A stretch of DNA of 64,000 nt from Candidatus Polarisedimenticolia bacterium. GTDB taxonomy: Bacteria; Acidobacteriota; Polarisedimenticolia; JACPZX01; DASXTC01. Shown piece after piece: positions 1 through 64,000 of the stretch. The notes under the pieces were generated by a model. The model searched no databases, was not told the DNA's origin, and was given only the letters and a program-made list of their open reading frames with translations. The position numbers and the translations under genes were made by a program. The number at the start of each line of letters is the position of its first letter. Within the stretch, counting starts at the first letter, position 1. The stretch covers positions 17,303 to 81,302 of the forward strand of contig JBOGOC010000110.1 in NCBI GenBank assembly GCA_050747525.1. The letters run 5' to 3'.

Positions 1-1
1 C

Positions 2-280
2 ATTGTCGCCAGTCGAGAACGCCTCGTCGACCTCGAGGCGGACCTGGCAGCGTTTCCCCGACCCCGTACCGGATCGCCATGGCCCATGGCGCTCCTCTCG
101 GACGCCGGCGGAGAACGGCTCCGCGGCGCGGGCATCCTCGTCCTCGACTCTCACTCCTCTCCGGGATCCACCCGGCTGACGCCCCGGCTGAACCTGCTCG
201 CCGCATCGCTCGCCACCGACGTCGAGACCACCACAGGCGTCTGGGTGCGTCGAATCGATCTCGACAATCCCGGCCGATAG
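2..280 (+). CDS. Partial CDS (5' end outside the window): C-terminal extracytoplasmic domain of a membrane Ser/Thr kinase paralog
   Basis: Frame-2 translation IVASRERLVDLEADLAAFPRPRTGSPWPMALLSDAGGERLRGAGILVLD...RLNLLAASLATDVETTTGVWVRRIDLDNPGR* aligns residue-by-residue with the C-terminus of the kinase at 37387..39075 (FLIVASRERLFDLESDLEAFPRPRAGSPLSMALLSPSAGERLRGAGILVVD...RIELDNPGR*). It is followed by the same downstream motif. Confidence 0.6.
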   Translation: MVASRERLVDLEADLAAFPRPRTGSPWPMALLSDAGGERLRGAGILVLDSHSSPGSTRLTPRLNLLAASLATDVETTTGVWVRRIDLDNPGR

Positions 281-285
281 TCACA

Positions 286-335
286 GCTCCTCCTGTTCAT
301 CGAGCCTCCCTCCGGTGTTATCCATCTTCGAAGGG
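286..335 (+). promoter_or_regulatory. Conserved promoter-like motif, copy 1 (TGTTCA -N18- [TG]TTATCC with a conserved leader cttcgaagg)
   Basis: cctcctgttcatcgagcctccctccggtgttatccatcttcgaaggga lies ~65 nt upstream of the start at 397. The same architecture is found at 9190 and 39090. Confidence 0.5.
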
Positions 336-396
336 ACGCCCGGATCGAGATAACGCGATCCCCCACCGCGTAGTCGTGGGGGCTGGAGGAGGCTCG

Positions 397-966
397 ATGA
401 ATCGCACCGTCATGTCGTTCGTCTGTTTGCTCGCCGGGAGCGGGCTTCTCGTCCATGGGGCGGAATCGCGCATTCCCATCTACCAGCCTGTCGTCATCAA
501 CACCCCAGGCCATTACTTCCTCACCCAGGACATCACCGCCTCCGTCGGCAGCGTCATCAGGATTCGAGCCAACAACGTCACCCTGGACCTGAACGGGCAC
601 ACGATCACGCATACGGCACTGGGTGGCACTGGCATCTTCATCGACACGATTGCCGAGCTGCCACTCCGGGGTATCGTCGTCAGGAACGGGTACATCAACG
701 GCGCCCCCTTCGGGATTTCCTCGTACGATGTGTCCGGCGATGTGTCCGGCGTCGGCGCTGACGTGCAGCTGACCGTCGAGCGGGTTCAAATCTCCGGTGG
801 CAGGGAGGGGATCAGAATTCAACTCGACAAGAAGCGACTCGGGGGCCACATGGGGAGAGCCCGAGTATTGTTGCCGCTGCAACCACCGCTTCAGGCCCCA
901 AGCAGCCGCGGCCTGGACACGCCTCGGACGCCACGGCGTTCCTTCTGTAGCGGAGGAACGACGTAG
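397..966 (+). CDS. Small secreted right-handed beta-helix-like protein (189 aa), possibly truncated or frameshifted at its C-terminus
   Basis: ATG at 397 sits 6 nt after GGAGGAGG. Signal peptide MNRTVMSFVCLLAGSGLLVHGAES. Parallel beta-helix-like repeats (NNVTLDLNGHTITH, GIVVRNGYINGA). The last ~45 aa (GGHMGRARVLLPLQPPLQAPSSRGLDTPRTPRR) are low-complexity and look non-native. The stop TAG 964-966 overlaps the GTG at 966 of the next gene. Confidence 0.5.
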   Translation: MNRTVMSFVCLLAGSGLLVHGAESRIPIYQPVVINTPGHYFLTQDITASVGSVIRIRANNVTLDLNGHTITHTALGGTGIFIDTIAELPLRGIVVRNGYINGAPFGISSYDVSGDVSGVGADVQLTVERVQISGGREGIRIQLDKKRLGGHMGRARVLLPLQPPLQAPSSRGLDTPRTPRRSFCSGGTT

Positions 967-3900
967 TGCGCGATCAACGATCCATAGCCATAGATGGGCG
1001 TTCGCAGTACTTCGCTGGTCGTGTCCCCTTCTGGAGGTTGCTGACCCTCGCGACCTTCGTGACGTGTTCGATGGCGAACGCCCTGGAACCCCCGCCGCAT
1101 GGTGACGTACTGTCGCAGAAACGGTTCTTCAAGCCGGAACTGTACATCAGCACGTCGAACGTACTCGATGATTCCGGCACGCTGCTCGGTGCAAGGCAGG
1201 CCGCATTGGAACGTTTCTTCGCCGAGCACACGTCCCAGTTCCGAGTCTACTTCGATCCTCGCTCCGGAACCCCGAGCAACCTACTCGGCTCGATCCCCCT
1301 CCTGCCAGGTCCCGGCGTCGGGAACGACCTGACGCTCCAAGACGTCGCGCAGCGCCTCAGCCGAACGGTCGTCAAGGTCGACGCCGTCGTTGTCTCCGAC
1401 CTCGTCCGGTCCTTGATCGTGGAGCACGCGGATGCTTTCTCGATCGACTCTGAGCAACTCGGGGGCGCGACGGCGGCACCGGTCGCCGATCACTTGTGGC
1501 AAGTCAGCATCGCCCAGCAGTTCGATGGCCTTCCGGTACGCCACTCTCGGATCGTCGCCACGATCAACAACGGGAACCTCGTGCTCTTGGGTACGGAGAG
1601 CTGGGGCGACGTTGGCGAGCTCAAGACCCAGGCATCGATCACGGCCGATCAGGCGCTGGAGTTAGGTTTCGCCTACGTTGGCGGCCGGGCCGTCGAGGAC
1701 GAACTCTGGCGCTCGCCCAAGCTCGAGATCATACCCATTGCGCCTCCCGAGCACCAAGACGGCGGTCGGTTCGTCGGACCGATCGGCGCGGGCTACGCGC
1801 ATCGGCTGGTCTGGTCGTTCGGCTTCGAGCGGCCGCCAGAGCCAGCACGCTGGGAGTTGCTAGTCGACGCTCACTCGGGCGAGGTTCTGGCTTTCGAGGA
1901 TACCAATCAATATGCGACGGAAAGCGTCTCCGGTGGCGTCTATCCGATCACCAGCACGGAGATCTGTCCGACGGACGAGACCTGCGGCACCATGCAATCT
2001 GCGGTACCCATGCCTTACGCAGACACCGGGTTGTTGCCGCCCAATGACTTCACCGATGCTGCGGGGCAGTTCGAGCACGCAGGGGGCCCCGTCACGACGA
2101 CGCTGAAGGGGCGGTTCGTCTGGATGGCGGATACCTGCGGGGTGATCAACGGAACCGCCGCCGGGAGCATCGACCTCGGAGGGGTCAACGGCGACCACGA
2201 CTGCACGAGCGGAGGCGGCTCGCCCGGCAACACGGCGACATCGCGCACCTGCTACTACGAGCTGAACCAGCAGGCGGCAATGGCGCGGGGCTGGCTGCCG
2301 GGGAACGTATGGCTGCAAGGTCCGCTCCGCGCGAACGTGAACGTGGCGGGCACTTGCAACGCGTTCTGGGACAGGATCTTGGGATCGGTCAACTTCTACA
2401 AGAGCGGCGGCGGCTGCCGGAACACCGGGGAGATGGCGTCGGTCATCGACCACGAATGGGGCCACGGCCTCGACGACAACGACGCCGGCGGCCTGCTCAG
2501 CAACTCCAGCGAGGCCTACGCCGACATCGCGGCTCTGTACCGCACGCAGGCATCGTGCCTGGGGCATGGCTTCTTCCACACGTTCAATAGGGGGTGCGGT
2601 CAGACTTCCGACGGAACCGGTTTCAATCAGAACGAGTCGCAGACCGGCATGCACTGCAACCTCGACTGCTCGGGGGTACGGGACGCCGATTGGGCCCGGC
2701 ACATCGATGGCCTACCCGATACGCCGGCGAGCTGGAACTGCGTGCATTGCGGTGGGGGTACCGGACCCTGCGGCAGACAGGTGCACTGCGCGGCAGCGCC
2801 GGCGAGGCAGGCGGCCTGGGACCTCGTGGCGCGCGACCTGCAGAGTCCTCCTTTCGACTACGAGCCCAACACGGCATTCATCATCGGCAACAAGCTCTTC
2901 TACCAGGGAAGCGGCAACATCGGTGCGTGGCACGCGTGCACGTGTCCTGACTCGGACGGCTGCGGCGCTGCAAACGCATACATGCAATGGCTGGCCGCGG
3001 ACGACGACAATGGGAGCCTCATCGACGGGACGCCGCACATGTCCGCCCTGCATGCGGCGTTCGATCGACATGCGATCGCCTGCGCAGCTCCGGCACCAAC
3101 GAACAGCGGGTGTGCGGGCGGTCCGACAGGTGCACCGTCGCTGGACGTCATCGTCGGAAGCCGGCGGCTCGACCTGTCGTGGAATGCGGTCGCCGGCGCC
3201 AGCTCCTACCGCGTGTTCCGCACCGAGGGCCATGCCGGTTGCGCGTTCGGCAAGACGTTGATCGCCACGGTCGCCGGGACCAGCCACGCGGACACCGCGC
3301 TGGCGAACGACCGCGGCTACAGCTACGTCGTGCAAGCGGTCGGCGCCAGTGGTGCCTGCTTTGGCTCGGCAAGCAACTGCGTGACGGCTGCGCCGCAGTT
3401 GCAGTCGTGCGTCGGCGCGGTCGCCCTCGGTGCGGAAACGTACGGCTGCGCCGGAGTGTTGGAGGTGTCCCTGTCGGATTCCGACCTGGAGGGGGCGGGT
3501 ACTGCGGTGATCGAGATCTCCTCCACGACGGAGCCGATTGCCGAAACGCTCGGGTTGACCGAGGTCCCTCCGAATTCCGGGGTCTTCACCGGCACCCTGG
3601 CCACGACGGCCGCACCGCCCGTGCCTGCCGACGGCGCCGTCTCGGTCGTCGACGGGGACACGATCACCGTGCGTTATCAAGACGCCTCGGCTTGTGGGCC
3701 GCCGAGCGTCGCAGAGGCAATGAGTTCGGTGGATTGTGTCGGCCCTGTGGTCGTCAGCATCAGTCCACCGGACAACGCGGCTGGCGTTCCGCAGGCGACC
3801 GTGATCCTCGCGCAGTTCGACGAGCCCGTGGATCCGACGACGGTCACGACGTCGACATTCGTCGTCCTGAATTGCACCGAGACGCAGGTGGCAGGGACCC

Positions 3901-6650
3901 TGTCGGTGTCGGACGACCGGAGGGCCGTAACCTTCGTTCCCACGGACGGCCTCGCACCCGACACACGCTATTTCGTTTCCCTCACGTCCGGAATCGAGGA
4001 TCCCCTCGGCAACGGCCTGGTGCCGTTCAACAGCTCGTTTCTGACGTCGTCGGTTCCGGCCGCCGCGGTCCCCGCGGATTCTATCGGAGCGTCGGAGGCC
4101 GGGACGGCCATCGGCGGACCGAACGCCGGCGCGAACTTCGGACGCGGTGTCGCCGCAGTCGAGGACATCGACGGCGACGGCATCGGAGAGCTGCTCGTCG
4201 GGGCACCGCGGGCCCAGCCGAATGGTGTCGACTCTGGCGCGGCCTACCTGATCTTCGGAGGATCGACGGGCCCGCAGGAAGACCCTACACAGTGGGTCAG
4301 CTTCCTCGGTGAGGCAGCCGGAGACAGCGCGGGGTTCTCGGTCGCGGCGGCCGGAGACGTGAACGGCGATCACGTCCCGGACCTTCTGATCGGAGCGCCC
4401 GGGAACGACGCGGCAGGATCCGGTTCCGGTCGGGCCTATGTCGTGTTCGGAGGAGGGAACCTCACGCCTGGAGCCGTGATCGAGCTGGCCCACGTCGGCG
4501 GCTCGGTGCCCGGGGTGAAGATCACCGGAGCCGAGGCCGGGGACCAGCTCGGCTTCTCGATCTCCGGCGGCGGGGACCCGAACGTCGATGGCACGAGCGA
4601 CGTGCTGCTTGGGGCACCGTTCTCGGACCCGGGGGGCGATGTGGATGCAGGCCGAGCGTTCCTGCTCTTCGGACCTCTGACGCCCGGCGAGATCAGCCTG
4701 ATTGACGTTGGCGAGCCTGGCACGACGGCTGCCGGCGTCGTCTACGAGGGTGCTGCCGCCGGCGACGAGACCGGTCGCTCCGTAACGCTGTGGCTCGACT
4801 CCGGAACCACTGACGGCGACGGTTTTGACGATGTGGTCATCGGCAGCCCGGGTGCGGACCCTGTCGTCAACTCGGTGGCCTACCCGGACGGCGGAATCGT
4901 CTACGTCGTCCACGGCGGAGCTGCCAATCTCGCGGAGAGCCCCGTTCGGCTCGATCGAGTGGCGAACGGAGGAACCGACGCGATCTCGGGAGTGCAATTC
5001 CAGAACGACTTTGCCGCGGAACGGATGGGAACGACGGTAGGCGGCGCCGACTTCACGTCGACCTCGGGGACCGGCGCTCTCGCGGCCGGCGCCCCGGGGG
5101 ACAGTGCACAGCAGAGTGCCGCGGCCCTGTGCGTGAGGAAGGTCAAGGTATGGAGGCCGCCGATCGTCTGCGCTCGATGCCTGAGTGTCAAGGCCAAGAT
5201 CACCGCCAGTAACTCGTCGGCATCGAGCTCGATCTTCGCGATGACCCGCTCTTGCTCGGCCGCCCTAGCAGCAGAGCCAGCTGCGTCGCCAACGCTCGAC
5301 TTTCAAGACTTGGGTGGGCTGGACGCAGGGAATGTCCTCGCCTTCGTGGGGGACGTCGACGGACTTCAGGGCGAGGACCTCGCGATCGGGGTCCCGTCGG
5401 AGGTGGTCGGCGGCCTTGATGGAGCGGGCAGGGTGTTCGTTGTCTCTGGCGGCTCGATGCAGCCTGGAACTGTGAAGGACCTGGACGATGTGGGCCAAAC
5501 CGTTCCCGGCTTCGTCCTCGAAGGGGACGAGGCGCAAGGGCTCCTGGGCCGCTCGGTCGGGGGCGGATTCGATGTGAACGGCGATGCCGTGGCGGACCTG
5601 CTCGTCGGAGGCCCGCTGATCAACCCGCCCTCTCCCCAGCAGCCGCCGGCCACGATCACCGACGCCGGGGAGACGTTCGTCGTCTCCCACGTCCCGCCGG
5701 GCGCGGTCGGGAGTGGAGCAGCGGCCCCCCTCCTGTACTCGGGTAACAATGTCCTAGAGTGGGGAGGCGTCGACCGGGCGACCCGCTACAACGTCTACCG
5801 CGGTCTCTTGAGCACCTTGCGCTCGGACGGCCGGGTCTACACCAGTTCCATGGTTTGCCTGGCCAACGACACCACGCGCGATGACGATGCGGACGGCCTG
5901 CCCGACGCCGCCGATGCCGACATCCCGCCACCGGGTGACGGCTTCTTCTACCTGATCACGGCCGAGAACGACTCGGGGGAGGGGTCGCTCGGCACCGACA
6001 GCGCGGGCAAGCTGCGTGTCAACAACTCGCCCTGCAGCGGCTCACAGACCGAGTCCATCCCGGGCCAGGGCGACGCGGATGGCGACAGCTTCGTCGATCT
6101 CTGCGACAACTGCCCGACCGTCGCGAACGCGAACCAGCTCGACACGGACGGCGATGCCGCGGGCAACGCCTGCGACCCGGACGACGACAACGACGGCTTG
6201 CTGGACACCGAGGAACTCGCGCTCGGAACGGACCCGTTGCTGTCGGACACTGACGGCGACGGGTTGTCGGATTTCGATGAGGTCCGGGTGCACGGTACCG
6301 ATCCCCTCGATCCTGATCCAGACGGCGACGGATGTCCGGACCCGGTGGAGCTTGCTCGAGGGTCCGACCCCCACGTAGCCGACACCGACTCCGACGGCTT
6401 CCTCGACTGCGCCGACAACTGCCCCGCGGTCGCGAACCCGTTGCAGGAGGACGCCGACGGCGACAGTGTCGGCGACGCGTGCGAGCTCCATCTGAAGGCG
6501 GCGACCCTTGACGGGGCGGGAGGCCGGATGACGTCCCCGGCGGTTTCCATGGCCCGGGCGAGCCTGGGCCAGACGGCGGCCGGGCGCTCCCAGTCTCCGG
6601 GAGGCGAGTACAGGCTGCGCGGTGGCTTCGTCGCGGCGGTGGCACCGTGA
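966..6650 (+). CDS. Very large secreted Zn metalloprotease (HEXXH) with FG-GAP (integrin-alpha-like) repeats, Ig/FN3-like domains and C-terminal thrombospondin type-3 (TSP3) calcium-binding repeats
   Basis: 1894-aa ORF. HEWGHGLDDND zinc-binding motif. Several FG-GAP units (DIDGDGIGELLVGAP, DVNGDHVPDLLIGAP, GDVDGLQGEDLAIGVP). TSP3-type repeats DTDGDAAGNACDPDDDNDGLLD, DSDGFLDCADNCPAVANP near the C-terminus. N-terminal hydrophobic segment FWRLLTLATFVTCSMANA. The exact start is uncertain: GTG 966 is the first start after the in-frame stop at 948. Confidence 0.75.
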   Translation: MRDQRSIAIDGRSQYFAGRVPFWRLLTLATFVTCSMANALEPPPHGDVLSQKRFFKPELYISTSNVLDDSGTLLGARQAALERFFAEHTSQFRVYFDPRSGTPSNLLGSIPLLPGPGVGNDLTLQDVAQRLSRTVVKVDAVVVSDLVRSLIVEHADAFSIDSEQLGGATAAPVADHLWQVSIAQQFDGLPVRHSRIVATINNGNLVLLGTESWGDVGELKTQASITADQALELGFAYVGGRAVEDELWRSPKLEIIPIAPPEHQDGGRFVGPIGAGYAHRLVWSFGFERPPEPARWELLVDAHSGEVLAFEDTNQYATESVSGGVYPITSTEICPTDETCGTMQSAVPMPYADTGLLPPNDFTDAAGQFEHAGGPVTTTLKGRFVWMADTCGVINGTAAGSIDLGGVNGDHDCTSGGGSPGNTATSRTCYYELNQQAAMARGWLPGNVWLQGPLRANVNVAGTCNAFWDRILGSVNFYKSGGGCRNTGEMASVIDHEWGHGLDDNDAGGLLSNSSEAYADIAALYRTQASCLGHGFFHTFNRGCGQTSDGTGFNQNESQTGMHCNLDCSGVRDADWARHIDGLPDTPASWNCVHCGGGTGPCGRQVHCAAAPARQAAWDLVARDLQSPPFDYEPNTAFIIGNKLFYQGSGNIGAWHACTCPDSDGCGAANAYMQWLAADDDNGSLIDGTPHMSALHAAFDRHAIACAAPAPTNSGCAGGPTGAPSLDVIVGSRRLDLSWNAVAGASSYRVFRTEGHAGCAFGKTLIATVAGTSHADTALANDRGYSYVVQAVGASGACFGSASNCVTAAPQLQSCVGAVALGAETYGCAGVLEVSLSDSDLEGAGTAVIEISSTTEPIAETLGLTEVPPNSGVFTGTLATTAAPPVPADGAVSVVDGDTITVRYQDASACGPPSVAEAMSSVDCVGPVVVSISPPDNAAGVPQATVILAQFDEPVDPTTVTTSTFVVLNCTETQVAGTLSVSDDRRAVTFVPTDGLAPDTRYFVSLTSGIEDPLGNGLVPFNSSFLTSSVPAAAVPADSIGASEAGTAIGGPNAGANFGRGVAAVEDIDGDGIGELLVGAPRAQPNGVDSGAAYLIFGGSTGPQEDPTQWVSFLGEAAGDSAGFSVAAAGDVNGDHVPDLLIGAPGNDAAGSGSGRAYVVFGGGNLTPGAVIELAHVGGSVPGVKITGAEAGDQLGFSISGGGDPNVDGTSDVLLGAPFSDPGGDVDAGRAFLLFGPLTPGEISLIDVGEPGTTAAGVVYEGAAAGDETGRSVTLWLDSGTTDGDGFDDVVIGSPGADPVVNSVAYPDGGIVYVVHGGAANLAESPVRLDRVANGGTDAISGVQFQNDFAAERMGTTVGGADFTSTSGTGALAAGAPGDSAQQSAAALCVRKVKVWRPPIVCARCLSVKAKITASNSSASSSIFAMTRSCSAALAAEPAASPTLDFQDLGGLDAGNVLAFVGDVDGLQGEDLAIGVPSEVVGGLDGAGRVFVVSGGSMQPGTVKDLDDVGQTVPGFVLEGDEAQGLLGRSVGGGFDVNGDAVADLLVGGPLINPPSPQQPPATITDAGETFVVSHVPPGAVGSGAAAPLLYSGNNVLEWGGVDRATRYNVYRGLLSTLRSDGRVYTSSMVCLANDTTRDDDADGLPDAADADIPPPGDGFFYLITAENDSGEGSLGTDSAGKLRVNNSPCSGSQTESIPGQGDADGDSFVDLCDNCPTVANANQLDTDGDAAGNACDPDDDNDGLLDTEELALGTDPLLSDTDGDGLSDFDEVRVHGTDPLDPDPDGDGCPDPVELARGSDPHVADTDSDGFLDCADNCPAVANPLQEDADGDSVGDACELHLKAATLDGAGGRMTSPAVSMARASLGQTAAGRSQSPGGEYRLRGGFVAAVAP

Positions 6651-6688
6651 CAGCAAGCAAGCGGGATCTCGGAATGTTTAGGAGGTGG

Positions 6689-8527
6689 ATGGACATGCGA
6701 TGCTTTCTTATCTGCTCAGTGACCCTCGCGATCGCGTTCGGCCAGCCAATGTTCGCGCAGGGCGCTCCAGCGCTGCTCTCGTATCAGGGGCAGCTCACGA
6801 ACGCCGTCGGCGCCCCCATCACGAGTCCGACGCCGGTGCGTTTCACCCTGCTGTGGGGCGGCACGGCGAACGAGATCCCGTCCACCGGCAAGCCGGTGTA
6901 CCAGGAGGACGTCACCGTCGCACCCGACGGGGAAGGGGTGTTCCATCACCTGATCGGTGCCGGAACGCCCACCTCCGGGTGCGACGAGAACCGGGACGGC
7001 ACCGCGAACGAGCCGTGCGTCCTGACGCCTTCCGACTTTTCCGACTCGGTCACTGCGGTGTACCTCGAACTACGTGTGGATCCCGGTGGCACGAATAACG
7101 TTCTGGTGCCACGGCAGCGGACAGCAAGCGTGGGCTATGCGCTGGAAGCGGATACTCTCGATGGTCAGCATGCCACTGGGTTGGCCGACACTCTCGATTC
7201 CGCCTACCACCGCGGCGGCGCCGGGGCGGGCCGCACCATTGTCGCGGACTCGGGCGCTGTGAGCATCGCCGGCTCGGACGGTCTGACCGTGAACGGCAGC
7301 GTCGGAATCGGCACCACTACGCCCGCCAGCAAGCTACAGGTGTCGAGCGGAGCAGGTACAACGGAACTACGCATCACGAATACGGCTGCTCCAGTAGATG
7401 GTGTCGTGCGTACGGGTCTGCCCGGTGGCATCGCCAGCATGCAACTCGGCACGCTAACGTTGCATGACCTTGCCCTTGCGGCTGGCAACGCTACGCGGGT
7501 GACGATTAACGCAAGTTCCGGCAACGTCGGAATCGGCACTGCGACGCCGGGTGAAAAGCTTACCGTTGCGGGCACCATCCGCTCGACGAGCGGCGGGTAC
7601 AGATTCCCGGACGGTACAGTCCAAGGCTCGGCGGCCTCGCCCATCAATGGCATTCGTACACCACTTCAAATTGCGCTGTTGCGTTGGTACGAGTCCAACC
7701 AGGGGCCAGCAAGGTTCAGTTTTCCGGGTGGCATGTACGGAGGAAGCTCGGTCGCCTTCGACGGAGACCACATGTGGGTGGTTCTTGACCTCTTCAACAG
7801 GGTGCTCAAGTTGCGGGCCAGCGATGGGGCGCAGGTCGGCAACTTTGCGACCGGAGCCGGGGCGACCGCCGCGTCCTTTGATGGGGCCAACATCTGGGTG
7901 GCCAACTCTGACGCCGACAGCGTGACCAAGTTGCGAGCCAGCGATGGGGCATCACTCGGCACGTTCGCGGTCGGCGATGATCCGCGGGCCGTGACCTTCG
8001 ACGGTGCAAACGTCTGGGTGGGAAACTGGGCCAGCGACTCCTTGACCAAGCTTCGTGCCAGCGATGGAGTATCCCTCGGTACGTTCGCGGTCGGTGACGG
8101 CCCGGAGGGTCTATGCTTCGACGGGGCGAACATCTGGGTGACGAACTTCAATAGCGACAACGTGACGAAGATACGGGCCAGTGACGGATCGTTGCTGGGC
8201 ACATTCGGCGTCGGAAACGGTCCGCGGGGATTGGCCTTCGATGGCGCCAACATCTGGATCGCGAACTTTTTCGGTAGTGTAACGAAGCTACGTGCCAGCG
8301 ACGGAGCGCTGCTGGGAACCTTTCCGGCTGGCAGCAATCCGGCGGCCGTCGCTTTTGATGGTGCGAACATCTGGGTGGCCAACCAATCCAGCAACGTTGT
8401 AACCAAGCTGCAAGCGAGCGACGGAGCGCCGCTGGGAACCTTTCCGGCTGGGGAACTACCACAGGCGATCGCCTTCGATGGAGCCAACTTTTGGGTCGTC
8501 GGCTGGTATTACGTGTCGAAGCTGTAA
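6689..8527 (+). CDS. Secreted protein: N-terminal tail-collar-associated domain, tail-fibre-like G-rich repeats, then a 6-bladed NHL/YVTN-like beta-propeller
   Basis: AGGAGG at 6680-6685 followed by ATGs at 6689 and 6695. Signal peptide MDMRCFLICSVTLAIAFGQPMFAQG. N-domain LLSYQGQLTNAVGAPITSP is homologous to the N-termini of the tail-collar proteins at 44420 and 45384. Repeats SGNVGIGTATPGEKLTVAG. Six repeats LRASDGxxLGTFxVGxxPxxxxFDGANIWVxN. Confidence 0.7.
   Translation: MDMRCFLICSVTLAIAFGQPMFAQGAPALLSYQGQLTNAVGAPITSPTPVRFTLLWGGTANEIPSTGKPVYQEDVTVAPDGEGVFHHLIGAGTPTSGCDENRDGTANEPCVLTPSDFSDSVTAVYLELRVDPGGTNNVLVPRQRTASVGYALEADTLDGQHATGLADTLDSAYHRGGAGAGRTIVADSGAVSIAGSDGLTVNGSVGIGTTTPASKLQVSSGAGTTELRITNTAAPVDGVVRTGLPGGIASMQLGTLTLHDLALAAGNATRVTINASSGNVGIGTATPGEKLTVAGTIRSTSGGYRFPDGTVQGSAASPINGIRTPLQIALLRWYESNQGPARFSFPGGMYGGSSVAFDGDHMWVVLDLFNRVLKLRASDGAQVGNFATGAGATAASFDGANIWVANSDADSVTKLRASDGASLGTFAVGDDPRAVTFDGANVWVGNWASDSLTKLRASDGVSLGTFAVGDGPEGLCFDGANIWVTNFNSDNVTKIRASDGSLLGTFGVGNGPRGLAFDGANIWIANFFGSVTKLRASDGALLGTFPAGSNPAAVAFDGANIWVANQSSNVVTKLQASDGAPLGTFPAGELPQAIAFDGANFWVVGWYYVSKL
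7756..8515 (+). repeat. In-gene tandem DNA repeat, ~126-bp period, 6 copies, ~80% identity (encodes the NHL-type blades)
   Basis: Repeated units gtgaccaagttgcgagccagcgatggg...ttcgacgg.gcaaacatctgggtgg.caac are seen directly in the sequence. Confidence 0.7.
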
Positions 8528-8665
8528 ACGGGGCAGTGGGTGCCAAGTCAACCGAGAGTCGAGGCTGGAGTCGCTGGATGTTCCGCAACGGAGCGCTTCT
8601 TCCAGGACGTGATAACAGCGGGCGGGTTCGGGCCCGCAGCACCCTCCGCAGCTGGATAGGTTGTG

Positions 8666-8703
8666 GAAGCCCGGGCGCGGCCGGCCGGGGCTTCCTCCTT
8701 TCG
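8666..8703 (+). terminator. GC-rich hairpin, possible intrinsic terminator between the convergent NHL-protein gene and the tmRNA-like gene
   Basis: GGAAGCCCGG-gcgcggccgg-CCGGGGCTTCC forms an ~8-10 bp stem and is followed by tcctttc. It lies between a + gene end (8527) and a - RNA end (8847). The T-tract is weak. Confidence 0.3.
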
Positions 8704-8846
8704 GGGGACTCATTTCCACCAGCTTGGAGTTCCTATCCACCGCTGTCCGGCAGATATTGGCTTCGCCGAGCCGCGGATGTCGGTCCAGCCGCTCCTGGAA
8801 ACAGCGCGCGGCGAGGGCGATAGGGACGACGGTATCGCGGAATGAG

Positions 8847-9193
8847 TGGTGGAGGCGGCGGGAGTCGAACCGGCGCTGGCGGTCTGGGATGGCTTCCAGT
8901 TCACGCACCAGGCGCCGGATGCCGCATGGCCCGCTGGTGGCCAGATAGCGGCGCTTGCCGGAGTCACCATCCTCACGGGCGGAGGAGGAACCCAGGGATC
9001 GACACGCCGTATACTTCGTTCCTCTCCATAGATCGCACCTGAGGAGCCACCCCTTCCCAGCCATGCGGTCGCGTGGTGATCGACAAGCCGGAGCGCCCAC
9101 CTCGCCTGACGACGTGTTCATCACGCCGGACGGCGCCTCCACGGGGGACGCCTTCACCGGGGAGTCACCTGCGAGGTGAGACGGCGTCACCCC
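8847..9193 (-). ncRNA. ssrA: tmRNA (ssrA)-like gene, 347 nt; alternatively only a partial 3' (att-like) copy
   Basis: The minus-strand 3' end reads ...CCAGCGCCGGUUCGACUCCCGCCGCCUCCACCA. This is a tRNA-Ala-like T-arm plus acceptor with encoded CCA, near-identical to known tmRNA 3' termini (E. coli ...CGGGUUCAACUCCCGCCAGCUCCACCA). The complementary 5' acceptor strand GGGGGUG at 9193 (RC of caccccc) gives a G3.U70 pair and a GGGGnUGA start. Its length is typical for tmRNA. No protein gene occupies the interval. No canonical tag-peptide ORF ending in ..AA-stop could be identified, and the 5' D-analogue UUCGAC is not obvious. Confidence 0.45.
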
Positions 9194-9241
9194 CTCTCCT
9201 GTTCGTCGGGCCTAGGTCCGGTGTTATCCACCTTCGAATGG
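9190..9241 (+). promoter_or_regulatory. Conserved promoter-like motif, copy 2, upstream of the giant subtilase gene
   Basis: cccctctcctgttcgtcgggcctaggtccggtgttatccaccttcgaatgga. The spacing between TGTTCG and TTATCC is 18 nt, as in the other copies. It lies ~50 nt upstream of ATG 9286. Confidence 0.5.
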
Positions 9242-9285
9242 ACCTCTCGAAAGCACAGGCGACGGCCTCAACCGAGGAGCACGAG

Positions 9286-12200
9286 ATGCATGCGTTCCGA
9301 GCTGCAAGGGTGGTGAAAAGGCTGTTCTGGTCTGGCATCGCCTTTTCTATTGTCATCTCCATCACCTCGTGGACCAGCCCGGCACCTGGACGCGACGGCT
9401 CCGAGCGCCGGCCGCTCCCCACCGCGGGCGCCGACACCGAACATCCGGATGACGCTCTGACGGCCGAGGTGCGGTTCCTCGAGAAGGGCAGACGACAGCT
9501 CTACCCGCGCCCCGAGCCGACCTGGTGGCCGGTCAGCAACGCGGGGGGATTGAAGCCCTACGGTCACGTCCCCGCGAGCGACCTCGACTCCCCCTACACG
9601 CTGATCCTCCCCAACGGGAAGGGCTCCATTGACACACGGAAGCGGAGCTACCGCCACGATCTGCCGGCTGTCCTGCGTGGCGGCTCAGGGAAAGGCCACC
9701 GGCCGGGGCGCGGTCTCTACTACCTCGTCCAGTTCAGGCCGGAAGCGGCCGCCGGCAAGGTCTCCCTCAGCCTCCATGAGGACCTGAGGCGTCTGGGCGC
9801 CGAACCGATCGAGTACGTTCCGCACAACGGGTGGCTGGTGCGCATGGCAGGCGAGCAGGAGGCGGCGGGACTGGGGAAGGCGGGCATCTTCCAGTTCGTG
9901 AGTCCCTTCGAGCCGGCCGACAAGATCCACCCAGACACCGGACGCAAACCTCTTTTGAATCCGGAGCGTGCCAGCTCCGATCTCTTCGAAGTCATCGTCC
10001 GCGTGATGCCCGCCGAGGATGCGGAGGAAGTGGCCGCCACCGTGCGACGCGCGGGTGGTGAGGTCCTGCGGCTCGACCGCGACCCGCGCGGGAACACACT
10101 CATCTCGGCACGGCTGCGCAACAGCAGGCTGCTGGAGCTACTGGCGGACCCAGGTGTGATGGGACTCTGGGAATCGCCGGAGTACGTGCAGTTGGATCTG
10201 GCGCCGGCGGCCCAGATGGAGGTCGGTCGCATCCTGGATCCGCGCGATTTCGGCGACTTCATCCTGCCGTTCCGGCAGGCCGGCATCGATGGCGGCGGCA
10301 CCTATATCGGTCCCCCGGTCGACTTCACCATGCCCGGCGTCCCGGGAGCGCCGATCCCCTTCAGCTCGGCACTGGGCTTCTACGCAGGTCCGCCGCAGTT
10401 TCTCGGGGTGGCGGACAATGGCCTGACGCTGGACAGCCCGGCCTTCGCCCATGACAACTCGAACCCATGCCTCGCCCCGGGGGCCTGCGTCGACGGCGGG
10501 GGGTTCGCGGGCCTCGCAAATGTTGGGGTGTTTCATCGGAGAATCGAGGCTTACACCGAGGGTGACGACTTCGACCCGGGGGCCTCCGGCGACTTCCTCA
10601 CATGCGACGCGATCGGGTCGGGGGGGCGCACGCACGGAACCATTGTGACCGCCGCGGCTGCGGGCAACCCGAGCGGAGGCCTGTTCGGCCTGGGCCGATT
10701 CTACGATGACGTGGACGCGATCGGGCAGCACAGGGTCTTCTTCAACGACTCGCGCGAGACGGACCTGCCACTGGACGGACAGGCCCGCGGGGCGAGAGTC
10801 ATTTTCCAGGACATCGCGGTGACGCCGCCGGCTTCGCCACCGGCTTGTGCCGCGAACTTCCAGTCCGACGTGGACGCGGGTGCCCTTCCTTCCGATCGGC
10901 TCGAGGACATGGCGTACCGCTGCGACCTCTTCGGACCAGGATGCCCCGGCCCGCTCGACCCCCGGGGTGCGAAGGTGACGCTGTTCGCCTTCGGCAATCC
11001 GGTCAACTTCGACGATGCCGCCGGCAACGGCAACGGCGTCTATGGCGTGGGGGCCGACACGGTGGACGCGTTCCTCTTCCTGAACCGCAGGATTACGCAC
11101 GTCCAGGCCGTGGGCAACGACGGCGCCGATCCGGATGACGGCTCCGATATCGACCCGTTCGTCCCGGCGCTGGCCCCCGGAAGCATCCAGATCAACAGCC
11201 TGGCCACGGGGAAGAACGTGGTGACCGTGGGGGCCAACCACACCGACAGCATCGATCCGCTCGGCATGGGATTCGGCGCGGACCCATCCGAGTTCATCGC
11301 CAACTTCAGCAGCAAGGGGCCGGCGACCTTCGCCTCCGGACGCGGCGCCCCGCTGGTGGTGGCGCCTGGCTTCGACGTGGGCCAGGGGCTCAAAGGGCGG
11401 CGCTCCGACGACTACTTCATCTCTGCGGCGACGGTCCTGTCGCGCGACAACGGCAACGACATGCTCGGGGCGGACGAGGTGGAGAACTTCGTCGTCGAAG
11501 GGGCCGCGGGGACCTCGATCTCCGCGGGCCGCGTGGCTGGAGCGGCGCTGCTGATCCGCGACTACTTCGCCAAGGGGTTCTACCCGACCGGCGCGGCCAC
11601 TGCAGCGGACATAGTCCCCGACATCTCCGGGATGCTGGTGAAGGCGGTGCTGGTCAACAGCACCGATTTCTCCTCGCGCGGCCCTCTGATCGAGTCGTGC
11701 GAAGGACGCGGGCCGCTGATGTGTCCATCGGAGCAGGGCTACGGCAAGGTCGAGCTGGCCAATACCCTTCCGTTGCAGAACTACCGCGCGGAGCGGCGGC
11801 CCCCCTCGCCGACGAACGTGGCTCCGGTCACCAACGTCCCGCAGGCGCTGCTGGTCGCCGACGAGTATTTCGACGGCGGGATGCGCGGCACAGGGCCCGG
11901 CGGCAGCACGACCGGCATCGCCGTGGTTCCGGTCGGGGGGTCGGTGTCGTTCGACTTCTTCCGGCGCCACGGCAACGACCAGCTCAGAGTGAGCCTGGCC
12001 TGGTATGACGCCGTCGGAGAGCTGCTCGCGAACGACCTCAACCTGGAGGTCACCAGCGGCGACTACCAGACCTCGCTCGGGGGGGCTGGCATCTGCGGAC
12101 CGGTGGGCGGTGGCATACCCGCCGTCTGCGGCGATTGCACGATTGCCGCCAACTACCCGGGGGAGGCGCTCTATTTCGACCCCACGGGGGTGAACCCCTA

Positions 12201-15200
12201 CGTACAGATATTCCGAGGCAACCAGTTCCGCGCCTTTGACGGGCAGTTCTCCTATCGGGTCGAGTGCGACGCGGCCGGAGCGCCGGAACCACCGGCCGTC
12301 GCTCCCCAGAACGCCTTCGACGACACCAACCCCACCGAGTCGGTGATGCTGCACTACCTGGGGGATCCATTGGCCTTCGGGCAAACCAGAAGCGGGGGCG
12401 ACCACGGCCCCTATCGAGTCCGGGTGAGCTTCCCGGCCACGCCGGCATCGACACCCGTCCCTGATGCTCCCGTGATCCATCCGGGCCCCGATGGAGATCT
12501 GGACGCCGTTCCCGTCGCGGACGACACGATGCTGGCGTTCTCCGACGGGACCCCCTACATCGGAGCCGGGCCTGACGGGATCGCCGACACGGCGCCCGTT
12601 GCCGACGACATCGCGCTGATCCCGCTGGGAAGCTTCGGGCAGCCGTTCGCCCTGGTGGCCGCCGGGCCCGTCCTGGCCAACACGCCGACGGACCCTCGTG
12701 GCACCGCCCGGGTGAGCAGCGTGGTCGCTTTCAACAAGGATGTATTCGACTGCTCCGACGAATTGACCTTGCGCGTGGCCGACTGGAGCCTGCCGGTTCC
12801 GCCGGCGTCGAGCATCGGCGCGAACACCCTCGTGAACGTGCTCGATTCCACGGGAGCGATCGTGGACACCGAGGCGGGATTCACCTTCACCGTCGATCCC
12901 GGCTCCTCGGCGCTCCGAGTCTCGCGAGCCATGCACTACAACTCGTCGTCCCTCGACCTCGGAACTCCGGTGGTCGGCGGGCCCGTCCCCTTCAACAGCC
13001 TCCTGGAGGTCATGGAAGGCTGGACGCTCCAGGCCGTATACGACGATCCCACCCCCGTGGTGATGGTTGGGGGGAGGCCGATTCCTCTTGACGCCGTCAC
13101 CACCGCGCGGGTGAGGTGCCGGCCCTTCCTGGGCCCCACGCTCCTGACGCTGGAGGACGAGAACGCACGCCGCACCGTCATCTCGGGAGGGTGCGACGAG
13201 GGACGCGTCCGGCAGGCTCCCGGCGACCTCTTCCTGGACGCGGACGAGTCGGTGGTGTACCAGGTCGGCTTCGCGAACCACGGCCACGAGGCGCTCGAGG
13301 ACCTGCGCGCCACGCTCACCTGCGCGGATCCATTGCCCGGATTCCCGAACCCCTGCGCCTTCGTCACGATCGTGCGGGCGAACGCGGTTCTCGGGACGAT
13401 CCCTCCGGGCTCCGAGGGGGTCGCAGCCTGGACGCTCAAGATCGCTCCCACCGTCGTAACGCTCTTGGGGGGCCCGCCGGCGGATCTGGCCGTGGACCTC
13501 ACGGTGACCTTCTCGGCTCCAGAGCTCGCGGGCGTTGCCTTCACATTCCGCGAGGGGCTCCAGGCCGACATGGAGGTTCTGCGGTACAACACGGACTTCC
13601 CCGGCGGCGGCACTCGTGCCGCGGACTACGACAGGAACGGCGTGATCGCGACTCTGCCGCCCGGATCGGGGGCGCGCAACCGCGAACTGATGGAGTTCGA
13701 GCCCCTTGTCTTCGCCGGCAGTCCCAACGCGGGTCTGGCCGGCCTCATTCCCTGGCGCTTCGACTCCAACGCCGGTGGGTTCACCGCATTCCGTACAGGA
13801 ACCAGCAAGCCGGGGTTCCCTCAGAACGCCCTGGCCTGGTTCTACGGCACGGCAGGTGGCTGCGGCTGGCAGACCCAGAACAACGGAATCGTCGGTCTCA
13901 GCACCACTCTGCCCAAAGGCGTGTGGCACGCCGGCCACGGACCGGTCGGTACCTTCAGGGCGGCGGGCGCCTGTCCCGCCTATACCAATCCCAGCGATCC
14001 CCTGACCCGTCCCTTCACCGAGTTCATCCACGATGTCCTCCGATCTCCCGTCCTCTTCAAGATGAACCCCGGCACCGACGCCCGCGGCATGCCCCTCGAT
14101 CTGAGGATCGAGGCGATCGGATGGAATGAGAATCAGCATTTCGGAGATTCATCCACCGTCGCCTCGCTCGCCGTCGACACCAACATCATGGATGATGGCC
14201 CGGTGGTTCTGGGAGATCCCTATGCAGAGAACATCCCCTTCGTCACGAGCGGACCAAGGCTCAATGCGGCCCACTCCCAGCGAACCTTCGGGCCCCTGCG
14301 CGACAGCGACAACTCTCTCCCCGGAAAGGGCGGTGCGAACGGAGACGAGGTGGGCGTCGCGGAGCCGCTCGTACAAGGGAGCGAGTTCAACTTCATCGAG
14401 CGCAGGCTGCTTGCCTATCCAGCGGTAGACGCGGATGCAAACATTCGTGGCTTCCAGAGCAGAACGGCGGTTGACGGGGTCGGCCACAGCACGCCCTGGG
14501 GGCCGGTCCGCAACCGCGACTCCAACGCCAGCGGGAGCGAGATCGTCGATTTCGGCGGCAGCTTCGAGGACTTCTACGGCGCCTCGGGGGATGCCTTCCA
14601 GTTCGAGTTCGGGTGGACGCTGTTCGAGGGTGGGGTAGGAGCCCGGGGATGGACCATCGACGATCCCTACATCGAGTGGTCCGAGCAGCATGCGGTCGAC
14701 CAGGCGCCGGGGAGCGTCAACGACTGCTCGGAGATCCCGTTTCGACCCGGCTCCGACCCGGCCTCCAGCCAGTGCGCCGTCGTCTCCTTTGAGAGGCTGA
14801 CCCTTCACGAGTGCACGGAAGGAGTCATCGTGACGGTCATTGATGGGACGACCGCCTCGACGGTGGGAACCATGGGATGCCCGATCGGGCAGGTGCCGGT
14901 CCTGCTTCGCAGCGCCGGCGAGCCGGCCGGGGAGATCTTCTGCCTAGCCCCGCGGGGAGGCGGCAACTTCAACAATACCGTCTCGCTGAGCGGTCTGTCC
15001 GATCAACCCGGATTCCTCTTCGTCAATCCGGCCGACGGCCAGAACGCGAGCATCGAGGCAATCTACCGGGATCCCGAGTGTGACCGGGACCATGACGGCG
15101 TTCTCGGTGAGAACGATCCCGTCGATGTCGACGGCGACGGTGTACCCAACTTCGGCGCCGATGGAGTCTTCGGCGACTCCGATCCCGCGGCGCTGCTGGC

Positions 15201-18200
15201 CGGAGGAGAGGGAGCCTCTGACGACGACAACTGCTTCGACCCGGTCAAGCTGATCGATATCTTCAACCCGCCGGGCGTGCCGCAGATGGATCTGGCTCCG
15301 CCCGTGGGGATCACGCCGGCCGACTGCGTCCCGTCGCCCACTAATGGCCAGTGCGACTTCGATGACGACGGCAGGGGCGATCTGTGCGACAACTGCCCAT
15401 CCACGCCCAACCACAAGCAGCTCGACACGGACGGCGACGGCGTCGGGGACTCCTGCGAAGTGAGCGACATCGACGTGGACGGCGTTGTCAACGACATCGA
15501 CAACTGTCCGACCGTGCCGAATCCGGCCCAGGCACCCGGCGCGGGCGGAAGGGGCGCCGTCTGCGATGCCGCTGCGGACATGGACAGCGACGGGGTCGCC
15601 GAGGTGACCGACAACTGTCCGAACGAGGGAGCTTTTCCCATCTCGACCACCTACAACCCGGCGCAGGAGGATCACGACGGGGACGGAGTCGGCGACCGGT
15701 GCGATTCCGACGATTTCGACGGGGACGGCGCGATGAACTCCGCCGACTCCTGCCCGACGGTGTTCAACGTGGTCGATCCGGCCCTCAGGACGCAGGCCGA
15801 CTCGGACCGCGACGGGCGGGGCGACGACCGCGGTGGCATCGATGCGACCGCCGGTCCCGCGAACTACTGCGATCCTGACCAGGACGACGACGACGGCAGT
15901 GGCGCTCCGGATGACCTGGTGGGGTTCTCCGCGTCGGTGCGGTGCAACTTCAACCAGTTCGGCATCAACAACGCGGCCGGACCCCAGGCGGCCGTGGGCT
16001 CTCTGGTGCTGGAGGGGTTCACCATCACCGACGATGGGGCAGCCGATGGAGGGGTCCCCGACGGAATCGCCGATCCCGGCGAGCTGGTCTCGGTGACTCT
16101 CACGCTCCGCAACGCCTCGCTGGATCGCGGGACGGGACTCCCGCGTCCTCTGACCAATCTGATGGTCGGGATCAAGCCTCTGACTCCTTCGATCTCGAGC
16201 GTGCCGCTGTCCGAGGTCTCCATCGGGTTGCTTGCGGGTATGGGCACCGTCACGACGCCCCCCGGCGGCCTCAGCTTCATCGTCAATCCGGCACTCCCGG
16301 GACCCGGCCAGTCGGTGCCGGGCCATCCCGCCCAGGCGGAGTTCCTGGTGACGGCGCAGGCAAAGGAGATGACGGGGATCGCCCCGGAGCAGAAGTTCCG
16401 CATCTTCGTCGATCTGGACGTGGCCCACGCGGGGCTCGCCCCCGCGGCGTGTCCCGGCATCCCGGCGATGGCGGGTCCCGGGGTTCTCTGTGAGAACTTC
16501 GACACCGATCTCAACGGAAGCCTGGCACTCGATCCCTGGACCCGCTTGCCGATCGGTCTCGATGCCGCCGATCCTCAGAACAGAGCGTTGCAGGATCCCG
16601 CGGACGACATCATCGGATACGCACAGGGAACCGGGTCAGGCTCCGCCTTCAACACGAATGCGAGGCTCTGCTCCTCGGACAAGGCCGCCGGCGCGCCCGC
16701 GACCTGTCAGGCGGTCGCGGAGGAGAACGACTGGCACCTGCATTCGCCCGTGAACGGTCCTGGCGCCGGATATGCGCCGGGGGCTCCCCCCGCGATCGGC
16801 GCGCCCGACGGGGGCAAGGCGCACAGCGGCGTGCAGTCGCTTCACTTCGGCCGGCACCTCGACCCCGCGTCGACGCTGTCCGACACGACGCGATACCGGC
16901 AGGCGGCCGCCTATGTCCTGGACATGGATCCCCCCCTGGTCCCCGGTCCGGCCAGCAGGCTGGAGTTCTGGCACATCATCCAGATGCCTGACGACGACTC
17001 GATCGGCGCGGAAGCGGGGACCTCGCTGGGAGGCGGCCAGGTCCAGGTCAGTGTGAAGGAGGGCCCCGCCGGCCTGTTCGGCAAGTGGCGAACGCTGACT
17101 CCTCTGTGCAACGGCTACAACTCGCTGGTGCAGGGGACCTACGCCGTTTGCCAGTTCGATCCGGGCGACGACGGCTCGCTCGACATGGACGAGACGATGT
17201 GCAACGGTCAGCCGGTGTGGTCCGATATCGGCGACGTGCAGGCCACGGCATCGGTGTGCGGAGGCGACAGCGACGGCAACGGTCAGGACGATTGCGGGGA
17301 GATCGCGAGCACTGTATGTCCCGCCCTGCCGGGCGGAGTTCCGGACACAGTCTCTCTCGGCTCGACAGGCACCGGCGTGTGGGCACGCTCCCAGGTCGAT
17401 CTGTCGCCATTCGCAGGTCGAGAAGTGCGGCTGCGCTGGATCGCCACGACAGCGGGCGGGTGGGACTTCGGCAGGGACCGCTCCGCGCTGGAACCTGAAA
17501 CCGGCCCGGCCAGCCAGTACTATGAAGCAGACGACGGCTGGTGGATCGACAATATCGTCCTGACGGGCCTCCTGGTGGCGCCCTCGGCCTTCGCTCCTGA
17601 CCCGGCAGCCGGTCCGTTTGCGCTGACCGGCCCGCAGTCCGGTGAACCGGACTTTCTGGTTGGCTCAGCGGCCGGCCTGGCGCCACAGGATCCGGCCAAT
17701 TGCGGCGTCGTCACGCTGAACCTGGCGAACTCGATCCCCTATGGCAGCAACCGGCTCTTGAGCAGCGAGGGGCCGGGACGCCACATCCAGCTCGATGCGT
17801 TCCAGTCCGCCGCCGGCGATGACCCGAACACGCAGGCCGTCGAGGGCCGGTGTGAGCGAGGATTGCTGGAGTTCCAGTTCAGCCAGCTCGGCCCGACCGG
17901 CTCGGTGGTCGAGGTCATCAAGGAGTTCTCGCCGGCGCGCGTCGCGAACGTGCGGCCCGCGGCAGACACGATGTACCGCCTGGCCGGGCGCTGCTCCTCG
18001 GATCTCGCCTGCGCGGCCAGCCAGGACGTCCTCGTCAAGCTGTACACGGGAGACGGATCGGACCTGAACCCTGCGCCCGGTGAGTTCGGCCTCGAGGTCA
18101 CGGGCGGGGCCACGGCTACCCTGCAGTGGCCCTCGCGGCCTCAACCTGCGGGGATCTCCGGCTACGATGTCTTCCGGTACGCCAGCGGCACCAACACCGG

Positions 18201-18441
18201 CGTGGATGTGTTCTCCGGCGGGACTTTCGACGGCGCCTGCGTGGCCAGCGCGGTGCCCAACGTGGCTCTGCCTGGTATGGTGACGTGGACGGATGCCACC
18301 GTTCCGCCTGTCGGCACGGCCTTCATGTACCAGGTGGGCCATTCGTCATTGGTCACTGTCGCGATTGCGCCTCTGGGTGTGGGCCAGGTCGGAGACTTCC
18401 GGGCCGGCCAACTGAAGAGGGCTGGAGTGACCTGTCCGTAA
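9286..18441 (+). CDS. Giant (~3050 aa) secreted S8 subtilisin-like serine protease with long extensions and TSP3-type calcium-binding repeats
   Basis: ATG 9286 follows GAGGAG. Signal/TM segment MHAFRAARVVKRLFWSGIAFSIVISITSWTSPAPG. Subtilase His motif HGTIVTAAAAGN and Ser motif GTSISAGRVAGAALL. TSP3 repeats CDNCPSTPNHKQLDTDGDGVGDSCE, DNCPTVPNPAQ, DHDGDGVGDRCDSDDFDGDG around 15360-15800. The ORF track starts the open frame at 9073, but that region overlaps the tmRNA-like gene, and the RBS and signal peptide support 9286. Confidence 0.8.
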   Translation: MHAFRAARVVKRLFWSGIAFSIVISITSWTSPAPGRDGSERRPLPTAGADTEHPDDALTAEVRFLEKGRRQLYPRPEPTWWPVSNAGGLKPYGHVPASDLDSPYTLILPNGKGSIDTRKRSYRHDLPAVLRGGSGKGHRPGRGLYYLVQFRPEAAAGKVSLSLHEDLRRLGAEPIEYVPHNGWLVRMAGEQEAAGLGKAGIFQFVSPFEPADKIHPDTGRKPLLNPERASSDLFEVIVRVMPAEDAEEVAATVRRAGGEVLRLDRDPRGNTLISARLRNSRLLELLADPGVMGLWESPEYVQLDLAPAAQMEVGRILDPRDFGDFILPFRQAGIDGGGTYIGPPVDFTMPGVPGAPIPFSSALGFYAGPPQFLGVADNGLTLDSPAFAHDNSNPCLAPGACVDGGGFAGLANVGVFHRRIEAYTEGDDFDPGASGDFLTCDAIGSGGRTHGTIVTAAAAGNPSGGLFGLGRFYDDVDAIGQHRVFFNDSRETDLPLDGQARGARVIFQDIAVTPPASPPACAANFQSDVDAGALPSDRLEDMAYRCDLFGPGCPGPLDPRGAKVTLFAFGNPVNFDDAAGNGNGVYGVGADTVDAFLFLNRRITHVQAVGNDGADPDDGSDIDPFVPALAPGSIQINSLATGKNVVTVGANHTDSIDPLGMGFGADPSEFIANFSSKGPATFASGRGAPLVVAPGFDVGQGLKGRRSDDYFISAATVLSRDNGNDMLGADEVENFVVEGAAGTSISAGRVAGAALLIRDYFAKGFYPTGAATAADIVPDISGMLVKAVLVNSTDFSSRGPLIESCEGRGPLMCPSEQGYGKVELANTLPLQNYRAERRPPSPTNVAPVTNVPQALLVADEYFDGGMRGTGPGGSTTGIAVVPVGGSVSFDFFRRHGNDQLRVSLAWYDAVGELLANDLNLEVTSGDYQTSLGGAGICGPVGGGIPAVCGDCTIAANYPGEALYFDPTGVNPYVQIFRGNQFRAFDGQFSYRVECDAAGAPEPPAVAPQNAFDDTNPTESVMLHYLGDPLAFGQTRSGGDHGPYRVRVSFPATPASTPVPDAPVIHPGPDGDLDAVPVADDTMLAFSDGTPYIGAGPDGIADTAPVADDIALIPLGSFGQPFALVAAGPVLANTPTDPRGTARVSSVVAFNKDVFDCSDELTLRVADWSLPVPPASSIGANTLVNVLDSTGAIVDTEAGFTFTVDPGSSALRVSRAMHYNSSSLDLGTPVVGGPVPFNSLLEVMEGWTLQAVYDDPTPVVMVGGRPIPLDAVTTARVRCRPFLGPTLLTLEDENARRTVISGGCDEGRVRQAPGDLFLDADESVVYQVGFANHGHEALEDLRATLTCADPLPGFPNPCAFVTIVRANAVLGTIPPGSEGVAAWTLKIAPTVVTLLGGPPADLAVDLTVTFSAPELAGVAFTFREGLQADMEVLRYNTDFPGGGTRAADYDRNGVIATLPPGSGARNRELMEFEPLVFAGSPNAGLAGLIPWRFDSNAGGFTAFRTGTSKPGFPQNALAWFYGTAGGCGWQTQNNGIVGLSTTLPKGVWHAGHGPVGTFRAAGACPAYTNPSDPLTRPFTEFIHDVLRSPVLFKMNPGTDARGMPLDLRIEAIGWNENQHFGDSSTVASLAVDTNIMDDGPVVLGDPYAENIPFVTSGPRLNAAHSQRTFGPLRDSDNSLPGKGGANGDEVGVAEPLVQGSEFNFIERRLLAYPAVDADANIRGFQSRTAVDGVGHSTPWGPVRNRDSNASGSEIVDFGGSFEDFYGASGDAFQFEFGWTLFEGGVGARGWTIDDPYIEWSEQHAVDQAPGSVNDCSEIPFRPGSDPASSQCAVVSFERLTLHECTEGVIVTVIDGTTASTVGTMGCPIGQVPVLLRSAGEPAGEIFCLAPRGGGNFNNTVSLSGLSDQPGFLFVNPADGQNASIEAIYRDPECDRDHDGVLGENDPVDVDGDGVPNFGADGVFGDSDPAALLAGGEGASDDDNCFDPVKLIDIFNPPGVPQMDLAPPVGITPADCVPSPTNGQCDFDDDGRGDLCDNCPSTPNHKQLDTDGDGVGDSCEVSDIDVDGVVNDIDNCPTVPNPAQAPGAGGRGAVCDAAADMDSDGVAEVTDNCPNEGAFPISTTYNPAQEDHDGDGVGDRCDSDDFDGDGAMNSADSCPTVFNVVDPALRTQADSDRDGRGDDRGGIDATAGPANYCDPDQDDDDGSGAPDDLVGFSASVRCNFNQFGINNAAGPQAAVGSLVLEGFTITDDGAADGGVPDGIADPGELVSVTLTLRNASLDRGTGLPRPLTNLMVGIKPLTPSISSVPLSEVSIGLLAGMGTVTTPPGGLSFIVNPALPGPGQSVPGHPAQAEFLVTAQAKEMTGIAPEQKFRIFVDLDVAHAGLAPAACPGIPAMAGPGVLCENFDTDLNGSLALDPWTRLPIGLDAADPQNRALQDPADDIIGYAQGTGSGSAFNTNARLCSSDKAAGAPATCQAVAEENDWHLHSPVNGPGAGYAPGAPPAIGAPDGGKAHSGVQSLHFGRHLDPASTLSDTTRYRQAAAYVLDMDPPLVPGPASRLEFWHIIQMPDDDSIGAEAGTSLGGGQVQVSVKEGPAGLFGKWRTLTPLCNGYNSLVQGTYAVCQFDPGDDGSLDMDETMCNGQPVWSDIGDVQATASVCGGDSDGNGQDDCGEIASTVCPALPGGVPDTVSLGSTGTGVWARSQVDLSPFAGREVRLRWIATTAGGWDFGRDRSALEPETGPASQYYEADDGWWIDNIVLTGLLVAPSAFAPDPAAGPFALTGPQSGEPDFLVGSAAGLAPQDPANCGVVTLNLANSIPYGSNRLLSSEGPGRHIQLDAFQSAAGDDPNTQAVEGRCERGLLEFQFSQLGPTGSVVEVIKEFSPARVANVRPAADTMYRLAGRCSSDLACAASQDVLVKLYTGDGSDLNPAPGEFGLEVTGGATATLQWPSRPQPAGISGYDVFRYASGTNTGVDVFSGGTFDGACVASAVPNVALPGMVTWTDATVPPVGTAFMYQVGHSSLVTVAIAPLGVGQVGDFRAGQLKRAGVTCP

Positions 18442-18543
18442 CGGCACGCATCTCCTCAATGCAGGACGCGCTTGAAGAGCGCGGCTTAAGGAGTTCGGTC
18501 TATTGGACGAGGAGCACACGAGATTCTGGCGATAGGTGATGCG

Positions 18544-18685
18544 CTGTGACGGTTCTGTGACGGAACGCCCGCCTAAGCCACCCAACTCCGGCCTAAACCG
18601 CCTCACCTAAGTCGTTGCTCTACTTGACCGGCTCGTCTGGCGTGGTGTCCGGCTTCGCGTTCGATTCCCACACGCTTCCGCCAGG
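18544..18685 (+). repeat. Dispersed ~160-bp repeat element, copy A
   Basis: ctgtgacggttctgtgacggaacgcc...cccaactccggcctaaac...cctaagtcgttgctctacttgaccggctcgtctggcgtggtgtccgg...cgttcgattcccacacgcttccgccagg shares 85-90% identity with the copies at 21340, 28537 and 46386. Confidence 0.75.
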
Positions 18686-18869
18686 ATCGCCCGTCGTAGG
18701 AACAGGGTGTTTCGTATGCTGGTCATGCGGGGAATCTGGGCGGGCCGGACGTCAACGGCGGCGCGCCCGAGCGAAGATCGTGTGACCGATCGGCAGCCGG
18801 CCCAGTAGCGTGTCGTCAGCGCCGGAAGCGGACCCTGTTCACGGAGCCGGGACCCCCTGGCGGCCGCCG

Positions 18870-21191
18870 TCACGGCCTGCCCGCACCCGCAAGTGGAAAA
18901 AGTTCGGGTGCGCTTCGGGTGGGCATGCCCCCTGCCCAGGGAAGATCAGGGCCTGCCGCGATGACGTACAAGCGGTTCGCGGTGGCCAGATAGAGCGTGT
19001 CGCCGATCAGCGCCGGGGCCGAATAGAGCGGGGCATCCATCGCCATCCGCCCCAGCACGTGATGTCGCCGTCCGGCGCGGAGGATGGTCATGCCCCCTTC
19101 AGCGCTCCCGACGTAGAGCCGGTCGGCGGCGAGCAGGAGGCATCCCCAGATGGCCTCGTTCGTCTCGTGCGTCCAGATGGAGGCGCCGGTCGCCGCGTCC
19201 AGGCAATGAACTGTTCCGCCCAGGTCCGCGACGTACAGGAGACCGTCTCTCGCAACTGGCGTTCCCACCACGCGACCGACCTCGCGAGACGTCCAGAGGA
19301 GCCCGCTCCGGGTGACGTCTCCCCGGCCGTCGGGACGGACTGCGTGAACCCACGAGGGCGCGTTGCCGTGCCCGGGACTCTGTCCCATCGCCACGAAGAC
19401 GCGCCCGTCGGCGAAGACTGGTGAGGCAATGATGGAGCCGCGCGAGAGGACTCCGGGACGCGGAACAAGGCGGGCGTCTTTCGGGTTGCCGTCGAATCGC
19501 CAGAGTTCGTGACCCGACGCCGCGTCGTGGGAGCGCAGCCAGCCGTCCCCTCCGCCGAAGAGCACCTGCGGGCGCCCCCTGACATGGGCCGCCACGGGGC
19601 TGGACCATTGGCCGTGCAGGACCTGCCCGCCCGGGTCGATGGCGCGCCAGACCACTGCGCCGGAACGCTTGTCCACCGCGATCAGACTGGGGGCGCGCGG
19701 CGATGGGACCCGCGTGTGGCCTTCGTTCTGTCCGTTGGAGGTGGAGACCATCAGCAGATCGCCCACCGGCAGCACGTCGCTGTTGGTGGCTTCGTGCGGA
19801 AAGACACCCAGGCGGCCGCACATGTCCAGCTCCCAGACGATGTCGGCCGCGGCCTCGTCCTGGAAGATCTCCTCCCGATACGGGCCCGTGTTCTCGCCGT
19901 CACGGAAGCCCTGCGTGTCGAGGCAGCGGAGCTGGCACTCGGCGGTGACGTAGTACAAGCGGTTCCCTTCCACGTACGGCGCGCTTGTCGTCGAAGGCAA
20001 CAGAAACTCCCGCAGACCCCGCTCGACTCGCGGGGCCAGGTCCTGCCAGAGGAACCGGCCATCCTTCGCCTGGAACGCCACGAGCACGCCGGCTTCCTTC
20101 TGGTAGTCGGGGTTCAGGGCCCTGGCGTTGTCGGTGCCCACATAGACCACATCGCCGGCCACCACGGGACGACCGAACGTCTCGTTCCCCAGCTCGGCGC
20201 TCCAGGCGATGTTCCGGCCGGTGGTCGTGTCCCAGTCAACCGGAGGGTTGCCCGGCTGGATGACCGTCGTCCGGAGTGGGGGCGCGACGGAAGGCGCCGG
20301 CACACGGTGTGAGGCGACAGGATCTCCGGACTTGACTCCGGCGATCCGGCGCAATGCCCATTCCGCTTCGTCACGCACGGCGGGATCGTCCGCCGCCGCT
20401 CTCAGCGCCTCCCGGGCCGACCGTGCCTTCGGCCCGATGCTTCCCAGAGCCCCGGCCGCGAAAAGACGCACATAGAGGAAGTCGTCCTTCAGCGCTTCTA
20501 TCAAATGCGGCACCGCGGACCGCGCGGCCGGGCCGATCCCTGCGAGGGCCTCGCACGCCGCCCATCGGACGCCGGGGACCGGATCGTCCAGGGCTCCTGC
20601 CAATGCCTGTGTCGCCCTGGCCGCCGCCGGACCGATGGACGCCAGGGCCTCCGCCGCGTAGACGCGGACGTACGGATCCCCGTAGAACAGAGTGCCGACG
20701 AGAGCCCCCACCGAAGGGGCGGCCCTCCTGCCCAGGGCACCCAGGGCGCGTGCGGCATCGCCCGCGACCATCGGGTCCACGTCTCCCAGCGCCCGTCTCA
20801 ACGCCGGCTGAACCGAGTCCGTGTGAGGCGCCAGGTCGATCAAGGCATCGGCGGCGTTGCGCCGGATGGAGGTCGACCCGTGCCCCAGCAGGTCCACCAG
20901 CAGCGGAATGGCGGGAGGACCGAGCCGCCGGATGATCTCGAAAGTCACCTCATGCAGATCCTCGTGCCCGGGGTCGAGGAAAAGTCTCAGCAGAGGGAGC
21001 GAGCGCCGCGCCCCCTGGACCAGGGCGGCCTCGGCGCCAGCGCGGACCTCCGGATCGTCGGCCAGCAGGCGATGGGCCCAGTCACGCACCAGGGCGGGGT
21101 CGGCCGGCGGGGATGGGGAGATCGCGACCGCCTGGCCGAGACCGGCGGCGAACACGACTGCGAGGGACTGTGTCCTGATGAATGATCTCAC
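18870..21191 (-). CDS. Secreted HEAT-repeat / PQQ-like beta-propeller protein
   Basis: 773 aa. Signal peptide MRSFIRTQSLAVVFAAGLGQAVA. N-terminal PBS-lyase HEAT-like repeats (DPxVRxxAAxALGxIG, several copies). C-terminal PQQ/BamB-like propeller repeats (GDVVYVGTDNARALNP...DGRFLWQ, DGLLYVADLGGTVHCLDAATGASIWT). Confidence 0.7.
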   Translation of the reverse strand: MRSFIRTQSLAVVFAAGLGQAVAISPSPPADPALVRDWAHRLLADDPEVRAGAEAALVQGARRSLPLLRLFLDPGHEDLHEVTFEIIRRLGPPAIPLLVDLLGHGSTSIRRNAADALIDLAPHTDSVQPALRRALGDVDPMVAGDAARALGALGRRAAPSVGALVGTLFYGDPYVRVYAAEALASIGPAAARATQALAGALDDPVPGVRWAACEALAGIGPAARSAVPHLIEALKDDFLYVRLFAAGALGSIGPKARSAREALRAAADDPAVRDEAEWALRRIAGVKSGDPVASHRVPAPSVAPPLRTTVIQPGNPPVDWDTTTGRNIAWSAELGNETFGRPVVAGDVVYVGTDNARALNPDYQKEAGVLVAFQAKDGRFLWQDLAPRVERGLREFLLPSTTSAPYVEGNRLYYVTAECQLRCLDTQGFRDGENTGPYREEIFQDEAAADIVWELDMCGRLGVFPHEATNSDVLPVGDLLMVSTSNGQNEGHTRVPSPRAPSLIAVDKRSGAVVWRAIDPGGQVLHGQWSSPVAAHVRGRPQVLFGGGDGWLRSHDAASGHELWRFDGNPKDARLVPRPGVLSRGSIIASPVFADGRVFVAMGQSPGHGNAPSWVHAVRPDGRGDVTRSGLLWTSREVGRVVGTPVARDGLLYVADLGGTVHCLDAATGASIWTHETNEAIWGCLLLAADRLYVGSAEGGMTILRAGRRHHVLGRMAMDAPLYSAPALIGDTLYLATANRLYVIAAGPDLPWAGGMPTRSAPELFPLAGAGRP

Positions 21192-21339
21192 GTCGCCGAG
21201 ACTCCTCGGTCAGTGATTCTACGACACGGGTCGCATGGCGCCGGCCGCGGTCTCTTGACGTGCCCGTCAGGAAGGAGGCTCCACCATGTCCACCATGGGC
21301 AGGCGACCAACGAGGTGAACTTCATGATGCAGAAGTTCA

Positions 21340-21500
21340 CTGTGCCGGTTCTGTGACGGAACTCCAGCCGAACCCACCCAACTCCAGCCTAAACGACCGG
21401 GCCTAAGTCGTTGCTCTACTTGATCGGCTCGTCTGGCAGGATGTCCGGGATCGCCTTCGATTCCCACACGCTTCCGCCAGGGCTCCCTGCAGCATCAGGC
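21340..21500 (+). repeat. Dispersed ~160-bp repeat element, copy B
   Basis: ctgtgccggttctgtgacggaactccagccgaacccacccaactccagcctaaac...ttcgattcccacacgcttccgccagggctccctgcagcatcaggc. It is preceded by the hairpin gtgaacttcatgatgcagaagttcac. It is in direct orientation with copies A and C. Confidence 0.75.
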
Positions 21501-21614
21501 GTCTTCTGGCAGTCAGTTCCCCTGCTGTGGGCGGCCATCCTCCCACCGACGCCGTGATAGCGTCGACTTGGCGATTGTTTCCAGAGGAGGATAGCCGATG
21601 CTCTAAAGGGCGGA

Positions 21615-24041
21615 CTACCGCAACGACCAAACTTCGATGGCGCCCCCGGAGACGTCTATCATGGGGCCGGTCGTGGACCCTGGGGGTGGCACAGAAATAT
21701 CGATTCTGCCAATCGTTGCAGTGCTTCCATCGGAGTAGCGCACTCTGAACTCGTAGCTCACTTCCTTCAGCAGCTCGTGCCCGCGCCACGTCGCTCGTGG
21801 ATAGCTCTCCGCGCTGGCTGTGAGCACGATCGTGGCACCTTCATTGCTCGCGAGATCCCGGAGCTCGCGCAGGCGTGCTTCGGCTGTGCGGCTTTGGAAA
21901 ACCTGGTTCACTTCACGGGGGGCATACATGATTCCTTCACGAGCCTCGTCACCGAAACCAGGGCCCCAGAGGTGTGCTCTCTCGTAGTCGGGAAGTCCGA
22001 TTTCCCGGGAGGTTGGCAGATCCACGTTGAAGTTCGGTACTCGGGGATCGCGCCGATCCCCTAGAGAAGGCCCCAGTTCTCCTTCGATTCTGAATTTGAT
22101 GGTCCCATCCGGATCCCGATGGGCCCAGATCTCCTTGATGAGACCTGTTCCGGCAGTATCCCCTGATAGGGCCACATTCGTGCTGCGTAGCCTGGGCCCT
22201 CTCCCGGAGGCTGCTGGATCGGGCGAGGCCTGTTCTCGACCGGAGGCAGCCCGCTGGCGCCGTGCCTCGGATCTGCCCCGTGGTGGTCGCTGCGTGGGCT
22301 CGCGCTCGCTCCGCCTTCCGGAGACCATCGTGTCGGCAGCTCTCGCTGACGGACCGTGCGTCGACGGATCCACCGCACCCGCGATCGGGCGCGCTTGCCG
22401 CGTCTCGGCTGCGCCTGACGCCGGGCGGTCGGTGTTCCCCTGGCTTGCTGGACGACGTGGTCGTCGCTCCCGGGAGCCGGCAGTCATCGGGGATTCCTGC
22501 CTCTCCGCCGTGCGCGACCCGGTGGAGGGCAAAGCCTCGGAAGGTGCCGCTGGCCGAGCCCCCAGCCTCGGCTCGTCCCCGACGCCAGCGGGGCGCTGGA
22601 GTCGCGCCTCCCCGGTGCCGGGAATGGGCCGATCGACCGCCCGCTCTGCCGTACGCAGGCCCTGAAGGCTCGGTCGCGGGGTTCGGCCCCTCGCTGCTCG
22701 CAGAAGAACGCGCTGAGTGAATTCAGTGCGCAGGAATCTGCGGGCGACGGGTCCCAGCATCGCGGGGAGAAGTATCGATGCCGCCAGAAGACCGACATCG
22801 GCGGTGATGTCCACCATCTCGCCGCTCGCGGGCCCCTCCGCGACACGAAGACCCTCATCGACAAGCGCGGTGCGATTCATGAGATTCCGTTGCGTCTCCG
22901 CGGACGCTGCGAATCCATACTCGACTCCGGTCTGAATCCCCAGCATCACGGCCCCGACCACTCCCGCCACGAGAGGCGATGCGAGCCCTCCTGAGACAGC
23001 CGTGACGACGAGCCCGGCTGCAAGCACCAGCACCCTGACATTCTCCAGAGCCCCCCATCTCTCTGTGAGTTCCGGGAAAAGCTCCTCAGCGAGCTCCTTC
23101 AGCGGTTCGGACTCCGCGAAGGCCGCTCCTACGTCATTTCGGAACGTAACGTCCGCCAACCTCAGCACGGGGCGCAGGTTCTCCCAGTTCTCCTGGCCTC
23201 TCAGAATCTCGTCGAGTCTCCCCCGGAAAGCAGCCACGCCTGCTCGCAGGAACACCACGATTTCATTGACGAGGCTACGGAGGTACCGGTTCCTCAGCTC
23301 GGTCGGGGCTCTCAAGACATCGTAGAGCGCCTGAGGGGTTGCGAATCTTCGGACCAGGACCAGGATTGGATGGCCCCCGAGCTCCTCGTCGAGGAGCAGG
23401 GAACGCAACTCGAAGTCATTGTTGGTCTTGACGAGGGCCACGCGTGCCAGGATGAAGTCCTGGTCCCGAGACTCTCGTGGCGACTCTCCCCAGCGGTACC
23501 AGATGAGATGGCGGACAGGGGGTTGAGCCGGCCCATAGGCCTGGGTCCCTGCATCTCGTTCGGGCGGACCGCCAGGCGGCAGCGCTGGGGTGGGTGGCAA
23601 CGCCGGCGGAGGCAACGCCGATTCCGGCACTGCGTACGGCGCGCTCGAGGTGAACACCAGCCAGCTCGCAAGGCAGCGCGCAAGGCTCCCCAGCTCCTGT
23701 TCGGCGGGCGGAGTGGCCTCACCCTCTCTTCGCCGTCCGCGGTAGCGCCAGTTGATGTGGCCCCAGAGCGAGGTCATCAAGCGAAGCTGAAACTCGCCCA
23801 TCTCGACAGCCGACGCTTGAAGCCATGCCTTGAATAGGGCGCGGTCCTCTTCGTGCCGAGGGCTTAGAAACGCCAGTCCCCCTGGCCCCGCGTCAGGGTA
23901 TGTCCGCCGAAACTGATCGAAGGCCCTCGGGATCGTACCGTGAGGATCCGAGGACACACCGCCTCGCGCCCTCCACAAGAGACGATAGGAACGGTCAGCG
24001 TGGTGTAGCCTCCGCAGGACTTCTCTGGGCTCGTCTGACAT
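21615..24041 (-). CDS. Hypothetical 808-aa protein: N-terminal domain, two TM helices, a disordered R/P-rich linker and a C-terminal ~190-aa toxin-like domain
   Basis: Long ORF with coding-like composition. TM segments VLVLAAGLVVTAVSGGLASPLVAGVVGAVMLGI and LLAASILLPAMLG. Low-complexity linker RQESPMTAGSRERRPRRPASQGNTDRP... C-terminal block LPDYERAHLWGPGFGDEAREGIMYAPREVNQVF...IVLTASAESYPRATWRGHELLKEVSYEFRV. No confident family assignment. Confidence 0.55.
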   Translation of the reverse strand: MSDEPREVLRRLHHADRSYRLLWRARGGVSSDPHGTIPRAFDQFRRTYPDAGPGGLAFLSPRHEEDRALFKAWLQASAVEMGEFQLRLMTSLWGHINWRYRGRRREGEATPPAEQELGSLARCLASWLVFTSSAPYAVPESALPPPALPPTPALPPGGPPERDAGTQAYGPAQPPVRHLIWYRWGESPRESRDQDFILARVALVKTNNDFELRSLLLDEELGGHPILVLVRRFATPQALYDVLRAPTELRNRYLRSLVNEIVVFLRAGVAAFRGRLDEILRGQENWENLRPVLRLADVTFRNDVGAAFAESEPLKELAEELFPELTERWGALENVRVLVLAAGLVVTAVSGGLASPLVAGVVGAVMLGIQTGVEYGFAASAETQRNLMNRTALVDEGLRVAEGPASGEMVDITADVGLLAASILLPAMLGPVARRFLRTEFTQRVLLRAARGRTPRPSLQGLRTAERAVDRPIPGTGEARLQRPAGVGDEPRLGARPAAPSEALPSTGSRTAERQESPMTAGSRERRPRRPASQGNTDRPASGAAETRQARPIAGAVDPSTHGPSARAADTMVSGRRSEREPTQRPPRGRSEARRQRAASGREQASPDPAASGRGPRLRSTNVALSGDTAGTGLIKEIWAHRDPDGTIKFRIEGELGPSLGDRRDPRVPNFNVDLPTSREIGLPDYERAHLWGPGFGDEAREGIMYAPREVNQVFQSRTAEARLRELRDLASNEGATIVLTASAESYPRATWRGHELLKEVSYEFRVRYSDGSTATIGRIDISVPPPGSTTGPMIDVSGGAIEVWSLR

Positions 24042-24103
24042 GGGCGGCTCCCGGCAGCGCCGGCCTCCTCTCGACTTCCTCCATGTGATCCAGCGCTCGA
24101 GGG

Positions 24104-26974
24104 TTACGCATCGTCGTCCGTTGGGTCCACTGCGGGAAAGTCCCCCAGAGCGCCCTGCGTAACAACCGTGACCCGTTCGACATCGGGATCGCCCAGCTTG
24201 TCGATGTCGATCCGTCGCTGACGACGCCTGTTCTCGATCTGCTTGGCTTCCAGATCCGCCGCCGCCGAGAGGACATCGAGATAGCGGTGCAATGACTTGA
24301 AAGGCTCAAGGGAGCTTGCCGGGTCGACCGCCCTGGAGAGCAGGACGTTGTTCGTATCGAGGAGAAACCGCCTCGTGTGTTGCTTGCGCAGCACGTAGTC
24401 GGGTAGAAGGTCCCGCACGAGCTTGCGGGTCGACGCGTCGAGATCGCTCCACTGGCCAGGCCTCGGGTCCAGCACCCCGAACGCTGTCGCAACCTCAGGG
24501 AAGAACTCTTCGAACTCACTCAACATCTCCGCGCTGAAGAACTCCGACTCCTGCTCGGGCGAGAGTGGTTCCTGCCTGAACCGAATCGCTCTCAGCTCCG
24601 GATCTTCGAGGAGTGGATCGGCGAATACGTTCACGGCGAACCGATCGCCGTGCTGGAGCGCCTCACCCGCAGCCGGGACGAGCCTGACGCGCAATCCATG
24701 GAACTCGAGCTCGCCGCCGGACGAGCTCATATCCGTCGCGGCGACAACCGTATAGACGCTCCGACCGTCGACGTCATCGGCCTCCAGCAGACTGATTTCG
24801 CATCGTGACGGAGAGGGAGGCGTGCTGACGAAGTCGATCTGATACTCGCCGGTCCCGAGCCGGTTCGGGGAGATATCCACCTCGACGGTGACGCGCCCCG
24901 GGGAACCGCCCAGGAGTTCGCCGCTGGCCCTGTGCCTGAGGTACGGAAGGCGCAGATAGCCCACCGCATCGTCGATATCCGGGAACCGACCGTCCTGCTT
25001 CAGATAAAAGATGGCGTAGTTGCCTGCAAACCCGATCGGGCCGGCGGGGTTGATCAGATTCGCGAGGCTCGCCGTGGGCCGTAGCTCCGGGCGCCACACC
25101 CCCTCGAGAACCCCCTCCGCCGTGTAGGATCCGACGAGCGACCACTCCGTCGGGACAGTCACCGAGGCGTACCGAAGGAGCCGTTGCTGCGGGTCTTCCG
25201 ATGCCCAGATCGCTCTGCAGTAGTGCAGGATGTTCTCGAAGATGTGCCACTGCAGCCGACGAACGCTGCGAGAATACTGCTCCCTCTCGGCCCTGCGGAC
25301 ACGCTCGCGCTCGACCTCTCGCTCGTAGCTCGCCTGCGGATTAGAGTAGACGTCTGGTGCCGTTCCTTCGAGACTGTCGAACTGCGGCAACCCACGGCTG
25401 ACGATGCCACCCATGAGATTGGCAATAGCCGGGTCCTTGTCTGCGACCTCCTCCGCTTCGGAACGGGGCTCCTGAGCGCGAATCACCTCCAAGTCCTTGC
25501 GGTATGACTCGTCGAGTAATGCGCGAGCGAGGATTGTATCATGCCCTCTGATCCATCGGCCGGTTATCTCGCTTGGGAGTGGGATTCTCTCGGCGACGAA
25601 CACACAAGCATTCGCCTCGGCTAGCTCCGTGTGAATCTCGTACTGTCTCTGGAGGCGGCTGTAGATGTAAGTCACCGCGACCTCGTCGTTCGGATTACTG
25701 ATCTCCGACTCGCGGGAGAGCTCCGTCGTCTCCTCGACCTCCGTTGAAACGACGATCTTGGTTTCTTGCCGCATCCTCGAGGCGGTCTTCGCCATGGTCT
25801 CGTTGAGGGTCGATTTGGTATCCCGGGAGGATGATGCGGACTCGCCTCCCATCCCGGCGGATAGACTCGCGGAGCCGAAACCGAAGGAGGCCGAGGCCGA
25901 GGCCTCCGCGTTCCACTTGAAGGTATCGGACGCCTCGCTCACTATCTCCTGAGAATCCTTCGTCGCTGTCGACGACTCCGTCGCGGTCTCGATGGCCGTC
26001 ACCGCTTCCATCTGGCGGGTTGCCTTCGTGCGATGTATCGCCTTGATACTGACCTTCTCGCTCTGTTTCGGACCGAGTGGCAGGGTTCTGAGGATCTCTC
26101 CTTCCTGGTAGCCGAGCGGCACCCAAGTCTGTCGATAGACGAGTTGCAGGCCCAGGTTGACCGTATCGTGGGCGTATGGGACGAAGGGGTAGGAGCCGGA
26201 AAGCAGGTTGCTCTCGGGTGCAGGGACGGGCGCTTCAGACGCCCTGCGATTGGCCTCTTCCTGCAAGGCGTTCCTGATTTCCGGTCTGTGTTCCAGCCAC
26301 AAGCCGCCATCGCTGAGATCCCGAATCACGTATTCGTGAATGACACGCGCCGGATCCAGTCCTGCTGCGGTGATGTCTGCGACGTATTCCGGAATCCCTC
26401 GAAGCCTTGGGATCTCCTCGAGAAGTATGCGCCTCACATGCGAGTCGGCGAACGACCAGTACCATTCGGGTTCATGCAATCCACGCCAGTGCGCGTAAAG
26501 CCCGCCTTCACCCTCGACGAGCCCCGATCGAATTCCGACCACCACCATCTCAGCCACCGAGTCGGCGATTCCGCTTCCCTCCGAGACGGTTCCCTCGTAG
26601 ACAAGGAAGATCCGGCTGGGCAGGTCGTCGAAGACCTGACTCACCACGAGACTGAATCCAGCGGCCGTCTCCGAGAGCGTGGCGATTCCTCCACTCGACG
26701 GCAAACCGCCGAAGCCGAGCGGATATCCTCGCTCGTCGGGCCCAATCCCAGCAAAGGTCTCGCCGGCCCTCCCAACATCCCTCACTCGTTCGGAGATCCC
26801 GAGGGCATAGCCGAGGGTAGGCGGTGCCATGAAGAGGTACTGCGAGAAGTCGTGGATCGCGGTTTCTTTGATCTCGGAAGGCGGGCTCTTCAGGACGTTC
26901 TCGAGGGGCGCCGCCTCGGCGAGCAGGCGGGAGAGCCGCTCGCTTACCTGCTCCAAATCCAGTGACACCGACAT
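24104..26974 (-). CDS. Hypothetical 956-aa protein with no recognisable motif, co-oriented between the Toprim gene and the 808-aa gene
   Basis: Long ORF. 30-nt gap to the downstream gene start at 24041 and 40-nt gap from the upstream gene. Internal S/A/G-rich segment ASASASFGFGSASLSAGMGGESASSS. No Walker A/B or catalytic motifs seen. Confidence 0.55.
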   Translation of the reverse strand: MSVSLDLEQVSERLSRLLAEAAPLENVLKSPPSEIKETAIHDFSQYLFMAPPTLGYALGISERVRDVGRAGETFAGIGPDERGYPLGFGGLPSSGGIATLSETAAGFSLVVSQVFDDLPSRIFLVYEGTVSEGSGIADSVAEMVVVGIRSGLVEGEGGLYAHWRGLHEPEWYWSFADSHVRRILLEEIPRLRGIPEYVADITAAGLDPARVIHEYVIRDLSDGGLWLEHRPEIRNALQEEANRRASEAPVPAPESNLLSGSYPFVPYAHDTVNLGLQLVYRQTWVPLGYQEGEILRTLPLGPKQSEKVSIKAIHRTKATRQMEAVTAIETATESSTATKDSQEIVSEASDTFKWNAEASASASFGFGSASLSAGMGGESASSSRDTKSTLNETMAKTASRMRQETKIVVSTEVEETTELSRESEISNPNDEVAVTYIYSRLQRQYEIHTELAEANACVFVAERIPLPSEITGRWIRGHDTILARALLDESYRKDLEVIRAQEPRSEAEEVADKDPAIANLMGGIVSRGLPQFDSLEGTAPDVYSNPQASYEREVERERVRRAEREQYSRSVRRLQWHIFENILHYCRAIWASEDPQQRLLRYASVTVPTEWSLVGSYTAEGVLEGVWRPELRPTASLANLINPAGPIGFAGNYAIFYLKQDGRFPDIDDAVGYLRLPYLRHRASGELLGGSPGRVTVEVDISPNRLGTGEYQIDFVSTPPSPSRCEISLLEADDVDGRSVYTVVAATDMSSSGGELEFHGLRVRLVPAAGEALQHGDRFAVNVFADPLLEDPELRAIRFRQEPLSPEQESEFFSAEMLSEFEEFFPEVATAFGVLDPRPGQWSDLDASTRKLVRDLLPDYVLRKQHTRRFLLDTNNVLLSRAVDPASSLEPFKSLHRYLDVLSAAADLEAKQIENRRRQRRIDIDKLGDPDVERVTVVTQGALGDFPAVDPTDDDA

Positions 26975-27013
26975 GATGTCGTCCTCCTCGACTGCGGCTC
27001 AAGGCGATTCTTG

Positions 27014-28090
27014 CTAGGGCATCAAGGGATCTCCGATCGACTCATAGAGCCTTCCAGCGACATCCATCAGCCGGCGTCGCTGCTCTAACGACAGGGGCTC
27101 ATCGCGCAGAGCGCGAAGGAGGTGGGGCTTGAGTCGTTCTGCGAGCCGGCGCACGCCGGCGAGGCGTATCGCCGTGGCAGGTCGTGCCAGCCGGCCGCCA
27201 TGGGAACGCTCGACAGGTGTCCGGAGGTGTGCCAGCCGGACCGCTGTGCGGGGAAGCCTCAGGCGCGGAAACGGAGTGGCGTACGACGGTCGCCATTCGG
27301 CAGCCTGGCTCAACATTCCTTTCGCATTCGAAGGAGACATGATTGTGGCCATCGGCATGGGCGATCTCCCGACGATTCGCGTCGAGGTCGCACCCATCCG
27401 GGCGAGCTGCGCGGCAAGCTGCTGCATGTGTGCCCACCCGTTGGCGTCGGGAAGGGGCCAGAGGACGATCGAAGTTGAATCGAGAACCGGCTCCAGCGCT
27501 GTCCTCGGCGGGAGAAGGAAGGGCCCGCAGAGCGTCCCCACGGCCTGGAGACCCTGGGCTCGCAGAGCATCGGCAGCCCGCACCCCCTCCGTGATGACTA
27601 CCGGACCCCCCTGGCGCGACAAATCCTCGTATCCGCACAGTGGCAGCAGCAGGGATGACAGATCGTAGTGTCTGATGCCAGTCTCGTCCTCGAAGAACAC
27701 CTCGTGACGTATTCTTCCGCTCGGATCGCGGCGGATTGTGCGGACGAGTCGACCGCGCCGGCCGTCGAGGAGCCGCAGGGCGATCGAGGTGTTCTGATCA
27801 GGTGAGAGCTCCTCGCCCGACCGGCTCATCGGCGATCGCCACGGATCCAGCCTGATGGCCATCCATTCCGGCGAAGAGACGGACACGAACGGCATCCGAT
27901 GAACGAGTGTGGGCAGCAAAAACCCGACCAGAGCCGGATCGCCGAGGAGTCTTCGGGATACTCTCGATGCGCGACCGGCCTCCACAAGCAATCGGCGGGT
28001 CTCCCGCGACACGGAGGCGATCCCGCTCGCGAAGTCGTGCTTGCCGGGAGCGGTCCTGGAACCATCCTTGGGCTTCGACTGTCGGGGCAT
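27014..28090 (-). CDS. Toprim-domain protein (DnaG-primase/OLD-nuclease-like Toprim fold), 358 aa
   Basis: PVVITEGVRAADALRAQGLQAVGT and IVLWPLPDANGWAH match the Toprim E...G and DxD(G) acidic motifs. It is the first gene of a three-gene minus-strand unit. Confidence 0.55.
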   Translation of the reverse strand: MPRQSKPKDGSRTAPGKHDFASGIASVSRETRRLLVEAGRASRVSRRLLGDPALVGFLLPTLVHRMPFVSVSSPEWMAIRLDPWRSPMSRSGEELSPDQNTSIALRLLDGRRGRLVRTIRRDPSGRIRHEVFFEDETGIRHYDLSSLLLPLCGYEDLSRQGGPVVITEGVRAADALRAQGLQAVGTLCGPFLLPPRTALEPVLDSTSIVLWPLPDANGWAHMQQLAAQLARMGATSTRIVGRSPMPMATIMSPSNAKGMLSQAAEWRPSYATPFPRLRLPRTAVRLAHLRTPVERSHGGRLARPATAIRLAGVRRLAERLKPHLLRALRDEPLSLEQRRRLMDVAGRLYESIGDPLMP

Positions 28091-28200
28091 CTGATCCCTC
28101 CGGCGCCTGGGAATTCAAACTGGTTCTTTTCAACGATTCTACATGCGAAAGGGCGCATTCCGTCAACCTCGGCCCCGATCGAGCGGCTGGCGACCAGGCA

Positions 28201-28536
28201 GTGCGGCTGGCCGTGGTCTCGCGTCTCGCGTGGATCCTCCGCAAGCGGAGGGCGTTCGTGGAGCAGGCTCGCCAGTCGCAACGAGAGACAGTCACGGGCG
28301 AGAGTCAATACTTCCAGGGGCGCCGTTACCTGCCCTACGTGATTGAAGTGGCCAAATCACCTTCCGTCCGTCTGGCCGGCCACAACACGATGGAACTGCG
28401 GGTTCGCCCGGGCAGCGACCGACAGGCCCGCGAGGCCGTCCTTCAGGGATGGTATCGACGTGGCCTGCGCGAGCAGGCAACGACGCTTCTTGCCAAGTGG
28501 GGGCCGAAGATCGGCGTGACTGTTTCTGAGGTGGGA
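28201..28536 (+). pseudogene. Truncated DUF45/YgjP-like (WLM-type metal-dependent hydrolase) gene fragment, interrupted by repeat copy C
   Basis: Translation ...RRYLPYVIEVAKSPSVRLAGHNTMELRVRPGSDRQAREAVLQGWYRRGLREQATTLLAKWGPKIGVTVSEV matches the YgjP family middle region (..WYRRqA....v..wa.rlGl....vrvr). The expected RWGSC/HExxH part is replaced by the repeat sequence beginning ctgtgccggttctgtga at 28537. The N-terminus overlaps the upstream minus-strand gene. Confidence 0.45.
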
Positions 28537-28697
28537 CTGTGCCGGTTCTGTGATGGAACACCAGCCGAACCCACCCCACTCCAGCCCAAATTTCCTCGCC
28601 TAAGTCGTTGCTCTATTTGACCGACTCGTCTGGCGTGGTGTCCGGAATCGCGTTCGATTCCCACACGCTTCCGCCAGGGCTCCCTGCAGCATCAGGC
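28537..28697 (+). repeat. Dispersed ~160-bp repeat element, copy C, followed by a second partial start motif (ctgtgccggttctg) at ~28722
   Basis: ctgtgccggttctgtgatggaacaccagccgaacccaccccactccagcccaaat...cctaagtcgttgctctatttgaccgactcgtctggcgtggtgtccggaatcgcgttcgattcccacacgcttccgccagggctccctgcagcatcaggc. Confidence 0.75.
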
Positions 28698-29057
28698 TTT
28701 CCCGAGTGCTCCACTCCCCCGCTGTGCCGGTTCTGAGGGCTTCGGAGCCTCACCGGGGAACCGTAAGACCCTTCGGCCTGACGAGGCAGCAGCCAGGTGC
28801 CTCTGCGTGCGCCTGCGGCACGCCCGCGGATCATAGGCTTCGCGACTTCACGCACGGCGCGTGAGGGGGGGGTCGTGAATTCGGTTCGGGCTGCGCACAG
28901 TTCGGAGTAGAATCGCCTACCGGCTATCGCCGAGCGGGCAAGGGGAGGATGTCCCGAGGCCCCCTGCGACGGCGTCCGACCCTCAACAGCATCCTCGGCC
29001 GCAACCGCAGGGACGGGCTGCGCTTCACCATCTGCCCGATGTGCAGAGGAGGCACCC

Positions 29058-32000
29058 GTGTCCCATCCCGCGCCAGGTCGTCCAGCAGCAGCCCGTTCAC
29101 TCGGACTCATCCTTCTCGCAATCGGTGCCCTCCTCGGCGGAAATGCGAGCGCCGGAGACCAGGCAGCCGGCTCCCGGCCCGAGTATTTCCTCAAGTTCGC
29201 CGGCTCGCTGCCTGAGTCCGACGGCAGTCTCTTTTCGGGAAGCCGCACGTTCGTCTTCGAGCTCTTCGGGCGCGAGCGCGGAGAGGCGCCGATCTGGTCC
29301 GAGCAGCAGGAGATCGAGGTCCGTGATGGGCGGTACTCGACCCTGCTGGGAGTCAGCGCGCCCCTCACGGCGCCTCCGGGAGACGGGTACGCGCTCGCGG
29401 TCCGTGTCGAGGGAGTGGTCGAGCCGCTCGAGGTGCACGAGATCTCGATCGCGGTGCCCGCCGGCAGGGACGGGGTCGCTCGAACCGCGGGCACCCCGAT
29501 CTACAGGCTCCTCCCCTCGACGACGGGCCGGCGCGGCCGAGGCCGGATGGCGGCGATGGCCACCGCAGCCGCGGTGTCCGAGCCGGCGGACCAGGCCATG
29601 GCCCAGGCCGGCGCTGCCGCCTCGGGGCCCAGACTCCTCTTCGTCGGTGTGGAAGTGGAGGAGACATCGGGCAACACGGACGGTTCTCTGGAGCCCGGCG
29701 AAACGGTCAACCTCAAGGTCAAGCTCTACAACGACGGCAATGAGCTGGCCTCGTCCATCTTCGGGACTCTCGACTATCTCGGGACGAATCCCGATGTGAC
29801 GATCCTCGACAAGACCGCTTCGTGGCCGAACCTGGCGGCACGCGGAGCCCCGGCGCTGACCGACTCCCCCCACTTCCAGGTCCAGCTCGCAGGCACTCTG
29901 GCCTGCGGGACGGTGCTGCCATTCCGCGTGGAGGTGACGACAGGAACGGGGGGGATCTTCGATCTCGACTTCTCGCTCAAGGCCGGCCAGAGACTCGACT
30001 ATGACATGCTCCACGACGCGATCCGCCGATTCAACGAGCAGGAGGCGAACCTCTGGGGGGCCGATCCGGGGGACAAGCTCGGCTCGAGCGTGGCGTGGGG
30101 GGACATCAACGGAGACGGGCGCGCGGATCTGATTTTGGGGGCCAGCGAAGGCGACTCTGTAGGAAACGCCCGCGGCTTCGCTGGGGAGGTCTACCTCATT
30201 TACGGGAGGTCCAGCCAGTGGACCGAAACGGATCTCCTCAGCCCGGGGACCGGCGTGGCGCGATTCTGGGGAGCGGATCCAACTGATGTCCTCGGGATCT
30301 CTGTCGCCAGCGGTGACCTGAACGGCGACGGCTTCGACGACCTCATTTTGGGAGCAGAACTCGCCGACGGTCAGGGAAACGCGCGCGCTAACGCTGGTGA
30401 GGTCTACCTCATCTACGGGAGGTCCAGCGAGTGGACCGACACGGATCTCCTCTCCCCGGCGCCCGGCGTGGCGCGATTCTGGGGGGCGGACTCCCTGGAT
30501 TTGCTGGGATCTTCGGTGGCCAGCGGTGACGTGAACGGCGACGGGTTCGACGACCTCATTTTGGGGGCCAAAGAAAGCGACTCTTCAGGAAACGCCCGCA
30601 ACGCCGCTGGGGAGGTCTACCTCATCTACGGGAGGTCCACCCAGTGGATCGACACGAATCTCCTCACCCCCCCGTCCGGCGTGGCGCGATTCTGGGGCGC
30701 GGAACCCTTTGACACGTTGGGCTCCAGTGTGGCCAGCGGAGACGTGAACGGCGACGGGTTCGACGACCTCATTCTGGGGGCGGTCTTCGGCGACTCCGTG
30801 GGGAACACGCGTTTCAACGCTGGGGAGGTCTATGTCATCTACGGGAGGTCCAGCCAGTGGACCGACACGGATCTCCTCACCCCTCCGTCCGGCGTGGCGC
30901 GATTCTGGGGGGTGGATGAAGCAGATCGCCTCGGGATCTCTGTCACCAGCGGTGACGTGGACGGCGACGGCTTCGACGACCTGATCCTGGGAGCGGACGA
31001 CGGCGACTCCGTGGGGAACACGCGCTTCCTCGCTGGGGAGGTCTACCTCATTTACGGGAGGTCCAGCCAATGGACCGACACGGATCTCCTCAGCCCGGCG
31101 ACGGGCGTGGCGCGATTCTGGGGGGCGGATAATGCCGATCACCTCGGGTTCTCTGTCACCAGCGGTGACGTGGACGGCGACGGCTTCGACGACCTGATCC
31201 TGGGAGCGTTTAACAGCTCATCCGCAGGGAGCACGCGCCTCAGTGCCGGAGCGGTTTACCTAATCTACGGGAGGTCCAGCCCGTGGACCGACACGGATCT
31301 GCTCACCCCGGCGCCCGACGTGTCGCGATTCTGGGGGGCGGATACATTCGATCACCTCGGGTTCTCTGTCGGCAGCGGGGATGTGGACGGCGACGGCTTC
31401 GACGACGTGATCCTGGGAGCGGTTTCCGGCGCTTCGGCGGGAAACGCGCGCCCCGATGCCGGAGAAGTGTACCTCTGGTACGGGAAGCCCGTGGACACGC
31501 ACTACGCCCGCTCCGACACCTACTCGTTCATCGACGCCAGCGTCGGGGCCGGTCTTCCTGCCCTTGCCTGCGATGACTGCTCCACGACAGTGCCGATAGG
31601 ATTCTCGTTTCCCTTCCATGGCGAGGAGTATTCGACCATCCACGTGTCGAGCAATGGCCTGATCTCCTTCGCGCCCATCAGCGACCTCGCCTCCGCGAAC
31701 CCGATCTGCATCCCGGCGCGCAATCCCTCGAATCTCCTGGTCGCCCCCTTCTGGGACGATCTGAACCCGGCCGCCGGAGGAGCAGGCAGCGGCGTCTTCA
31801 CCCTCCTCCAGGGGACCGCCCCGAACCGCCGGCTCACGATCGAATGGAAGGATGTCCCGCACTATCCGGCGACGGGCGGAGCGACGTTCGAGGTGACGCT
31901 CTTCGAGTCGTCGGGACAGATCCTCGTCCAGTACGGCGACACGATTTTCGGAAACAGCGCCTTCGACGGCGGCGCCGCTGCGGTCGCGGGGCTCGAGAAC

Positions 32001-33125
32001 GGCAAGGGGGCCCAGGGCACGGCCTACTCCTGCTTCTCCAATAACCTTCTGACCGGCTCGACGGCCGTGCGGTTCATCCCGACGACTCCCCTGATCGAAA
32101 CGCGGCCGGAGACCGCCACGCCCCTGTGGAGCACGACCGGTCTGTGGCATCTCTCGACAGGGGCCTGCGAGCCGGACCAGCACACGGGAAGCACGGGCTG
32201 GTACTACGGTCAGGATGCCACCTGCGACTACAACACCGCATCCGTCAACAGCGGATCCTTGAGGGCGCCGACGGTCCCTGATTTTCCCGCCGACGCCCGC
32301 CTGGCGTACTGGTACAGGAGGCAGGCCGAAGCGGGGACGTTCGATCTCTCCAAAGTCCAGCTCAGCACCACCGGGACGGGCGGCTCGTATGGGGACATTC
32401 AGCAGACAACCGATTCCACCAATGTCTGGCTCTACGCCGGTGTCACCAACATCTTCTCTGCGCCGGCGGCGACGGTCGATCTGAGGTTCTTCTTCGACAC
32501 CGTGGACAACGCCGTCAACAACACGCTCGGCTGGATGGTGGACGACGTCCAGCTCGTCGGCTGCGACGCCACCGGCGCACCCTCGATGGCCGCCGCGGCG
32601 ACCGCCTTCGCGCAGCCCGACACGTTCTGCGAGGGGGACTCGGGGGTGCTCGACGCTCTGGGCTCCTTCTGCGGAGATTCGGGATCACCCTCGGGCTATC
32701 AGTGGCGGCGCGATGGACTGGACCTGGCGGGAGCGACGAGTCTGATGCACGCGATCCCGCCGACCGAACCCGCGGGTGTCTACGACTATTCCGTCGCCAT
32801 CTCGTGTCCCGGTGGAGCCATGGATGAATCAGACGCGCAGCAGGTGACGATCGTGGCGCCTCCGGAGGCAGTGGGCCCGACCCTCGAGCTCCTCGCGTTA
32901 CCGAACCCTGCTGCCCCGGCGTCGCTGAAATTCACCTGGACGGACGTGACGGGGGCGGATGACTACGTGGTGTTGCAGGATACGACGAACGGTCCCTTCA
33001 CGACGGTGACGGGAACCGCCTCGAGCGGGTCGCCGGGTCTGACCGTTCCGCTTCCGCCGGGATCGCTCGTCTACTTCCTCGTCGCCGGACGCAACGCCGT
33101 CTGCGGGGAGGGGCCGAAGCAATGA
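29058..33125 (+). CDS. Secreted 1355-aa protein with 7-8 tandem FG-GAP repeats followed by beta-rich C-terminal domains
   Basis: GTG 29058 follows GAGGAGG. Signal peptide MSHPAPGRPAAARSLGLILLAIGALLGGNASA. Repeats RFWGADxxDxLGxSVxSGDVNGDGFDDLILGAxxxDSxGNxRxxAGEVYLIYGRSSQWTDTDLL (7-8 copies). Confidence 0.8.
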   Translation: MSHPAPGRPAAARSLGLILLAIGALLGGNASAGDQAAGSRPEYFLKFAGSLPESDGSLFSGSRTFVFELFGRERGEAPIWSEQQEIEVRDGRYSTLLGVSAPLTAPPGDGYALAVRVEGVVEPLEVHEISIAVPAGRDGVARTAGTPIYRLLPSTTGRRGRGRMAAMATAAAVSEPADQAMAQAGAAASGPRLLFVGVEVEETSGNTDGSLEPGETVNLKVKLYNDGNELASSIFGTLDYLGTNPDVTILDKTASWPNLAARGAPALTDSPHFQVQLAGTLACGTVLPFRVEVTTGTGGIFDLDFSLKAGQRLDYDMLHDAIRRFNEQEANLWGADPGDKLGSSVAWGDINGDGRADLILGASEGDSVGNARGFAGEVYLIYGRSSQWTETDLLSPGTGVARFWGADPTDVLGISVASGDLNGDGFDDLILGAELADGQGNARANAGEVYLIYGRSSEWTDTDLLSPAPGVARFWGADSLDLLGSSVASGDVNGDGFDDLILGAKESDSSGNARNAAGEVYLIYGRSTQWIDTNLLTPPSGVARFWGAEPFDTLGSSVASGDVNGDGFDDLILGAVFGDSVGNTRFNAGEVYVIYGRSSQWTDTDLLTPPSGVARFWGVDEADRLGISVTSGDVDGDGFDDLILGADDGDSVGNTRFLAGEVYLIYGRSSQWTDTDLLSPATGVARFWGADNADHLGFSVTSGDVDGDGFDDLILGAFNSSSAGSTRLSAGAVYLIYGRSSPWTDTDLLTPAPDVSRFWGADTFDHLGFSVGSGDVDGDGFDDVILGAVSGASAGNARPDAGEVYLWYGKPVDTHYARSDTYSFIDASVGAGLPALACDDCSTTVPIGFSFPFHGEEYSTIHVSSNGLISFAPISDLASANPICIPARNPSNLLVAPFWDDLNPAAGGAGSGVFTLLQGTAPNRRLTIEWKDVPHYPATGGATFEVTLFESSGQILVQYGDTIFGNSAFDGGAAAVAGLENGKGAQGTAYSCFSNNLLTGSTAVRFIPTTPLIETRPETATPLWSTTGLWHLSTGACEPDQHTGSTGWYYGQDATCDYNTASVNSGSLRAPTVPDFPADARLAYWYRRQAEAGTFDLSKVQLSTTGTGGSYGDIQQTTDSTNVWLYAGVTNIFSAPAATVDLRFFFDTVDNAVNNTLGWMVDDVQLVGCDATGAPSMAAAATAFAQPDTFCEGDSGVLDALGSFCGDSGSPSGYQWRRDGLDLAGATSLMHAIPPTEPAGVYDYSVAISCPGGAMDESDAQQVTIVAPPEAVGPTLELLALPNPAAPASLKFTWTDVTGADDYVVLQDTTNGPFTTVTGTASSGSPGLTVPLPPGSLVYFLVAGRNAVCGEGPKQ
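30045..31490 (+). repeat. In-gene tandem DNA repeat, 186-bp period, ~8 copies with high nucleotide identity (FG-GAP units)
   Basis: Near-identical blocks ...gaggtctacctcatctacgggaggtccagccagtggaccgacacggatctcctca... recur every 186 nt. Confidence 0.8.
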
Positions 33126-33137
33126 TGTGCGGGAGGA

Positions 33138-36100
33138 TCACCGCCAGTCGCCGCTGGCGACGAACGCTCCCCAGTAGAACGGATGGGTGCTGAGTCCTGC
33201 CGCCCGGCGGTCCTTCAGGACGCGCAGCCCCGCCTCGCGGACGGCGGCGGTGGTCGATCGCCGGCGCATCAACCGCGCCTCGTAGAGCGCCCGCATCCAC
33301 GTCCGGGTCGGCTCATCGCCGACCGGCCAGAGGCTCATGATCAACGACGCCGCGCCGGCGACCTGAAAGGCCCGCTGCAACCCCAGGACTCCCTCGCCCG
33401 CCTGGATCGTGCCCGTCCCGGTGCTGCAAGCGGACAGCACGACCCACTCGACCCCCGCCAGATCGAGGGTGGCTATCTCTTCGGCCGTCAGGATGCTCTC
33501 CTCTCCGCCCTCCGAGGACACCCTGTTGGCGCCCGCGAAGGCGAGGCCGGACAGGAGCATGGGACTCTCCGCTCCCGCGGAAACCGCCGGCGGTGCGACG
33601 TCTCCGGACACCACCAGAGCGCCGACCCCGCGCGTGCCGATCCCGGCCGATGGGCAGTCGCTCCCCAGCACGAACGCGTGCGTCGCGAGATGCAGAACCT
33701 TGCGCCCCGGCCCCTGACGGCGCACGACCTCTTCCGTCGCCTCCGCGCGGGTCGCAAGGACGACCACCGCGGCGTCCGGACTCTTCGCCTTGCTCCTCGT
33801 CCAGAGCCCCGCGATCTCCTGCACCTCCTGCGCCGAGGCGGGCAGCCGCTCGAACTCCAGCGCCCGGAACCCGCGGCAGCCCGGGACAGGTCCCCGGTAC
33901 ACCTCCATGCCTGGCGGCGCTTCCGCTGCGGACGGCGGCCTGGCAGCGGCGGTGACGAGCGCCGGCGCCTCGTCGAATGCCGGGTCACCAACGGCGAGCA
34001 GCCCGCTGCCGGTCGCCGTGATCGAAGGACGCAGCAGGTCCTTCTCGGTGGAGAGGCGGTGCATCATCGGCCCCTTCTCGATGAGCCACCCCGATCCGTC
34101 ATCGGGCAGTGCTTCCAGGTTGACCAGATGCAGCGAGCCGTCGGGGACGACGAAGACCGTCCCGACGCCGGCCACATGCGCCGCCACCGGATCCCACACC
34201 GCCTTGCGGAGGGCCAGACCCGAGACCCGGGCTCGCTCCACGGCCGCGGCGTCCGCGGGTGCCAGCCGCACCCCGTTCGACCACTCCGCTACGAGCGCGT
34301 CGATGGCTGCGGCGGATGCCAGGGGAACGACGCGGGCAACACCGCCGGTCCGCGCCAGCACGAATGCCAGATACCGCCGATCCACAGGGGCCTCGATGTC
34401 GGGTCGCTCGCCTGCGTGCTCGTAGAGGGCGTATGCGATCAGCGCAGCGCCACGGGGCAGCGCGCCCGCCACCTGCTCGAATCCGGCAAGGGCCTGCTGC
34501 CGCCCCGTCCGGAATCGGGCGCTGCGCTCCGCCAGTGCGCCTTCCGCCCGCTCCACGTCCCGGCGGGCGTTCATGAGGCGGTCCGGCTGCTGGGGGCTTG
34601 TGGAGTCCCAGATTTCCTGGAGAAAAAGGTTGGACATCCGGTGCCTCGCCCGATCGAGCTCCTGCTTGAGGTCGAGGACGCCGGGATCGGCGCTGGCCAC
34701 TGTGGTGCCGTGGCGCTGCGCCATCTCGTCGAGCACCAGCCCGCGCGAGCGCACCAGGGCGTCCCAGGCGGGCTGCACGATGCCCGGCTCCCGGCTCGTG
34801 GCGGCAACCGACAGGATCAGCGACAACCCGTTCGGCCTGGTCTCCGCGTAGCGGAGCGCCTGCCGCTCGGGCAGCGTCCGGTAGGTCGTGCGCAGGTGCT
34901 CGCGTCCGATCGCTTCGGCGGCCAGGGCCCTGTCCATCGCCTCTGGTCCCCGCTTCATGCTCCATAGCACCTGCCCCTGGTCCAGGAGAGTCTGGGCGAC
35001 CAGATGGTGCTGCTCCCCGAGCGCCTTCCTGCGCAGGGCCAGCGCCCGCTCCACCAGGGCGGCCGCCCGATCGAGATCGCCGAGCTGCTGATGGATGGCC
35101 GCCAGGTCGACGAGGGATGTGGCGATCTCGGGATGGTCGGCGCCAAGAGCTTTCTCCTGGATTGCCAGGGCGCGCTCACATAGGGAGCGCGCCTGCGCGA
35201 GGTCTCCGGAACGGAATCGTACCGTGGCCTGGCCGATGAGGATCGAGGCGACCGCGGGATGGTCCGCGCCGTGCGCCTGCTCACGCAGGGCGAGCGCGCG
35301 CGCGAAGAGCGCGTCGGCATCGTCCGGCTTGTCCAGCCTGGACTTCACCAGGGCAAGGTTCTGGAGCATCTGGGCCGCGCCTCGATGGTCCGGGCCGAAC
35401 CATTTCTCATGGAGGGCGAGGGCGCGCGTCATGAGGGTCTCCGCCTCCGCGTCGTCTCCCTCGTCATGAAGGATGTTGGCGAGGCTCAGCAGCGAACCGG
35501 CCACGTCGACGTGGTCGGGGCCGAGCACCTTCTCGACGACGGCCAGCTCGCGTTCCCTCAGCGATCGCGCCGTGACGAAGTCGCCGCGGGCGCGGGCGAG
35601 CGTGGCCATCGAGCCCAGCGTGTTCGCCGTGTCGCGGTGGTCCAGACCGAGGGCCTTCTCCTGGATCGAGAGGGCCCTCGCATAGAGCGACTCGGCGGCC
35701 TCGTAGTCGGCCAGTCTCCGGTGGACGTTCCCCAGGAATCCCAGAGTCTGCGCGAGCTGCGGGTGGGCCGGCCCCAGCTTCGCCTCCTCGATCGCGAGGG
35801 CCCGCTCGCCGAGCCGAAGCGCCTCCTCCATCTCGTGGGCGTCACGGTGGATGCGAGCCAGGTTGTACAGGACGATGGAGAGGGAAGCATGCTCCTTCCC
35901 GAAGTACTTTTCACGGATGGCCAGCGCCCGCTCGTACAGCCCTCTGGCTTCCTGAGGCTCTCCCATCGTCATCTTGAGGCCGGCGATGTTCACCAGGGTC
36001 GAGGCGACGTCCGGGTGGTCCGGCCCGTGGGCCTTCTCACGGATCGCCAGCGACCGGCGGAAGCATGCCTCCGCCGTGGCATGGTCTCCCATCCTCAGGC

Positions 36101-36602
36101 ACACGCCACCGAGGTTGTTGAGCTGAAGGGCCACCCAGGGGTCGTCGACACCCAGCGACTTCTCCGCGACGCTCACCGAGCGCTCGTAGATGGTCCGCGC
36201 ATCGGCGTAGCGCGAGTTCATGTTGTGGATGTTGCCCAGGTTGGTCAGGCTGAGGATCAGATCGCGGTGCACCGGCCCGAGCTTCTCTTCCTTGATCCGG
36301 ACGGCCCGTTCGGCCAGCGACAGGAGCTCCGGATCCTTGTATCGGCCGGCGCGCCACGCCGCCTCGACGATCCTGTCGATGATGGTGCCGATCGCCGGCC
36401 CGTCGGAAGGACGCTCGCGTTCGAGGGTGGCCAGGTAGAGCCGGCCCTTCTCTTCGGCTTCCTTGAGCTTGCCGGCGTCGATGAGCGACTGGAGCTCGCG
36501 GGCGGGGTCGGGAGGGGCGACCTGCGGCTCCGCGCCGACCGCCGCCGTGGCGGCGACCAGCAGCAAGGGAAGGCCCCGTGCGCGGAAGGCAAGAGAGCGC
36601 AT
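33138..36602 (-). CDS. Secreted TPR-repeat protein with a C-terminal CHAT (caspase-like) domain
   Basis: 1154 aa. Signal peptide MRSLAFRARGLPLLLVAATAAVGA. More than 12 TPR units (LxxLGxxxxxxGxYxxAxxxxxRALAI). C-terminal CHAT signature VLHLATHAF...VVLSACSTGTG (His/Cys dyad). Confidence 0.8.
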   Translation of the reverse strand: MRSLAFRARGLPLLLVAATAAVGAEPQVAPPDPARELQSLIDAGKLKEAEEKGRLYLATLERERPSDGPAIGTIIDRIVEAAWRAGRYKDPELLSLAERAVRIKEEKLGPVHRDLILSLTNLGNIHNMNSRYADARTIYERSVSVAEKSLGVDDPWVALQLNNLGGVCLRMGDHATAEACFRRSLAIREKAHGPDHPDVASTLVNIAGLKMTMGEPQEARGLYERALAIREKYFGKEHASLSIVLYNLARIHRDAHEMEEALRLGERALAIEEAKLGPAHPQLAQTLGFLGNVHRRLADYEAAESLYARALSIQEKALGLDHRDTANTLGSMATLARARGDFVTARSLRERELAVVEKVLGPDHVDVAGSLLSLANILHDEGDDAEAETLMTRALALHEKWFGPDHRGAAQMLQNLALVKSRLDKPDDADALFARALALREQAHGADHPAVASILIGQATVRFRSGDLAQARSLCERALAIQEKALGADHPEIATSLVDLAAIHQQLGDLDRAAALVERALALRRKALGEQHHLVAQTLLDQGQVLWSMKRGPEAMDRALAAEAIGREHLRTTYRTLPERQALRYAETRPNGLSLILSVAATSREPGIVQPAWDALVRSRGLVLDEMAQRHGTTVASADPGVLDLKQELDRARHRMSNLFLQEIWDSTSPQQPDRLMNARRDVERAEGALAERSARFRTGRQQALAGFEQVAGALPRGAALIAYALYEHAGERPDIEAPVDRRYLAFVLARTGGVARVVPLASAAAIDALVAEWSNGVRLAPADAAAVERARVSGLALRKAVWDPVAAHVAGVGTVFVVPDGSLHLVNLEALPDDGSGWLIEKGPMMHRLSTEKDLLRPSITATGSGLLAVGDPAFDEAPALVTAAARPPSAAEAPPGMEVYRGPVPGCRGFRALEFERLPASAQEVQEIAGLWTRSKAKSPDAAVVVLATRAEATEEVVRRQGPGRKVLHLATHAFVLGSDCPSAGIGTRGVGALVVSGDVAPPAVSAGAESPMLLSGLAFAGANRVSSEGGEESILTAEEIATLDLAGVEWVVLSACSTGTGTIQAGEGVLGLQRAFQVAGAASLIMSLWPVGDEPTRTWMRALYEARLMRRRSTTAAVREAGLRVLKDRRAAGLSTHPFYWGAFVASGDWR

Positions 36603-36776
36603 GGACGTACTCCTTGGCAGGAAGCGGGGCGACTATATCACGGTCCTGTTCGTTCCACGACAATCCGGTGTTCTTCCTTGCGGAGACAGGGAGCTCTTTT
36701 TTCTTCTGATGAGCGGCAAGGACGCGTATGATGGCGATGAAGCCGTCTGGGGTTCGGCTGAGAGTCAGGACCAGGC

Positions 36777-37403
36777 ATGCTGGAAGACCCTACCGGCCGT
36801 GGGTCACGCGGACCGGTCGATTCGTCTATATCGCCGCTCGAATCGTCGGCAGAGCTGCTGCGCCGCGCCCGGGATGGCGACTCCCAGGCTCTCAACAGCC
36901 TTTGCGAACGGATCATCCCCCCGCTGAAACGATGGGCGAGGCATCGGCTCCCTTCGTGGGCGCGCGACCTGGTCGACACCGACGACCTGGTGCAGGAAGC
37001 GGTGCTGGGTACCATCCACCAGATCGAGAACTTCGAGCCCCATCACCAGGGGGCGATCCACGCCTACCTGCGCCAGGCGCTCCAGAGCCGGATGCTCAAC
37101 GAACTGCGGCGTGCCCGCCGTCATCCTCATTCCGACGCCATCGAAGGGGACGGTCAGTTGGATCCCTCCCCCTCACCGCTGGAGGCGGCGATCGGCCACG
37201 AGGCCCTGGCGCGATACGAGTCGGCCCTGCAGCGGCTCAGACCTGACGAGCGCGAGGCGATCGTCGCACGCGTCGAGATGGGGATGGGCTACGCCGAGCT
37301 GGCGCAGGCGATCGGCAAACCGACGCCGGATGCCGCCCGCGTGGCGGTCGGCAGAGCGCTTCTCCGGCTGGCCCAGGAGATGCGGTATGAGCGAACGCGA
37401 TGA
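36777..37403 (+). CDS. ECF-type RNA polymerase sigma factor (sigma-70 regions 2 and 4)
   Basis: 208 aa. Region 2 DLVQEAVLGTIHQIENFEP. Region 4 PDEREAIVARVEMGMGYAELAQAIGKPTPDAARVAVGRALLRL. The stop overlaps the downstream kinase gene start by 17 nt. Confidence 0.8.
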   Translation: MLEDPTGRGSRGPVDSSISPLESSAELLRRARDGDSQALNSLCERIIPPLKRWARHRLPSWARDLVDTDDLVQEAVLGTIHQIENFEPHHQGAIHAYLRQALQSRMLNELRRARRHPHSDAIEGDGQLDPSPSPLEAAIGHEALARYESALQRLRPDEREAIVARVEMGMGYAELAQAIGKPTPDAARVAVGRALLRLAQEMRYERTR

Positions 37404-39075
37404 GATGACGCGGCTGATGCCGCTGGCCACACGCGTCTCCGACGGCGGGGTGGTCGACTGGGCCACCCTCCGATCGAGCGAGACCGACCCTGAGGCGCGC
37501 GCCCTCATACACGAGCTCGAGCTGGTCTCCAGCATCATGGCTGCCCACCCCGCCGCCACGCCCCGGCGTATCTGGGGGCACCTCGAGCTGATCGAAGCGA
37601 TCGGGGAAGGAACCGGAGGGATCGTCTACCGCGCGCGCGACGCGGGGCTCCAGAGCGAGGTGGCCTTGAAGCTGCTCCACCCACCCTTCCGCCCGGACAG
37701 GACCGGCCCGGTCGAGGAGGGACGTCTGCTCGCCCGCGTCCGCCATCCTCATGTCGTGATCGTCCACGGCGCCGACTGCATCGACGGCCTGGCGGGAATC
37801 TGGATGGAGCTCCTGCGGGGCCAGACCCTCGAGGAGGCTCTCTCCCGCAACGGCCCGCTGGGCCACCGCGAGGCGGCTCTGATCGGCGTCGACCTGTGCG
37901 GCGCTCTCGCGGCGATCCATGCGGCGGGCCTGCTGCATCGCGACGTCAAGACCCGCAACGTGATGCGGGAGGAAGGTGGGCGCATCGTCCTGATGGACTT
38001 CAGCTCCGCGCGCGAAGCTCCCGCGGCGGCGGGGCCCCTCGAGGAGAATATCCGCGGGACGCCTCTCTACATGGCTCCCGAGCTCCTCGCCGGCGGGCCC
38101 CCGAGCGTCCAATCCGATCTGTACAGCCTCGGAGTGGTCCTCTACCATCTCGTGACGGGCCGGTACCCCGTCCCGGCGAAGACCCTGCCGGAGCTCAGGC
38201 AGGCCCATGAGGAGCGGCGGGGGATCCCGCTCAGACAGGCACGGCCCGATGTGCCCCAGACGTTCGCCGCGGTCGTGGAGCGGGCGATCGCCGCCGACCG
38301 GGCCCACCGCTTCCCCAGCGTGAGCCATTTCGAGCAGGCGCTTGCGGCGACGCTCGGACAGGACCACAGTCTTGCCATGCCGGAGCCCGCTCGTTCTCCC
38401 CGCGTGGCTCCGTGGATCGCCGCGGCGCTGGCTCTGGTGGCGACGCTCGTCCTGACCTGGCAGGCCGGGTGGCTTCCCGGCTCTTCCACGACGCGGCCCT
38501 ATTCCGTGAGAGCCGCGATGCAGCGGCGCGGCGGCGCCACGCTGCAGCCGCTCACCCCGGGGTCGGCGGTCGCGCCGGGCGATCAGCTCGCCCTCGAGTT
38601 CGAGGCTTCCGTGCCGCTCCACGTGTACGTCATCAACGAGGACGAGCGAGGAGAGTCCTATCTCCTGTTTCCTCTCCCCGGGCTCGAGCCGCAGAACCCT
38701 CTGCCAGCCGGCCGACTCCACCGCCTCCCCGGGACGTCCCGTGGATCGCCGACCTACTGGGGAATCTCCAGCGCCGGGGGACGGGAGCACTTCCTCATCG
38801 TCGCGAGCCGTGAACGCCTGTTCGACCTCGAGAGCGATCTGGAAGCGTTCCCCCGTCCCCGCGCCGGCTCCCCTCTGTCGATGGCCCTCCTTTCCCCATC
38901 GGCCGGCGAGCGCCTCCGCGGCGCGGGGATCCTCGTGGTCGATCCCGACGCTGGCCCGGGACCCGGCTCGCCGGGCTCCCGCCTGAACCGGCTGGCCGCC
39001 TCGCTCGCCGGCGGCCCCGAGACCGCCTCGGGGACCTGGATCCGCCGCATCGAGCTCGACAACCCGGGCCGCTAG
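37387..39075 (+). CDS. Membrane Ser/Thr protein kinase with a C-terminal extracytoplasmic sensor-like domain, cognate to the ECF sigma factor
   Basis: ATG 37387 is in the long open frame. Kinase motifs IGEGTGGIVYRARD, VALKLL, HRDVKTRNVM, DFSSA, PLYMAPE. TM segment VAPWIAAALALVATLVLTW. Its C-terminal ~230 aa are paralogous to the partial ORF at the window start. The ORF track starts at 37111, but that start lies inside the sigma gene. Confidence 0.8.
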   Translation: MSERDEMTRLMPLATRVSDGGVVDWATLRSSETDPEARALIHELELVSSIMAAHPAATPRRIWGHLELIEAIGEGTGGIVYRARDAGLQSEVALKLLHPPFRPDRTGPVEEGRLLARVRHPHVVIVHGADCIDGLAGIWMELLRGQTLEEALSRNGPLGHREAALIGVDLCGALAAIHAAGLLHRDVKTRNVMREEGGRIVLMDFSSAREAPAAAGPLEENIRGTPLYMAPELLAGGPPSVQSDLYSLGVVLYHLVTGRYPVPAKTLPELRQAHEERRGIPLRQARPDVPQTFAAVVERAIAADRAHRFPSVSHFEQALAATLGQDHSLAMPEPARSPRVAPWIAAALALVATLVLTWQAGWLPGSSTTRPYSVRAAMQRRGGATLQPLTPGSAVAPGDQLALEFEASVPLHVYVINEDERGESYLLFPLPGLEPQNPLPAGRLHRLPGTSRGSPTYWGISSAGGREHFLIVASRERLFDLESDLEAFPRPRAGSPLSMALLSPSAGERLRGAGILVVDPDAGPGPGSPGSRLNRLAASLAGGPETASGTWIRRIELDNPGR

Positions 39076-39089
39076 CCCGGGCAGCCGAT

Positions 39090-39140
39090 CCCCTCCCTGT
39101 TCGTCCCGTCCCGCCCCGGTGTTATCAGCGGCGAAGGAAG
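39090..39140 (+). promoter_or_regulatory. Conserved promoter-like motif, copy 3, upstream of the kelch-subtilase gene
   Basis: ccctccctgttcgtcccgtcccgccccggtgttatcagcggcgaaggaagc. TGTTCG -18- TTATCA. It lies directly after the kinase stop and ~75 nt before GTG 39208. Confidence 0.5.
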
Positions 39141-39207
39141 CACGTATCGAAGCAACGCGATCCCTTGCGACGGAATGTGAGGGGCGCCTCTCAGAGAGAG
39201 GTGAGGT

Positions 39208-42200
39208 GTGAGAACGTCGAGAGCGATCACCACGATCCCGGTTCGAGGTTTGCAGAGGCCGCTGCGCGGTGCAGTGGCGCAATGCCTGGCACTCATCGTG
39301 GGCCTTCTGGCATGGTCCGCCACGCCGGCCCAGCCGATCACCCCTCCTGAATGGATCCCGGAACTGACCGGCTGGACAGGCGACGTCAATGCCAACGGCG
39401 TGGCCGACTCCATCGACAACGCGGACCCGAACATCTCGGTGTTCGACGGCATCGTCCTGGATCTCAACGCCGCCCCGTCTCCGACCGATCTCGCCGACTT
39501 CGAGGCGATCGGAAACGTGGCGTACGTCGCGCAACATCTGTCCATCGTGGTGCTCCATGGGGTCCCGCGGTCCTGGATTCCCAATCTCGCTGCGCACCCT
39601 CGCGTTGCGATGGTCGAGCAGCCGGTCATGCAGACGACGCTCGACGTCGGCGCTCGCGCGGTCCGATCCCTTCCCAGCGCCACCTTCTCGCCTCAGACGG
39701 CCGCCGAGATAGGCATCGATGGGACCGGCGTCACCATCGTGATCATGGACACCGGGGTCGACAACGGCGGCGGACCGGGCATCACGCACAGCGCGCTTCC
39801 CGCCGCGCGCAACGCGGCCCTCCCCGAAGGGGGGTTCGATGGATGCGCGGCCCCCCCGGCCTACGGCGATCCCGATGACCTGACGTTTCACGGAACCCAC
39901 GTCGCCGGCATCGCCGTGGGAGGGGCCTACGTCGACGTGGGCTCGGGGCTGACCCTGAAAGGAGTCGCCTCAGGTGCCCACTACGCGGACGTGAAGGTGT
40001 GCTGCGGGCTGTTCTGCCCTGCCGTCGCCATCGCCGCGGGCTTCGACGCCATCCTCGACAAGAAAGTGCCCTGGGACATCCGGGTCGTCAACATGAGCTG
40101 GGGCGGACTCTGCGGCATCACCAACGGCCTCGACGCGTTCAGCATGTTCGCCAACGCGCTCGCCGACGCGGGGATCGTGCCGGTGGCCTCCGCGGGCAAT
40201 TCGGGGTTCGGGGGGCTCTGCTCCCCCTGTGCAGGGGACAAGGTCGTGTGCGTCGCGAGCGACAACGACGTGGGAACCGTCCCCCTGACGGACGATGTGA
40301 TCAGCGCCTTTTCCAGCCGCGGGCCGCGCCCGAGCGACGGCGACGGGGACCCGCTGGACGAGCTGAAGCCCGACCTCGCCGCGCCAGGGAGCCTCATCCT
40401 GGCTCCGGCGAACAACACCGTGGCCGGCTCGATGACCCTCAGCGGCACCTCCATGGCTAGCCCCCACGTGGCGGGCGGCGCCGCGCTGGCGATCCAGGGG
40501 CGGCCCGGGCTGCCGCCGAGCGCGATCAAGACGGTCCTCAAGCAGACCGCGGCGGACATGGCGGACATGGATGGAGGCTCCTTTCCAGGACTGGATCCTC
40601 TCTACGACACGGCGTTCGGCGAGGGGATCCTCAACGCTTTCGCGGCCGCCTCGTGTGCAAGCGATGCGGAATGCCAGGACGGCGACGCCTGCAATGGGGC
40701 CGAGGTCTGCGTGGCGGGTGTCTGCCAGCCGGGCTCCCCGCCCGACTGCGACGACGGATCGATCTGCACGGTCGACTCGTGCAGCCCGCTCTCGGGATGC
40801 CTCAACATTCCAGCGGCCGACGCGGAGATCCCCTCCGGGCTGGACAGGACCTGCAGCACGGCCGACGACAACGTCACGCTGTTCGGCCCCGACGGATTCT
40901 GCAACACGGCCGACGACACGTGCGGAGATGGCGTCGTCGCGGGAGACGTCTGTCCCGGGCACGTGGATCCGGCGCAGGCGGATCACGACGGCGACGCGGT
41001 CGGCGACATGTGCGACCCGACGGCCTGCCTGACCGCTTCTTCAGGCGTGTTCCGCTCCCGTGGCTCGATGACGCAGGCCCGAGAAGGCCATGCCGCCGCC
41101 TTGATGTCCGACGGAAGGGTGCTGGTCGCCGGGGGAGGCTTCACTCCCCCCTCAGAGGTCTACTCGCCGGCGACCCGCTCCTTCTCCGCGACCAGCGCGA
41201 TGTCCGTGGCGCCGAACCGCACCGGCCACACGATGACGCCGCTCACGAACGGCCGCGTCCTGGTGGCGGCGGGCTGGAACCCGTTCGGCGGCGGGTCGCT
41301 GAACTCCGCCCAGATCTACGACCCGCTCACGGGGTTCTTCACGGCAGCCGGCAACCTGGGGACCGCGCGCAACAGCCACACCGCCACCCGCCTCTCTTCG
41401 GGTCAGGTGCTCGTGGCCTCGGGAGCGACCACGATCGGCGGGCGAACCGCCACGGCCGAGCTCTACGAGCCGGCTTCCGGAATCTTCTCTCCGACGGGAA
41501 GCCTGCTCGAGGCACGGGAGGGCCACGTCGCGGCCTTGCTGGCCGACGGACGTGTCCTGGTGGCTTCGGGCCGCGGCGACTCGGGCGTCCTCGCCTCCGC
41601 CGAGATCTTCAACCCCGCCACCGGGACCTGGTCGTTCACCGACTCCATGAACGTCGGCCGCGAGTTTGCCCAGGCCACCGCGCTGGCGGACGGCCGCGTG
41701 CTGGTCACCGGCGGCCGAAGGGCGGACGCCACGATTCTCTCCTCCGCGGAGATCTACGATCCGGCCACGGGGCATTTCTCCCTGGTGGGCCCGATGGCCG
41801 GTGCCCGCATGCATTACACCATGACGATGATCCCGGGAGGCCGCGTGCTCATCGCTGGAGGCGCGTCCGCCCTCGGCGGGGTGCCGACGCCGACCAGCCC
41901 CTCCGCCGAGCTGTTCGACCCCGCCACGGATTCCTTCACCACCGTCGCTTCCATGCTGACTCCGCGGATGCTCCACATCGCCTCGCCGCTGGCGAATGGA
42001 CACGTCCTGATTGCGGGCGGGAACCAGATCCTGTCGTCGTCGGAGCAGTTCGTTCCGGGCGAGCAGGCCGTGGTCTCGGTGCCGGATGGCCTGAGCCTGC
42101 TCATCAACGACTCCACGGCGCAAGTCCCCGTGCTGACGTCGGACCTCACGGGACTGGGGATCGTCTCGGCCGACTTCACCCTCTCGTTCAATCCGTCGGT

Positions 42201-43476
42201 GGTGCAGCCCAGCGGTGTTGTCACCACGGGGCCGGTGTCTGCCGGCTGCTCGATCGGCTTCACTCCCTCGTTCAACTCGGTCTCGGTGTCGATTTCCTGT
42301 CCCGGTCCGATGTCGGGGTCGGGCGATCTCGCCGTCGTGAGCTTCGATTTCGCCGGCGGGTTCAACGAGATCACGCCGCTCCTGCTCACTTCGGCCTCGC
42401 TGTCTCCTGGGCTCTCTCCAGCCTGCTCTGAGAACGGCTCGCTCCAGCTCGTGCAGAACGCCGATCTCACGGGCATGGTCCGCTACTATCGCGACGCGGC
42501 CCTGGGCACGGAGCCCGGCTCGATACCCGTTGCTCTCGTCTCGATCCGGTTGACGGGCACCGGTCCTTCCGTGCCCGCCACCACGTCGACCCTGGCGGCG
42601 GGGACCTACACGCTTGCCGGCAAGCGGCTGGGCGAAACTTACGCCGTGACGCCCGCCAAGACGGCCGACTTCCAGAGCGGGGTGACCAGCTACGACGCGG
42701 CGCTCAACGCGCAGGACGTCGTAGGGCTCATCACCCTGTCCCCCGCCCAGCTCCTGGCCGCGGACGTCTCGGGCAACGGCCGCAACACGGCGTTCGACTC
42801 GGCGCTCATCGCCGAGATGGCCGTCGGGAGCCTGGGGCGATTCCCCGTGGCCACCATGATGACCAGCGACTGGTTCGCTCTGCCCGTTCCTGCCCCGGCG
42901 CTGAACCAGATGACGGTCGCTCCTTCGCCGTCCACGGGAGTCGCCGGAGCCATCGGCTACGCGCCGCTGGTTCAGGACGTCGCGGGACAGGACTTCCTCG
43001 CGGGACTGTTCGGCGACGTGTCGGGAAACTGGCCTTCCGGCGCACCCGGGTTCACCTCGGGCGGCACGGCGAGCCTGCAGGGGCCGTCCACGCCGCCACG
43101 GTTCGTCCTGGGCGACCTGGAGGGAGCGACCGGATCGATCGTACAGGTGCACCTGGCGGCCGAGGGTATCGAGGGGGCGATCGCGGTCGACCTGGACCTG
43201 CGCTTCAAGGAGAGCGTGCTGCGTCCCATCGCCGTGGCGCCCGGGACTGCGGCGGCCGGGTTCACGCTCAACGCCAACCTCGCGACGCCGGGCAGGGCGC
43301 GGATCGGGCTCTTCAGCGCCTCGCCTCTGAAGGCGCCAGGGACCCTGGCCGTGATCTCCTTCGAGATCGTCGGCCGTCCCGGCTCGCAGAGCGTCCTCAA
43401 GCTCAGCGGCCTGGCCGACGAAGGCCGCATTCCGGTGTCCTCATCGACCGCGCACGCCAGGGTGTCCCGCCCATGA
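39208..43476 (+). CDS. Secreted S8 subtilisin-like protease fused to kelch/galactose-oxidase-like beta-propeller repeats and a C-terminal cohesin-like domain
   Basis: GTG 39208 follows GAGGTGAGG. Signal peptide ...AQCLALIVGLLAWSATPAQP. Subtilase motifs DTGVD, HGTHVAGIAVGG, GTSMASPHVAGGAALA. Kelch-like units GRVLVAGG / GRVLIAGG (6 copies). C-terminal domain similar to the product of the next gene. Confidence 0.8.
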   Translation: MRTSRAITTIPVRGLQRPLRGAVAQCLALIVGLLAWSATPAQPITPPEWIPELTGWTGDVNANGVADSIDNADPNISVFDGIVLDLNAAPSPTDLADFEAIGNVAYVAQHLSIVVLHGVPRSWIPNLAAHPRVAMVEQPVMQTTLDVGARAVRSLPSATFSPQTAAEIGIDGTGVTIVIMDTGVDNGGGPGITHSALPAARNAALPEGGFDGCAAPPAYGDPDDLTFHGTHVAGIAVGGAYVDVGSGLTLKGVASGAHYADVKVCCGLFCPAVAIAAGFDAILDKKVPWDIRVVNMSWGGLCGITNGLDAFSMFANALADAGIVPVASAGNSGFGGLCSPCAGDKVVCVASDNDVGTVPLTDDVISAFSSRGPRPSDGDGDPLDELKPDLAAPGSLILAPANNTVAGSMTLSGTSMASPHVAGGAALAIQGRPGLPPSAIKTVLKQTAADMADMDGGSFPGLDPLYDTAFGEGILNAFAAASCASDAECQDGDACNGAEVCVAGVCQPGSPPDCDDGSICTVDSCSPLSGCLNIPAADAEIPSGLDRTCSTADDNVTLFGPDGFCNTADDTCGDGVVAGDVCPGHVDPAQADHDGDAVGDMCDPTACLTASSGVFRSRGSMTQAREGHAAALMSDGRVLVAGGGFTPPSEVYSPATRSFSATSAMSVAPNRTGHTMTPLTNGRVLVAAGWNPFGGGSLNSAQIYDPLTGFFTAAGNLGTARNSHTATRLSSGQVLVASGATTIGGRTATAELYEPASGIFSPTGSLLEAREGHVAALLADGRVLVASGRGDSGVLASAEIFNPATGTWSFTDSMNVGREFAQATALADGRVLVTGGRRADATILSSAEIYDPATGHFSLVGPMAGARMHYTMTMIPGGRVLIAGGASALGGVPTPTSPSAELFDPATDSFTTVASMLTPRMLHIASPLANGHVLIAGGNQILSSSEQFVPGEQAVVSVPDGLSLLINDSTAQVPVLTSDLTGLGIVSADFTLSFNPSVVQPSGVVTTGPVSAGCSIGFTPSFNSVSVSISCPGPMSGSGDLAVVSFDFAGGFNEITPLLLTSASLSPGLSPACSENGSLQLVQNADLTGMVRYYRDAALGTEPGSIPVALVSIRLTGTGPSVPATTSTLAAGTYTLAGKRLGETYAVTPAKTADFQSGVTSYDAALNAQDVVGLITLSPAQLLAADVSGNGRNTAFDSALIAEMAVGSLGRFPVATMMTSDWFALPVPAPALNQMTVAPSPSTGVAGAIGYAPLVQDVAGQDFLAGLFGDVSGNWPSGAPGFTSGGTASLQGPSTPPRFVLGDLEGATGSIVQVHLAAEGIEGAIAVDLDLRFKESVLRPIAVAPGTAAAGFTLNANLATPGRARIGLFSASPLKAPGTLAVISFEIVGRPGSQSVLKLSGLADEGRIPVSSSTAHARVSRP

Positions 43477-43514
43477 CCGGGCCGGTCGTGATCCGTGTCA
43501 TCAGGAGGCTTGCC

Positions 43515-44357
43515 ATGAAGCTCTTCGCTCGACTGAACCGGGACGCCGCCGCGGCACTGATCGGCGGCGCCCTGCTCCTCGCCTCGCAGACGCCCGCCTG
43601 GGCGGCGGCGCTCAGCCTGCCGCCGGACGCCGGCGGCCGAGGCGGCGTGACGGTGAGCGTTCCTCTGCGAGTGGACGACGCGGCGGGGATCCGCTCGGCC
43701 GATGTCCGCGTGGAGTTCTCCCCCGCGATCGCCGAAGCGGTCGCCGTCTCACTCACCCCCCTGACCTCGAGCTTCCAGATCGCCGTGAACCTGAACACAC
43801 CAGGCGTGGTGATCGTCTCGATGTTCGGGACGACGCCTCTCTCGGGCACCGGCGATCTCCTCCGGATCGACTTCCAGGTCGAGGGGGGGCTGGGGCAGTC
43901 CACGTCCCTGGACCTGGTCCTCGGCGAGCTCAACGAAGGGGCCATCGCCTCCACGCTCCAGGATGGGATCTTCACGGTGCTCCCCACCTATCTGCTCTCA
44001 ATGAAGAGCGTCAACTCGGGAGGAGGGGAGGCGGCCTCGGCGTCCTGGCGCGCCGGTGGCTCGATGGGACAGGAGTCGGTCGTGGAGGCCTCGGCGGCCT
44101 TCGGCCACGTGGTGCAGTCGGGCTTCTGGAGCTTCGCCGGGACCGGCGTGGTTCCCGTGGTGCTGTCCGTGGGCGCGACCGTCCTGAGCTGGTCGGGGAA
44201 CGATCCGCCTTACTCCATCTACCGGTCCGGCGACTGCAGTGACGTCGGGTCGTCCCTGCTCACGGTGACTCCTGCCAGCAGCTTCTCCGACCCCGCCGTT
44301 CCTGCTCCGGGGCAGGTCTTCTGCTATCAGGTCGAGCCCGCGCCGCCGGGCATGTGA
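43515..44357 (+). CDS. Secreted cohesin-like domain protein
   Basis: AGGAGG 9 nt before ATG 43515. Signal peptide MKLFARLNRDAAAALIGGALLLASQTPAWAAA. The segment VSVPLRVDDAAGIRSADVRVEFSPAIAEAVAV...LLRIDFQV resembles the C-terminal domain of the upstream subtilase. Confidence 0.6.
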   Translation: MKLFARLNRDAAAALIGGALLLASQTPAWAAALSLPPDAGGRGGVTVSVPLRVDDAAGIRSADVRVEFSPAIAEAVAVSLTPLTSSFQIAVNLNTPGVVIVSMFGTTPLSGTGDLLRIDFQVEGGLGQSTSLDLVLGELNEGAIASTLQDGIFTVLPTYLLSMKSVNSGGGEAASASWRAGGSMGQESVVEASAAFGHVVQSGFWSFAGTGVVPVVLSVGATVLSWSGNDPPYSIYRSGDCSDVGSSLLTVTPASSFSDPAVPAPGQVFCYQVEPAPPGM

Positions 44358-44419
44358 GGTCGATGGGAATGCACGGCCACGATTCCAGTCTGGTGAAGGT
44401 CGACAACAGGAGGTCGCAC

Positions 44420-45331
44420 ATGAAGAAGACTCTGGGAACCGGAACCGCCCTGCTCCTCGCCTGCGTGATTCCGGCAGCCCTGGGCGCCCATGCCCTCGCG
44501 GCAATCCCGCGGACGATCAACTATCAGGGACGGCTTACCACCAACGATGCGCTGCCGTCCCCGGTCAATGGAAACCTGCCGATGCAGTTCAGCCTCTGGG
44601 ATGACGTGGTGGGCGGCACGCTCCTCTGGTCCGAGAGCTGGCCCTCGGTCCCCGTGAGCGAAGGGATCTTCAACCTGGTGCTCGGATCGCTGACGCCGCT
44701 CCCCTCATCTCTCTTCCAGTCTGGCGACCGCCGCTGGCTCGAGCTGAGCGTCAACGGAGAGGTGCTTTCGCCTCGGCAGGAGCTCACTTCCACCGGGTGG
44801 GCCTTCCAGGCGGAGGGGACGAACACACTGGGCGGCCTGCCGGCCTCGAGCTGGCAGCGGCGCGTCACGGGGACCTGCCCCTCCGGATCGAGCATCCAGG
44901 CCGTCGGGGATCAGGGGACCGTGACCTGCGAGGTCGACGACACGGGGGCCGGCGTTCCCTCGGGAGCGATCATGTACTTCAACAATTCCACGTGCCCTCC
45001 CGGGTGGAGCCCCCTCGTCGCGGCGCAGGGACGGTACCTGGTGGGCGTTGTCCCCGGCGGGACGCTGCTGGGAACCCCTACAGGAGTGCATTCCGCCCTG
45101 TTCGACCGGGAGAACCGCCCGGTAGGTGCCCACTCCCACGGCATCACCGACCCGGGGCACAGGCATGGCTACGAAGCGGCGGTCCCGACGTCGACCGGCT
45201 CCGGCGACTCGCAGGCCGGGTACGAACACCGCAACACGGACCTCGCGGTCACGAACGTCACCATCAACAGCACCGGCCCGGCCGGGACGAACGCCCCCTA
45301 CATCCAGCTCCTCGTCTGCCAGAAGAACTGA
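44420..45331 (+). CDS. Secreted phage tail-collar domain protein (MdpB-like), paralog 1
   Basis: AGGAGG before ATG. Signal peptide MKKTLGTGTALLLACVIPAALGAHALA. N-domain IPRTINYQGRLTTNDALPSPVNGNLPMQFSLWDD. C-terminal tail-collar signature GAIMYFNNSTCPPGWSPL...LFDRENRPVG...GTNAPYIQLLVCQKN. Confidence 0.75.
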   Translation: MKKTLGTGTALLLACVIPAALGAHALAAIPRTINYQGRLTTNDALPSPVNGNLPMQFSLWDDVVGGTLLWSESWPSVPVSEGIFNLVLGSLTPLPSSLFQSGDRRWLELSVNGEVLSPRQELTSTGWAFQAEGTNTLGGLPASSWQRRVTGTCPSGSSIQAVGDQGTVTCEVDDTGAGVPSGAIMYFNNSTCPPGWSPLVAAQGRYLVGVVPGGTLLGTPTGVHSALFDRENRPVGAHSHGITDPGHRHGYEAAVPTSTGSGDSQAGYEHRNTDLAVTNVTINSTGPAGTNAPYIQLLVCQKN

Positions 45332-45383
45332 GACGGTCAAGGGGATGGCGAACGCGGATCATGGTCGAGCACAGGAGGAGGTC

Positions 45384-46277
45384 ATGAGAGTTCTGTGTGG
45401 AGTTCTGCTGGCGATTTCGGCGGCTCTGTGCGGGCAGGCGTTCGCGGCCGTCCCTTCCACGATTCACTACCAGGGTCGCCTCCTGCTGAACGATGCGATC
45501 CCTTCTCCCTTCAATGGGACGGTCCCGATCCAGGCGGTCCTCTGGGACGACGCGACGGCCGGCACGCAGCTCTGGACCGAGACGTGGGCCTCGGTCACCG
45601 TAACTGACGGCGTCTTCCACCTGGTGCTCGGCTCTTTGTCCCCAATTCCGGCTCTCGTCTTTCAGTCGACCGAGCCGGTGTGGCTGGAGATGATCGTCGA
45701 CGGCGAGGTGATTTCTCCGCGCCGCGAGCTCACTTCTTCCATGTGGTCCTTCAGGGCCGAAGCGTCCGACATGCTGGGCGGGCTCGCCTCCTCGTCATGG
45801 CAGCTCCGCGTCTCCGGCGCCTGTCCGCCGGGCTCGAGCATCCAGACCGTGGGGAGCGGCGGCGCGGTGACCTGCGAGACGGACGACACCGGGGCGCCCG
45901 TCCCCGCCGGCGCCGTGACCTTCGTCAACCTGCCGGCCTGTCCGCCCGGATGGAGCCTTCTGGCCGCCGGGCAGGGTCACTACGTGGTCGGCCTGTCGCC
46001 GGGCGGCACGCTGTTGGGCACGCCGATGGGGACCTACAGTCCCCTGACCGACCGGGAGAACCGGCCCGTGGGAGGCCACACTCACACCAAAAACGATCCA
46101 GGGCACAGGCATGGCTACGAAGCGGCCGTCCCGACGTCGACCTCGGGCGGCTCATCGAAGGCCGGGTACCAGCATCGCGATACTGATCTCGCCGTCACCG
46201 GGATCTCGGTCAACAGCACGGGTCCGGTCGGGACCAACGCCCCCTACGTCCAGCTCCTCCTTTGCCAGAAGGACTGA
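45384..46277 (+). CDS. Secreted phage tail-collar domain protein, paralog 2 (tandem duplicate)
   Basis: AGGAGGAGG before ATG 45384. MRVLCGVLLAISAALCGQAFA. The protein has the same architecture as 44420..45331, with an estimated ~65% identity. Confidence 0.75.
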   Translation: MRVLCGVLLAISAALCGQAFAAVPSTIHYQGRLLLNDAIPSPFNGTVPIQAVLWDDATAGTQLWTETWASVTVTDGVFHLVLGSLSPIPALVFQSTEPVWLEMIVDGEVISPRRELTSSMWSFRAEASDMLGGLASSSWQLRVSGACPPGSSIQTVGSGGAVTCETDDTGAPVPAGAVTFVNLPACPPGWSLLAAGQGHYVVGLSPGGTLLGTPMGTYSPLTDRENRPVGGHTHTKNDPGHRHGYEAAVPTSTSGGSSKAGYQHRDTDLAVTGISVNSTGPVGTNAPYVQLLLCQKD

Positions 46278-46385
46278 AAGGTCTGCGCCGACGTGCCGAA
46301 ACCATCGGTCGCCGGTAGGCCGGGGCGAGTCCCCACAGCGTCACGGGAGGTCCGATCGGGCCGGCCGGCAAGGACAATCGCCACA

Positions 46386-46470
46386 CTGTGCCTGTTCTGT
46401 GGCGGAACGCCCGCCGAACCCACCCAACTCAGGCCTAAACGTTCGCGCCCAAGCCGTTGCACTCTGATTC
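46386..46470 (+). repeat. Dispersed repeat element, copy D (5' portion only, more diverged)
   Basis: ctgtgcctgttctgtggcggaacgcccgccgaacccacccaactcaggcctaaacgttcgcgcccaagccgttgc. Confidence 0.6.
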
Positions 46471-46808
46471 GGGCGCCTGCCGTCACTCGCGGGAACCATA
46501 TGTCGCCTGAGGAATTCCTGGATGGCGGACGCCGTGGTGATCAAGCTGTTCTCCCCGGCCCCTGAGCTGCGTCCTGTATCCCGGTAGTCAACCAGCGTCT
46601 GGCCGTCCCGATGGTGCGCTGAAGGTAGTCGCTTCCACGCGCGAGGCCCTCCCGGCGGAAGATCTCGTGACGGTCACAAGAATGGGATAACCGGTTGACT
46701 GCCAGGACCGTCTAGGTGCCCGGCGCCCTCTCGCCCGCCGCCACGTGAGCGTAGGCGTCCTGAGCGGCAACACCCGGCCTTTTCCGTCAAGGGGACACTC
46801 GGAGTGAT

Positions 46809-47912
46809 ATGGGCATGAAACGAAGGATTGCCGTGGTTACGTTGACACTCGTCCTCAGCTCCGGCCTCGCCGCCCCGACGGAAGCACGGCTGGATGGCAG
46901 CCATCGGGAAGGCACGGAAGCGAAGCTCAAACAGCTTGAGGAAAGATTCGAGGTTCTGAGGAAGGAAAGGATGATACCCGGCATGGCTGTGGCTGTAGTC
47001 AGCAGCCAGCAGGTGGTCCTGGCCAAGGGCTTTGGTTTCATGGATGGAGAGGGGCAACGGCCGGTGACACCTCACACGTCATTCTGTATTGCGTCCATCA
47101 CCAAGCCGATCACGGCGGCCGTCTTGATGCGGCTAGCCGAAGTAGGGAAGCTCGACCTCGGCTTCAAGATGTCTGATGCGCCCGGCTACGCGGCCTGGTG
47201 TGAGCGGTTCAGTCGCTCCAGCTCCATCTTCGCCAAGGACCTGGACTGTCAGGCGGCTATCACTGTAAAGGACGTGCTCTCTCACACCGTGAACGGGAGA
47301 CCGGGAGAGAAGTTCTCGTACAACGCCGCCGTTTACTCGCAACTACGCCGCGTGGTGCCGGTCGTATCCAAGATGACCCTTGCCGAGCTGCTCTACGAGT
47401 ACGTCCTGGGGCCGGCCAGGATGACCGAAACCGCGGCGGGCTGGTATGACCCCAAGAAGTCGCATGTGCTCACCAATCTGGCACAGCCCCGGCGCGTAGC
47501 GGATGACGGCGACTCTGAGATCTCTATCACTCCGATCTGGGATGTTGGCACGAGCTCGGGCATCATCTCGACGGTGCTGGACCTGGCCAAGTTCGACATA
47601 GCAATGGATCGCAACGTGATCGTGCCCGAGAAGATCAAACAGCAGATGTGGAGTCCGACCATGTCTCCTGGTGGACAGCCACAAGACTACGGTATCGGCT
47701 GGTACGTGCAGAGCTACAAGGGCACGAAGCTCGTGTGGCATTCGGGGTGGGAGCCCAACTCGTACTCGGGATTGTTCCTGAAGATTCCGGAAAAGGGTCT
47801 GACCCTGATTGCCCTGGCGAACAGTGAGGGGGTATGGTGGCGAAACCGGCTCGATGGAGCTGAGGTAGAGAAGTCTGCATTCGCTGCAGCCTTCCTCGAG
47901 CTCTTCTTGTAA
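46809..47912 (+). CDS. Secreted serine hydrolase of the beta-lactamase/transpeptidase family
   Basis: 367 aa. Signal peptide MGMKRRIAVVTLTLVLSSGLAAP. S-x-x-K active-site motif CIASITKPITAAV. Confidence 0.7.
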   Translation: MGMKRRIAVVTLTLVLSSGLAAPTEARLDGSHREGTEAKLKQLEERFEVLRKERMIPGMAVAVVSSQQVVLAKGFGFMDGEGQRPVTPHTSFCIASITKPITAAVLMRLAEVGKLDLGFKMSDAPGYAAWCERFSRSSSIFAKDLDCQAAITVKDVLSHTVNGRPGEKFSYNAAVYSQLRRVVPVVSKMTLAELLYEYVLGPARMTETAAGWYDPKKSHVLTNLAQPRRVADDGDSEISITPIWDVGTSSGIISTVLDLAKFDIAMDRNVIVPEKIKQQMWSPTMSPGGQPQDYGIGWYVQSYKGTKLVWHSGWEPNSYSGLFLKIPEKGLTLIALANSEGVWWRNRLDGAEVEKSAFAAAFLELFL

Positions 47913-47983
47913 CGAGGACGCTTCCCCTGCGGCGCCTGAACCGCCAGGCAATACGCGGGACGCTTTGCGCTGGAGTCAGCCCC

Positions 47984-48283
47984 ATGTCAGATGGCCACAG
48001 CCGATCGGTTCCGAAACCTCCTCGACGAAGCGTGCGCTGGGCATCGTTCGTGGCCGGTGCGGTCATGGGTCGGGCCGTACGCGGGCTCCATGAGGAGGGC
48101 AACCCCCAGCACCGGGTTCGTGTGGAGCACAACAAGCACACCCTGCTGGTACACATCTCCGACGAGGATGGACAGGGCTGGACGGTCGTCGCTATCGATA
48201 GGGCGACGAGAGAGTGGGCCGTTGCCCAGCGCCCTCAACAACTCGCGGCAGCGGCGGCTGCGTTCGACCAACTCTACAAGTGA
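47984..48283 (+). CDS. Small hypothetical protein (99 aa)
   Basis: ORF with reasonable composition, ending ...AFDQLYK. It has no recognisable motif and competes with an antisense ORF. Confidence 0.3.
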   Translation: MSDGHSRSVPKPPRRSVRWASFVAGAVMGRAVRGLHEEGNPQHRVRVEHNKHTLLVHISDEDGQGWTVVAIDRATREWAVAQRPQQLAAAAAAFDQLYK

Positions 48284-48470
48284 CTCCCTCGCAGGCCCTT
48301 GCAGCCTGGACAGAGCCTCGGCCACTACCGCAGGCAATGGAAGGGAGACAGGCGCCCAGTTCGTCGACGCGCTGAACCGCGCACCGCGAGAATCGTGCCT
48401 CCGGACCTCCCTTCTGCAGGAACTCCACAAAGAACCCAATCTTCGAGTCCCACTTCGTCAACCCGTCCGG

Positions 48471-50800
48471 CTACTGCGGCCGCAGTCGCGTCGCCCGCCT
48501 GATCAGATTGTTTCCTTCCTCACGGGAAAGCAGTCCTGCCTTGACCAGATCGTTCACTTCGCGCGTCACGCACGTGAGGTACGCACCGGGAGAATCCCAC
48601 GTCGCTGTCGGGTCGCAGAGGGCCTGGCCGTTGCAGTCTTCGTCTCGCGCGTCGCCTGGGAGCTCCAGCGCTCCCGGGTAAACGTGTGGGTCACCGTCGG
48701 AACAGTCTCCGTCGCAGGGCGTCCAGCCGTCATGATCGGCGTCGAGCTCAGCCGGGGACAGGCTCCCGTCGCAGTCATTGTCCACCATGTCGCACAACTC
48801 GGGAGCGCCCGGGAAAACAGACACCTGGCCATCGTCGCAGTCGCCGTGGCAGACGGCGAACGTGTCGTCGTCCAAATCGGCCAGGTCCACCCGTCCGAGG
48901 TCCGGCCAGTCGGGGTGGGTGCAGTCGTTGTTGAAGCCGTCACAGATCTCGGTGGCGCCCGGATAGACCGTCCGCTCGGCGTCGTCACAGTCGCAGGCGG
49001 TGCTGAAGCCGTCGCCGTCATAGTCAGGCGAGTTGCTCAGGACATAGCGCTTCCCGTCGCTCAGCTGACCCACAATCGGGTCGCTTCCGCCCCACACGAT
49101 GGCGACGCCGTCCGCCCAGACCATCGTGGCGTCGCGGCGCGGCGACGGAGCGTTCACAAAAGTGGTCGGCCCCCACAGCAGCGTGAAGGGGTTGTAGATC
49201 CCTCCCGTATTCAGGATGTGCAATCCAGCTCCACCACCCCAGACCATCATCCGCTCGCCGCTCCAGATGGCCAGGTGGTTCCCTCGTGGAAGAGGCTCGG
49301 TCCCCGAGCCCGCAATCGGCAGCCAGCTGTTTGATGCCGGGACGAAGCGGCCGACTCCCGTTCGGACGACCGGGCCGGTGCCGCCGTAGATGAGCATCTC
49401 GAGCCCCGTCCATACGGCCGTATGCGCGGTGCGCTCGCGGGCCGCGCCGATCATGCTCGTGGGGACCCACGAGTCAGTGGCCGGATCATAAAGGCCGCCG
49501 CTGTTGAGGTAAATCTCGTTGCAGGAGCCGGACGCTGAAAAGCGGCAGACCCCTCCCCAGATGACCATCCGGTCTCCAGTCCAGACGGCCGTGGCACCCT
49601 CGCGCGGGAAAGGGGCTCCGGTCAGCGAGGTCGGAGACCAGACGTCGGCCACCGGATCATAGCGACCGCCCGAGTTCTCATCTCCGCCAGCCGCCCGGCC
49701 TCCCCAGACGATCATTTCGCTGCCGGTCCAGACGGCGGTGTGGAATTGCCTGGCCGACGGGGCGCCGGCCTGGTTCACGGGGGACCACGTGTCCGTCGCG
49801 GGATCATACCGCCCCCCGCTCGAGTTGCCCCCCCAGATCAGCATCCGATTGCCTGTCCACACGGCGGTGTGAAGTATGCCTCCGGTCGGAGCGCCCAGTG
49901 TGGACACCGGCCTCCAGGAGTCGGTGACCGGGTCGTAGAGACCTCCCTGGCGCCCACCGCTGCCCCAGGTGATCATGTGAGTGCCTGTCCAGATGGCACT
50001 GTGCGCCGACGCCGGCGCTATGCCCCGCGACATGGGAAGCCAGACGTTGTCGGGCCCGCACGCCACGGCCGGCGAAGAGGAGCCGCCGGGCAGAGCCCCC
50101 GGCATGGGCGATTGCCGCAGCTCCTCACTGGCCGCGCTCCACCAGTCGTCGAACGATTCCTTGGGTATGCGATGGACGACACCGGGCGCGCCCTCGCCGT
50201 CGGTGGCCGGCTCGCGGACGAGGAACGCGTCAACCGTCTCCTCCAGGACCGTCTCCGACCGCTCGCCGGCCAGATCGCCCGCGGCCAGGGCCGCCGCCTC
50301 CCTTCGGGCCGCGTCGTGCCGCCCAGGATCGTAGGCGAAGGCCCGGCGGAGCAGCCGATCGGCCAGCAGAGGCCGCACCAGAGATTCCCGGATGAGAACG
50401 GGATCGTGTTCGAGCGCCTCGAACATCTCCTCGAGCCGATCAGGCATCACGGTGCTGTGGGTGATGCGCTCCAGCTCCTCGTCGAGCTGCTCCACGGTGA
50501 TCCTGATACCCCAGAATCGGCTCAGGGCCGACTCCTGGAGAATCCAGGTGTTCACACGTTCGCGAGCCCGCTCAGCTCCTACGAGCTCGTCATAGGAATG
50601 CCTGGCTCGAGAAGATGGCCGGCCTGCACGCGATCGATGGCCACCTGCGCGTCGACCCTGCCCGTGAAGGTGATCTCCCGCCGCGGCGAGGCGTCCGTCA
50701 AGAAGGGTGAAATGACCAGAGACAGGATGGAGGCAAGCCAGAGCATACGACCTCCCATGCGCCACAGGCGCCGTGTCTGGTGAAGGGGTGACCCGATCAT
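48471..50800 (-). CDS. Secreted kelch-repeat protein with C-terminal Cys-rich putative metal-binding (MopE-like) repeats; probable frameshift near 50590
   Basis: Kelch units WTGxxMIxWGG (7 copies). Cys repeats CDCDDAERTVYPGATEICDGFNNDC (3 copies). A signal peptide plus mature start is encoded by a different frame (50800..50579, MLWLASILSLVISPFLTDASPRREITFTG...) that overlaps the 5' end of the long frame (48471..50765). Confidence 0.55.
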
Positions 50801-50988
50801 ACGCTCATTGCCCTCGAGAGGCTTTTTGGTTCCCGCCTTACTGATGTTTTTTATTCCTGCAGCGACGAGGACGCCGTGCCTGGCAACCGTGGGAGTCTAC
50901 CAGGGACGCCCACGCGGCCGGAAAGTATTCCCTTGCGTGAGGCAACAGGCGTATGATCAGGGCCTGCCCAATCGTGAGGAGGTGTACC

Positions 50989-51339
50989 TTGAAGAGAGGA
51001 CTGTTCCTGGTGGCTTTGGCCTGCGCGCTGGCGGGCAGCTCGGCCGGCGCCGCTCCGTTCAGGGTCAGCAAGGTGGAGCTTTTCTTCAACTTCCTGTTGC
51101 GGGACTCATCGTGTCCGCAGGCCACGCACCTGTTCGTGCGCAGGTGCCAGATAAGCGGCGACATCCCTCAGTATTACGCGCGGTTCAGGGAGAACGAGGA
51201 TGTCTCGGCGCTGGAAGACACAAACACGCAGGTGAACGTCAGGGGGATGGTGTCGAAGGTGCAGCACAACTGCTCCCTTCCCATACTCGAGTCCCCGAAG
51301 ATGGAACCACAGACTGACATCTTCGACTGTTTCGACTGA
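50989..51339 (+). CDS. Small secreted hypothetical protein (116 aa), TTG start
   Basis: GAGGAGG 4 nt upstream of TTG 50989. Signal peptide MKRGLFLVALACALAGSSAGAAP. Four Cys residues. Confidence 0.4.
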   Translation: MKRGLFLVALACALAGSSAGAAPFRVSKVELFFNFLLRDSSCPQATHLFVRRCQISGDIPQYYARFRENEDVSALEDTNTQVNVRGMVSKVQHNCSLPILESPKMEPQTDIFDCFD

Positions 51340-51395
51340 TCCGGAACGACCGACCACCGTCTCGGGGACGCCAGCGTTCCCGTACGTCCCTGACA

Positions 51396-54300
51396 TCAGG
51401 GCTCGGTGTACTCGATCCGCAGGCGGGGGGCGGCGAAGGCGCCTCCCTCGAACGACTCGGCGAAGCGCGTGCCGGAGCCGGTGATCAGGAACACCATCGC
51501 GTTCCCGCTGGTCCAGCCGGCCCGGTTGACGATCTCCTGCACGATGGGGGCCAGGTTTGGCGACTTCTGCGCACCGCCCGCCTCACCAGGCGACGGCCAG
51601 GCAGGAGGAGCCCACGAGATCGAGGCCGTTGTCCGTGTTCGGCCGCCGAGGTCGTTCTTGACGGCGGCGAAGGTGGGGGCGTTGTCGGCCGCCTGACCCC
51701 GAATCTGCAGCGACGAGGACGCCGTGCCTGGCATATCGGTCTGGAGCTGCAGCCAGGCTCCCTGGATGACGGAGCCCTTGGGTATGGCGATGTCCGTGAA
51801 ACGCACGCCCACGTACGGGAGGTCTCCCATCGGGAGGTAGCCGAGGTTCAGGGTCACCGCCTTGGTTTTACCGCCCACCTGCTGGGCATCGTCCGATCCT
51901 GCGCTCACGGTGCGGTCCAGAGTGACCACCTGGGCGGGCGGATTCACCACCACGGAGACCGCGCCGAGTCCCACCAGCTCTCCGTCGTCGGCCTGCAGCT
52001 CCAGCACGTAGGTTCCCGGCTCGGAGAAGGTGGCCGTGGTGTCGATGGCCTGGGGATGGGCGAAGGTCACCACGCCCGTCAACGGCCCGGTCTCCTTGAA
52101 CCAGAGGGTCTGGAGGGCTCCCGGAGGATTCGGAAGCCCGTCGTCCGTGACCGTCCCGTTCAGCAGGACGGGGTTGGGGATGCGCACGGTCACCGGCGGC
52201 CCCGGATCCACGGTCGGAACCCGGTTGGACGGTGGCGTGGAGCTGCCGATCTCGACGTGGAGGAGCGCCGCGCCCAGCGGGAGATCCTCCCAGGCTTCGG
52301 CCACGCGCTTGCCGGACCCCTTGATCACCACGACCAGAGCGTTGCCGCTCGACCAGCCCGGGCGGTTCACGATCTGCTGGATGATGGGAGTGATGTCGGG
52401 CGTGCGCTGATTCGGCCCCACCTCGCCCACGATCAGCCACGGCGGAGGAGCCCATGACACGGAGGCCGGTGTGAGCGTCCGGCTGCTCACGTTGAATGAC
52501 GTGGTGGTGAAGGCCGGGGCGTTGTCCACGTTCTGGCCGTAAATCTGGAGCGCGGTGGCGTCCGATGTGGCCTCGTCCGTCTTGAACTGGATCCAGGCCC
52601 GGACGATCCGCTCGCCCTGCCGTACGGCGAGGTTGGGGAAGCGCAGGCCGACGGTCTGCACGGTCGAGTCGAACACAAGCTCCAGGTCGGAGCTGTCCGC
52701 CATGGACCCGCCGGCCTTCTCTTCGACGTCGTCGGCGGCGTTGGTGATGCGCACCTCGACGGGGAAGCCTCCGCTCACACCGTCGGTGACGGTGATGGAG
52801 ACCGTGTCCGTGCCGCTCAGCTGGCCGTCGGTCCCGGTGAGCCGAAGGACGTACGTCCCGATGGTGCTGAAGGACGCTGCGGACTGCGGCGAGCCGGGAG
52901 CCGCGAAGACGACGCTGCCCGGTCCGCTCTCCTTGGTCCAGGCCACCGAGAGGGTGGCCGACGGAAGCCCGTCGTCGGTGACCGTGCCGTTGAGCGTGGC
53001 ATCGGCCGGAAGGATGATGGTGCTCCCGGGTCCCGCGTCGACCACGGGACGCTGGTTGCCTCCAGCAATGGCGCCGAGCCGCACCCAGCGCGCCACCGAG
53101 GGGACACCCGAGGTGTTGACCAGGAAGAGCATGTAGTACCCCGGTGGAGCCACGTTCTGATCGATGGGCGCAGTGGCCACCAGGGTCGAGGCCCCCGTCT
53201 GGGAGAAAGCCAGCGGCACGTACCGCTGCTCGATGTTGATGGCGTGTGTGGAGACCCCCGGCCGCATGAGCACCACCGAGGCGATCGACGCGGCATCCAG
53301 TGAGCCGATGCTCATCGTGCCGCTGTGGGGGACGGCGCCGGGAGCAGAGCCAATCACGGGTCGTGCGCCCCGGAAGAGATACGGCGGCGAGTAGACCTCG
53401 GCGGTGTAGTTGCCGTTGGCGCCCGCCCACAGCACACGCCCGTCAGGCAGGAGAAGGGCCGATGAATGGTATCCACGGCGCGTGCGCTGGGACGCCATGA
53501 CCGTCCACGTTCCGGCGACCGGGTCATACATCTCGGCCGGATAGGCCGGGGTGAGGTCCTCGTCGGTCGTCCCACCCGCCACCAGAACCTTGCCGGTCGG
53601 CAGGATCACGGTGTTGGCGTGCATCCGCCGCCAGGTCATGGGCGGCGCGCTCGTCCACCGGGGCGTGGGGGCAGACATGTCCAGGATCTCGACGGTGTTC
53701 GTGGCCAGGGGGTCGGGCTTCCCCCGGTCCCGCCCTCCCAGGATCATGATCTTCTGGAAGCCGGGCGGCAGCATGACGGAGGTCCCGTGCGTGCGGTTTC
53801 CGTAAAGGCTGGTGCTCACCGGCTGCCAGGTCATGTTGGACGGATTGAAGACGTAGGTATTTCTGTCCGGCCCGATGTGCACCACCTGTCCGCTGGGAAG
53901 CATGTGAAAGCGCGGGTAATAGGTGATGGAGCGCTCGGCGCCCGGGAGGAGCTGGAAGGAGTCGGGCCCGGTCGACCCCGGCACGAAGGCCTCCACCAGC
54001 GGGTTGGTGATGCCATTCTCGTCGGTCCCGCTGAAAACCAGCGTGCGGCCGTCACCCATGAGGACGTTACTCGGATAGTAGCGCCCCGCGCGCATGTCCA
54101 CCGTGCGGGTCCACTGCGTGGTGAGGGGATCGAATATGTAGGCGTGCAGCGCCCCGGTCGTGCCGCCCGGATAGATGGAGCCTCCGGTTATGAGAACACG
54201 GCCGTCCTCCAGGACAGAATTGCCGGAGCACCAGACGATGTCCGGCACTGGCTTGGAAGATATCTGGTTGGTGGCCGGATCCCACACATAGGTGGTGGGG

Positions 54301-54605
54301 ACGTCGTCCTCGTCGCCGCGGAAGAAGAGCACCTTGCCCGTGCGCATGAGGATGGCGTGCACCGCGACCGCGGGCCAGTCCATCGGCAGATCCCACTGCC
54401 CGAACTGGGCAGGGTCTTCAGCAAGGGGGTCGGAGGTCGTGCGCCAGGCAGTGTAGAGCCCGTCATTTCGGGTGAGGGGTTCTTCCGCGTCGGCGGGCTG
54501 GGCACCGCGCTCAGCCGCCTGGCCGGCCACGAGCATGCCGACCAGCACAAGAAGGAGCGCCGATCCGGCCACCGGGCCGCGGAGACTGATGCGGGGCAGC
54601 ACCAT
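51396..54605 (-). CDS. Secreted galactose-oxidase/glyoxal-oxidase-like protein (kelch propeller plus DUF1929-like domain) with two C-terminal ~260-aa repeated domains
   Basis: 1069 aa. Signal peptide MVLPRISLRGPVAGSALLLVLVGMLVAGQAA. Propeller blades. VLMRPGVSTHAINIEQRYVPLAF is a DUF1929-like segment. The C-terminal halves are repeated (IQFKTDEATSDATALQIYGQNVDNAP / LQLQTDMPGTASSSLQIRGQAADNAP). Confidence 0.7.
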   Translation of the reverse strand: MVLPRISLRGPVAGSALLLVLVGMLVAGQAAERGAQPADAEEPLTRNDGLYTAWRTTSDPLAEDPAQFGQWDLPMDWPAVAVHAILMRTGKVLFFRGDEDDVPTTYVWDPATNQISSKPVPDIVWCSGNSVLEDGRVLITGGSIYPGGTTGALHAYIFDPLTTQWTRTVDMRAGRYYPSNVLMGDGRTLVFSGTDENGITNPLVEAFVPGSTGPDSFQLLPGAERSITYYPRFHMLPSGQVVHIGPDRNTYVFNPSNMTWQPVSTSLYGNRTHGTSVMLPPGFQKIMILGGRDRGKPDPLATNTVEILDMSAPTPRWTSAPPMTWRRMHANTVILPTGKVLVAGGTTDEDLTPAYPAEMYDPVAGTWTVMASQRTRRGYHSSALLLPDGRVLWAGANGNYTAEVYSPPYLFRGARPVIGSAPGAVPHSGTMSIGSLDAASIASVVLMRPGVSTHAINIEQRYVPLAFSQTGASTLVATAPIDQNVAPPGYYMLFLVNTSGVPSVARWVRLGAIAGGNQRPVVDAGPGSTIILPADATLNGTVTDDGLPSATLSVAWTKESGPGSVVFAAPGSPQSAASFSTIGTYVLRLTGTDGQLSGTDTVSITVTDGVSGGFPVEVRITNAADDVEEKAGGSMADSSDLELVFDSTVQTVGLRFPNLAVRQGERIVRAWIQFKTDEATSDATALQIYGQNVDNAPAFTTTSFNVSSRTLTPASVSWAPPPWLIVGEVGPNQRTPDITPIIQQIVNRPGWSSGNALVVVIKGSGKRVAEAWEDLPLGAALLHVEIGSSTPPSNRVPTVDPGPPVTVRIPNPVLLNGTVTDDGLPNPPGALQTLWFKETGPLTGVVTFAHPQAIDTTATFSEPGTYVLELQADDGELVGLGAVSVVVNPPAQVVTLDRTVSAGSDDAQQVGGKTKAVTLNLGYLPMGDLPYVGVRFTDIAIPKGSVIQGAWLQLQTDMPGTASSSLQIRGQAADNAPTFAAVKNDLGGRTRTTASISWAPPAWPSPGEAGGAQKSPNLAPIVQEIVNRAGWTSGNAMVFLITGSGTRFAESFEGGAFAAPRLRIEYTEP

Positions 54606-54831
54606 CGTCTCCTGTTCGGTTTTGTCTGAAAACGTCGCGACTGTTTACAGGAACGGACCGACCCTGTCAAGCGGATATTACGGCAAGTCCACCATTCACG
54701 CCGCCGGAATCAGTCGTATTCGATCAACAAACGGGTCGCTTTGTGCGAGCTGTTGTCCCTGTCCTCGTGGCTCTTGACGCGGCACCGCGTATGCCTTGAT
54801 GATTGGACCTTGTTCTCATCTGGAGGAGGCA

Positions 54832-55617
54832 ATGACGCGCACAACAGGACGTCGGTTCATGTTACCCGGGCTGGCCGGAATCGCCATGCTGGCCGCTTCA
54901 TCCCAGGCGCTGTTTGCCCAGACCGATCACTTCAAGTGCTATCAGACCCAGGAGCTGTTCGTCGAGCAGGCCAGGGACGCCGAGCTGACGGACGCCTTCG
55001 GGGGCGATCCGGAGGTCCGCATTCACAACGCGGCCTGGTTCTGCAACCCGGTTTCAAAGGCCGTCGGAGAGGAGGCGCCCACCCCCATCACCGAGCCGGC
55101 CAACCATCTGACTCTTTATCCGCTCTCGAACACCAACCCCTCGCCGCTGCATCGCGTCACCATCGACAACCAGTTCGGGACCCGCGAGCTCGTGATCACG
55201 TCGCCGCGGCTGGTGGCGGTGCCCACCCGCAAGGACGACGAGCCCGACCCGCAGGGGATCAGCCATTTCAAATGCCATCAGGCGAGCGGGCGGCCCGTCC
55301 ACGTGAGGGCCACGCTGGCCGACCAGTTCCAGACCGAGTCGGCGAGAATCCTGCAGCCGCGCTATCTTTGCAATCCGGCCACCAAGACGCTGGAGGGAGT
55401 GACCACCGCTCCGGAGCCAGGAGAAGCTTCTCTGACCTGCTACACGATTGCCCCGGGCGGTCCCCCGCCGGTCGACTTCATCGACTTCGACAACCAGATC
55501 GGCGCCCCGGACACCATGAGGCTCGGTCCGTCCAACTTCTTGTGCGTGCCTACCACCGTGGCCAGCGGGGAAGAGGCGGCGACCGATCGCCGTTACCTGC
55601 GGGACCAGCGGAAATGA
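54832..55617 (+). CDS. Secreted protein with three ~85-aa repeats (HFKCYQ-type), immediately upstream of and translationally coupled to the VgrG-like gene
   Basis: GGAGGAGG before ATG 54832. Signal peptide MTRTTGRRFMLPGLAGIAMLAASSQALFAQ. Repeats DHFKCYQTQ / SHFKCHQAS / ASLTCYTIAP. The stop TGA overlaps the next ATG (ATGA). Confidence 0.6.
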   Translation: MTRTTGRRFMLPGLAGIAMLAASSQALFAQTDHFKCYQTQELFVEQARDAELTDAFGGDPEVRIHNAAWFCNPVSKAVGEEAPTPITEPANHLTLYPLSNTNPSPLHRVTIDNQFGTRELVITSPRLVAVPTRKDDEPDPQGISHFKCHQASGRPVHVRATLADQFQTESARILQPRYLCNPATKTLEGVTTAPEPGEASLTCYTIAPGGPPPVDFIDFDNQIGAPDTMRLGPSNFLCVPTTVASGEEAATDRRYLRDQRK

Positions 55618-57158
55618 GCCGGGCCATGAGACAGATCGCGACTCTCTTCCTCACGGCCGGCATGTTGGCCGGCTCGGCGGCCCGGGCGGAACTCCTGCCG
55701 CTCGTCCTGGAGGACACCGCGACGCGCATCGCGCTGTCGGCGTCACTGCCGCCGGAGGCGGGAGCCCTGGTGCTCGAGGGGTTCCAGGGACACGAGGCGA
55801 TGTCATCCCTGTACTCGTTCCAGCTGGACCTGGTGTCCTCCAACGGGACGACCATCGCCATGGACTCCCTCCTGGGAAAGACGATGGGGGTGACCGTCAC
55901 CACCGCGGGCGGCCGGACGCGGCACTTCCAAGGCATCTGCAGCCGGATCACGCAGGGGCAGAGGGACGGGACCATCCGGTATCGCGCGGAGATGGTGCCC
56001 AGTTTGTGGCTGCTGACGCGACGTCAGTCCAGCCGGGTCTTCCAGGACATGTCCGTGCCCGACATCGTCTCGGAAATCCTGGGCCAGGTTCCGGGCCTCG
56101 CGTTCGAGTCGCGTCTCCAGGGGACCTTCCATCCACGCAATTACGTCGTCCAGTACAGGGAGACCGATTTCGACTTCGTGAGCCGTCTCATGGAAGAGGA
56201 TGGGATCTTCTACTTCTTCCTGCATGACGAGGGCGGTCACACCATGGTGCTGGGCAACAGCCCGCAGGGGCATCCCGACCTTCCTGGCGTCTTCCCCTAT
56301 CTGGGGGGGCGCCTCCTTCCGGGCCGCCCCGACTCCATCCAGGGCTGGGAGAAGACGCAGGAGATCCGGGCGGGCAAGGTCACGCTCCGGGACCACACCT
56401 TCGAGCTGCCGTCGAACGACCTGGAGTTCGGTGCGACCATTCAGGACACGGTGGCCGCCGGCGGCGTGACCCATCGCCTGAGCGCCGGCGGCGGCGACGC
56501 GCTGGAGCTCTACGACTACCCGGGCGGGTACGCGCAACGCTTCGATGGCGTCGACCCCGGTGGCGGCGAGCGCCCCACGGAGATCCAGAAGATCTTCGAC
56601 GACGGCCCGCGCACGGCCGGCATCCGGATGCAGGAGGAAGCGGCGGATGCACTCAGCATCCAGGGACGATCGACCTCGGCCGTCTTCTCGCCCGGGCACC
56701 GGTTCCAGCTCGCGCGGCACTTCGATGGCGATGGATCGTACGTCCTCACCTCGGTGCAGCACTCGGCGCGGGCAGCGGTCTACCAGAACTCCTTCCAGTG
56801 CATTCCCGCCGGCCTGCCGTTCCGGCCGCGCCGGGCCACCCCGAAGCCGGTCATCCCCGGCCCGCAGACCGCGGTGGTGGTGGGCCCTCCGGGAGAGGAG
56901 ATCTTCACCGACAAGTACGGCCGCGTGAAGGTGCAGTTCCACTGGGACCGTCAGGGGCAGAACGACGCTCACAGCTCCTGCTGGATCCGGGTCTCCACGC
57001 CCCATGCCGGGACCGAGCCGGGGTCCTACCTCGTTCCGGAGGTCGGCGACGAGGTGATCGTCGCTTTCCTGGAAGGCGATCCCGATCAGCCAATCATCCT
57101 TGGCAGTGTCTACAACGCGCACCGGCTGCCTCCTCCACCGGCGCTCATCGGCCCATGA
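55614..57158 (+). CDS. VgrG-like / phage gp27-gp5 baseplate hub protein, short form (gp27-like plus gp5 OB-fold, no C-terminal beta-helix spike)
   Basis: ~514 aa. VgrG N-region LPLVLEDTATRIAL...LYSFQLDLVS...LLGKTMGVTVTT...RHFQGICSRITQ, YRETDFDFVSRLMEEDGIFYFF. gp5 OB-fold RVKVQFHWDRQG...SCWIRVSTPHAG...VPEVGDEVIVAFLEGDPDQPIILGSVYN. It ends 10 residues after the OB-fold. Confidence 0.7.
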   Translation: MSRAMRQIATLFLTAGMLAGSAARAELLPLVLEDTATRIALSASLPPEAGALVLEGFQGHEAMSSLYSFQLDLVSSNGTTIAMDSLLGKTMGVTVTTAGGRTRHFQGICSRITQGQRDGTIRYRAEMVPSLWLLTRRQSSRVFQDMSVPDIVSEILGQVPGLAFESRLQGTFHPRNYVVQYRETDFDFVSRLMEEDGIFYFFLHDEGGHTMVLGNSPQGHPDLPGVFPYLGGRLLPGRPDSIQGWEKTQEIRAGKVTLRDHTFELPSNDLEFGATIQDTVAAGGVTHRLSAGGGDALELYDYPGGYAQRFDGVDPGGGERPTEIQKIFDDGPRTAGIRMQEEAADALSIQGRSTSAVFSPGHRFQLARHFDGDGSYVLTSVQHSARAAVYQNSFQCIPAGLPFRPRRATPKPVIPGPQTAVVVGPPGEEIFTDKYGRVKVQFHWDRQGQNDAHSSCWIRVSTPHAGTEPGSYLVPEVGDEVIVAFLEGDPDQPIILGSVYNAHRLPPPPALIGP

Positions 57159-57176
57159 CCCCCGCGGAGCGGCCCT

Positions 57177-57205
57177 TGACAACAACGGGCTCAACCGGTA
57201 GAAGG
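57177..57205 (+). promoter_or_regulatory. Sigma-70-like promoter candidate (TTGACA -17- TAGAAG) for the Cys-rich peptide gene
   Basis: ttgacaacaacgggctcaaccggtagaag sits ~43 nt upstream of ATG 57248. Confidence 0.35.
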
Positions 57206-57247
57206 GATTCCGTATCGCAGTCAACACATCATGTTGAGGAGGGTGCC

Positions 57248-57463
57248 ATGAAGGGAAGGGTCCTTCTGCGTCTCGTTCTCGCCGCCGTCATCGTCGCTTC
57301 CATGGTCGAGGTCATCGGTACCGTGCCGCCGTTGGAGTCCACGGCCATCCCCGCCGGCCATTCCTGTGTGTCGGACGCCGACTGCAAGGGGACGCAGATC
57401 TGCTGTCCGATCAGCGGGACCTGCACGACTCCGCGGGGATGCAGAAAAGACCCTCTCAACTGA
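57248..57463 (+). CDS. Small secreted Cys-rich peptide (71 aa, 6 Cys in the ~35-aa mature region)
   Basis: GAGGAGGG 6 nt before ATG. Signal/TM segment MKGRVLLRLVLAAVIVASMVEVIG. Mature region HSCVSDADCKGTQICCPISGTCTTPRGCRKDPLN. Confidence 0.5.
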   Translation: MKGRVLLRLVLAAVIVASMVEVIGTVPPLESTAIPAGHSCVSDADCKGTQICCPISGTCTTPRGCRKDPLN

Positions 57464-57521
57464 GCGAGGCGGCCGGAATCCCCTGCTTCAGGTCGTATGA
57501 GTACCGGAGTGGGAGGTCCGC

Positions 57522-59582
57522 ATGAGGGACAAGATCCAGGATGCCGTCGACGACGAGGCCCGCCTGGAGGCGCTGCGTCGGACGTTCCTGCTGGACACTC
57601 CGCCCGAAGAGGCTTTCGATCGGCTGACGCGCCTGGCGACGACCGTGCTCAGGGTGCCCGTGGCGCTCGTCACGCTGGTGGCCGCCGACCGGCAGTTCTT
57701 CAAGAGCCAGCAGGGGCTGCCTGAGCCGCTGGCCTCCGCGCGGCAGTCCTCCCTGAAGCACTCCTTCTGCAAGCATGCCGTGGGGACGCGCGAGCCGCTC
57801 GTCGTGCCGGACGCCCGGCGCGATCCCACCTTCGAGAGCAACCCGGCCATCACCGAGCAGGGTGTGGTCGCGTACGCGGGGATCCCGCTGATCGACTCCG
57901 AGGGTCATGCTCTCGGCACGTTTTGCGTCGTGGACGCTCAGCCTCACGACTGGACGGCCGAGGAGATCGCGATCCTCCGGGTGCTCGCGGCGGCCGTCCT
58001 GTCCGAGATAGAGCTGCGGCACATGGCCGGGAGATTGCAAGGCCTGGTGGAGTCCCGCACGTCCGCGCTGCGCGCTTCCGAGCAGCGCCAGCGCGTGCTG
58101 CTCGACGTCAACAACGCCATCGTCACGTGCCTCGACAGGGATTCCCTGTTCTCGGCCACCGCGACCGCGCTGGCGAGCGCGATCCCCTACGATCGCGCCG
58201 CTCTGGTCCTGTACGATCCCGTCAGGGACGTCTTCAAGGTGCTGGGCGTGGCCGGTCCGGTGCCGAACCCTCCCGTGATCCCGCTCGGGACCGAGTGGCC
58301 GCGGAACCAGAGCCGGGCCGGCTGGATCCTCGATCATCACGAGCCGATCCTCTCGAAAGATATACGCGATGAACCACCCTTCTTCGAACACCTCTTCTTG
58401 CTCAGGGAAGGGATCCGCGCAGCGGTCTCGGTTCCCCTGATGGCCAAAGGGAGGGTCATAGGAACGCTGAACGTCGGCAGCCGCGTTCCCGGCCGGTATG
58501 GCGAGGAGGAGGCTTCGCTGCTCACCGCGATCGGCGAGCAGGTGGCGCTTGCCATCGAGAATCTGCTCGCGTACGAGGAAATCGCCGCCCTCAAGGCACG
58601 CCTGGAGGAGGAGAACATCTACCTGCAGGAGGAGGTCCGGGCGGAGGCCGCGTTCGGCGACGTGGTGGGCGAGTCTCCCGTCATCCGAGGCGTCCTCGCG
58701 AACGTGCGCAAGGTGGCAGGGACCGATTCCACGGTGCTCGTCACCGGCGAGACGGGCACCGGCAAGGAGCTGATCGTCCGCGCCATCCATGCCCTGAGCC
58801 GCCGGAAGGACAAGCTCCTGGTGAAGGTGAATTGCGCCGCCCTCCCGTCCGGCGTGATCGAGAGCGAGCTGTTCGGGCACGAGAAGGGGGCGTTCACGGG
58901 CGCGCTGACGCGGAAGGCCGGACGATTCGAGCTGGCCAACGGGGGCACGCTCTTCCTCGACGAGGTCGGCGACCTCCCGCTCGAGCTACAGGCCAAGCTC
59001 CTGCGCGTGCTGCAGGACGGCGAGTTCGAGCGCGTCGGCGGGATACAGACGCTGAAGGTGGATGTGCGATTGATCGCGGCCACGAACCGCGATCTCGAGC
59101 GGGCCGTGCGCGAGGAACGGTTTCGCGCAGACCTCTACTACCGCCTCAACGTCTTTCCGATCGTGATCCCGCCGTTGAGGAAACGCAAGGAGGATGTGCC
59201 GCGACTGGCCCGACATTTCGCCATGTTCTTCGCGTCGAAGATGGGAAAGAACATCGGCATGCTGGGGCCGGAGGTGCTGGAGCGGCTGTCCGGCTACTCC
59301 TGGCCGGGCAACGTGCGCGAGCTGCAGAACGTGATCGAGCGGGCGGTGATCCTCTCCCCCAAAGGCCGCTTTGAGCTGGGCGACTTCGAGCCGGCACGAT
59401 CCGACGTCCCGCATTCCCAGCCGCAGAACCTCGAAGAGGTGGAACGCCGGCACATCGTCTCGGTGCTCGAACAGACCGGCTGGCGGGTCAGCGGGGACCG
59501 CGGCGCCGCCATGATTCTGGGCCTCAAGCGAACGACTCTCGAGGCCCGCATGAAGAGGCTCGGCATCCTCCGCCGTTCCTGA
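57522..59582 (+). CDS. Sigma-54-dependent transcriptional activator with two N-terminal GAF domains, a central AAA+ domain and a C-terminal Fis-type HTH
   Basis: 686 aa. Walker A GETGTGKE. GAFTGA motif. ESELFGHEKGAFTGA. HTH AAMILGLKRTTLEARMKRLGI. Confidence 0.85.
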   Translation: MRDKIQDAVDDEARLEALRRTFLLDTPPEEAFDRLTRLATTVLRVPVALVTLVAADRQFFKSQQGLPEPLASARQSSLKHSFCKHAVGTREPLVVPDARRDPTFESNPAITEQGVVAYAGIPLIDSEGHALGTFCVVDAQPHDWTAEEIAILRVLAAAVLSEIELRHMAGRLQGLVESRTSALRASEQRQRVLLDVNNAIVTCLDRDSLFSATATALASAIPYDRAALVLYDPVRDVFKVLGVAGPVPNPPVIPLGTEWPRNQSRAGWILDHHEPILSKDIRDEPPFFEHLFLLREGIRAAVSVPLMAKGRVIGTLNVGSRVPGRYGEEEASLLTAIGEQVALAIENLLAYEEIAALKARLEEENIYLQEEVRAEAAFGDVVGESPVIRGVLANVRKVAGTDSTVLVTGETGTGKELIVRAIHALSRRKDKLLVKVNCAALPSGVIESELFGHEKGAFTGALTRKAGRFELANGGTLFLDEVGDLPLELQAKLLRVLQDGEFERVGGIQTLKVDVRLIAATNRDLERAVREERFRADLYYRLNVFPIVIPPLRKRKEDVPRLARHFAMFFASKMGKNIGMLGPEVLERLSGYSWPGNVRELQNVIERAVILSPKGRFELGDFEPARSDVPHSQPQNLEEVERRHIVSVLEQTGWRVSGDRGAAMILGLKRTTLEARMKRLGILRRS

Positions 59583-59733
59583 ACCCGGTTCACGATACTG
59601 CCATCCCCTCGGCACTCTCCCAACATATCGGCATGCATCCGGGAAAGACCCTCGGCAGCGCCGCAAGCCTCTCGGCCATCCAAGTCGCTTCGCTTCTGAC
59701 GCTTGCGCTGCACCGCGACGGAGCGATGGAGCG

Positions 59734-59749
59734 TGGCACGCCGCGTGCG
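59734..59749 (+). promoter_or_regulatory. Sigma-54 (-24/-12) promoter candidate upstream of the STAS gene
   Basis: TGGCACGccgcGTGCg has GG-N10-GC spacing identical to the consensus TGGCACG-N4-TTGCA. It lies ~38 nt upstream of ATG 59788 and immediately downstream of the sigma-54 activator gene. Confidence 0.4.
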
Positions 59750-59787
59750 TTGGGGAGTGATGTGCCCGAACAGGCAAGGGGGCCTGC

Positions 59788-60099
59788 ATGGTGATGCGGA
59801 TCACGCGCGAGCAAGGGACCCGATCTCAAGCGACGCTGAAGATCGAGGGGACCGTCACCGGGGAGTGGGCTGCCCTGATGGAGCGCGAGTGCCAGAATCT
59901 TCTTCACTCGTGCGACGCGGTGGGTCTCGATCTCAGAGAGGTCACGTTCGTCGATCGGGCCGGCCTCGAGACTCTCGAGCGGCTCAGCCGGGCGGGGGTC
60001 GAGATCTGCTGCCGCTTCGGGGTCGTCGCCAGCGTGCTCGAGGCGGAAGGGGTCCGCGTCACGCGGGTCTCGAATGGTGTGGACGATGGGCTTCCGTAG
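59788..60099 (+). CDS. STAS-domain protein (anti-sigma-factor antagonist SpoIIAA-like)
   Basis: 103 aa. LKIEGTVTGEWAALMERECQNLLHSCDAVGLDLREVTFVDRAGLETLERL matches the STAS fold pattern. Confidence 0.55.
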   Translation: MVMRITREQGTRSQATLKIEGTVTGEWAALMERECQNLLHSCDAVGLDLREVTFVDRAGLETLERLSRAGVEICCRFGVVASVLEAEGVRVTRVSNGVDDGLP

Positions 60100-60142
60100 G
60101 TGAATCACAAGAACAACGAACGTACTCAACCAGGAGGACGCA

Positions 60143-60901
60143 ATGAAGAGGTCAGTCGTGTTCGCGCTCGCCATGCTGTTCCTGATGTCGCCGACGCTGG
60201 GGTTGGCAGCATCGGTCGTGTTCGAGGCCACGGGGCAGACTCCGGACGAGATCCGGGCCGCGGTGGACGCCTTCCGGACCTTCCTGGGGCCCCTGAACCC
60301 CAATGTGCTCGGCTCGTTCTCCGATGGCCGCCGGGAGATCAACTGGGATGGCGTGCCTGATGCCTTCTCGGCCCCCAACAACCTCCCGCCCAACTTCTTC
60401 AACGCCAACTCCCCGCGTGGCGCCGTGTTCCTCACCCCGGGGACCGGTTTCCAGGTGAGCGCCGACGATGCGAACCCGACGAACACTTCGATCCTGTTCG
60501 GCAACCTGCACCCGGTCTTCCCGCAGCTCTTCACCGTCTTCAGCCCGCAGCGGCTGTTCGCCGCATTGAACAGCAACATGATGGAAACCTTCTTCTTCGT
60601 GCCCGGCAGCGCCGAGGGCGCGACGGTGGACGGGTTCGGCGCGGTCTTCACCGACGTCAACGCTGACGGGAGCACCACCATCGAGTACCTCGACACCGCC
60701 GGAAAGGTGCTGCTCAGCCGGAGCGTTCCCCCGGGACCCACGAACCGCGGCAGCCTCTCGTTCCTCGGCGTGGCGTTCGATGCCGGAGAACGGGTCTTCG
60801 CGGTGCGCATCCTCAGCGGGAATCGATCTCCGGTGACTCCCGCACGCGACGTCGTCGTGATGGACGACTTCATCTACGGCGAGCCGCAGGCGCTCCCCTA
60901 G
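60143..60901 (+). CDS. Secreted hypothetical protein (252 aa)
   Basis: AGGAGG 6 nt before ATG. Signal peptide MKRSVVFALAMLFLMSPTLGLAAS. No recognisable motif. Confidence 0.55.
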   Translation: MKRSVVFALAMLFLMSPTLGLAASVVFEATGQTPDEIRAAVDAFRTFLGPLNPNVLGSFSDGRREINWDGVPDAFSAPNNLPPNFFNANSPRGAVFLTPGTGFQVSADDANPTNTSILFGNLHPVFPQLFTVFSPQRLFAALNSNMMETFFFVPGSAEGATVDGFGAVFTDVNADGSTTIEYLDTAGKVLLSRSVPPGPTNRGSLSFLGVAFDAGERVFAVRILSGNRSPVTPARDVVVMDDFIYGEPQALP

Positions 60902-60978
60902 GCCGGGCCGTCAACCGGGGCGCCGCCGGCCGTGCAGGCAAAGAAGGCCGGCGGCGTATACTCGGTGCGAGGCGCTCC

Positions 60979-63900
60979 GTGATAAAGCTTGCCGGCACCG
61001 GTATCCTGACGATTCTTGCGACGCTCCTGGCAGCTCCTGCCGTGGGGATGCCGTCACGCGATCCCCATTTCGAGCACATCGGCTCGGAGAGCGGCCCGCC
61101 CTTTTCGGTCGTCACGGCACTTCACCAGGATCGCGTGGGGTTCGTCTGGATCGGATCGCGCGACGGCCTGACCTTCTACGACGGCCACACCTACACCACC
61201 TTCGAGCACGATCCGTCCGATCCTTCCTCGCTCTCCGACGATGTCATCCGCACCATCCACGAGGACAGCCGCGGCCATGTCTGGATCGGGACCAACTCCG
61301 GGGGCCTCAACCGGCTGGAGCGAGGCTCGGGGAAGTTCCAGCGTTTCCGCCACGATTCGGCCGACCCGCGCTCTCTCAGCCATGACAGTGTCTACGCGGT
61401 CGTCGAGGATCGCGACGGCAAGGTGTGGGTGGGGACCCAGCGCGGGCTCAACAGGCTCGATCCGGTCACCGGCAAGTTCGAGCGGTTCCTGGCGGATCCG
61501 GCGGCCCCCGGAAGCCTCGGCAGCCACTACGTCAGCTCCCTGCTGATCGACAGACAGGGACGCCTGTGGGTGGGGACCGTCGGCGGCGGATTGAACCGCT
61601 TCGATCCTTCCACGAAGACCTTCGAGACCTGGCGACACGATCCTGCCGACCCCCGCTCGCTGGGAGACTCCTCCGTGTTCGCCCTCCTGGAGGACGAGTC
61701 GGGCGGCCTCTGGATCGGGACCAACGCGGGGCTCAGCCGGATGGATGCACCGGGCCGGTTCAGCCGATTCCCCCACGCGGCAAGGAGCCCGTCGGCGCTC
61801 AGCCATCCCATCGTCACCTCCCTGGCGGCCGGGACGTCCGGCCGCATCTGGGCCGGGACGTTCGGTGGCGGGCTCAACGAGCTGGACCCCGCCACGGGGG
61901 CCATCCGCGCCTTTCATCACGACGAAACGCGGCGCGGAACGATCGGAGCGGATCGAGTCCTCAGCCTTCTGGCCGACAGGGCCGGAGCGCTGTGGGTCGG
62001 CACGTGGGGAGGGGGCCTGAGCCGCATCTCCGGCTCGGCCCTGCTTCTGGCCTCCGGGACCAATGAGGTCCCGGAGCCACCCGGGTTGGAGGATCGTGAC
62101 GTCACAGCCATGGCCAAGGGCGACGACGGGACCATCTGGATCGGCATGCGCAACGGGGCGCTGATACGCCGTGGCCCGGGAGCGGGGGCCTACGAGACCC
62201 ACAAGCTGGACGACTCGGTGCTGCGCATCCTCCCCGCTCGCGATGGAGAGCTCTGGGTCGGCACGAGCCACGGGCTGCTGCGCTTCCATCCGGATCCTTC
62301 GAAACGCCTCTGGCTCCGTCACGACCCCGGCGACGCGGCCAGCCTGGGCCCCGGGTTCGTCCCCGCACTTCTGGAGGATGCCGATGGGCATCTGTGGGTG
62401 GGGACCGGAGAAGGGGGCCTGAACGAGCTCGACCGAGAGGGACGTGTGCTGCGGCGCTTCCTCCATGACCCCTCCAATCCGTCCAGCCTGAGCGACGACT
62501 ATGTCACCGCGCTTCACCTGGATCGGGACGGGATCCTGTGGGTCGGCACGCGATCGGGAGGAATCAACACCCTGAACCGGGCCACGGGCCGCGCGGTGCG
62601 GCATGTGGCCGACCCAGCGGACCCGCACACCATCAGCCACCATAATGTCACCGCCATCCTCGAGGACCGCCGGGGCCGCCTCTGGGTGGCCACGGGAGGA
62701 GGAGGGCTCAACCGCGCCGATCGATCCGGATCAGCCGGAGAGCCCGTCCGCTTCACCCGCTTCACGACGGCGGATGGACTGGTGGACAACAACGTCATGT
62801 CCGTTCTCGAGGACGACGACGGCAGCCTGTGGGTCAGCACCAAGCGCGGGCTGGCGCGATTCGCCCCCGAAAGCACGACGTTCACGAACTACTTCGTGGC
62901 CGACGGGCTCCCTACCGCCGAGTTCGAGTTCGGCGCCGCCGTGAGGACGCAACGCGGCCTGCTTTTCGGCTCCGTCGACTGGGTGGTGGCCGTGCCTGCG
63001 GGCATGCCCCTTCCCCAGCCCGTCCCCTCCCCGACCGTGGTCACCTCGGTGAGGGTTCGATCCGACGAACTGCGCGGCGAGCGTCCTTCCTGGTCGCTTG
63101 AGCAGATGGAGATCCCGTGGGGCACGTGGTTCTCCATCGAGGTGGCCGTGATGGACTTCAACACACCTCACAGCCATGCGCACGCCTATCGCCTGGGTCA
63201 GGGCCCGGGAGAGGACGGCTGGATCGATCTCGGCCCGCGCCGCACGATCACCTTCACCGACCTCGGCCCGGGGCGCTACGAGTTCGTCGCCCGCGGTCGC
63301 AACTGCCAGGGGGTGTGGACCAGCACGAGCACCCCGCTGCATATCCGCGTGGTCCCTCCGTTCTGGATGACTACCTGGTTCCGCGCGCTTTCGGTGGGGT
63401 TCCTTGCGGCCGTGGTCATCGTGACTCACCGCATGCGTCTGTCCGCCCTGGAGCGCCGGAATAGAGAGCTGGTGCTCCTGCATGAGCAGCGGGAGAGGGC
63501 CAACCGCGAGCTGGGCCTCGCCTACGAGCGGCTGCAGACCCTCGCCGGGCGCCTGGAGGCCGCCAAGGAGGACGAGCGGAAGAAGATCGCCCGGGAGCTG
63601 CACGACGACCTGGGCCCGGCGCTCACGGCGGTGGTCATCAACCTGCAGCTTCTCGGCCGGGAGCAGGATCGGGTACGCTTTGCCAGGCGTCTGGAGGACT
63701 CCATCGATCTGGTCGACCGCATGGTGCAGCAGATCCGTGACCTGTCCCTGGCCCTTCGCCCGCCCTTGATGGACGAGATGGGGCTCGGCGGCGCGCTGAG
63801 GGGGTACCTCGAGACGCAGGCGGAGCGCACCGGCCTCGACATCGAGGTGCGCGGCGACGCCGCCACGGACGGGCTCCCCCCCCAGGCAGAGATCACGGCC

Positions 63901-64000
63901 TTCCGCGTGGCGCAGGAGGCGGTCACCAACGCCATCCGGCATGCCGAGGCCCGCCGGATTGTCGTGACCCTCGACAGCGGAGTCGGCGGGCTGGAGATCA
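60979..64000 (+). CDS. Sensor histidine kinase, partial (3' end beyond the window): periplasmic two-component-regulator propeller repeats plus Y_Y_Y domain, TM, HisKA_3 (NarL-type) dimerisation domain
   Basis: GTG 60979. Open frame to the window end, so it is absent from the ORF track for lack of a stop. Signal/TM VIKLAGTGILTILATLLAAPAVG. More than 12 propeller repeats (VWIGTxxGLNRLD). Y_Y_Y-like segment GRYEFVARGRNCQGVWTS. TM WFRALSVGFLAAVVIVT. HisKA_3 ERKKIARELHDDLGPALTAVVINLQL. Confidence 0.75.
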   Translation, partial: MIKLAGTGILTILATLLAAPAVGMPSRDPHFEHIGSESGPPFSVVTALHQDRVGFVWIGSRDGLTFYDGHTYTTFEHDPSDPSSLSDDVIRTIHEDSRGHVWIGTNSGGLNRLERGSGKFQRFRHDSADPRSLSHDSVYAVVEDRDGKVWVGTQRGLNRLDPVTGKFERFLADPAAPGSLGSHYVSSLLIDRQGRLWVGTVGGGLNRFDPSTKTFETWRHDPADPRSLGDSSVFALLEDESGGLWIGTNAGLSRMDAPGRFSRFPHAARSPSALSHPIVTSLAAGTSGRIWAGTFGGGLNELDPATGAIRAFHHDETRRGTIGADRVLSLLADRAGALWVGTWGGGLSRISGSALLLASGTNEVPEPPGLEDRDVTAMAKGDDGTIWIGMRNGALIRRGPGAGAYETHKLDDSVLRILPARDGELWVGTSHGLLRFHPDPSKRLWLRHDPGDAASLGPGFVPALLEDADGHLWVGTGEGGLNELDREGRVLRRFLHDPSNPSSLSDDYVTALHLDRDGILWVGTRSGGINTLNRATGRAVRHVADPADPHTISHHNVTAILEDRRGRLWVATGGGGLNRADRSGSAGEPVRFTRFTTADGLVDNNVMSVLEDDDGSLWVSTKRGLARFAPESTTFTNYFVADGLPTAEFEFGAAVRTQRGLLFGSVDWVVAVPAGMPLPQPVPSPTVVTSVRVRSDELRGERPSWSLEQMEIPWGTWFSIEVAVMDFNTPHSHAHAYRLGQGPGEDGWIDLGPRRTITFTDLGPGRYEFVARGRNCQGVWTSTSTPLHIRVVPPFWMTTWFRALSVGFLAAVVIVTHRMRLSALERRNRELVLLHEQRERANRELGLAYERLQTLAGRLEAAKEDERKKIARELHDDLGPALTAVVINLQLLGREQDRVRFARRLEDSIDLVDRMVQQIRDLSLALRPPLMDEMGLGGALRGYLETQAERTGLDIEVRGDAATDGLPPQAEITAFRVAQEAVTNAIRHAEARRIVVTLDSGVGGLEI

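Follow-up and report, generated by a model that had tools for sequence, protein, structure and literature searches.

In the 64,000-nucleotide stretch of Candidatus Polarisedimenticolia DNA analysed here (the window), a conserved two-box element occurs in four copies, and it is quite probably the promoter recognised by the ECF sigma factor whose gene spans 36777-37403. Judged by its sequence, the element fits best as a promoter of ECF type, specific to its clade and autoregulated, and not as a sigma-70 promoter with an extended -10, because the direction of the motif agrees with that of the genes at all eight co-directional contexts. An earlier note on this DNA had proposed that the sigma/kinase module drives protease genes through the motif; this may well be right, being supported by a copy in front of the gene for the sigma factor, by the recurrence of the motif at homologous sigma loci and by its co-variation with the sigma clades.

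Four copies of the element in the window

The three copies described earlier are indeed present, as CCTGTTCRTC-N10-CCGGTGTTATC has exact matches at 294, 9200 and 39098, all on the + strand, and its TGTTCRTC-N10-CCGGTGTTATC part spans 294-322, 9200-9228 and 39098-39126. The distance of 18 nt between TGTTCR and TTATCC, which had been given as identical, is the same in all copies; the formula 'tc-N16-ccgg' that accompanied it was a miscount, the variable spacer of the pattern being 10 nt long. A fourth copy, absent from the earlier note, was found at 36647-36675 (+) as TGTTCGTT-N10-CCGGTGTTCTT, with the full sequence TGTTCGTTCCACGACAATCCGGTGTTCTT and three mismatches to the pattern. It is flanked by the CHAT-TPR gene, which starts at 36602 on the - strand, and by the sigma gene, which starts at 36777; it lies about 100 nt 5' of the latter and 45 nt from the start codon of the former. 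With up to three mismatches allowed, the pattern has four matches in the window against 0.01 expected from dinucleotide-preserving shuffles, and a PWM scan of the 64 kb gave scores above 20 at the four copies only, the next best position reaching 15.5 and the shuffles 15 at most.

Copy 1 (PWM score 21.9) carries a putative -35 TGTTCA at 294-299 and a putative -10 core TGTT at 316-319. In the other copies the first box is TGTTCG, and the corresponding positions are 9200-9205 and 9222-9225 for copy 2 (23.3), 39098-39103 and 39120-39123 for copy 3 (25.5), and 36647-36652 and 36669-36672 for copy 4 (23.3), the putative autoregulatory one. The gap between TGTTCG and (C/T)GTT is 16 nt in all four window copies and in the relatives described below. 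Both boxes are essentially invariant and the spacer is free to vary (sites 1 and 3 are identical at 4 of 10 positions), so that the copies have the form expected of an ECF promoter, in which two short boxes flank a spacer that is constant in length but not in sequence. The copies do not look like a small mobile element or dispersed repeat, since uniform similarity across a unit was not seen and the similarity is confined to the two boxes.

All four copies lie 57-100 nt 5' of co-directional genes. The start codon follows the motif's end at a distance of about 74 nt at site 1, where the ATG at 397 is preceded by GGAGGAGG, 57 nt at site 2, where the ATG of a giant S8 subtilase gene is at 9286, and 81 nt at site 3, where the motif begins 23 nt past the stop codon of a kinase gene and a kelch-S8 subtilase gene follows. 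The earlier statement that two of the three copies follow a membrane kinase gene holds for copy 3, which is preceded by a full kinase, and fails for copy 1, next to which there is only a truncated C-terminal fragment by an integrase gene. Copy 2 has no upstream kinase, the ~660-nt gap at 8527-9190 containing no convincing ORF.

The sigma factor locus and its relatives

The presumed reader of the motif is a 208-aa ECF sigma factor (36777..37403, + strand) with the Pfam domains Sigma70_r2, Sigma70_r4_2 and Sigma70_ECF. Among the NCBIfam models only that of the superfamily, TIGR02937, passes (73.4 bits vs a cutoff of 42.9) and no subfamily model does, and the Pfam and TIGR02937 domains together place the protein in group 4 (ECF) of the sigma-70 family. 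It has 3847 homologues at E<=1e-10, the nearest being ~62% identical. The gene that follows (37387..39075, + strand) overlaps the end of the sigma gene by 17 nt and encodes a membrane-bound Ser/Thr protein kinase whose extracytoplasmic part is a DUF4384 domain (Pfam Pkinase, 2.8e-36; DUF4384, 6.9e-12); of 63 relatives that could be evaluated, 58 keep the sigma-kinase pairing. The scanned genes of the neighbourhood contain no anti-sigma domain. The earlier note spoke of sigma/kinase modules in the plural, a description that has to be corrected, as the window and 9.6 kb of its left flank contain a single sigma gene. We infer that this particular sigma factor, and not a paralogue, reads the motif; a paralogue encoded elsewhere in the genome could also do so, because Acidobacteriota possess many paralogous ECF/kinase pairs (PMC3174227).

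To place the motif in a wider context we used 82 metagenomic loci with sigma homologues that are 50-63% identical to the window protein. TGTTC-N17-YGTT has 40 matches in these loci compared with 1-6 in shuffles, and 45 of 51 PWM matches fall inside the 330 nt 5' of the sigma gene, which make up 6% of the sequence (binomial p ~1e-48); the PWM used for the enrichment counts was trained on matches from the same loci, and the positional enrichment is independent of that training. At the threshold used, sites were found at 35 of 79 loci, 23 directed toward the sigma gene and 22 divergent, with 10 loci having both. The motif points at the sigma gene or at a divergent neighbour and is sometimes located after the paired kinase gene. 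Autoregulation is thus suggested by copy 4, 5' of the sigma ATG, and by the sigma-directed copies in 23 related loci. When a PWM built only from the distant relatives was applied to the window, the four sites ranked 1, 2, 5 and 6 of ~128,000 positions and copy 3 was the highest-scoring position (18.4); the window sites, at 12.5-18.4, are not cleanly separated from shuffle maxima of up to 17.8, because of a C-to-T change in the -10. A scan of genome contigs with the pattern CCTGTTCRT-N11-CCGGTGTT gave at least 118 single matches (L001-L118), mostly in coding sequence and in unrelated taxa, which are evidently random and were dropped as uninformative.

The boxes differ among the relatives in a way that follows the phylogeny of the sigma factor. 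Among 38 sites from the relatives, 35 have CGTT as their -10, where the window has TGTT. L121 and L124, the nearest relatives, whose sigma factors are 60-61% identical to that of the window, have CTGTTCGTTCGCC-N-CGGTGTTTAGAA with identical spacing and a TGTT -10, the motif of L121 being directed at a divergent S8 peptidase gene. Sigma cluster 1, to which the window sigma belongs, has TGTTCG..TGTT; cluster 3 has TGTTCG..CGTT (26 matches to TGTTCG, none to TGTCCG) and cluster 2 has TGTCCG..YGTT (18 matches to TGTCCG, one to TGTTCG). The motif is therefore both conserved at homologous loci and co-variant with the sigma phylogeny.

According to the promoter reading, the -35 element would be (C)TGTTCG and the -10 core TGTT, 16 nt apart, with CGTT as the core in most relatives. 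RNA polymerase with the sigma factor would start transcription a few bases 3' of the -10 core (at ~325-329 for copy 1, as predicted), giving leaders of ~55-100 nt with Shine-Dalgarno sequences. Four transcription units would be served: the sigma-kinase operon itself, which would create positive feedback; an operon for a small secreted protein and an HExxH/FG-GAP protein; and the genes for the giant S8 subtilase and the kelch-S8 subtilase. The membrane kinase, translationally coupled to the sigma factor and with its DUF4384 domain on the extracytoplasmic side, is the likely sensor that would switch the sigma factor on, possibly by phosphorylation, and the predicted output would be the secretion of proteases.

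Alternative readings of the element

It is also conceivable, though we regard it as unlikely, that the same element acts leftward on the opposite strand, in which case copy 4 would drive the CHAT-TPR gene. ECF promoters typically have AAC in the -35, CGT in the -10 and an AAC-to-CG spacing of ~17 nt. The forward -35 has no AAC, and this counts against an ECF promoter in that direction, whereas the reverse complement, (G)ATAACA-N17-CGAACAGG, offers a canonical ECF-like AAC -35 and CGAAC -10 with an AAC-to-CG spacing of ~17 nt; written as ATAACA/G-N16-CGAACA it likewise looks ECF-like. Furthermore, the motif of cluster 2 is usually found 32-94 nt from the sigma start and directed away from it, so that its reverse complement faces the sigma gene, a palindromic CGTTTAAACG is common to two copies in L198, and the CHAT start codon is close to copy 4. 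However, leftward promoters at copies 1-3 would fire antisense into convergent genes or a non-coding gap, where the sole - strand ORF (8456-9190) has poor coding statistics. At 8 of 8 sites with co-directional flanking genes the motif runs in their direction, namely at window copies 1-3, the sites of L125, L156 and L196, which follow nitroreductase or methylase genes, and those of L132 and L148, between kinase and Omp85 genes. Orientation was judged from Pfam-verified flanking genes, as the GC3-based gene caller is error-prone on short genes and missed the sigma gene. In the cluster-3 relatives, moreover, divergent kinase start codons stand at a fixed 35-38 nt from TGTTC, the distance expected of a forward promoter making leaderless mRNAs, and the forward -10 CGTT fits the common ECF CGT core.

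Somewhat less probable still is a binding site for another regulator, such as a response regulator on a direct repeat TGTT-N18-TGTT two helical turns apart. The element does lie upstream of the presumably regulated genes, and TGTT is present in both boxes of the window copies, 22 bp centre to centre, but this direct-repeat symmetry is not kept in the relatives, which mostly have CGTT as second box and TGTTCG or TGTCCG as first. The motif follows the sigma gene in its presence and its phylogeny; beside the loci the kinase gene alone is conserved, and no gene for a transcription factor; and no separate sigma-70-type promoter on which such a factor could act is detectable in the window regions scanned.

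A housekeeping sigma-70 promoter would have TGTTCR as its -35-like box and TGnTATCC as its extended -10, the structure that the earlier note had seen in the boxes. In its favour are the TG two bases before TTATCC and the spacing of 18 nt, which is in the sigma-70 range. We consider this reading highly improbable. TGTTCR shares 3 of 6 positions with TTGACA, and TTATCC resembles TATAAT poorly; a scan for TTGACA-N16-18-TATAAT (>=9/12) returned no sites in 1-500, 8500-9350 and 36550-39250; and the relatives keep (C/T)GTT and not the ATCC part, so that the cores TGTTCG and (C/T)GTT point to an ECF-type architecture. The relatives in addition have a separate, better sigma-70-like element nearer the sigma gene (TTGCGC-N17-TAAGAT, with TATGAT enriched). 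In fact, de novo 6-mer enrichment 5' of the sigma homologues gave CGTTAT, GGTGTT and TTCGGT together with the sigma-70-like -10 TATGAT as top 6-mer, which suggests that the sigma genes probably have a housekeeping promoter too.

The least credible reading is that of a non-functional remnant, either a 3' flank dispersed through kinase gene duplications or an inactive small mobile repeat, for although copies 1 and 3 end homologous kinase 3' regions (1..280 and 38796-39075 share 72% nucleotide identity) and there are mobile-element scars in the area, copies 2 and 4 adjoin no kinase sequence, the resemblance of copy 2 to the others covers only ~60 nt centred on the two boxes, the boxes are better conserved than the adjoining coding sequence while the spacer varies, and the motif recurs at sigma loci of unrelated metagenomes with proteins 50-60% identical, unlike neutral remnants.

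The 3' end of the truncated kinase paralogue, directly 5' of copy 1 (1..280, + strand), comprises only the DUF4384 part of the kinase; by tblastn it corresponds to kinase residues 351-562 and ends beside a 200-aa integrase ORF. Its sequence suggests that copies 1 and 3 arose by duplication of a kinase 3' end together with promoter and leader, which would have wired operon 1 into the regulon, and because of this shared ancestry the two copies are not independent observations. As for the conservation into the leader claimed earlier, sites 1 and 2 do remain similar beyond the second box (ATCCAYCTTCGAAKGGAC), site 3 less so, and ATCGARNYAACGCGATCC, deeper in the leader, is common to sites 1 and 3. 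Duplication, and not RNA structure, best explains the leader similarity: the leader folds are no more stable than shuffled sequence (z = +0.35, +0.63, -1.13 and -0.46), and with no Rfam match in the window at gathering score a structured 5' leader RNA (riboswitch or attenuator) was rejected as a reading. A tRNA scan of the window gave nothing at the curated threshold. The mobile-element scars observed in the area are an integrase fragment, tRNA genes and a tmRNA-like 3' fragment.

Proposed target genes and known ECF systems

The first gene of the putative target operon 1 (397..966, + strand) encodes a small secreted protein of 189 aa with a signal-peptide-like N-terminus and no family match. 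The second (966..6650, +) encodes a secreted protein of 1894 aa with PepSY, Big_5, FG-GAP and TSP3 repeats in Pfam and an HExxH motif (HEWGH) seen in the translation. This protein has no peptidase family match and a PDB sequence search with residues 301-745 was empty, so that it is a probable metalloprotease only by its HExxH motif and PepSY domain. A possible third gene (6647..8527, +), whose start overlaps the preceding stop, would encode a 626-aa beta-propeller repeat protein with weak NCBIfam beta-propeller repeat matches. Target 2 is the giant S8 subtilase of 3051 aa with TSP3 repeats (9286..18441, +; Pfam Peptidase_S8, 7.1e-10; TSP_3, 7.5e-16), and target 3 is the S8 subtilase of 1422 aa with a kelch propeller and a cohesin domain (39208..43476, +; Pfam Peptidase_S8, 3.9e-33; Kelch; Cohesin), with which the overlapping cohesin-domain gene at 43473-44357 is probably co-transcribed. 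The divergent neighbour of the sigma gene (33138..36602, - strand) encodes a CHAT (caspase-like) protein with TPR repeats (Pfam CHAT, 4.9e-58; TPR_12) and would be a target only if copy 4 acted on the opposite strand. CHAT homologues adjoin sigma homologues in L170 and L143, and a search for orthologues of the window proteins beside sigma homologues matched CHAT alone, in these two loci, and none of the window proteases. At the other end of the window, codon-position statistics for the ORF at 62731-63942 (-) suggest that the real gene is on the + strand, from 60979 to the window end.

ECF sigma factors were reportedly classified by Staron in 2009. The element described here resembles the group-specific autoregulated ECF promoters of the Casas-Pastor 2021 classification (PMC7826278) in its bipartite -35/-10 structure with fixed spacing, in having a copy 5' of the sigma gene and of neighbouring targets, in its conservation within and divergence between sigma clades, and in the CGT(T) -10 of the relatives. 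It differs from the usual ECF promoters in a -35 (TGTTCG or TGTCCG) that has no AAC and in the TGTT -10 of this genome and its nearest relatives. The main texts of the ECF papers examined, PMC7826278 included, contain no promoter motif for kinase-linked ECF groups.

Among known systems, ECF43 sigma factors are activated by a co-encoded Hanks-type Ser/Thr kinase, as with EcfP/PknT of Vibrio parahaemolyticus and EcfK/PknS of Xanthomonas citri; in these factors the acidic DAED of region 2.2 has given way to uncharged residues with a phospho-acceptor Thr (STTA/QTTA), and the charge is regained on phosphorylation (PMC8999054, PMC13147305). As in these systems, the window sigma gene directly precedes a gene for a membrane Ser/Thr kinase and is translationally coupled to it, there is no anti-sigma gene, and the output would be a defined set of envelope or secreted functions. 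Unlike them, the window sigma and its family keep an acidic region 2.2, DTDDLVQE, with D69 and D70 present in all of 30 family members and T68 at least 90% conserved, and the sensor domain of the kinase is DUF4384. By its sequence the sigma factor is not ECF43-like, as the DTDD motif is kept, and therefore its mechanism of activation, if by phosphorylation at all, must differ from that of ECF43.

Subtilase, carboxypeptidase or CHAT proteins have been described in the conserved neighbourhood of ECF54 and other ECF groups; the ECF54 proteases have been proposed as regulators degrading the sigma factor, and ECF54 is actinobacterial and not kinase-linked (PMC8999054). Similarly, S8 subtilases and a CHAT-domain protein adjoin the sigma gene here, and some of the relatives have proteases as well (S8 in L121, peptidase C11 in L143, CHAT in L170). 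In contrast to ECF54, the proteases of the window have signal peptides and huge adhesion-type repeats and are encoded 3' of a sigma-type promoter, and for these reasons they look like outputs.

The proposed regulon is of an ordinary kind but definable unusually cleanly; autoregulation of an ECF sigma through a promoter specific to its group is a textbook principle. A broader picture, which we put forward only tentatively and consider doubtful as a whole, is that the window sigma belongs to a very large, mainly Acidobacteriota clade of kinase-coupled ECF factors with DTDD, that kinase control operates there by a non-ECF43 mechanism, that the diversified boxes of the sub-clades insulate parallel circuits, and that one such circuit here commands giant secreted proteases partly recruited by promoter duplication beside a mobile-element scar. 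If the promoter reading is true, it would provide a testable regulon for the uncultured lineage Candidatus Polarisedimenticolia, with a chain in which a DUF4384 membrane Ser/Thr kinase acts on an ECF sigma factor and the latter on three operons that encode secreted proteases of very large size, and would bear on the degradation of protein polymers by such bacteria in sediments and soils. A promoter consensus and natural specificity variants would be gained for a large kinase-linked ECF clade, which may be a source of orthogonal sigma/promoter pairs. Moreover, this clade does not fit ECF43, the sole mechanistically understood model, and it could serve to study how kinases control sigma factors that retain an acidic core-binding motif.

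The two-box motif and the genes that follow it

The motif reads CCTGTTC(A/G)TC, 10 variable bases and CCGGTGTTATC, and it is matched exactly on the + strand of the window at 294-322, 9200-9228 and 39098-39126 (copies 1, 2 and 3). The three promoter-like sequences of the earlier note are thus present as described, and the 18 nt that it measured from TGTTCR to TTATCC is correct, whereas its 'N16' was a miscount of the 10-base variable stretch. When up to three mismatches were permitted, four matches were found versus 0.01 expected from dinucleotide-preserving shuffles. The fourth, which had escaped the earlier note, is TGTTCGTTCCACGACAATCCGGTGTTCTT at 36647-36675 (+; copy 4); the 175-nt gap that holds it is bounded by a divergent CHAT-TPR gene (start 36602) and by the ECF sigma gene (ATG 36777). 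A position-weight-matrix scan of both strands of the window scored above 20 at these four copies only, with a runner-up of 15.5 and a maximum of 15 in shuffled windows. Both boxes are essentially invariant and the spacer is free to vary, copies 1 and 3 sharing 4 of its 10 positions. Directly 3' of the -10 of copy 4 and within the predicted sigma leader, positions 36674-36703 (+) contain a terminator-like hairpin with CTCTTTTTTC after it; the stem is weak (7 pairs, 3 G-C), chance alone would give 0.4 sites of this kind, and the hairpin may be an attenuator or have no function.

The ECF sigma gene (36777-37403; Pfam Sigma70_r2, r4_2 and Sigma70_ECF) overlaps at its stop the start of the gene for a DUF4384-domain Ser/Thr kinase (37387-39075, also Pfam-supported). 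Several such modules had been envisaged, but neither the window nor its 9.6-kb left flank gave a second sigma gene by tblastn. The three target units are operon 1, in which a 189-aa secreted protein (397-966) precedes an 1894-aa protein (966-6650) with PepSY, Big_5, FG-GAP and TSP3 domains and a HEWGH motif; the giant S8 subtilase (9286-18441); and the kelch/cohesin S8 subtilase (39208-43476). All of them present signal-peptide-like N-termini and purine-rich ribosome-binding sites, and they start 57-81 nt downstream of the motif. The matrix scan of the window revealed no motif upstream of the genes for an Ntox4 toxin-domain protein (21615-24041, -), a VgrG-like (Phage_GPD/Phage_base_V) protein (54741-57158, +) or a GAF-domain sigma-54 activator (57522-59582, +). 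At 60979-64000, codon-position GC statistics favour a single long + strand ORF running past the window end over two - strand ORFs (61054-62643 and 62731-63942), the second of which returned no record by exact-sequence look-up.

A probable duplication and possible mobile-element traces

A kinase gene had been placed before two of the first three copies, which is true of copy 3 and not of copy 1. In the leftward extension of the window (L119), the ORF upstream of copy 1 matches only kinase residues 351-562 by tblastn (71% identical); it is a truncated kinase duplicate, not a kinase. Furthermore, copies 1 and 3 share extra similarity that runs from the kinase 3' coding sequence (72% identical) through the promoter into the leader, and a segmental duplication explains it best. 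The likeness of copy 2 to the others is restricted to ~60 nt centred on the boxes, with no adjoining kinase sequence, and no convincing ORF is present in the preceding 660 nt (8527-9190).

This non-coding gap contains, ~270 nt upstream of copy 2, a tmRNA-like 3' fragment (8847-8934, -) with the T-arm and acceptor end, finishing ...GGTTCGACTCCCGCCGCCTCCACCA. Its match to Rfam RF00023 reaches 17 bits with E 1e-4 and falls short of the gathering score, ARAGORN called no gene there, and the fragment looks like an attachment-site scar. On the other side of operon 1, L119 7666-9884 (window ~-1940 to 280) carries tRNA-Ala, a predicted tRNA-SeC and a 200-aa phage-integrase-family ORF (-) that abuts the truncated kinase fragment. 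Together, this array and the tmRNA-like fragment suggest that operon 1 (397-8527) is part of a segment that was integrated or rearranged. Another dispersed intergenic repeat (CACTGTGCCGGTTCTGTGACGGAAC...CCTAAGTCGTTGCTCT) is present on the + strand in four copies of 80-160 nt with 80-90% identity (18542-18704, 21338-21500, 28535-28697 and 46384-46463); its copies follow convergent genes in some places and precede genes in others, so that it does not behave as a simple promoter.

The motif at homologues of the sigma gene

A sequence identical to the window sigma is deposited under a MAG called Candidatus Polarisedimenticolia (Acidobacteriota). At E<=1e-10 the protein has 3847 homologues, of which the nearest is only ~62% identical. 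The sigma and kinase genes overlap in the three homologue contexts first inspected (3/3), and they are paired in 58 of the 63 loci of sufficient length. At the two closest homologues (L121/L122 and L124), the intergenic region before sigma contains CTGTTCGTTCGCC..CGGTGTTTAGAA, with window-like spacing and a TGTT-type second box; in both it is directed at the divergent gene, an S8 peptidase gene in L121. Another locus, L123, carries GTGTTCGGTTCATGCCGCGGCGTCGTTAAG directed at sigma. Scanning metagenomes with 30 aligned sigma homologues added 80 further loci, and TGTTC-N17-YGTT occurred 40 times in 83 loci (452 kb) versus 1-6 times in shuffles, the flanking bases in relatives giving the consensus cTGTTCGnTT...G(T/G)CGTT(A/G)(T/A). 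In 82 loci, 45 of 51 matrix hits fell in the 330 nt that precede the sigma start, a zone that represents 6% of the scanned sequence (binomial p ~1e-48); the enrichment matrix was trained on hits from the same loci, but this positional concentration is independent of training. Hits were present in 35 of 79 evaluable loci, 23 toward sigma, 22 toward the divergent neighbour and 10 both (back to back), and the remaining six hits follow the kinase-proximal genes or, on the divergent side, are one gene more distant. With a matrix built from distant relatives only, the window copies rank 1st, 2nd, 5th and 6th of ~128,000 positions, their scores (12.5-18.4) overlapping the top shuffle scores because the window has TGTT where most relatives have CGTT.

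When the sigma sequences were clustered, the motif variants followed the clusters. TGTTCG-N16-YGTT was counted 26 times and TGTCCG-N16-YGTT never in cluster 3 (21 loci), the corresponding counts in cluster 2 (42 loci) being 1 and 18, and the small cluster 1 (window, L121 and L124) combines TGTTCG and a TGTT second box. Such a pattern would be expected if the sigma protein reads the motif. Copies not directed at sigma precede genes for short soluble kinases, long membrane kinases, Omp85-family and lipase-like secreted proteins, C11 and S8 peptidases and a sigma-like protein.

In cluster 3 (L126, L131, L132, L135, L138, L142 and L146; - strand, immediately before the sigma homologue) the divergent gene downstream of the motif encodes a ~300-aa soluble Ser/Thr kinase, so these modules hold two kinases per sigma. 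L198 presents two facing motif copies (1462-1515 and 559-611) with a common palindromic second box (CGTTTAAACG), a 54-nt inverted repeat right at the sigma start. A sigma-70-like TTGCGC-N17-TAAGAT is found in L121 (~5930-5965) and L124 (~1530-1565), at a shorter distance from the sigma start than that of the ECF-type motif, and the top enriched hexamer upstream of sigma homologues is TATGAT (16-fold, L125-L204); the sigma genes probably also carry a housekeeping promoter.

Direction of the putative promoter and the proposed circuit

The elements had been read as -35-like and extended -10-like (TGnTATCC) boxes, a reading left unsupported since a sigma-70 consensus scan detected nothing promoter-like in the four copy regions and the ATCC extension is not conserved among relatives. 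A structured leader RNA was also discarded, as the predicted leaders are no more stably folded than shuffled sequences (z = +0.35, +0.63, -1.13 and -0.46); Rfam gave no match at gathering score in the whole window.

A promoter on the opposite strand was treated as a serious rival. AAC is usual in the -35 of ECF promoters, and the reverse complement, ATAAC(G/A)-N16-CGAACA, provides it and resembles an ECF promoter; copy 4 and the cluster-2 arrangement fit either strand. However, copies 1-3 lie between co-directional + strand genes, or between a non-coding gap and a + strand gene, where the reverse reading would give antisense RNA only. Five relatives' sites also lie between Pfam-verified co-directional genes: nitroreductase and cytochrome c or an ORF (L156, L125), methylase and kinase (L196), and kinase and Omp85 (L132, L148). 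The TGTTC-to-YGTT direction agrees with the genes in 8/8 cases. Moreover, the start codon of the cluster-3 short kinases usually keeps a fixed distance of 35-38 nt to the T of TGTTC, with 72-73 nt for L138 and L146, an arrangement that fits forward transcripts and suggests that these mRNAs are leaderless. On these arrangements, the forward orientation is favoured.

Autoregulated, group-specific ECF promoters are standard logic (PMC7826278), the same as that proposed here, and in mechanism its nearest counterparts are EcfP and EcfK, two kinase-activated ECF43 sigmas (PMC8999054, PMC13147305). What defines ECF43 is that region 2.2 has lost its acidic DAED motif (PMC8999054, PMC13147305), whereas the window sigma and its family retain DTDDLVQE, with D69/D70 invariant and T68 near-invariant, so that the window sigma does not fit this definition; none of the curated NCBIfam subfamily models accepts it. 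The acidic motif is retained in the kinase-linked groups other than ECF43, whose mechanism may be different (PMC8999054).

Finally, the central proposal of the earlier note, a sigma/kinase-linked promoter for protease genes, is supported with its details corrected. The varied genes downstream of the motif in relatives indicate that proteases are one recurrent output of this sigma family, not a universal one. In this bacterium, the DUF4384 kinase would sense an extracytoplasmic cue and activate the co-translated sigma, which would guide RNA polymerase to TGTTCG-N16-TGTT promoters, with predicted transcription starts near 325-329, 9231-9235, 36678-36682 and 39129-39133, and would thereby drive its own operon and three units for very large secreted proteases.

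Follow-up and report, generated by a model that had tools for sequence, protein, structure and literature searches.

The gene at 55614..57158 on the forward strand of the 64-kb stretch of DNA that we analysed (hereafter the window) encodes a 514-aa homologue of VgrG that bears a predicted signal peptide and lacks a spike. VgrG, a component of a contractile machine, is regarded as strictly cytoplasmic and as leaving the cell only upon firing of a type VI secretion system (T6SS). Our favored reading, to which we assign a probability of about 0.6, is that this hub is a Sec-exported VgrG core, probably trimeric, which acts outside the cytoplasm independently of T6SS firing; it would represent a derivative of VgrG that has been withdrawn from the type VI secretion machinery. 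The combination of a signal peptide with an absent spike is common to at least 37 protein clusters, mainly from MAGs of Polarisedimenticolia.

The product is a true VgrG core, comprising a gp27-like hub and a gp5 OB-fold, and the preliminary description, which had made this call from the sequence, was right on this point. It is recovered by the VgrG model TIGR03361 (6.9e-134; model positions 6-451 of 513 covered), while its gp27-like hub domains (residues 60-386; 55791..56771, forward strand) match Pfam Phage_GPD (PF05954, 1.3e-80) and its gp5-type OB-fold (residues 433-500; 56910..57113, forward strand) matches Phage_base_V (PF04717, 1.3e-19). A structural model had been proposed as a check, and the AF2 model of the hub as a monomer (pLDDT 84.7, pTM 0.83; pLDDT above 90 for most of the gp27-like domains) has a VgrG-like fold, with Foldseek matching it to P. 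aeruginosa VgrG1 (4mtk_A) at E 1.2e-48 and TMq 0.79. Phmmer returned 7q5p and 4mtk for hub residues 36-507 with E-values of 3e-90 and 1.4e-87, and this segment aligns with residues 6-460 of the 645-residue VgrG 7q5p. As the alignment stops at residue 460 of 645, a beta-helix is absent from the hub, which terminates 13 residues past the GSVYN motif, as expected from the earlier remark that the protein ends right after the OB-fold. PF22178 and PF06715 have no match in the hub, whereas they are matched by canonical homologues, and the tail following the OB-fold measures 0-19 aa in the clade to which the hub belongs as against 120-380 aa in 80 canonical VgrGs. With the beta-helical spike lost, the protein therefore has neither a PAAR-docking tip nor the usual C-terminal end that binds effectors or adaptors. 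Its identity is 53-57% to canonical VgrGs (about 55% to those of Planctomycetota and Acidobacteriota) and 36-37% to solved VgrG structures; its match in PHROGs is to one unannotated family only.

Like the T6SS VgrG/TssI proteins (P. aeruginosa VgrG1 PA0091, 4MTK/4UHV; P. protegens VgrG1, 7Q5P), the hub combines gp27-like domains with a gp5 OB-fold, but unlike them it has no beta-helical spike, PAAR site or C-terminal effector/adaptor platform, possesses a predicted Sec-type signal peptide that is absent from 77 of the 80 canonical VgrGs, and belongs to a clade without adjacent T6SS genes (8 loci). The N-terminal VgrG fragment of E. coli CFT073 c3393 (2P5Z; E 1e-30, Foldseek TMt 0.80) likewise consists of OB-fold and hub without a spike, and indicates that a VgrG core is able to fold as a separate unit. 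However, 2P5Z was shortened in the laboratory from a full-length cytoplasmic VgrG, whereas the truncation of the hub is natural, conserved and accompanied by a predicted export signal.

The first 25 residues of the hub, MSRAMRQIATLFLTAGMLAGSAARA followed by E (55614..55688, forward strand), were recognized as a Sec-type signal peptide by a rule-based test of run length and hydrophobicity with a threshold of our own. The segment is made up of MSRAMRQ, IATLFLTAGMLAGSA and ARA ahead of that E, and displays an n-region with two Arg, a 17-residue uncharged hydrophobic run and an A-x-A motif at -3/-1; AF2 assigns residues 1-35 a pLDDT below 50. Judged by its sequence, it bears every hallmark of a Sec signal cut by signal peptidase I, though it could instead be an uncleaved membrane anchor. 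A lipoprotein signal was rejected, there being no lipobox Cys at the right place, as was a Tat signal, since the RR motif is absent from the hub and from most members of the clade. Equivalent N-termini recur across the clade: 1-3 K/R precede an uncharged run of 13-27 residues, with small residues at -3/-1 near position 23 and a Kyte-Doolittle mean over 8 residues of 2.1-3.6. The threshold was passed by 33 of 41 short homologues versus 3 of 80 long canonical VgrGs. The character of the segment has been kept while its sequence diverged, and dN/dS is 0.64 in the signal-peptide region versus 0.32 across the whole hub gene. Further, GGAGG lies 5-9 nt ahead of the start that includes the signal peptide in all 7 other clade loci; in the window the start at 55614 is marked by the ATGA overlap with the preceding gene. 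The raw hub ORF begins at 54741. The preliminary description had called the hub cytoplasmic-type and its association with Sec-signal proteins unusual; the first term does not apply to a protein with its own (rule-based) N-terminal signal peptide, and the oddity disappears because the hub itself carries a Sec-type signal, which is conserved clade-wide. The literature yielded nothing relevant on a VgrG with a signal peptide, or on a periplasmic or Sec-dependent VgrG.

In a search with a profile of the clade the best 37 matches were all 476-528 aa long and scored 781-936 bits, with canonical VgrGs following at 779 bits or less; in these clusters (at least 37) length and both termini recur at 53-77% identity. 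In a search of 50%-identity representatives the main clade is a single representative (P0001), and three more distant short representatives with a signal peptide emerged (P0163, P0165 and P0216). A neighbor-joining tree places the short forms with a signal peptide in a group separate from the canonical VgrGs. The matches listed for a contig search with the hub were all canonical VgrGs, at 55% identity or less and with no clade member among them, and they served as the canonical control set. All clade sequences are derived from MAGs or metagenomes of uncultured bacteria. Comparison of the hub gene with 7 clade members gave dN/dS values (NG86) of 0.29-0.42, and an alignment of 31 clade sequences contains 87 invariant columns. 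The core is as highly conserved as in canonical VgrGs, and a comparison of the two groups found no clade-specific fixed substitutions in it, although the YTQxxR motif at the N-terminus of canonical VgrGs is less strictly kept in the clade; such conservation of the core would equally be compatible with retained contacts to T6SS partners, for example Hcp.

These data bear on the idea that the gene is a decaying remnant, that is a vgrG cut short by a stop codon, its hydrophobic N-terminal extension having arisen by chance in GC-rich DNA. High-GC genomes do yield long spurious upstream extensions, as with the raw ORF from 54741 here, but a remnant would hardly have a recurring length (476-528 aa) and the same two ends in 37 clusters or more, show dN/dS of 0.29-0.42, have strong Shine-Dalgarno sites exactly ahead of the signal-peptide starts, or keep its hydrophobic A-x-A character through sequence turnover. 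We hence regard decay as very unlikely, with a probability close to nil. The clade is a stand-alone gene under purifying selection, in shifting neighbourhoods without T6SS genes.

Regarding these neighbourhoods, the preliminary description had reported no T6SS core genes in the window, and this is confirmed: Pfam searches of 25 ORFs in it recovered no T6SS or eCIS core genes, and BLASTP with T6SS families from the surroundings of canonical VgrGs against all window ORFs was likewise negative. A complete T6SS cluster just outside, which had been raised as the outcome that would make this an ordinary auxiliary island, was sought in the flanks of the window, over ~9 kb on the upstream side and ~7 kb on the downstream side, where we found no T6SS or eCIS genes. 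When homologues of T6SS-linked families (ClpV, TssA/B/C/E/F/G, Hcp, DUF2169, DUF4123 and DUF6931) were counted within 10 kb, they were present at 0 of 8 clade loci, including the window, versus 45 of 52 canonical loci, all of them 15 kb or longer (Fisher p = 2.5e-6). Three adaptor families that are frequent around canonical VgrGs (DUF4123, DUF2169 and DUF6931) are missing from the window locus, and none of the 8 clade loci has PAAR, DUF4123, DUF2169, DUF6931 or effector-like neighbors. An integrase fragment occurs ~2 kb upstream of the window.

The hub might alternatively be an ordinary orphan or auxiliary VgrG that works with a T6SS whose genes lie at another place in the genome, the short form being a minimal spike cap and the hydrophobic N-terminus no export signal. 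Its 53-57% identity to canonical VgrGs and a core devoid of clade-specific fixed differences are compatible with this proposal, and orphan vgrG islands are common according to the literature (e.g. PMC10671463). In such islands (e.g. that of P. ogarae F113 VgrG5a, PMC10671463) vgrG lies away from the main T6SS cluster, but the VgrG is full-length, genes for adaptors, effectors and immunity proteins accompany it, and the islands depend on a T6SS; no such genes accompany the hub. Orphan islands normally carry PAAR, adaptor or effector genes, which 8 of 8 clade loci lack, and a protein without a beta-helix can offer neither a PAAR tip nor a place for effectors or adaptors at its C-terminus. Moreover, a conserved n-h-c signal peptide with A-x-A would steer it away from the cytoplasmic baseplate, and the YTQxxR motif is relaxed. 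We accordingly consider an auxiliary VgrG unlikely, while granting it a small share of the probability.

Much less probable still is a hub of an eCIS, tailocin or prophage tail whose remaining genes lie elsewhere, the first two of which the preliminary description had suggested. The 514 aa of the hub come near the size of Afp8 and Pvc8 (529-538 aa), the eCIS/PVC/Afp spikes (Afp8 6RBK, Pvc8 6J0M, AlgoCIS 7AEF) share its arrangement of hub and OB-fold and are matched by Foldseek (TMq 0.52-0.64, E about 1e-23 to 1e-29), and the upstream integrase fragment could be read in the same direction. At the sequence level, however, only the OB-fold of the hub resembles these spikes (E 1e-7 to 1e-10 for Afp8 and Pvc8, 1e-7 to 1e-11 with AlgoCIS included), as against 3e-90 for a T6SS VgrG. 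Those proteins retain a short spike, with ~90 residues after the OB-fold versus 5-13 here, and their genes sit inside operons for sheath, tube and baseplate, unlike the hub gene, around which no sheath, tube or baseplate genes are found in ~80 kb here or at the 7 other clade loci. We know of no eCIS or phage hub with a signal peptide. Hence, of the earlier suggestion of a truncated or recruited hub of eCIS or tailocin type, the truncation stands, as the spike is absent, and recruitment points in the right direction, whereas the affinity to eCIS or tailocins is contradicted by ~55% identity to T6SS VgrGs and by the absence of contractile genes at 8 loci.

The hub gene is preceded by a gene for a 261-aa secreted protein (54832..55617, forward strand) with a GGAGG ribosome-binding site ahead of its ATG, a predicted signal peptide of about residues 1-30 (cut between ALFA and QTD) and four beta repeats of ~55 aa. 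It matches DUF7450 (PF24247) in 2 stretches at 4e-21 and 75.7 bits, versus a cut-off of 27. The preliminary description counted three repeats, but an alignment of 14 homologues reveals four of the form HFKCY..DQF..CNPxxK, the second without cysteines. AF2 predicts an all-beta structure (pLDDT 86, pTM 0.81), for which no fold match was found in the PDB, and nothing relevant on DUF7450 was found in the literature. As had been noted, its stop codon overlaps the hub start in an ATGA (55614-55617). Downstream, the ATG of the next gene (57248..57463, forward strand), preceded by GGAGG, lies 89 nt past the hub stop (a gap previously given as 90); its product is indeed a secreted 71-aa peptide with 6 Cys (C-x6-C-x5-CC-x5-C-x5-C). 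The spacing resembles that of the last six Cys of the WAP four-disulfide core (PF00095), but the peptide differs from a WAP domain in having 6 of the 8 Cys, a Pfam score of 20.6 bits, just below the cut-off of 20.8, and a bacterial origin, with a single homologue found; it is thus WAP-like at most. PADLOC returned no match for the hub, the DUF7450 protein or the Cys peptide.

As all three proteins are predicted to be secreted, they would meet outside the cytoplasm, and one could envisage an exported three-protein complex specific to this locus, in which the hub has two dedicated partners, cargo or chaperone, namely the DUF7450 protein and the WAP-like peptide. A single transcript is suggested, since the first two genes overlap in the ATGA, the third follows after 89 nt and no terminator-like site occurs in 54400..57700; all three genes encode signal peptides and have GGAGG or coupling, and a homologue of the Cys peptide with all 6 Cys recurs downstream of the closest clade member (locus L088, 2638..2853). 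That is the only one of the 7 other clade loci with such a peptide, and in it no gene lies within 358 nt ahead of the hub while an extra gene separates the hub from the Cys peptide. Further, DUF7450 is missing beside VgrG at 7 of 7 other clade loci and at all 80 canonical loci, and none of the loci examined for DUF7450 homologues, including that of a paralogue in the same MAG, adjoins a VgrG. A recurrent linkage of the repeat domain to VgrG, which had been suggested for checking, is therefore contradicted, the two being adjacent in this genome only, and the earlier notion of a stranded effector-adaptor set fails on this pairing and on the lack of DUF4123, DUF2169 and DUF6931. We find a dedicated complex unlikely, and place both flanking proteins outside the conserved unit because they are lineage-specific.

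Returning to the Sec-exported VgrG core, we propose that Sec would export the hub precursor, with cleavage probably after Ala25, and that the mature core of ~490 residues would fold in the periplasm, from where it may travel further out, for instance via a type II system. There it would most likely form the trimeric cup typical of gp27/gp5 hubs, and might act as a binding or scaffold module rather than as a projectile of the T6SS. Here the hub would be co-transcribed, and probably translationally coupled, with the secreted four-repeat DUF7450 protein. A bolder and quite improbable extension is that exported VgrG cores constitute a previously unrecognised extracytoplasmic class, either as a periplasmic decoy or cap against the T6SS of attackers or as the hub of a new structure that is put together outside the cytoplasm. 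As the Hcp-facing gp27 surface is kept, a decoy could capture Hcp rings or spike complexes as they arrive and blunt the attack. Either version, if true, would be the first hub of a contractile injection system routed through Sec. Binding of Hcp or spike parts would hint at a novel form of protection from attack by a T6SS, and binding of something else would make this a new scaffold family. With the needle lost and a Sec signal gained, the gp27/gp5 hub fold would appear to be reusable as a free-standing exported module. Every clade member is currently labeled 'type VI secretion system tip protein VgrG', which on this reading would inflate T6SS counts in Acidobacteriota MAGs and call for caution with annotation pipelines; literature searches found nothing relevant on T6SS in Polarisedimenticolia.

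A consensus promoter scan of 54400..57700 gave a single match (shuffles average 0.2), the sigma-70-like candidate TTGACG-18-GATGAT before the DUF7450 gene (54774..54803, forward strand; a consensus match only). The promoter previously read before the Cys-peptide gene, TTGACA-17-TAGAAG (57176..57204, forward strand), does have its -35 (57176-57181), 17-nt spacer and -10 (57199-57204) in place, but does not pass the scan, as the last T is missing from its -10 hexamer. Our own weighted scan also picked out a weak sigma-54-like element (GG-N10-GC), CGGCACCGCGTATGCC, 52 nt before the DUF7450 ATG (54780..54795, forward strand), a function of which would be speculative; no counterpart occurs upstream of the 7 other clade genes, and conserved sigma-54 regulation cannot be claimed from a lone weak match in the window. 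A sigma-54-dependent activator with a GAF-GAF-AAA+-HTH_8 architecture (57522..59582, forward strand; Sigma54_activat 1.6e-71, GAF, HTH_8) is encoded 58 nt after the Cys-peptide gene, and is possibly a regulator of the locus.

Profile searches with the 514-aa product of the hub gene (55614..57158, + strand) recovered Phage_GPD (1.3e-80) and Phage_base_V (1.3e-19) in Pfam and the NCBIfam VgrG model TIGR03361 (6.9e-134), of which only positions 6-451 of 513 are covered. Residues 36-507 align to 6-460 of the 645-residue VgrG1 of P. protegens (7q5p; 3e-90), and the same stretch aligns equally to P. aeruginosa VgrG1 (4mtk; 1.4e-87). An AlphaFold2 model from 54 homologues (pLDDT 84.7, pTM 0.83) has 4mtk_A as its best PDB match (E 1.2e-48, TMq 0.79). 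These results bear out the preliminary description in calling a VgrG hub, and by sequence homology the protein is a VgrG. They also agree with its statement that the hub ends right after the OB-fold: 13 residues follow the conserved GSVYN motif that closes this fold, whereas 80 canonical relatives, i.e. full-length T6SS VgrGs, have 120-380 residues beyond it, making up the beta-helix spike.

The hub had been considered cytoplasmic-type, which overlooked its own signal peptide-like N-terminus, MSRAMRQIATLFLTAGMLAGSAARA/ELL, in which two arginines are followed by 17 uncharged, hydrophobic residues and by Ala at -3 and -1. In a 5.8-billion-protein collection, every one of the closest homologues is 476-528 aa long, ends 0-19 residues past GSVYN and bears an N-terminal extension of ~25-30 residues that is like in character and diverged in sequence. 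A rule asking for 15 or more uncharged residues in a row and an 8-residue hydropathy of at least 2.0 picked out 33 of 41 short homologues versus 3 of the 80 long ones; the small -3/-1 residues tend to fall at position 23-25. In seven other loci GGAGG lies 5-9 nt 5' of the start codon that includes the signal segment. Judged from these comparisons, the hydrophobic N-terminus did not arise by chance in a single GC-rich ORF. As no lipobox cysteine was found, and most members of the clade of short signal-peptide forms have no twin-arginine motif, it looks, by rule-based inference, like a Sec/signal peptidase I signal.

The flanks of eight distinct clade loci, each up to 10 kb long, contain no T6SS or contractile-tail genes, and the neighborhoods are unrelated to one another. 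As a control, the ORFs neighboring 80 canonical VgrG genes (among the genome-scan matches listed) were all clustered and the recurrent families named by Pfam. This recovered ClpV at 43 of the 80 loci, TssG at 35, TssF/E at 34, TssC at 28, Hcp at 23, DUF2169 at 17, DUF4123, TssA and DUF6931 at 16 each, and TssB at 13. Of the 52 canonical loci that span 15 kb or more, 45 had at least one T6SS-linked family, versus none of the eight clade loci (Fisher p = 2.5e-6). The window itself had been described as lacking T6SS core genes, and indeed its ORFs match none of the control families; Pfam searches of 25 of them found no machine parts, and recovered large secreted proteins (FG-GAP, TSP3, subtilases, Kelch, cohesin), a CHAT-TPR protein and a Ser/Thr kinase. 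Nor are these families present in the ~9 kb before the window start or the ~7 kb past its end, where a complete T6SS cluster had been considered possible. With no beta-helix or PAAR site, no linkage to T6SS genes and a signal peptide of its own, the hub falls outside the T6SS spike family on function-defining features. It could in principle be an auxiliary VgrG serving a distant T6SS, its core being undiverged from the canonical one, but the missing spike and adaptors and the signal peptide render this rather improbable. The earlier proposal of an eCIS- or tailocin-like hub is not supported, and an eCIS, tailocin or phage hub is unlikely: the hub resembles Afp8/Pvc8 of eCIS in sequence over the OB-fold alone, and no tail genes were found nearby.

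In a neighbor-joining tree of the core region the short signal-peptide forms lie apart from canonical VgrGs, as a main group with a neighboring trio; a few short forms lacking the signal peptide are basal in the canonical group. A 31-member clade profile retrieved 37 short proteins at 781-936 bits, with the first canonical VgrG only at 779 bits. An exhaustive search of 1.84 billion representatives at 50% identity collapsed the main clade into a single representative and added three more divergent short signal-peptide representatives (P0163, P0165, P0216). Named members derive mostly from Polarisedimenticolia MAGs, with one from a Planctomycetota and one from a Verrucomicrobiales MAG, and every clade member is auto-annotated as "T6SS tip protein VgrG". 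The dN/dS (NG86) of the hub against seven clade members is 0.29-0.42, and that of the signal-peptide segment against the closest member 0.64. No clade-specific fixed substitutions relative to canonical VgrGs were found; the clade does show relaxation of the canonical YTQxxR motif at the N-terminus and of the residues that begin the spike linker. A pseudogene is ruled out by conservation.

Spike-less cores of 460-500 aa without a signal peptide also occur (P0038, P0058, P0119, P0186, P0231, P0290, P0312 and proteins of loci L028, L030 and L033), and form basal branches of the canonical group. Some come from MAGs carrying an Actinomycetota or Gaiellaceae label; these are to our knowledge monoderm lineages where a T6SS is not expected. 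The L033 gene (9477..10931; Actinomycetota MAG DASWED010000031.1) has genes for a subtilase, a histidine kinase and an HtrA-like protease as neighbors, and none of a T6SS. Such cores may represent an intermediate step, with spike loss followed by signal-peptide gain, or MAG contamination.

On the sequence evidence, then, the hub is a spike-less VgrG core with a conserved Sec-type signal, encoded by a stand-alone gene under purifying selection. We propose that its precursor is exported by Sec and cut after Ala25 by signal peptidase I, and that the core would fold outside the cytoplasm, where it probably forms a gp27/gp5-type trimeric cup. The laboratory-truncated c3393 fragment 2P5Z indicates that the core is stable as a unit. 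Outside the cytoplasm the hub would act as a binding or scaffold module and not as a projectile. In the literature searched, no description of a signal-peptide-bearing VgrG was found; such a protein should surprise T6SS specialists and is cheap to test, though the clade is small and its hosts are uncultured.

The hub is the second of three genes in the same direction. The first (54832..55617, +), with GGAGG before its ATG, encodes a 261-aa DUF7450 protein (Pfam, 4e-21) with a signal-peptide-like N-terminus (..SSQALFA/QTD), and its stop overlaps the hub ATG as earlier noted (ATGA, 55614-55617). This protein had been described as triple-repeat, and the repeats are real; there are, however, four of them, each of ~55 residues (HFKCY..DQF..CNPxxK), the second without cysteines. 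Its confident all-beta model (pLDDT 86) has no significant PDB match. The third gene (57248..57463, +; GGAGG before the start) encodes the previously reported 71-aa, six-cysteine peptide, at a distance of 89 nt from the hub gene. The peptide has a hydrophobic N-terminus and the pattern C-x6-C-x5-CC-x5-C-x5-C, and scores 20.6 bits against Pfam WAP, slightly below the 20.8 cut-off. A scan of 54400..57700 found no terminator-like sites. The three proteins, all presumably exported, may be made together in this genome, possibly driven by sigma-70-like and weak sigma-54-like elements 5' of the first gene.

A dedicated complex of hub, DUF7450 protein and Cys peptide is not supported by comparative data, though it might still occur in this lineage. 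DUF7450 has only 15 homologues; those whose loci were examined, including a paralog on another contig of the same MAG, are not adjacent to a VgrG, and DUF7450 is absent from all other VgrG loci fetched. A recurrent linkage of its repeats to VgrG, raised earlier as something to check, was not found. In the locus of the closest clade member (L088, 77% identity) nothing lies within 358 nt 5' of the hub, and a Cys-peptide homolog with all six cysteines kept occurs downstream, after an intervening secreted 168-aa protein. This recurrence is consistent with synteny among closely related genomes and may also reflect some loose functional connection of peptide and hub. The hub's neighbors are not conserved partners.

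The weak sigma-54-type element (CGGCACCGCGTATGCC, GG-N10-GC; 54780..54795, +, 52 nt 5' of the DUF7450 start) is not conserved among other clade loci; together with a GAF-GAF-AAA+-HTH sigma-54 activator 58 nt past the third gene (57522..59582, +), it hints at autoregulated sigma-54 control. In locus L091 sigma-54-activator fragments lie immediately 5' of the hub gene. The activator opens a same-strand regulatory run (57522..64000, and 7380..15226 of L097, the DNA past the window end) with a STAS-domain protein (59788..60099), a secreted 252-aa protein without a family (60143..60901), a 1069-aa histidine kinase with a beta-propeller sensor and two response regulators.

The hub's neighborhood is a "secretome": giant proteins that are secreted or surface-located are unusually numerous in the window (966..18441, 29058..33125, 39208..44357, 48471..54605), namely Big_5/FG-GAP/TSP3 (1894 aa), subtilase/TSP3 (3122 aa), FG-GAP (1355 aa), subtilase-Kelch-cohesin (1422 aa, then a 294-aa cohesin protein), Kelch/MopE (764 aa) and galactose-oxidase-like with PKD (1069 aa) proteins. 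Four ORFs (6647..8527, 24104..26974, 27014..28090, 45126..46277; 626, 956, 358 and 383 aa; GC3 0.73-0.79) have no Pfam match at E <= 1e-4. A 200-aa phage-integrase fragment (8072..8674 of L096, the DNA running past the window start) is located some 2 kb before that end. In assembly GCA_974107545.1, a MAG of Candidatus Polarisedimenticolia (Acidobacteriota), the window sequence is divided between contigs CDBFBP010000146.1 and CDBFBP010000107.1. A 1154-aa TPR-CHAT protein with a caspase-like protease domain (33138..36602) adjoins a 654-aa Ser/Thr kinase with DUF4384 (37111..39075), a pair resembling signaling or defense-type modules. Among the other loci, L003 and L090 have in common a downstream zf-HC2 anti-sigma protein and a ~595-aa ECF-sigma/CMD fusion on the opposite strand, and L006 and L091 share YCII, an ECF sigma with DUF6596 and Ser/Thr kinases with Tricorn/PD40 domains; such sharing probably stems from residual synteny and not from function.
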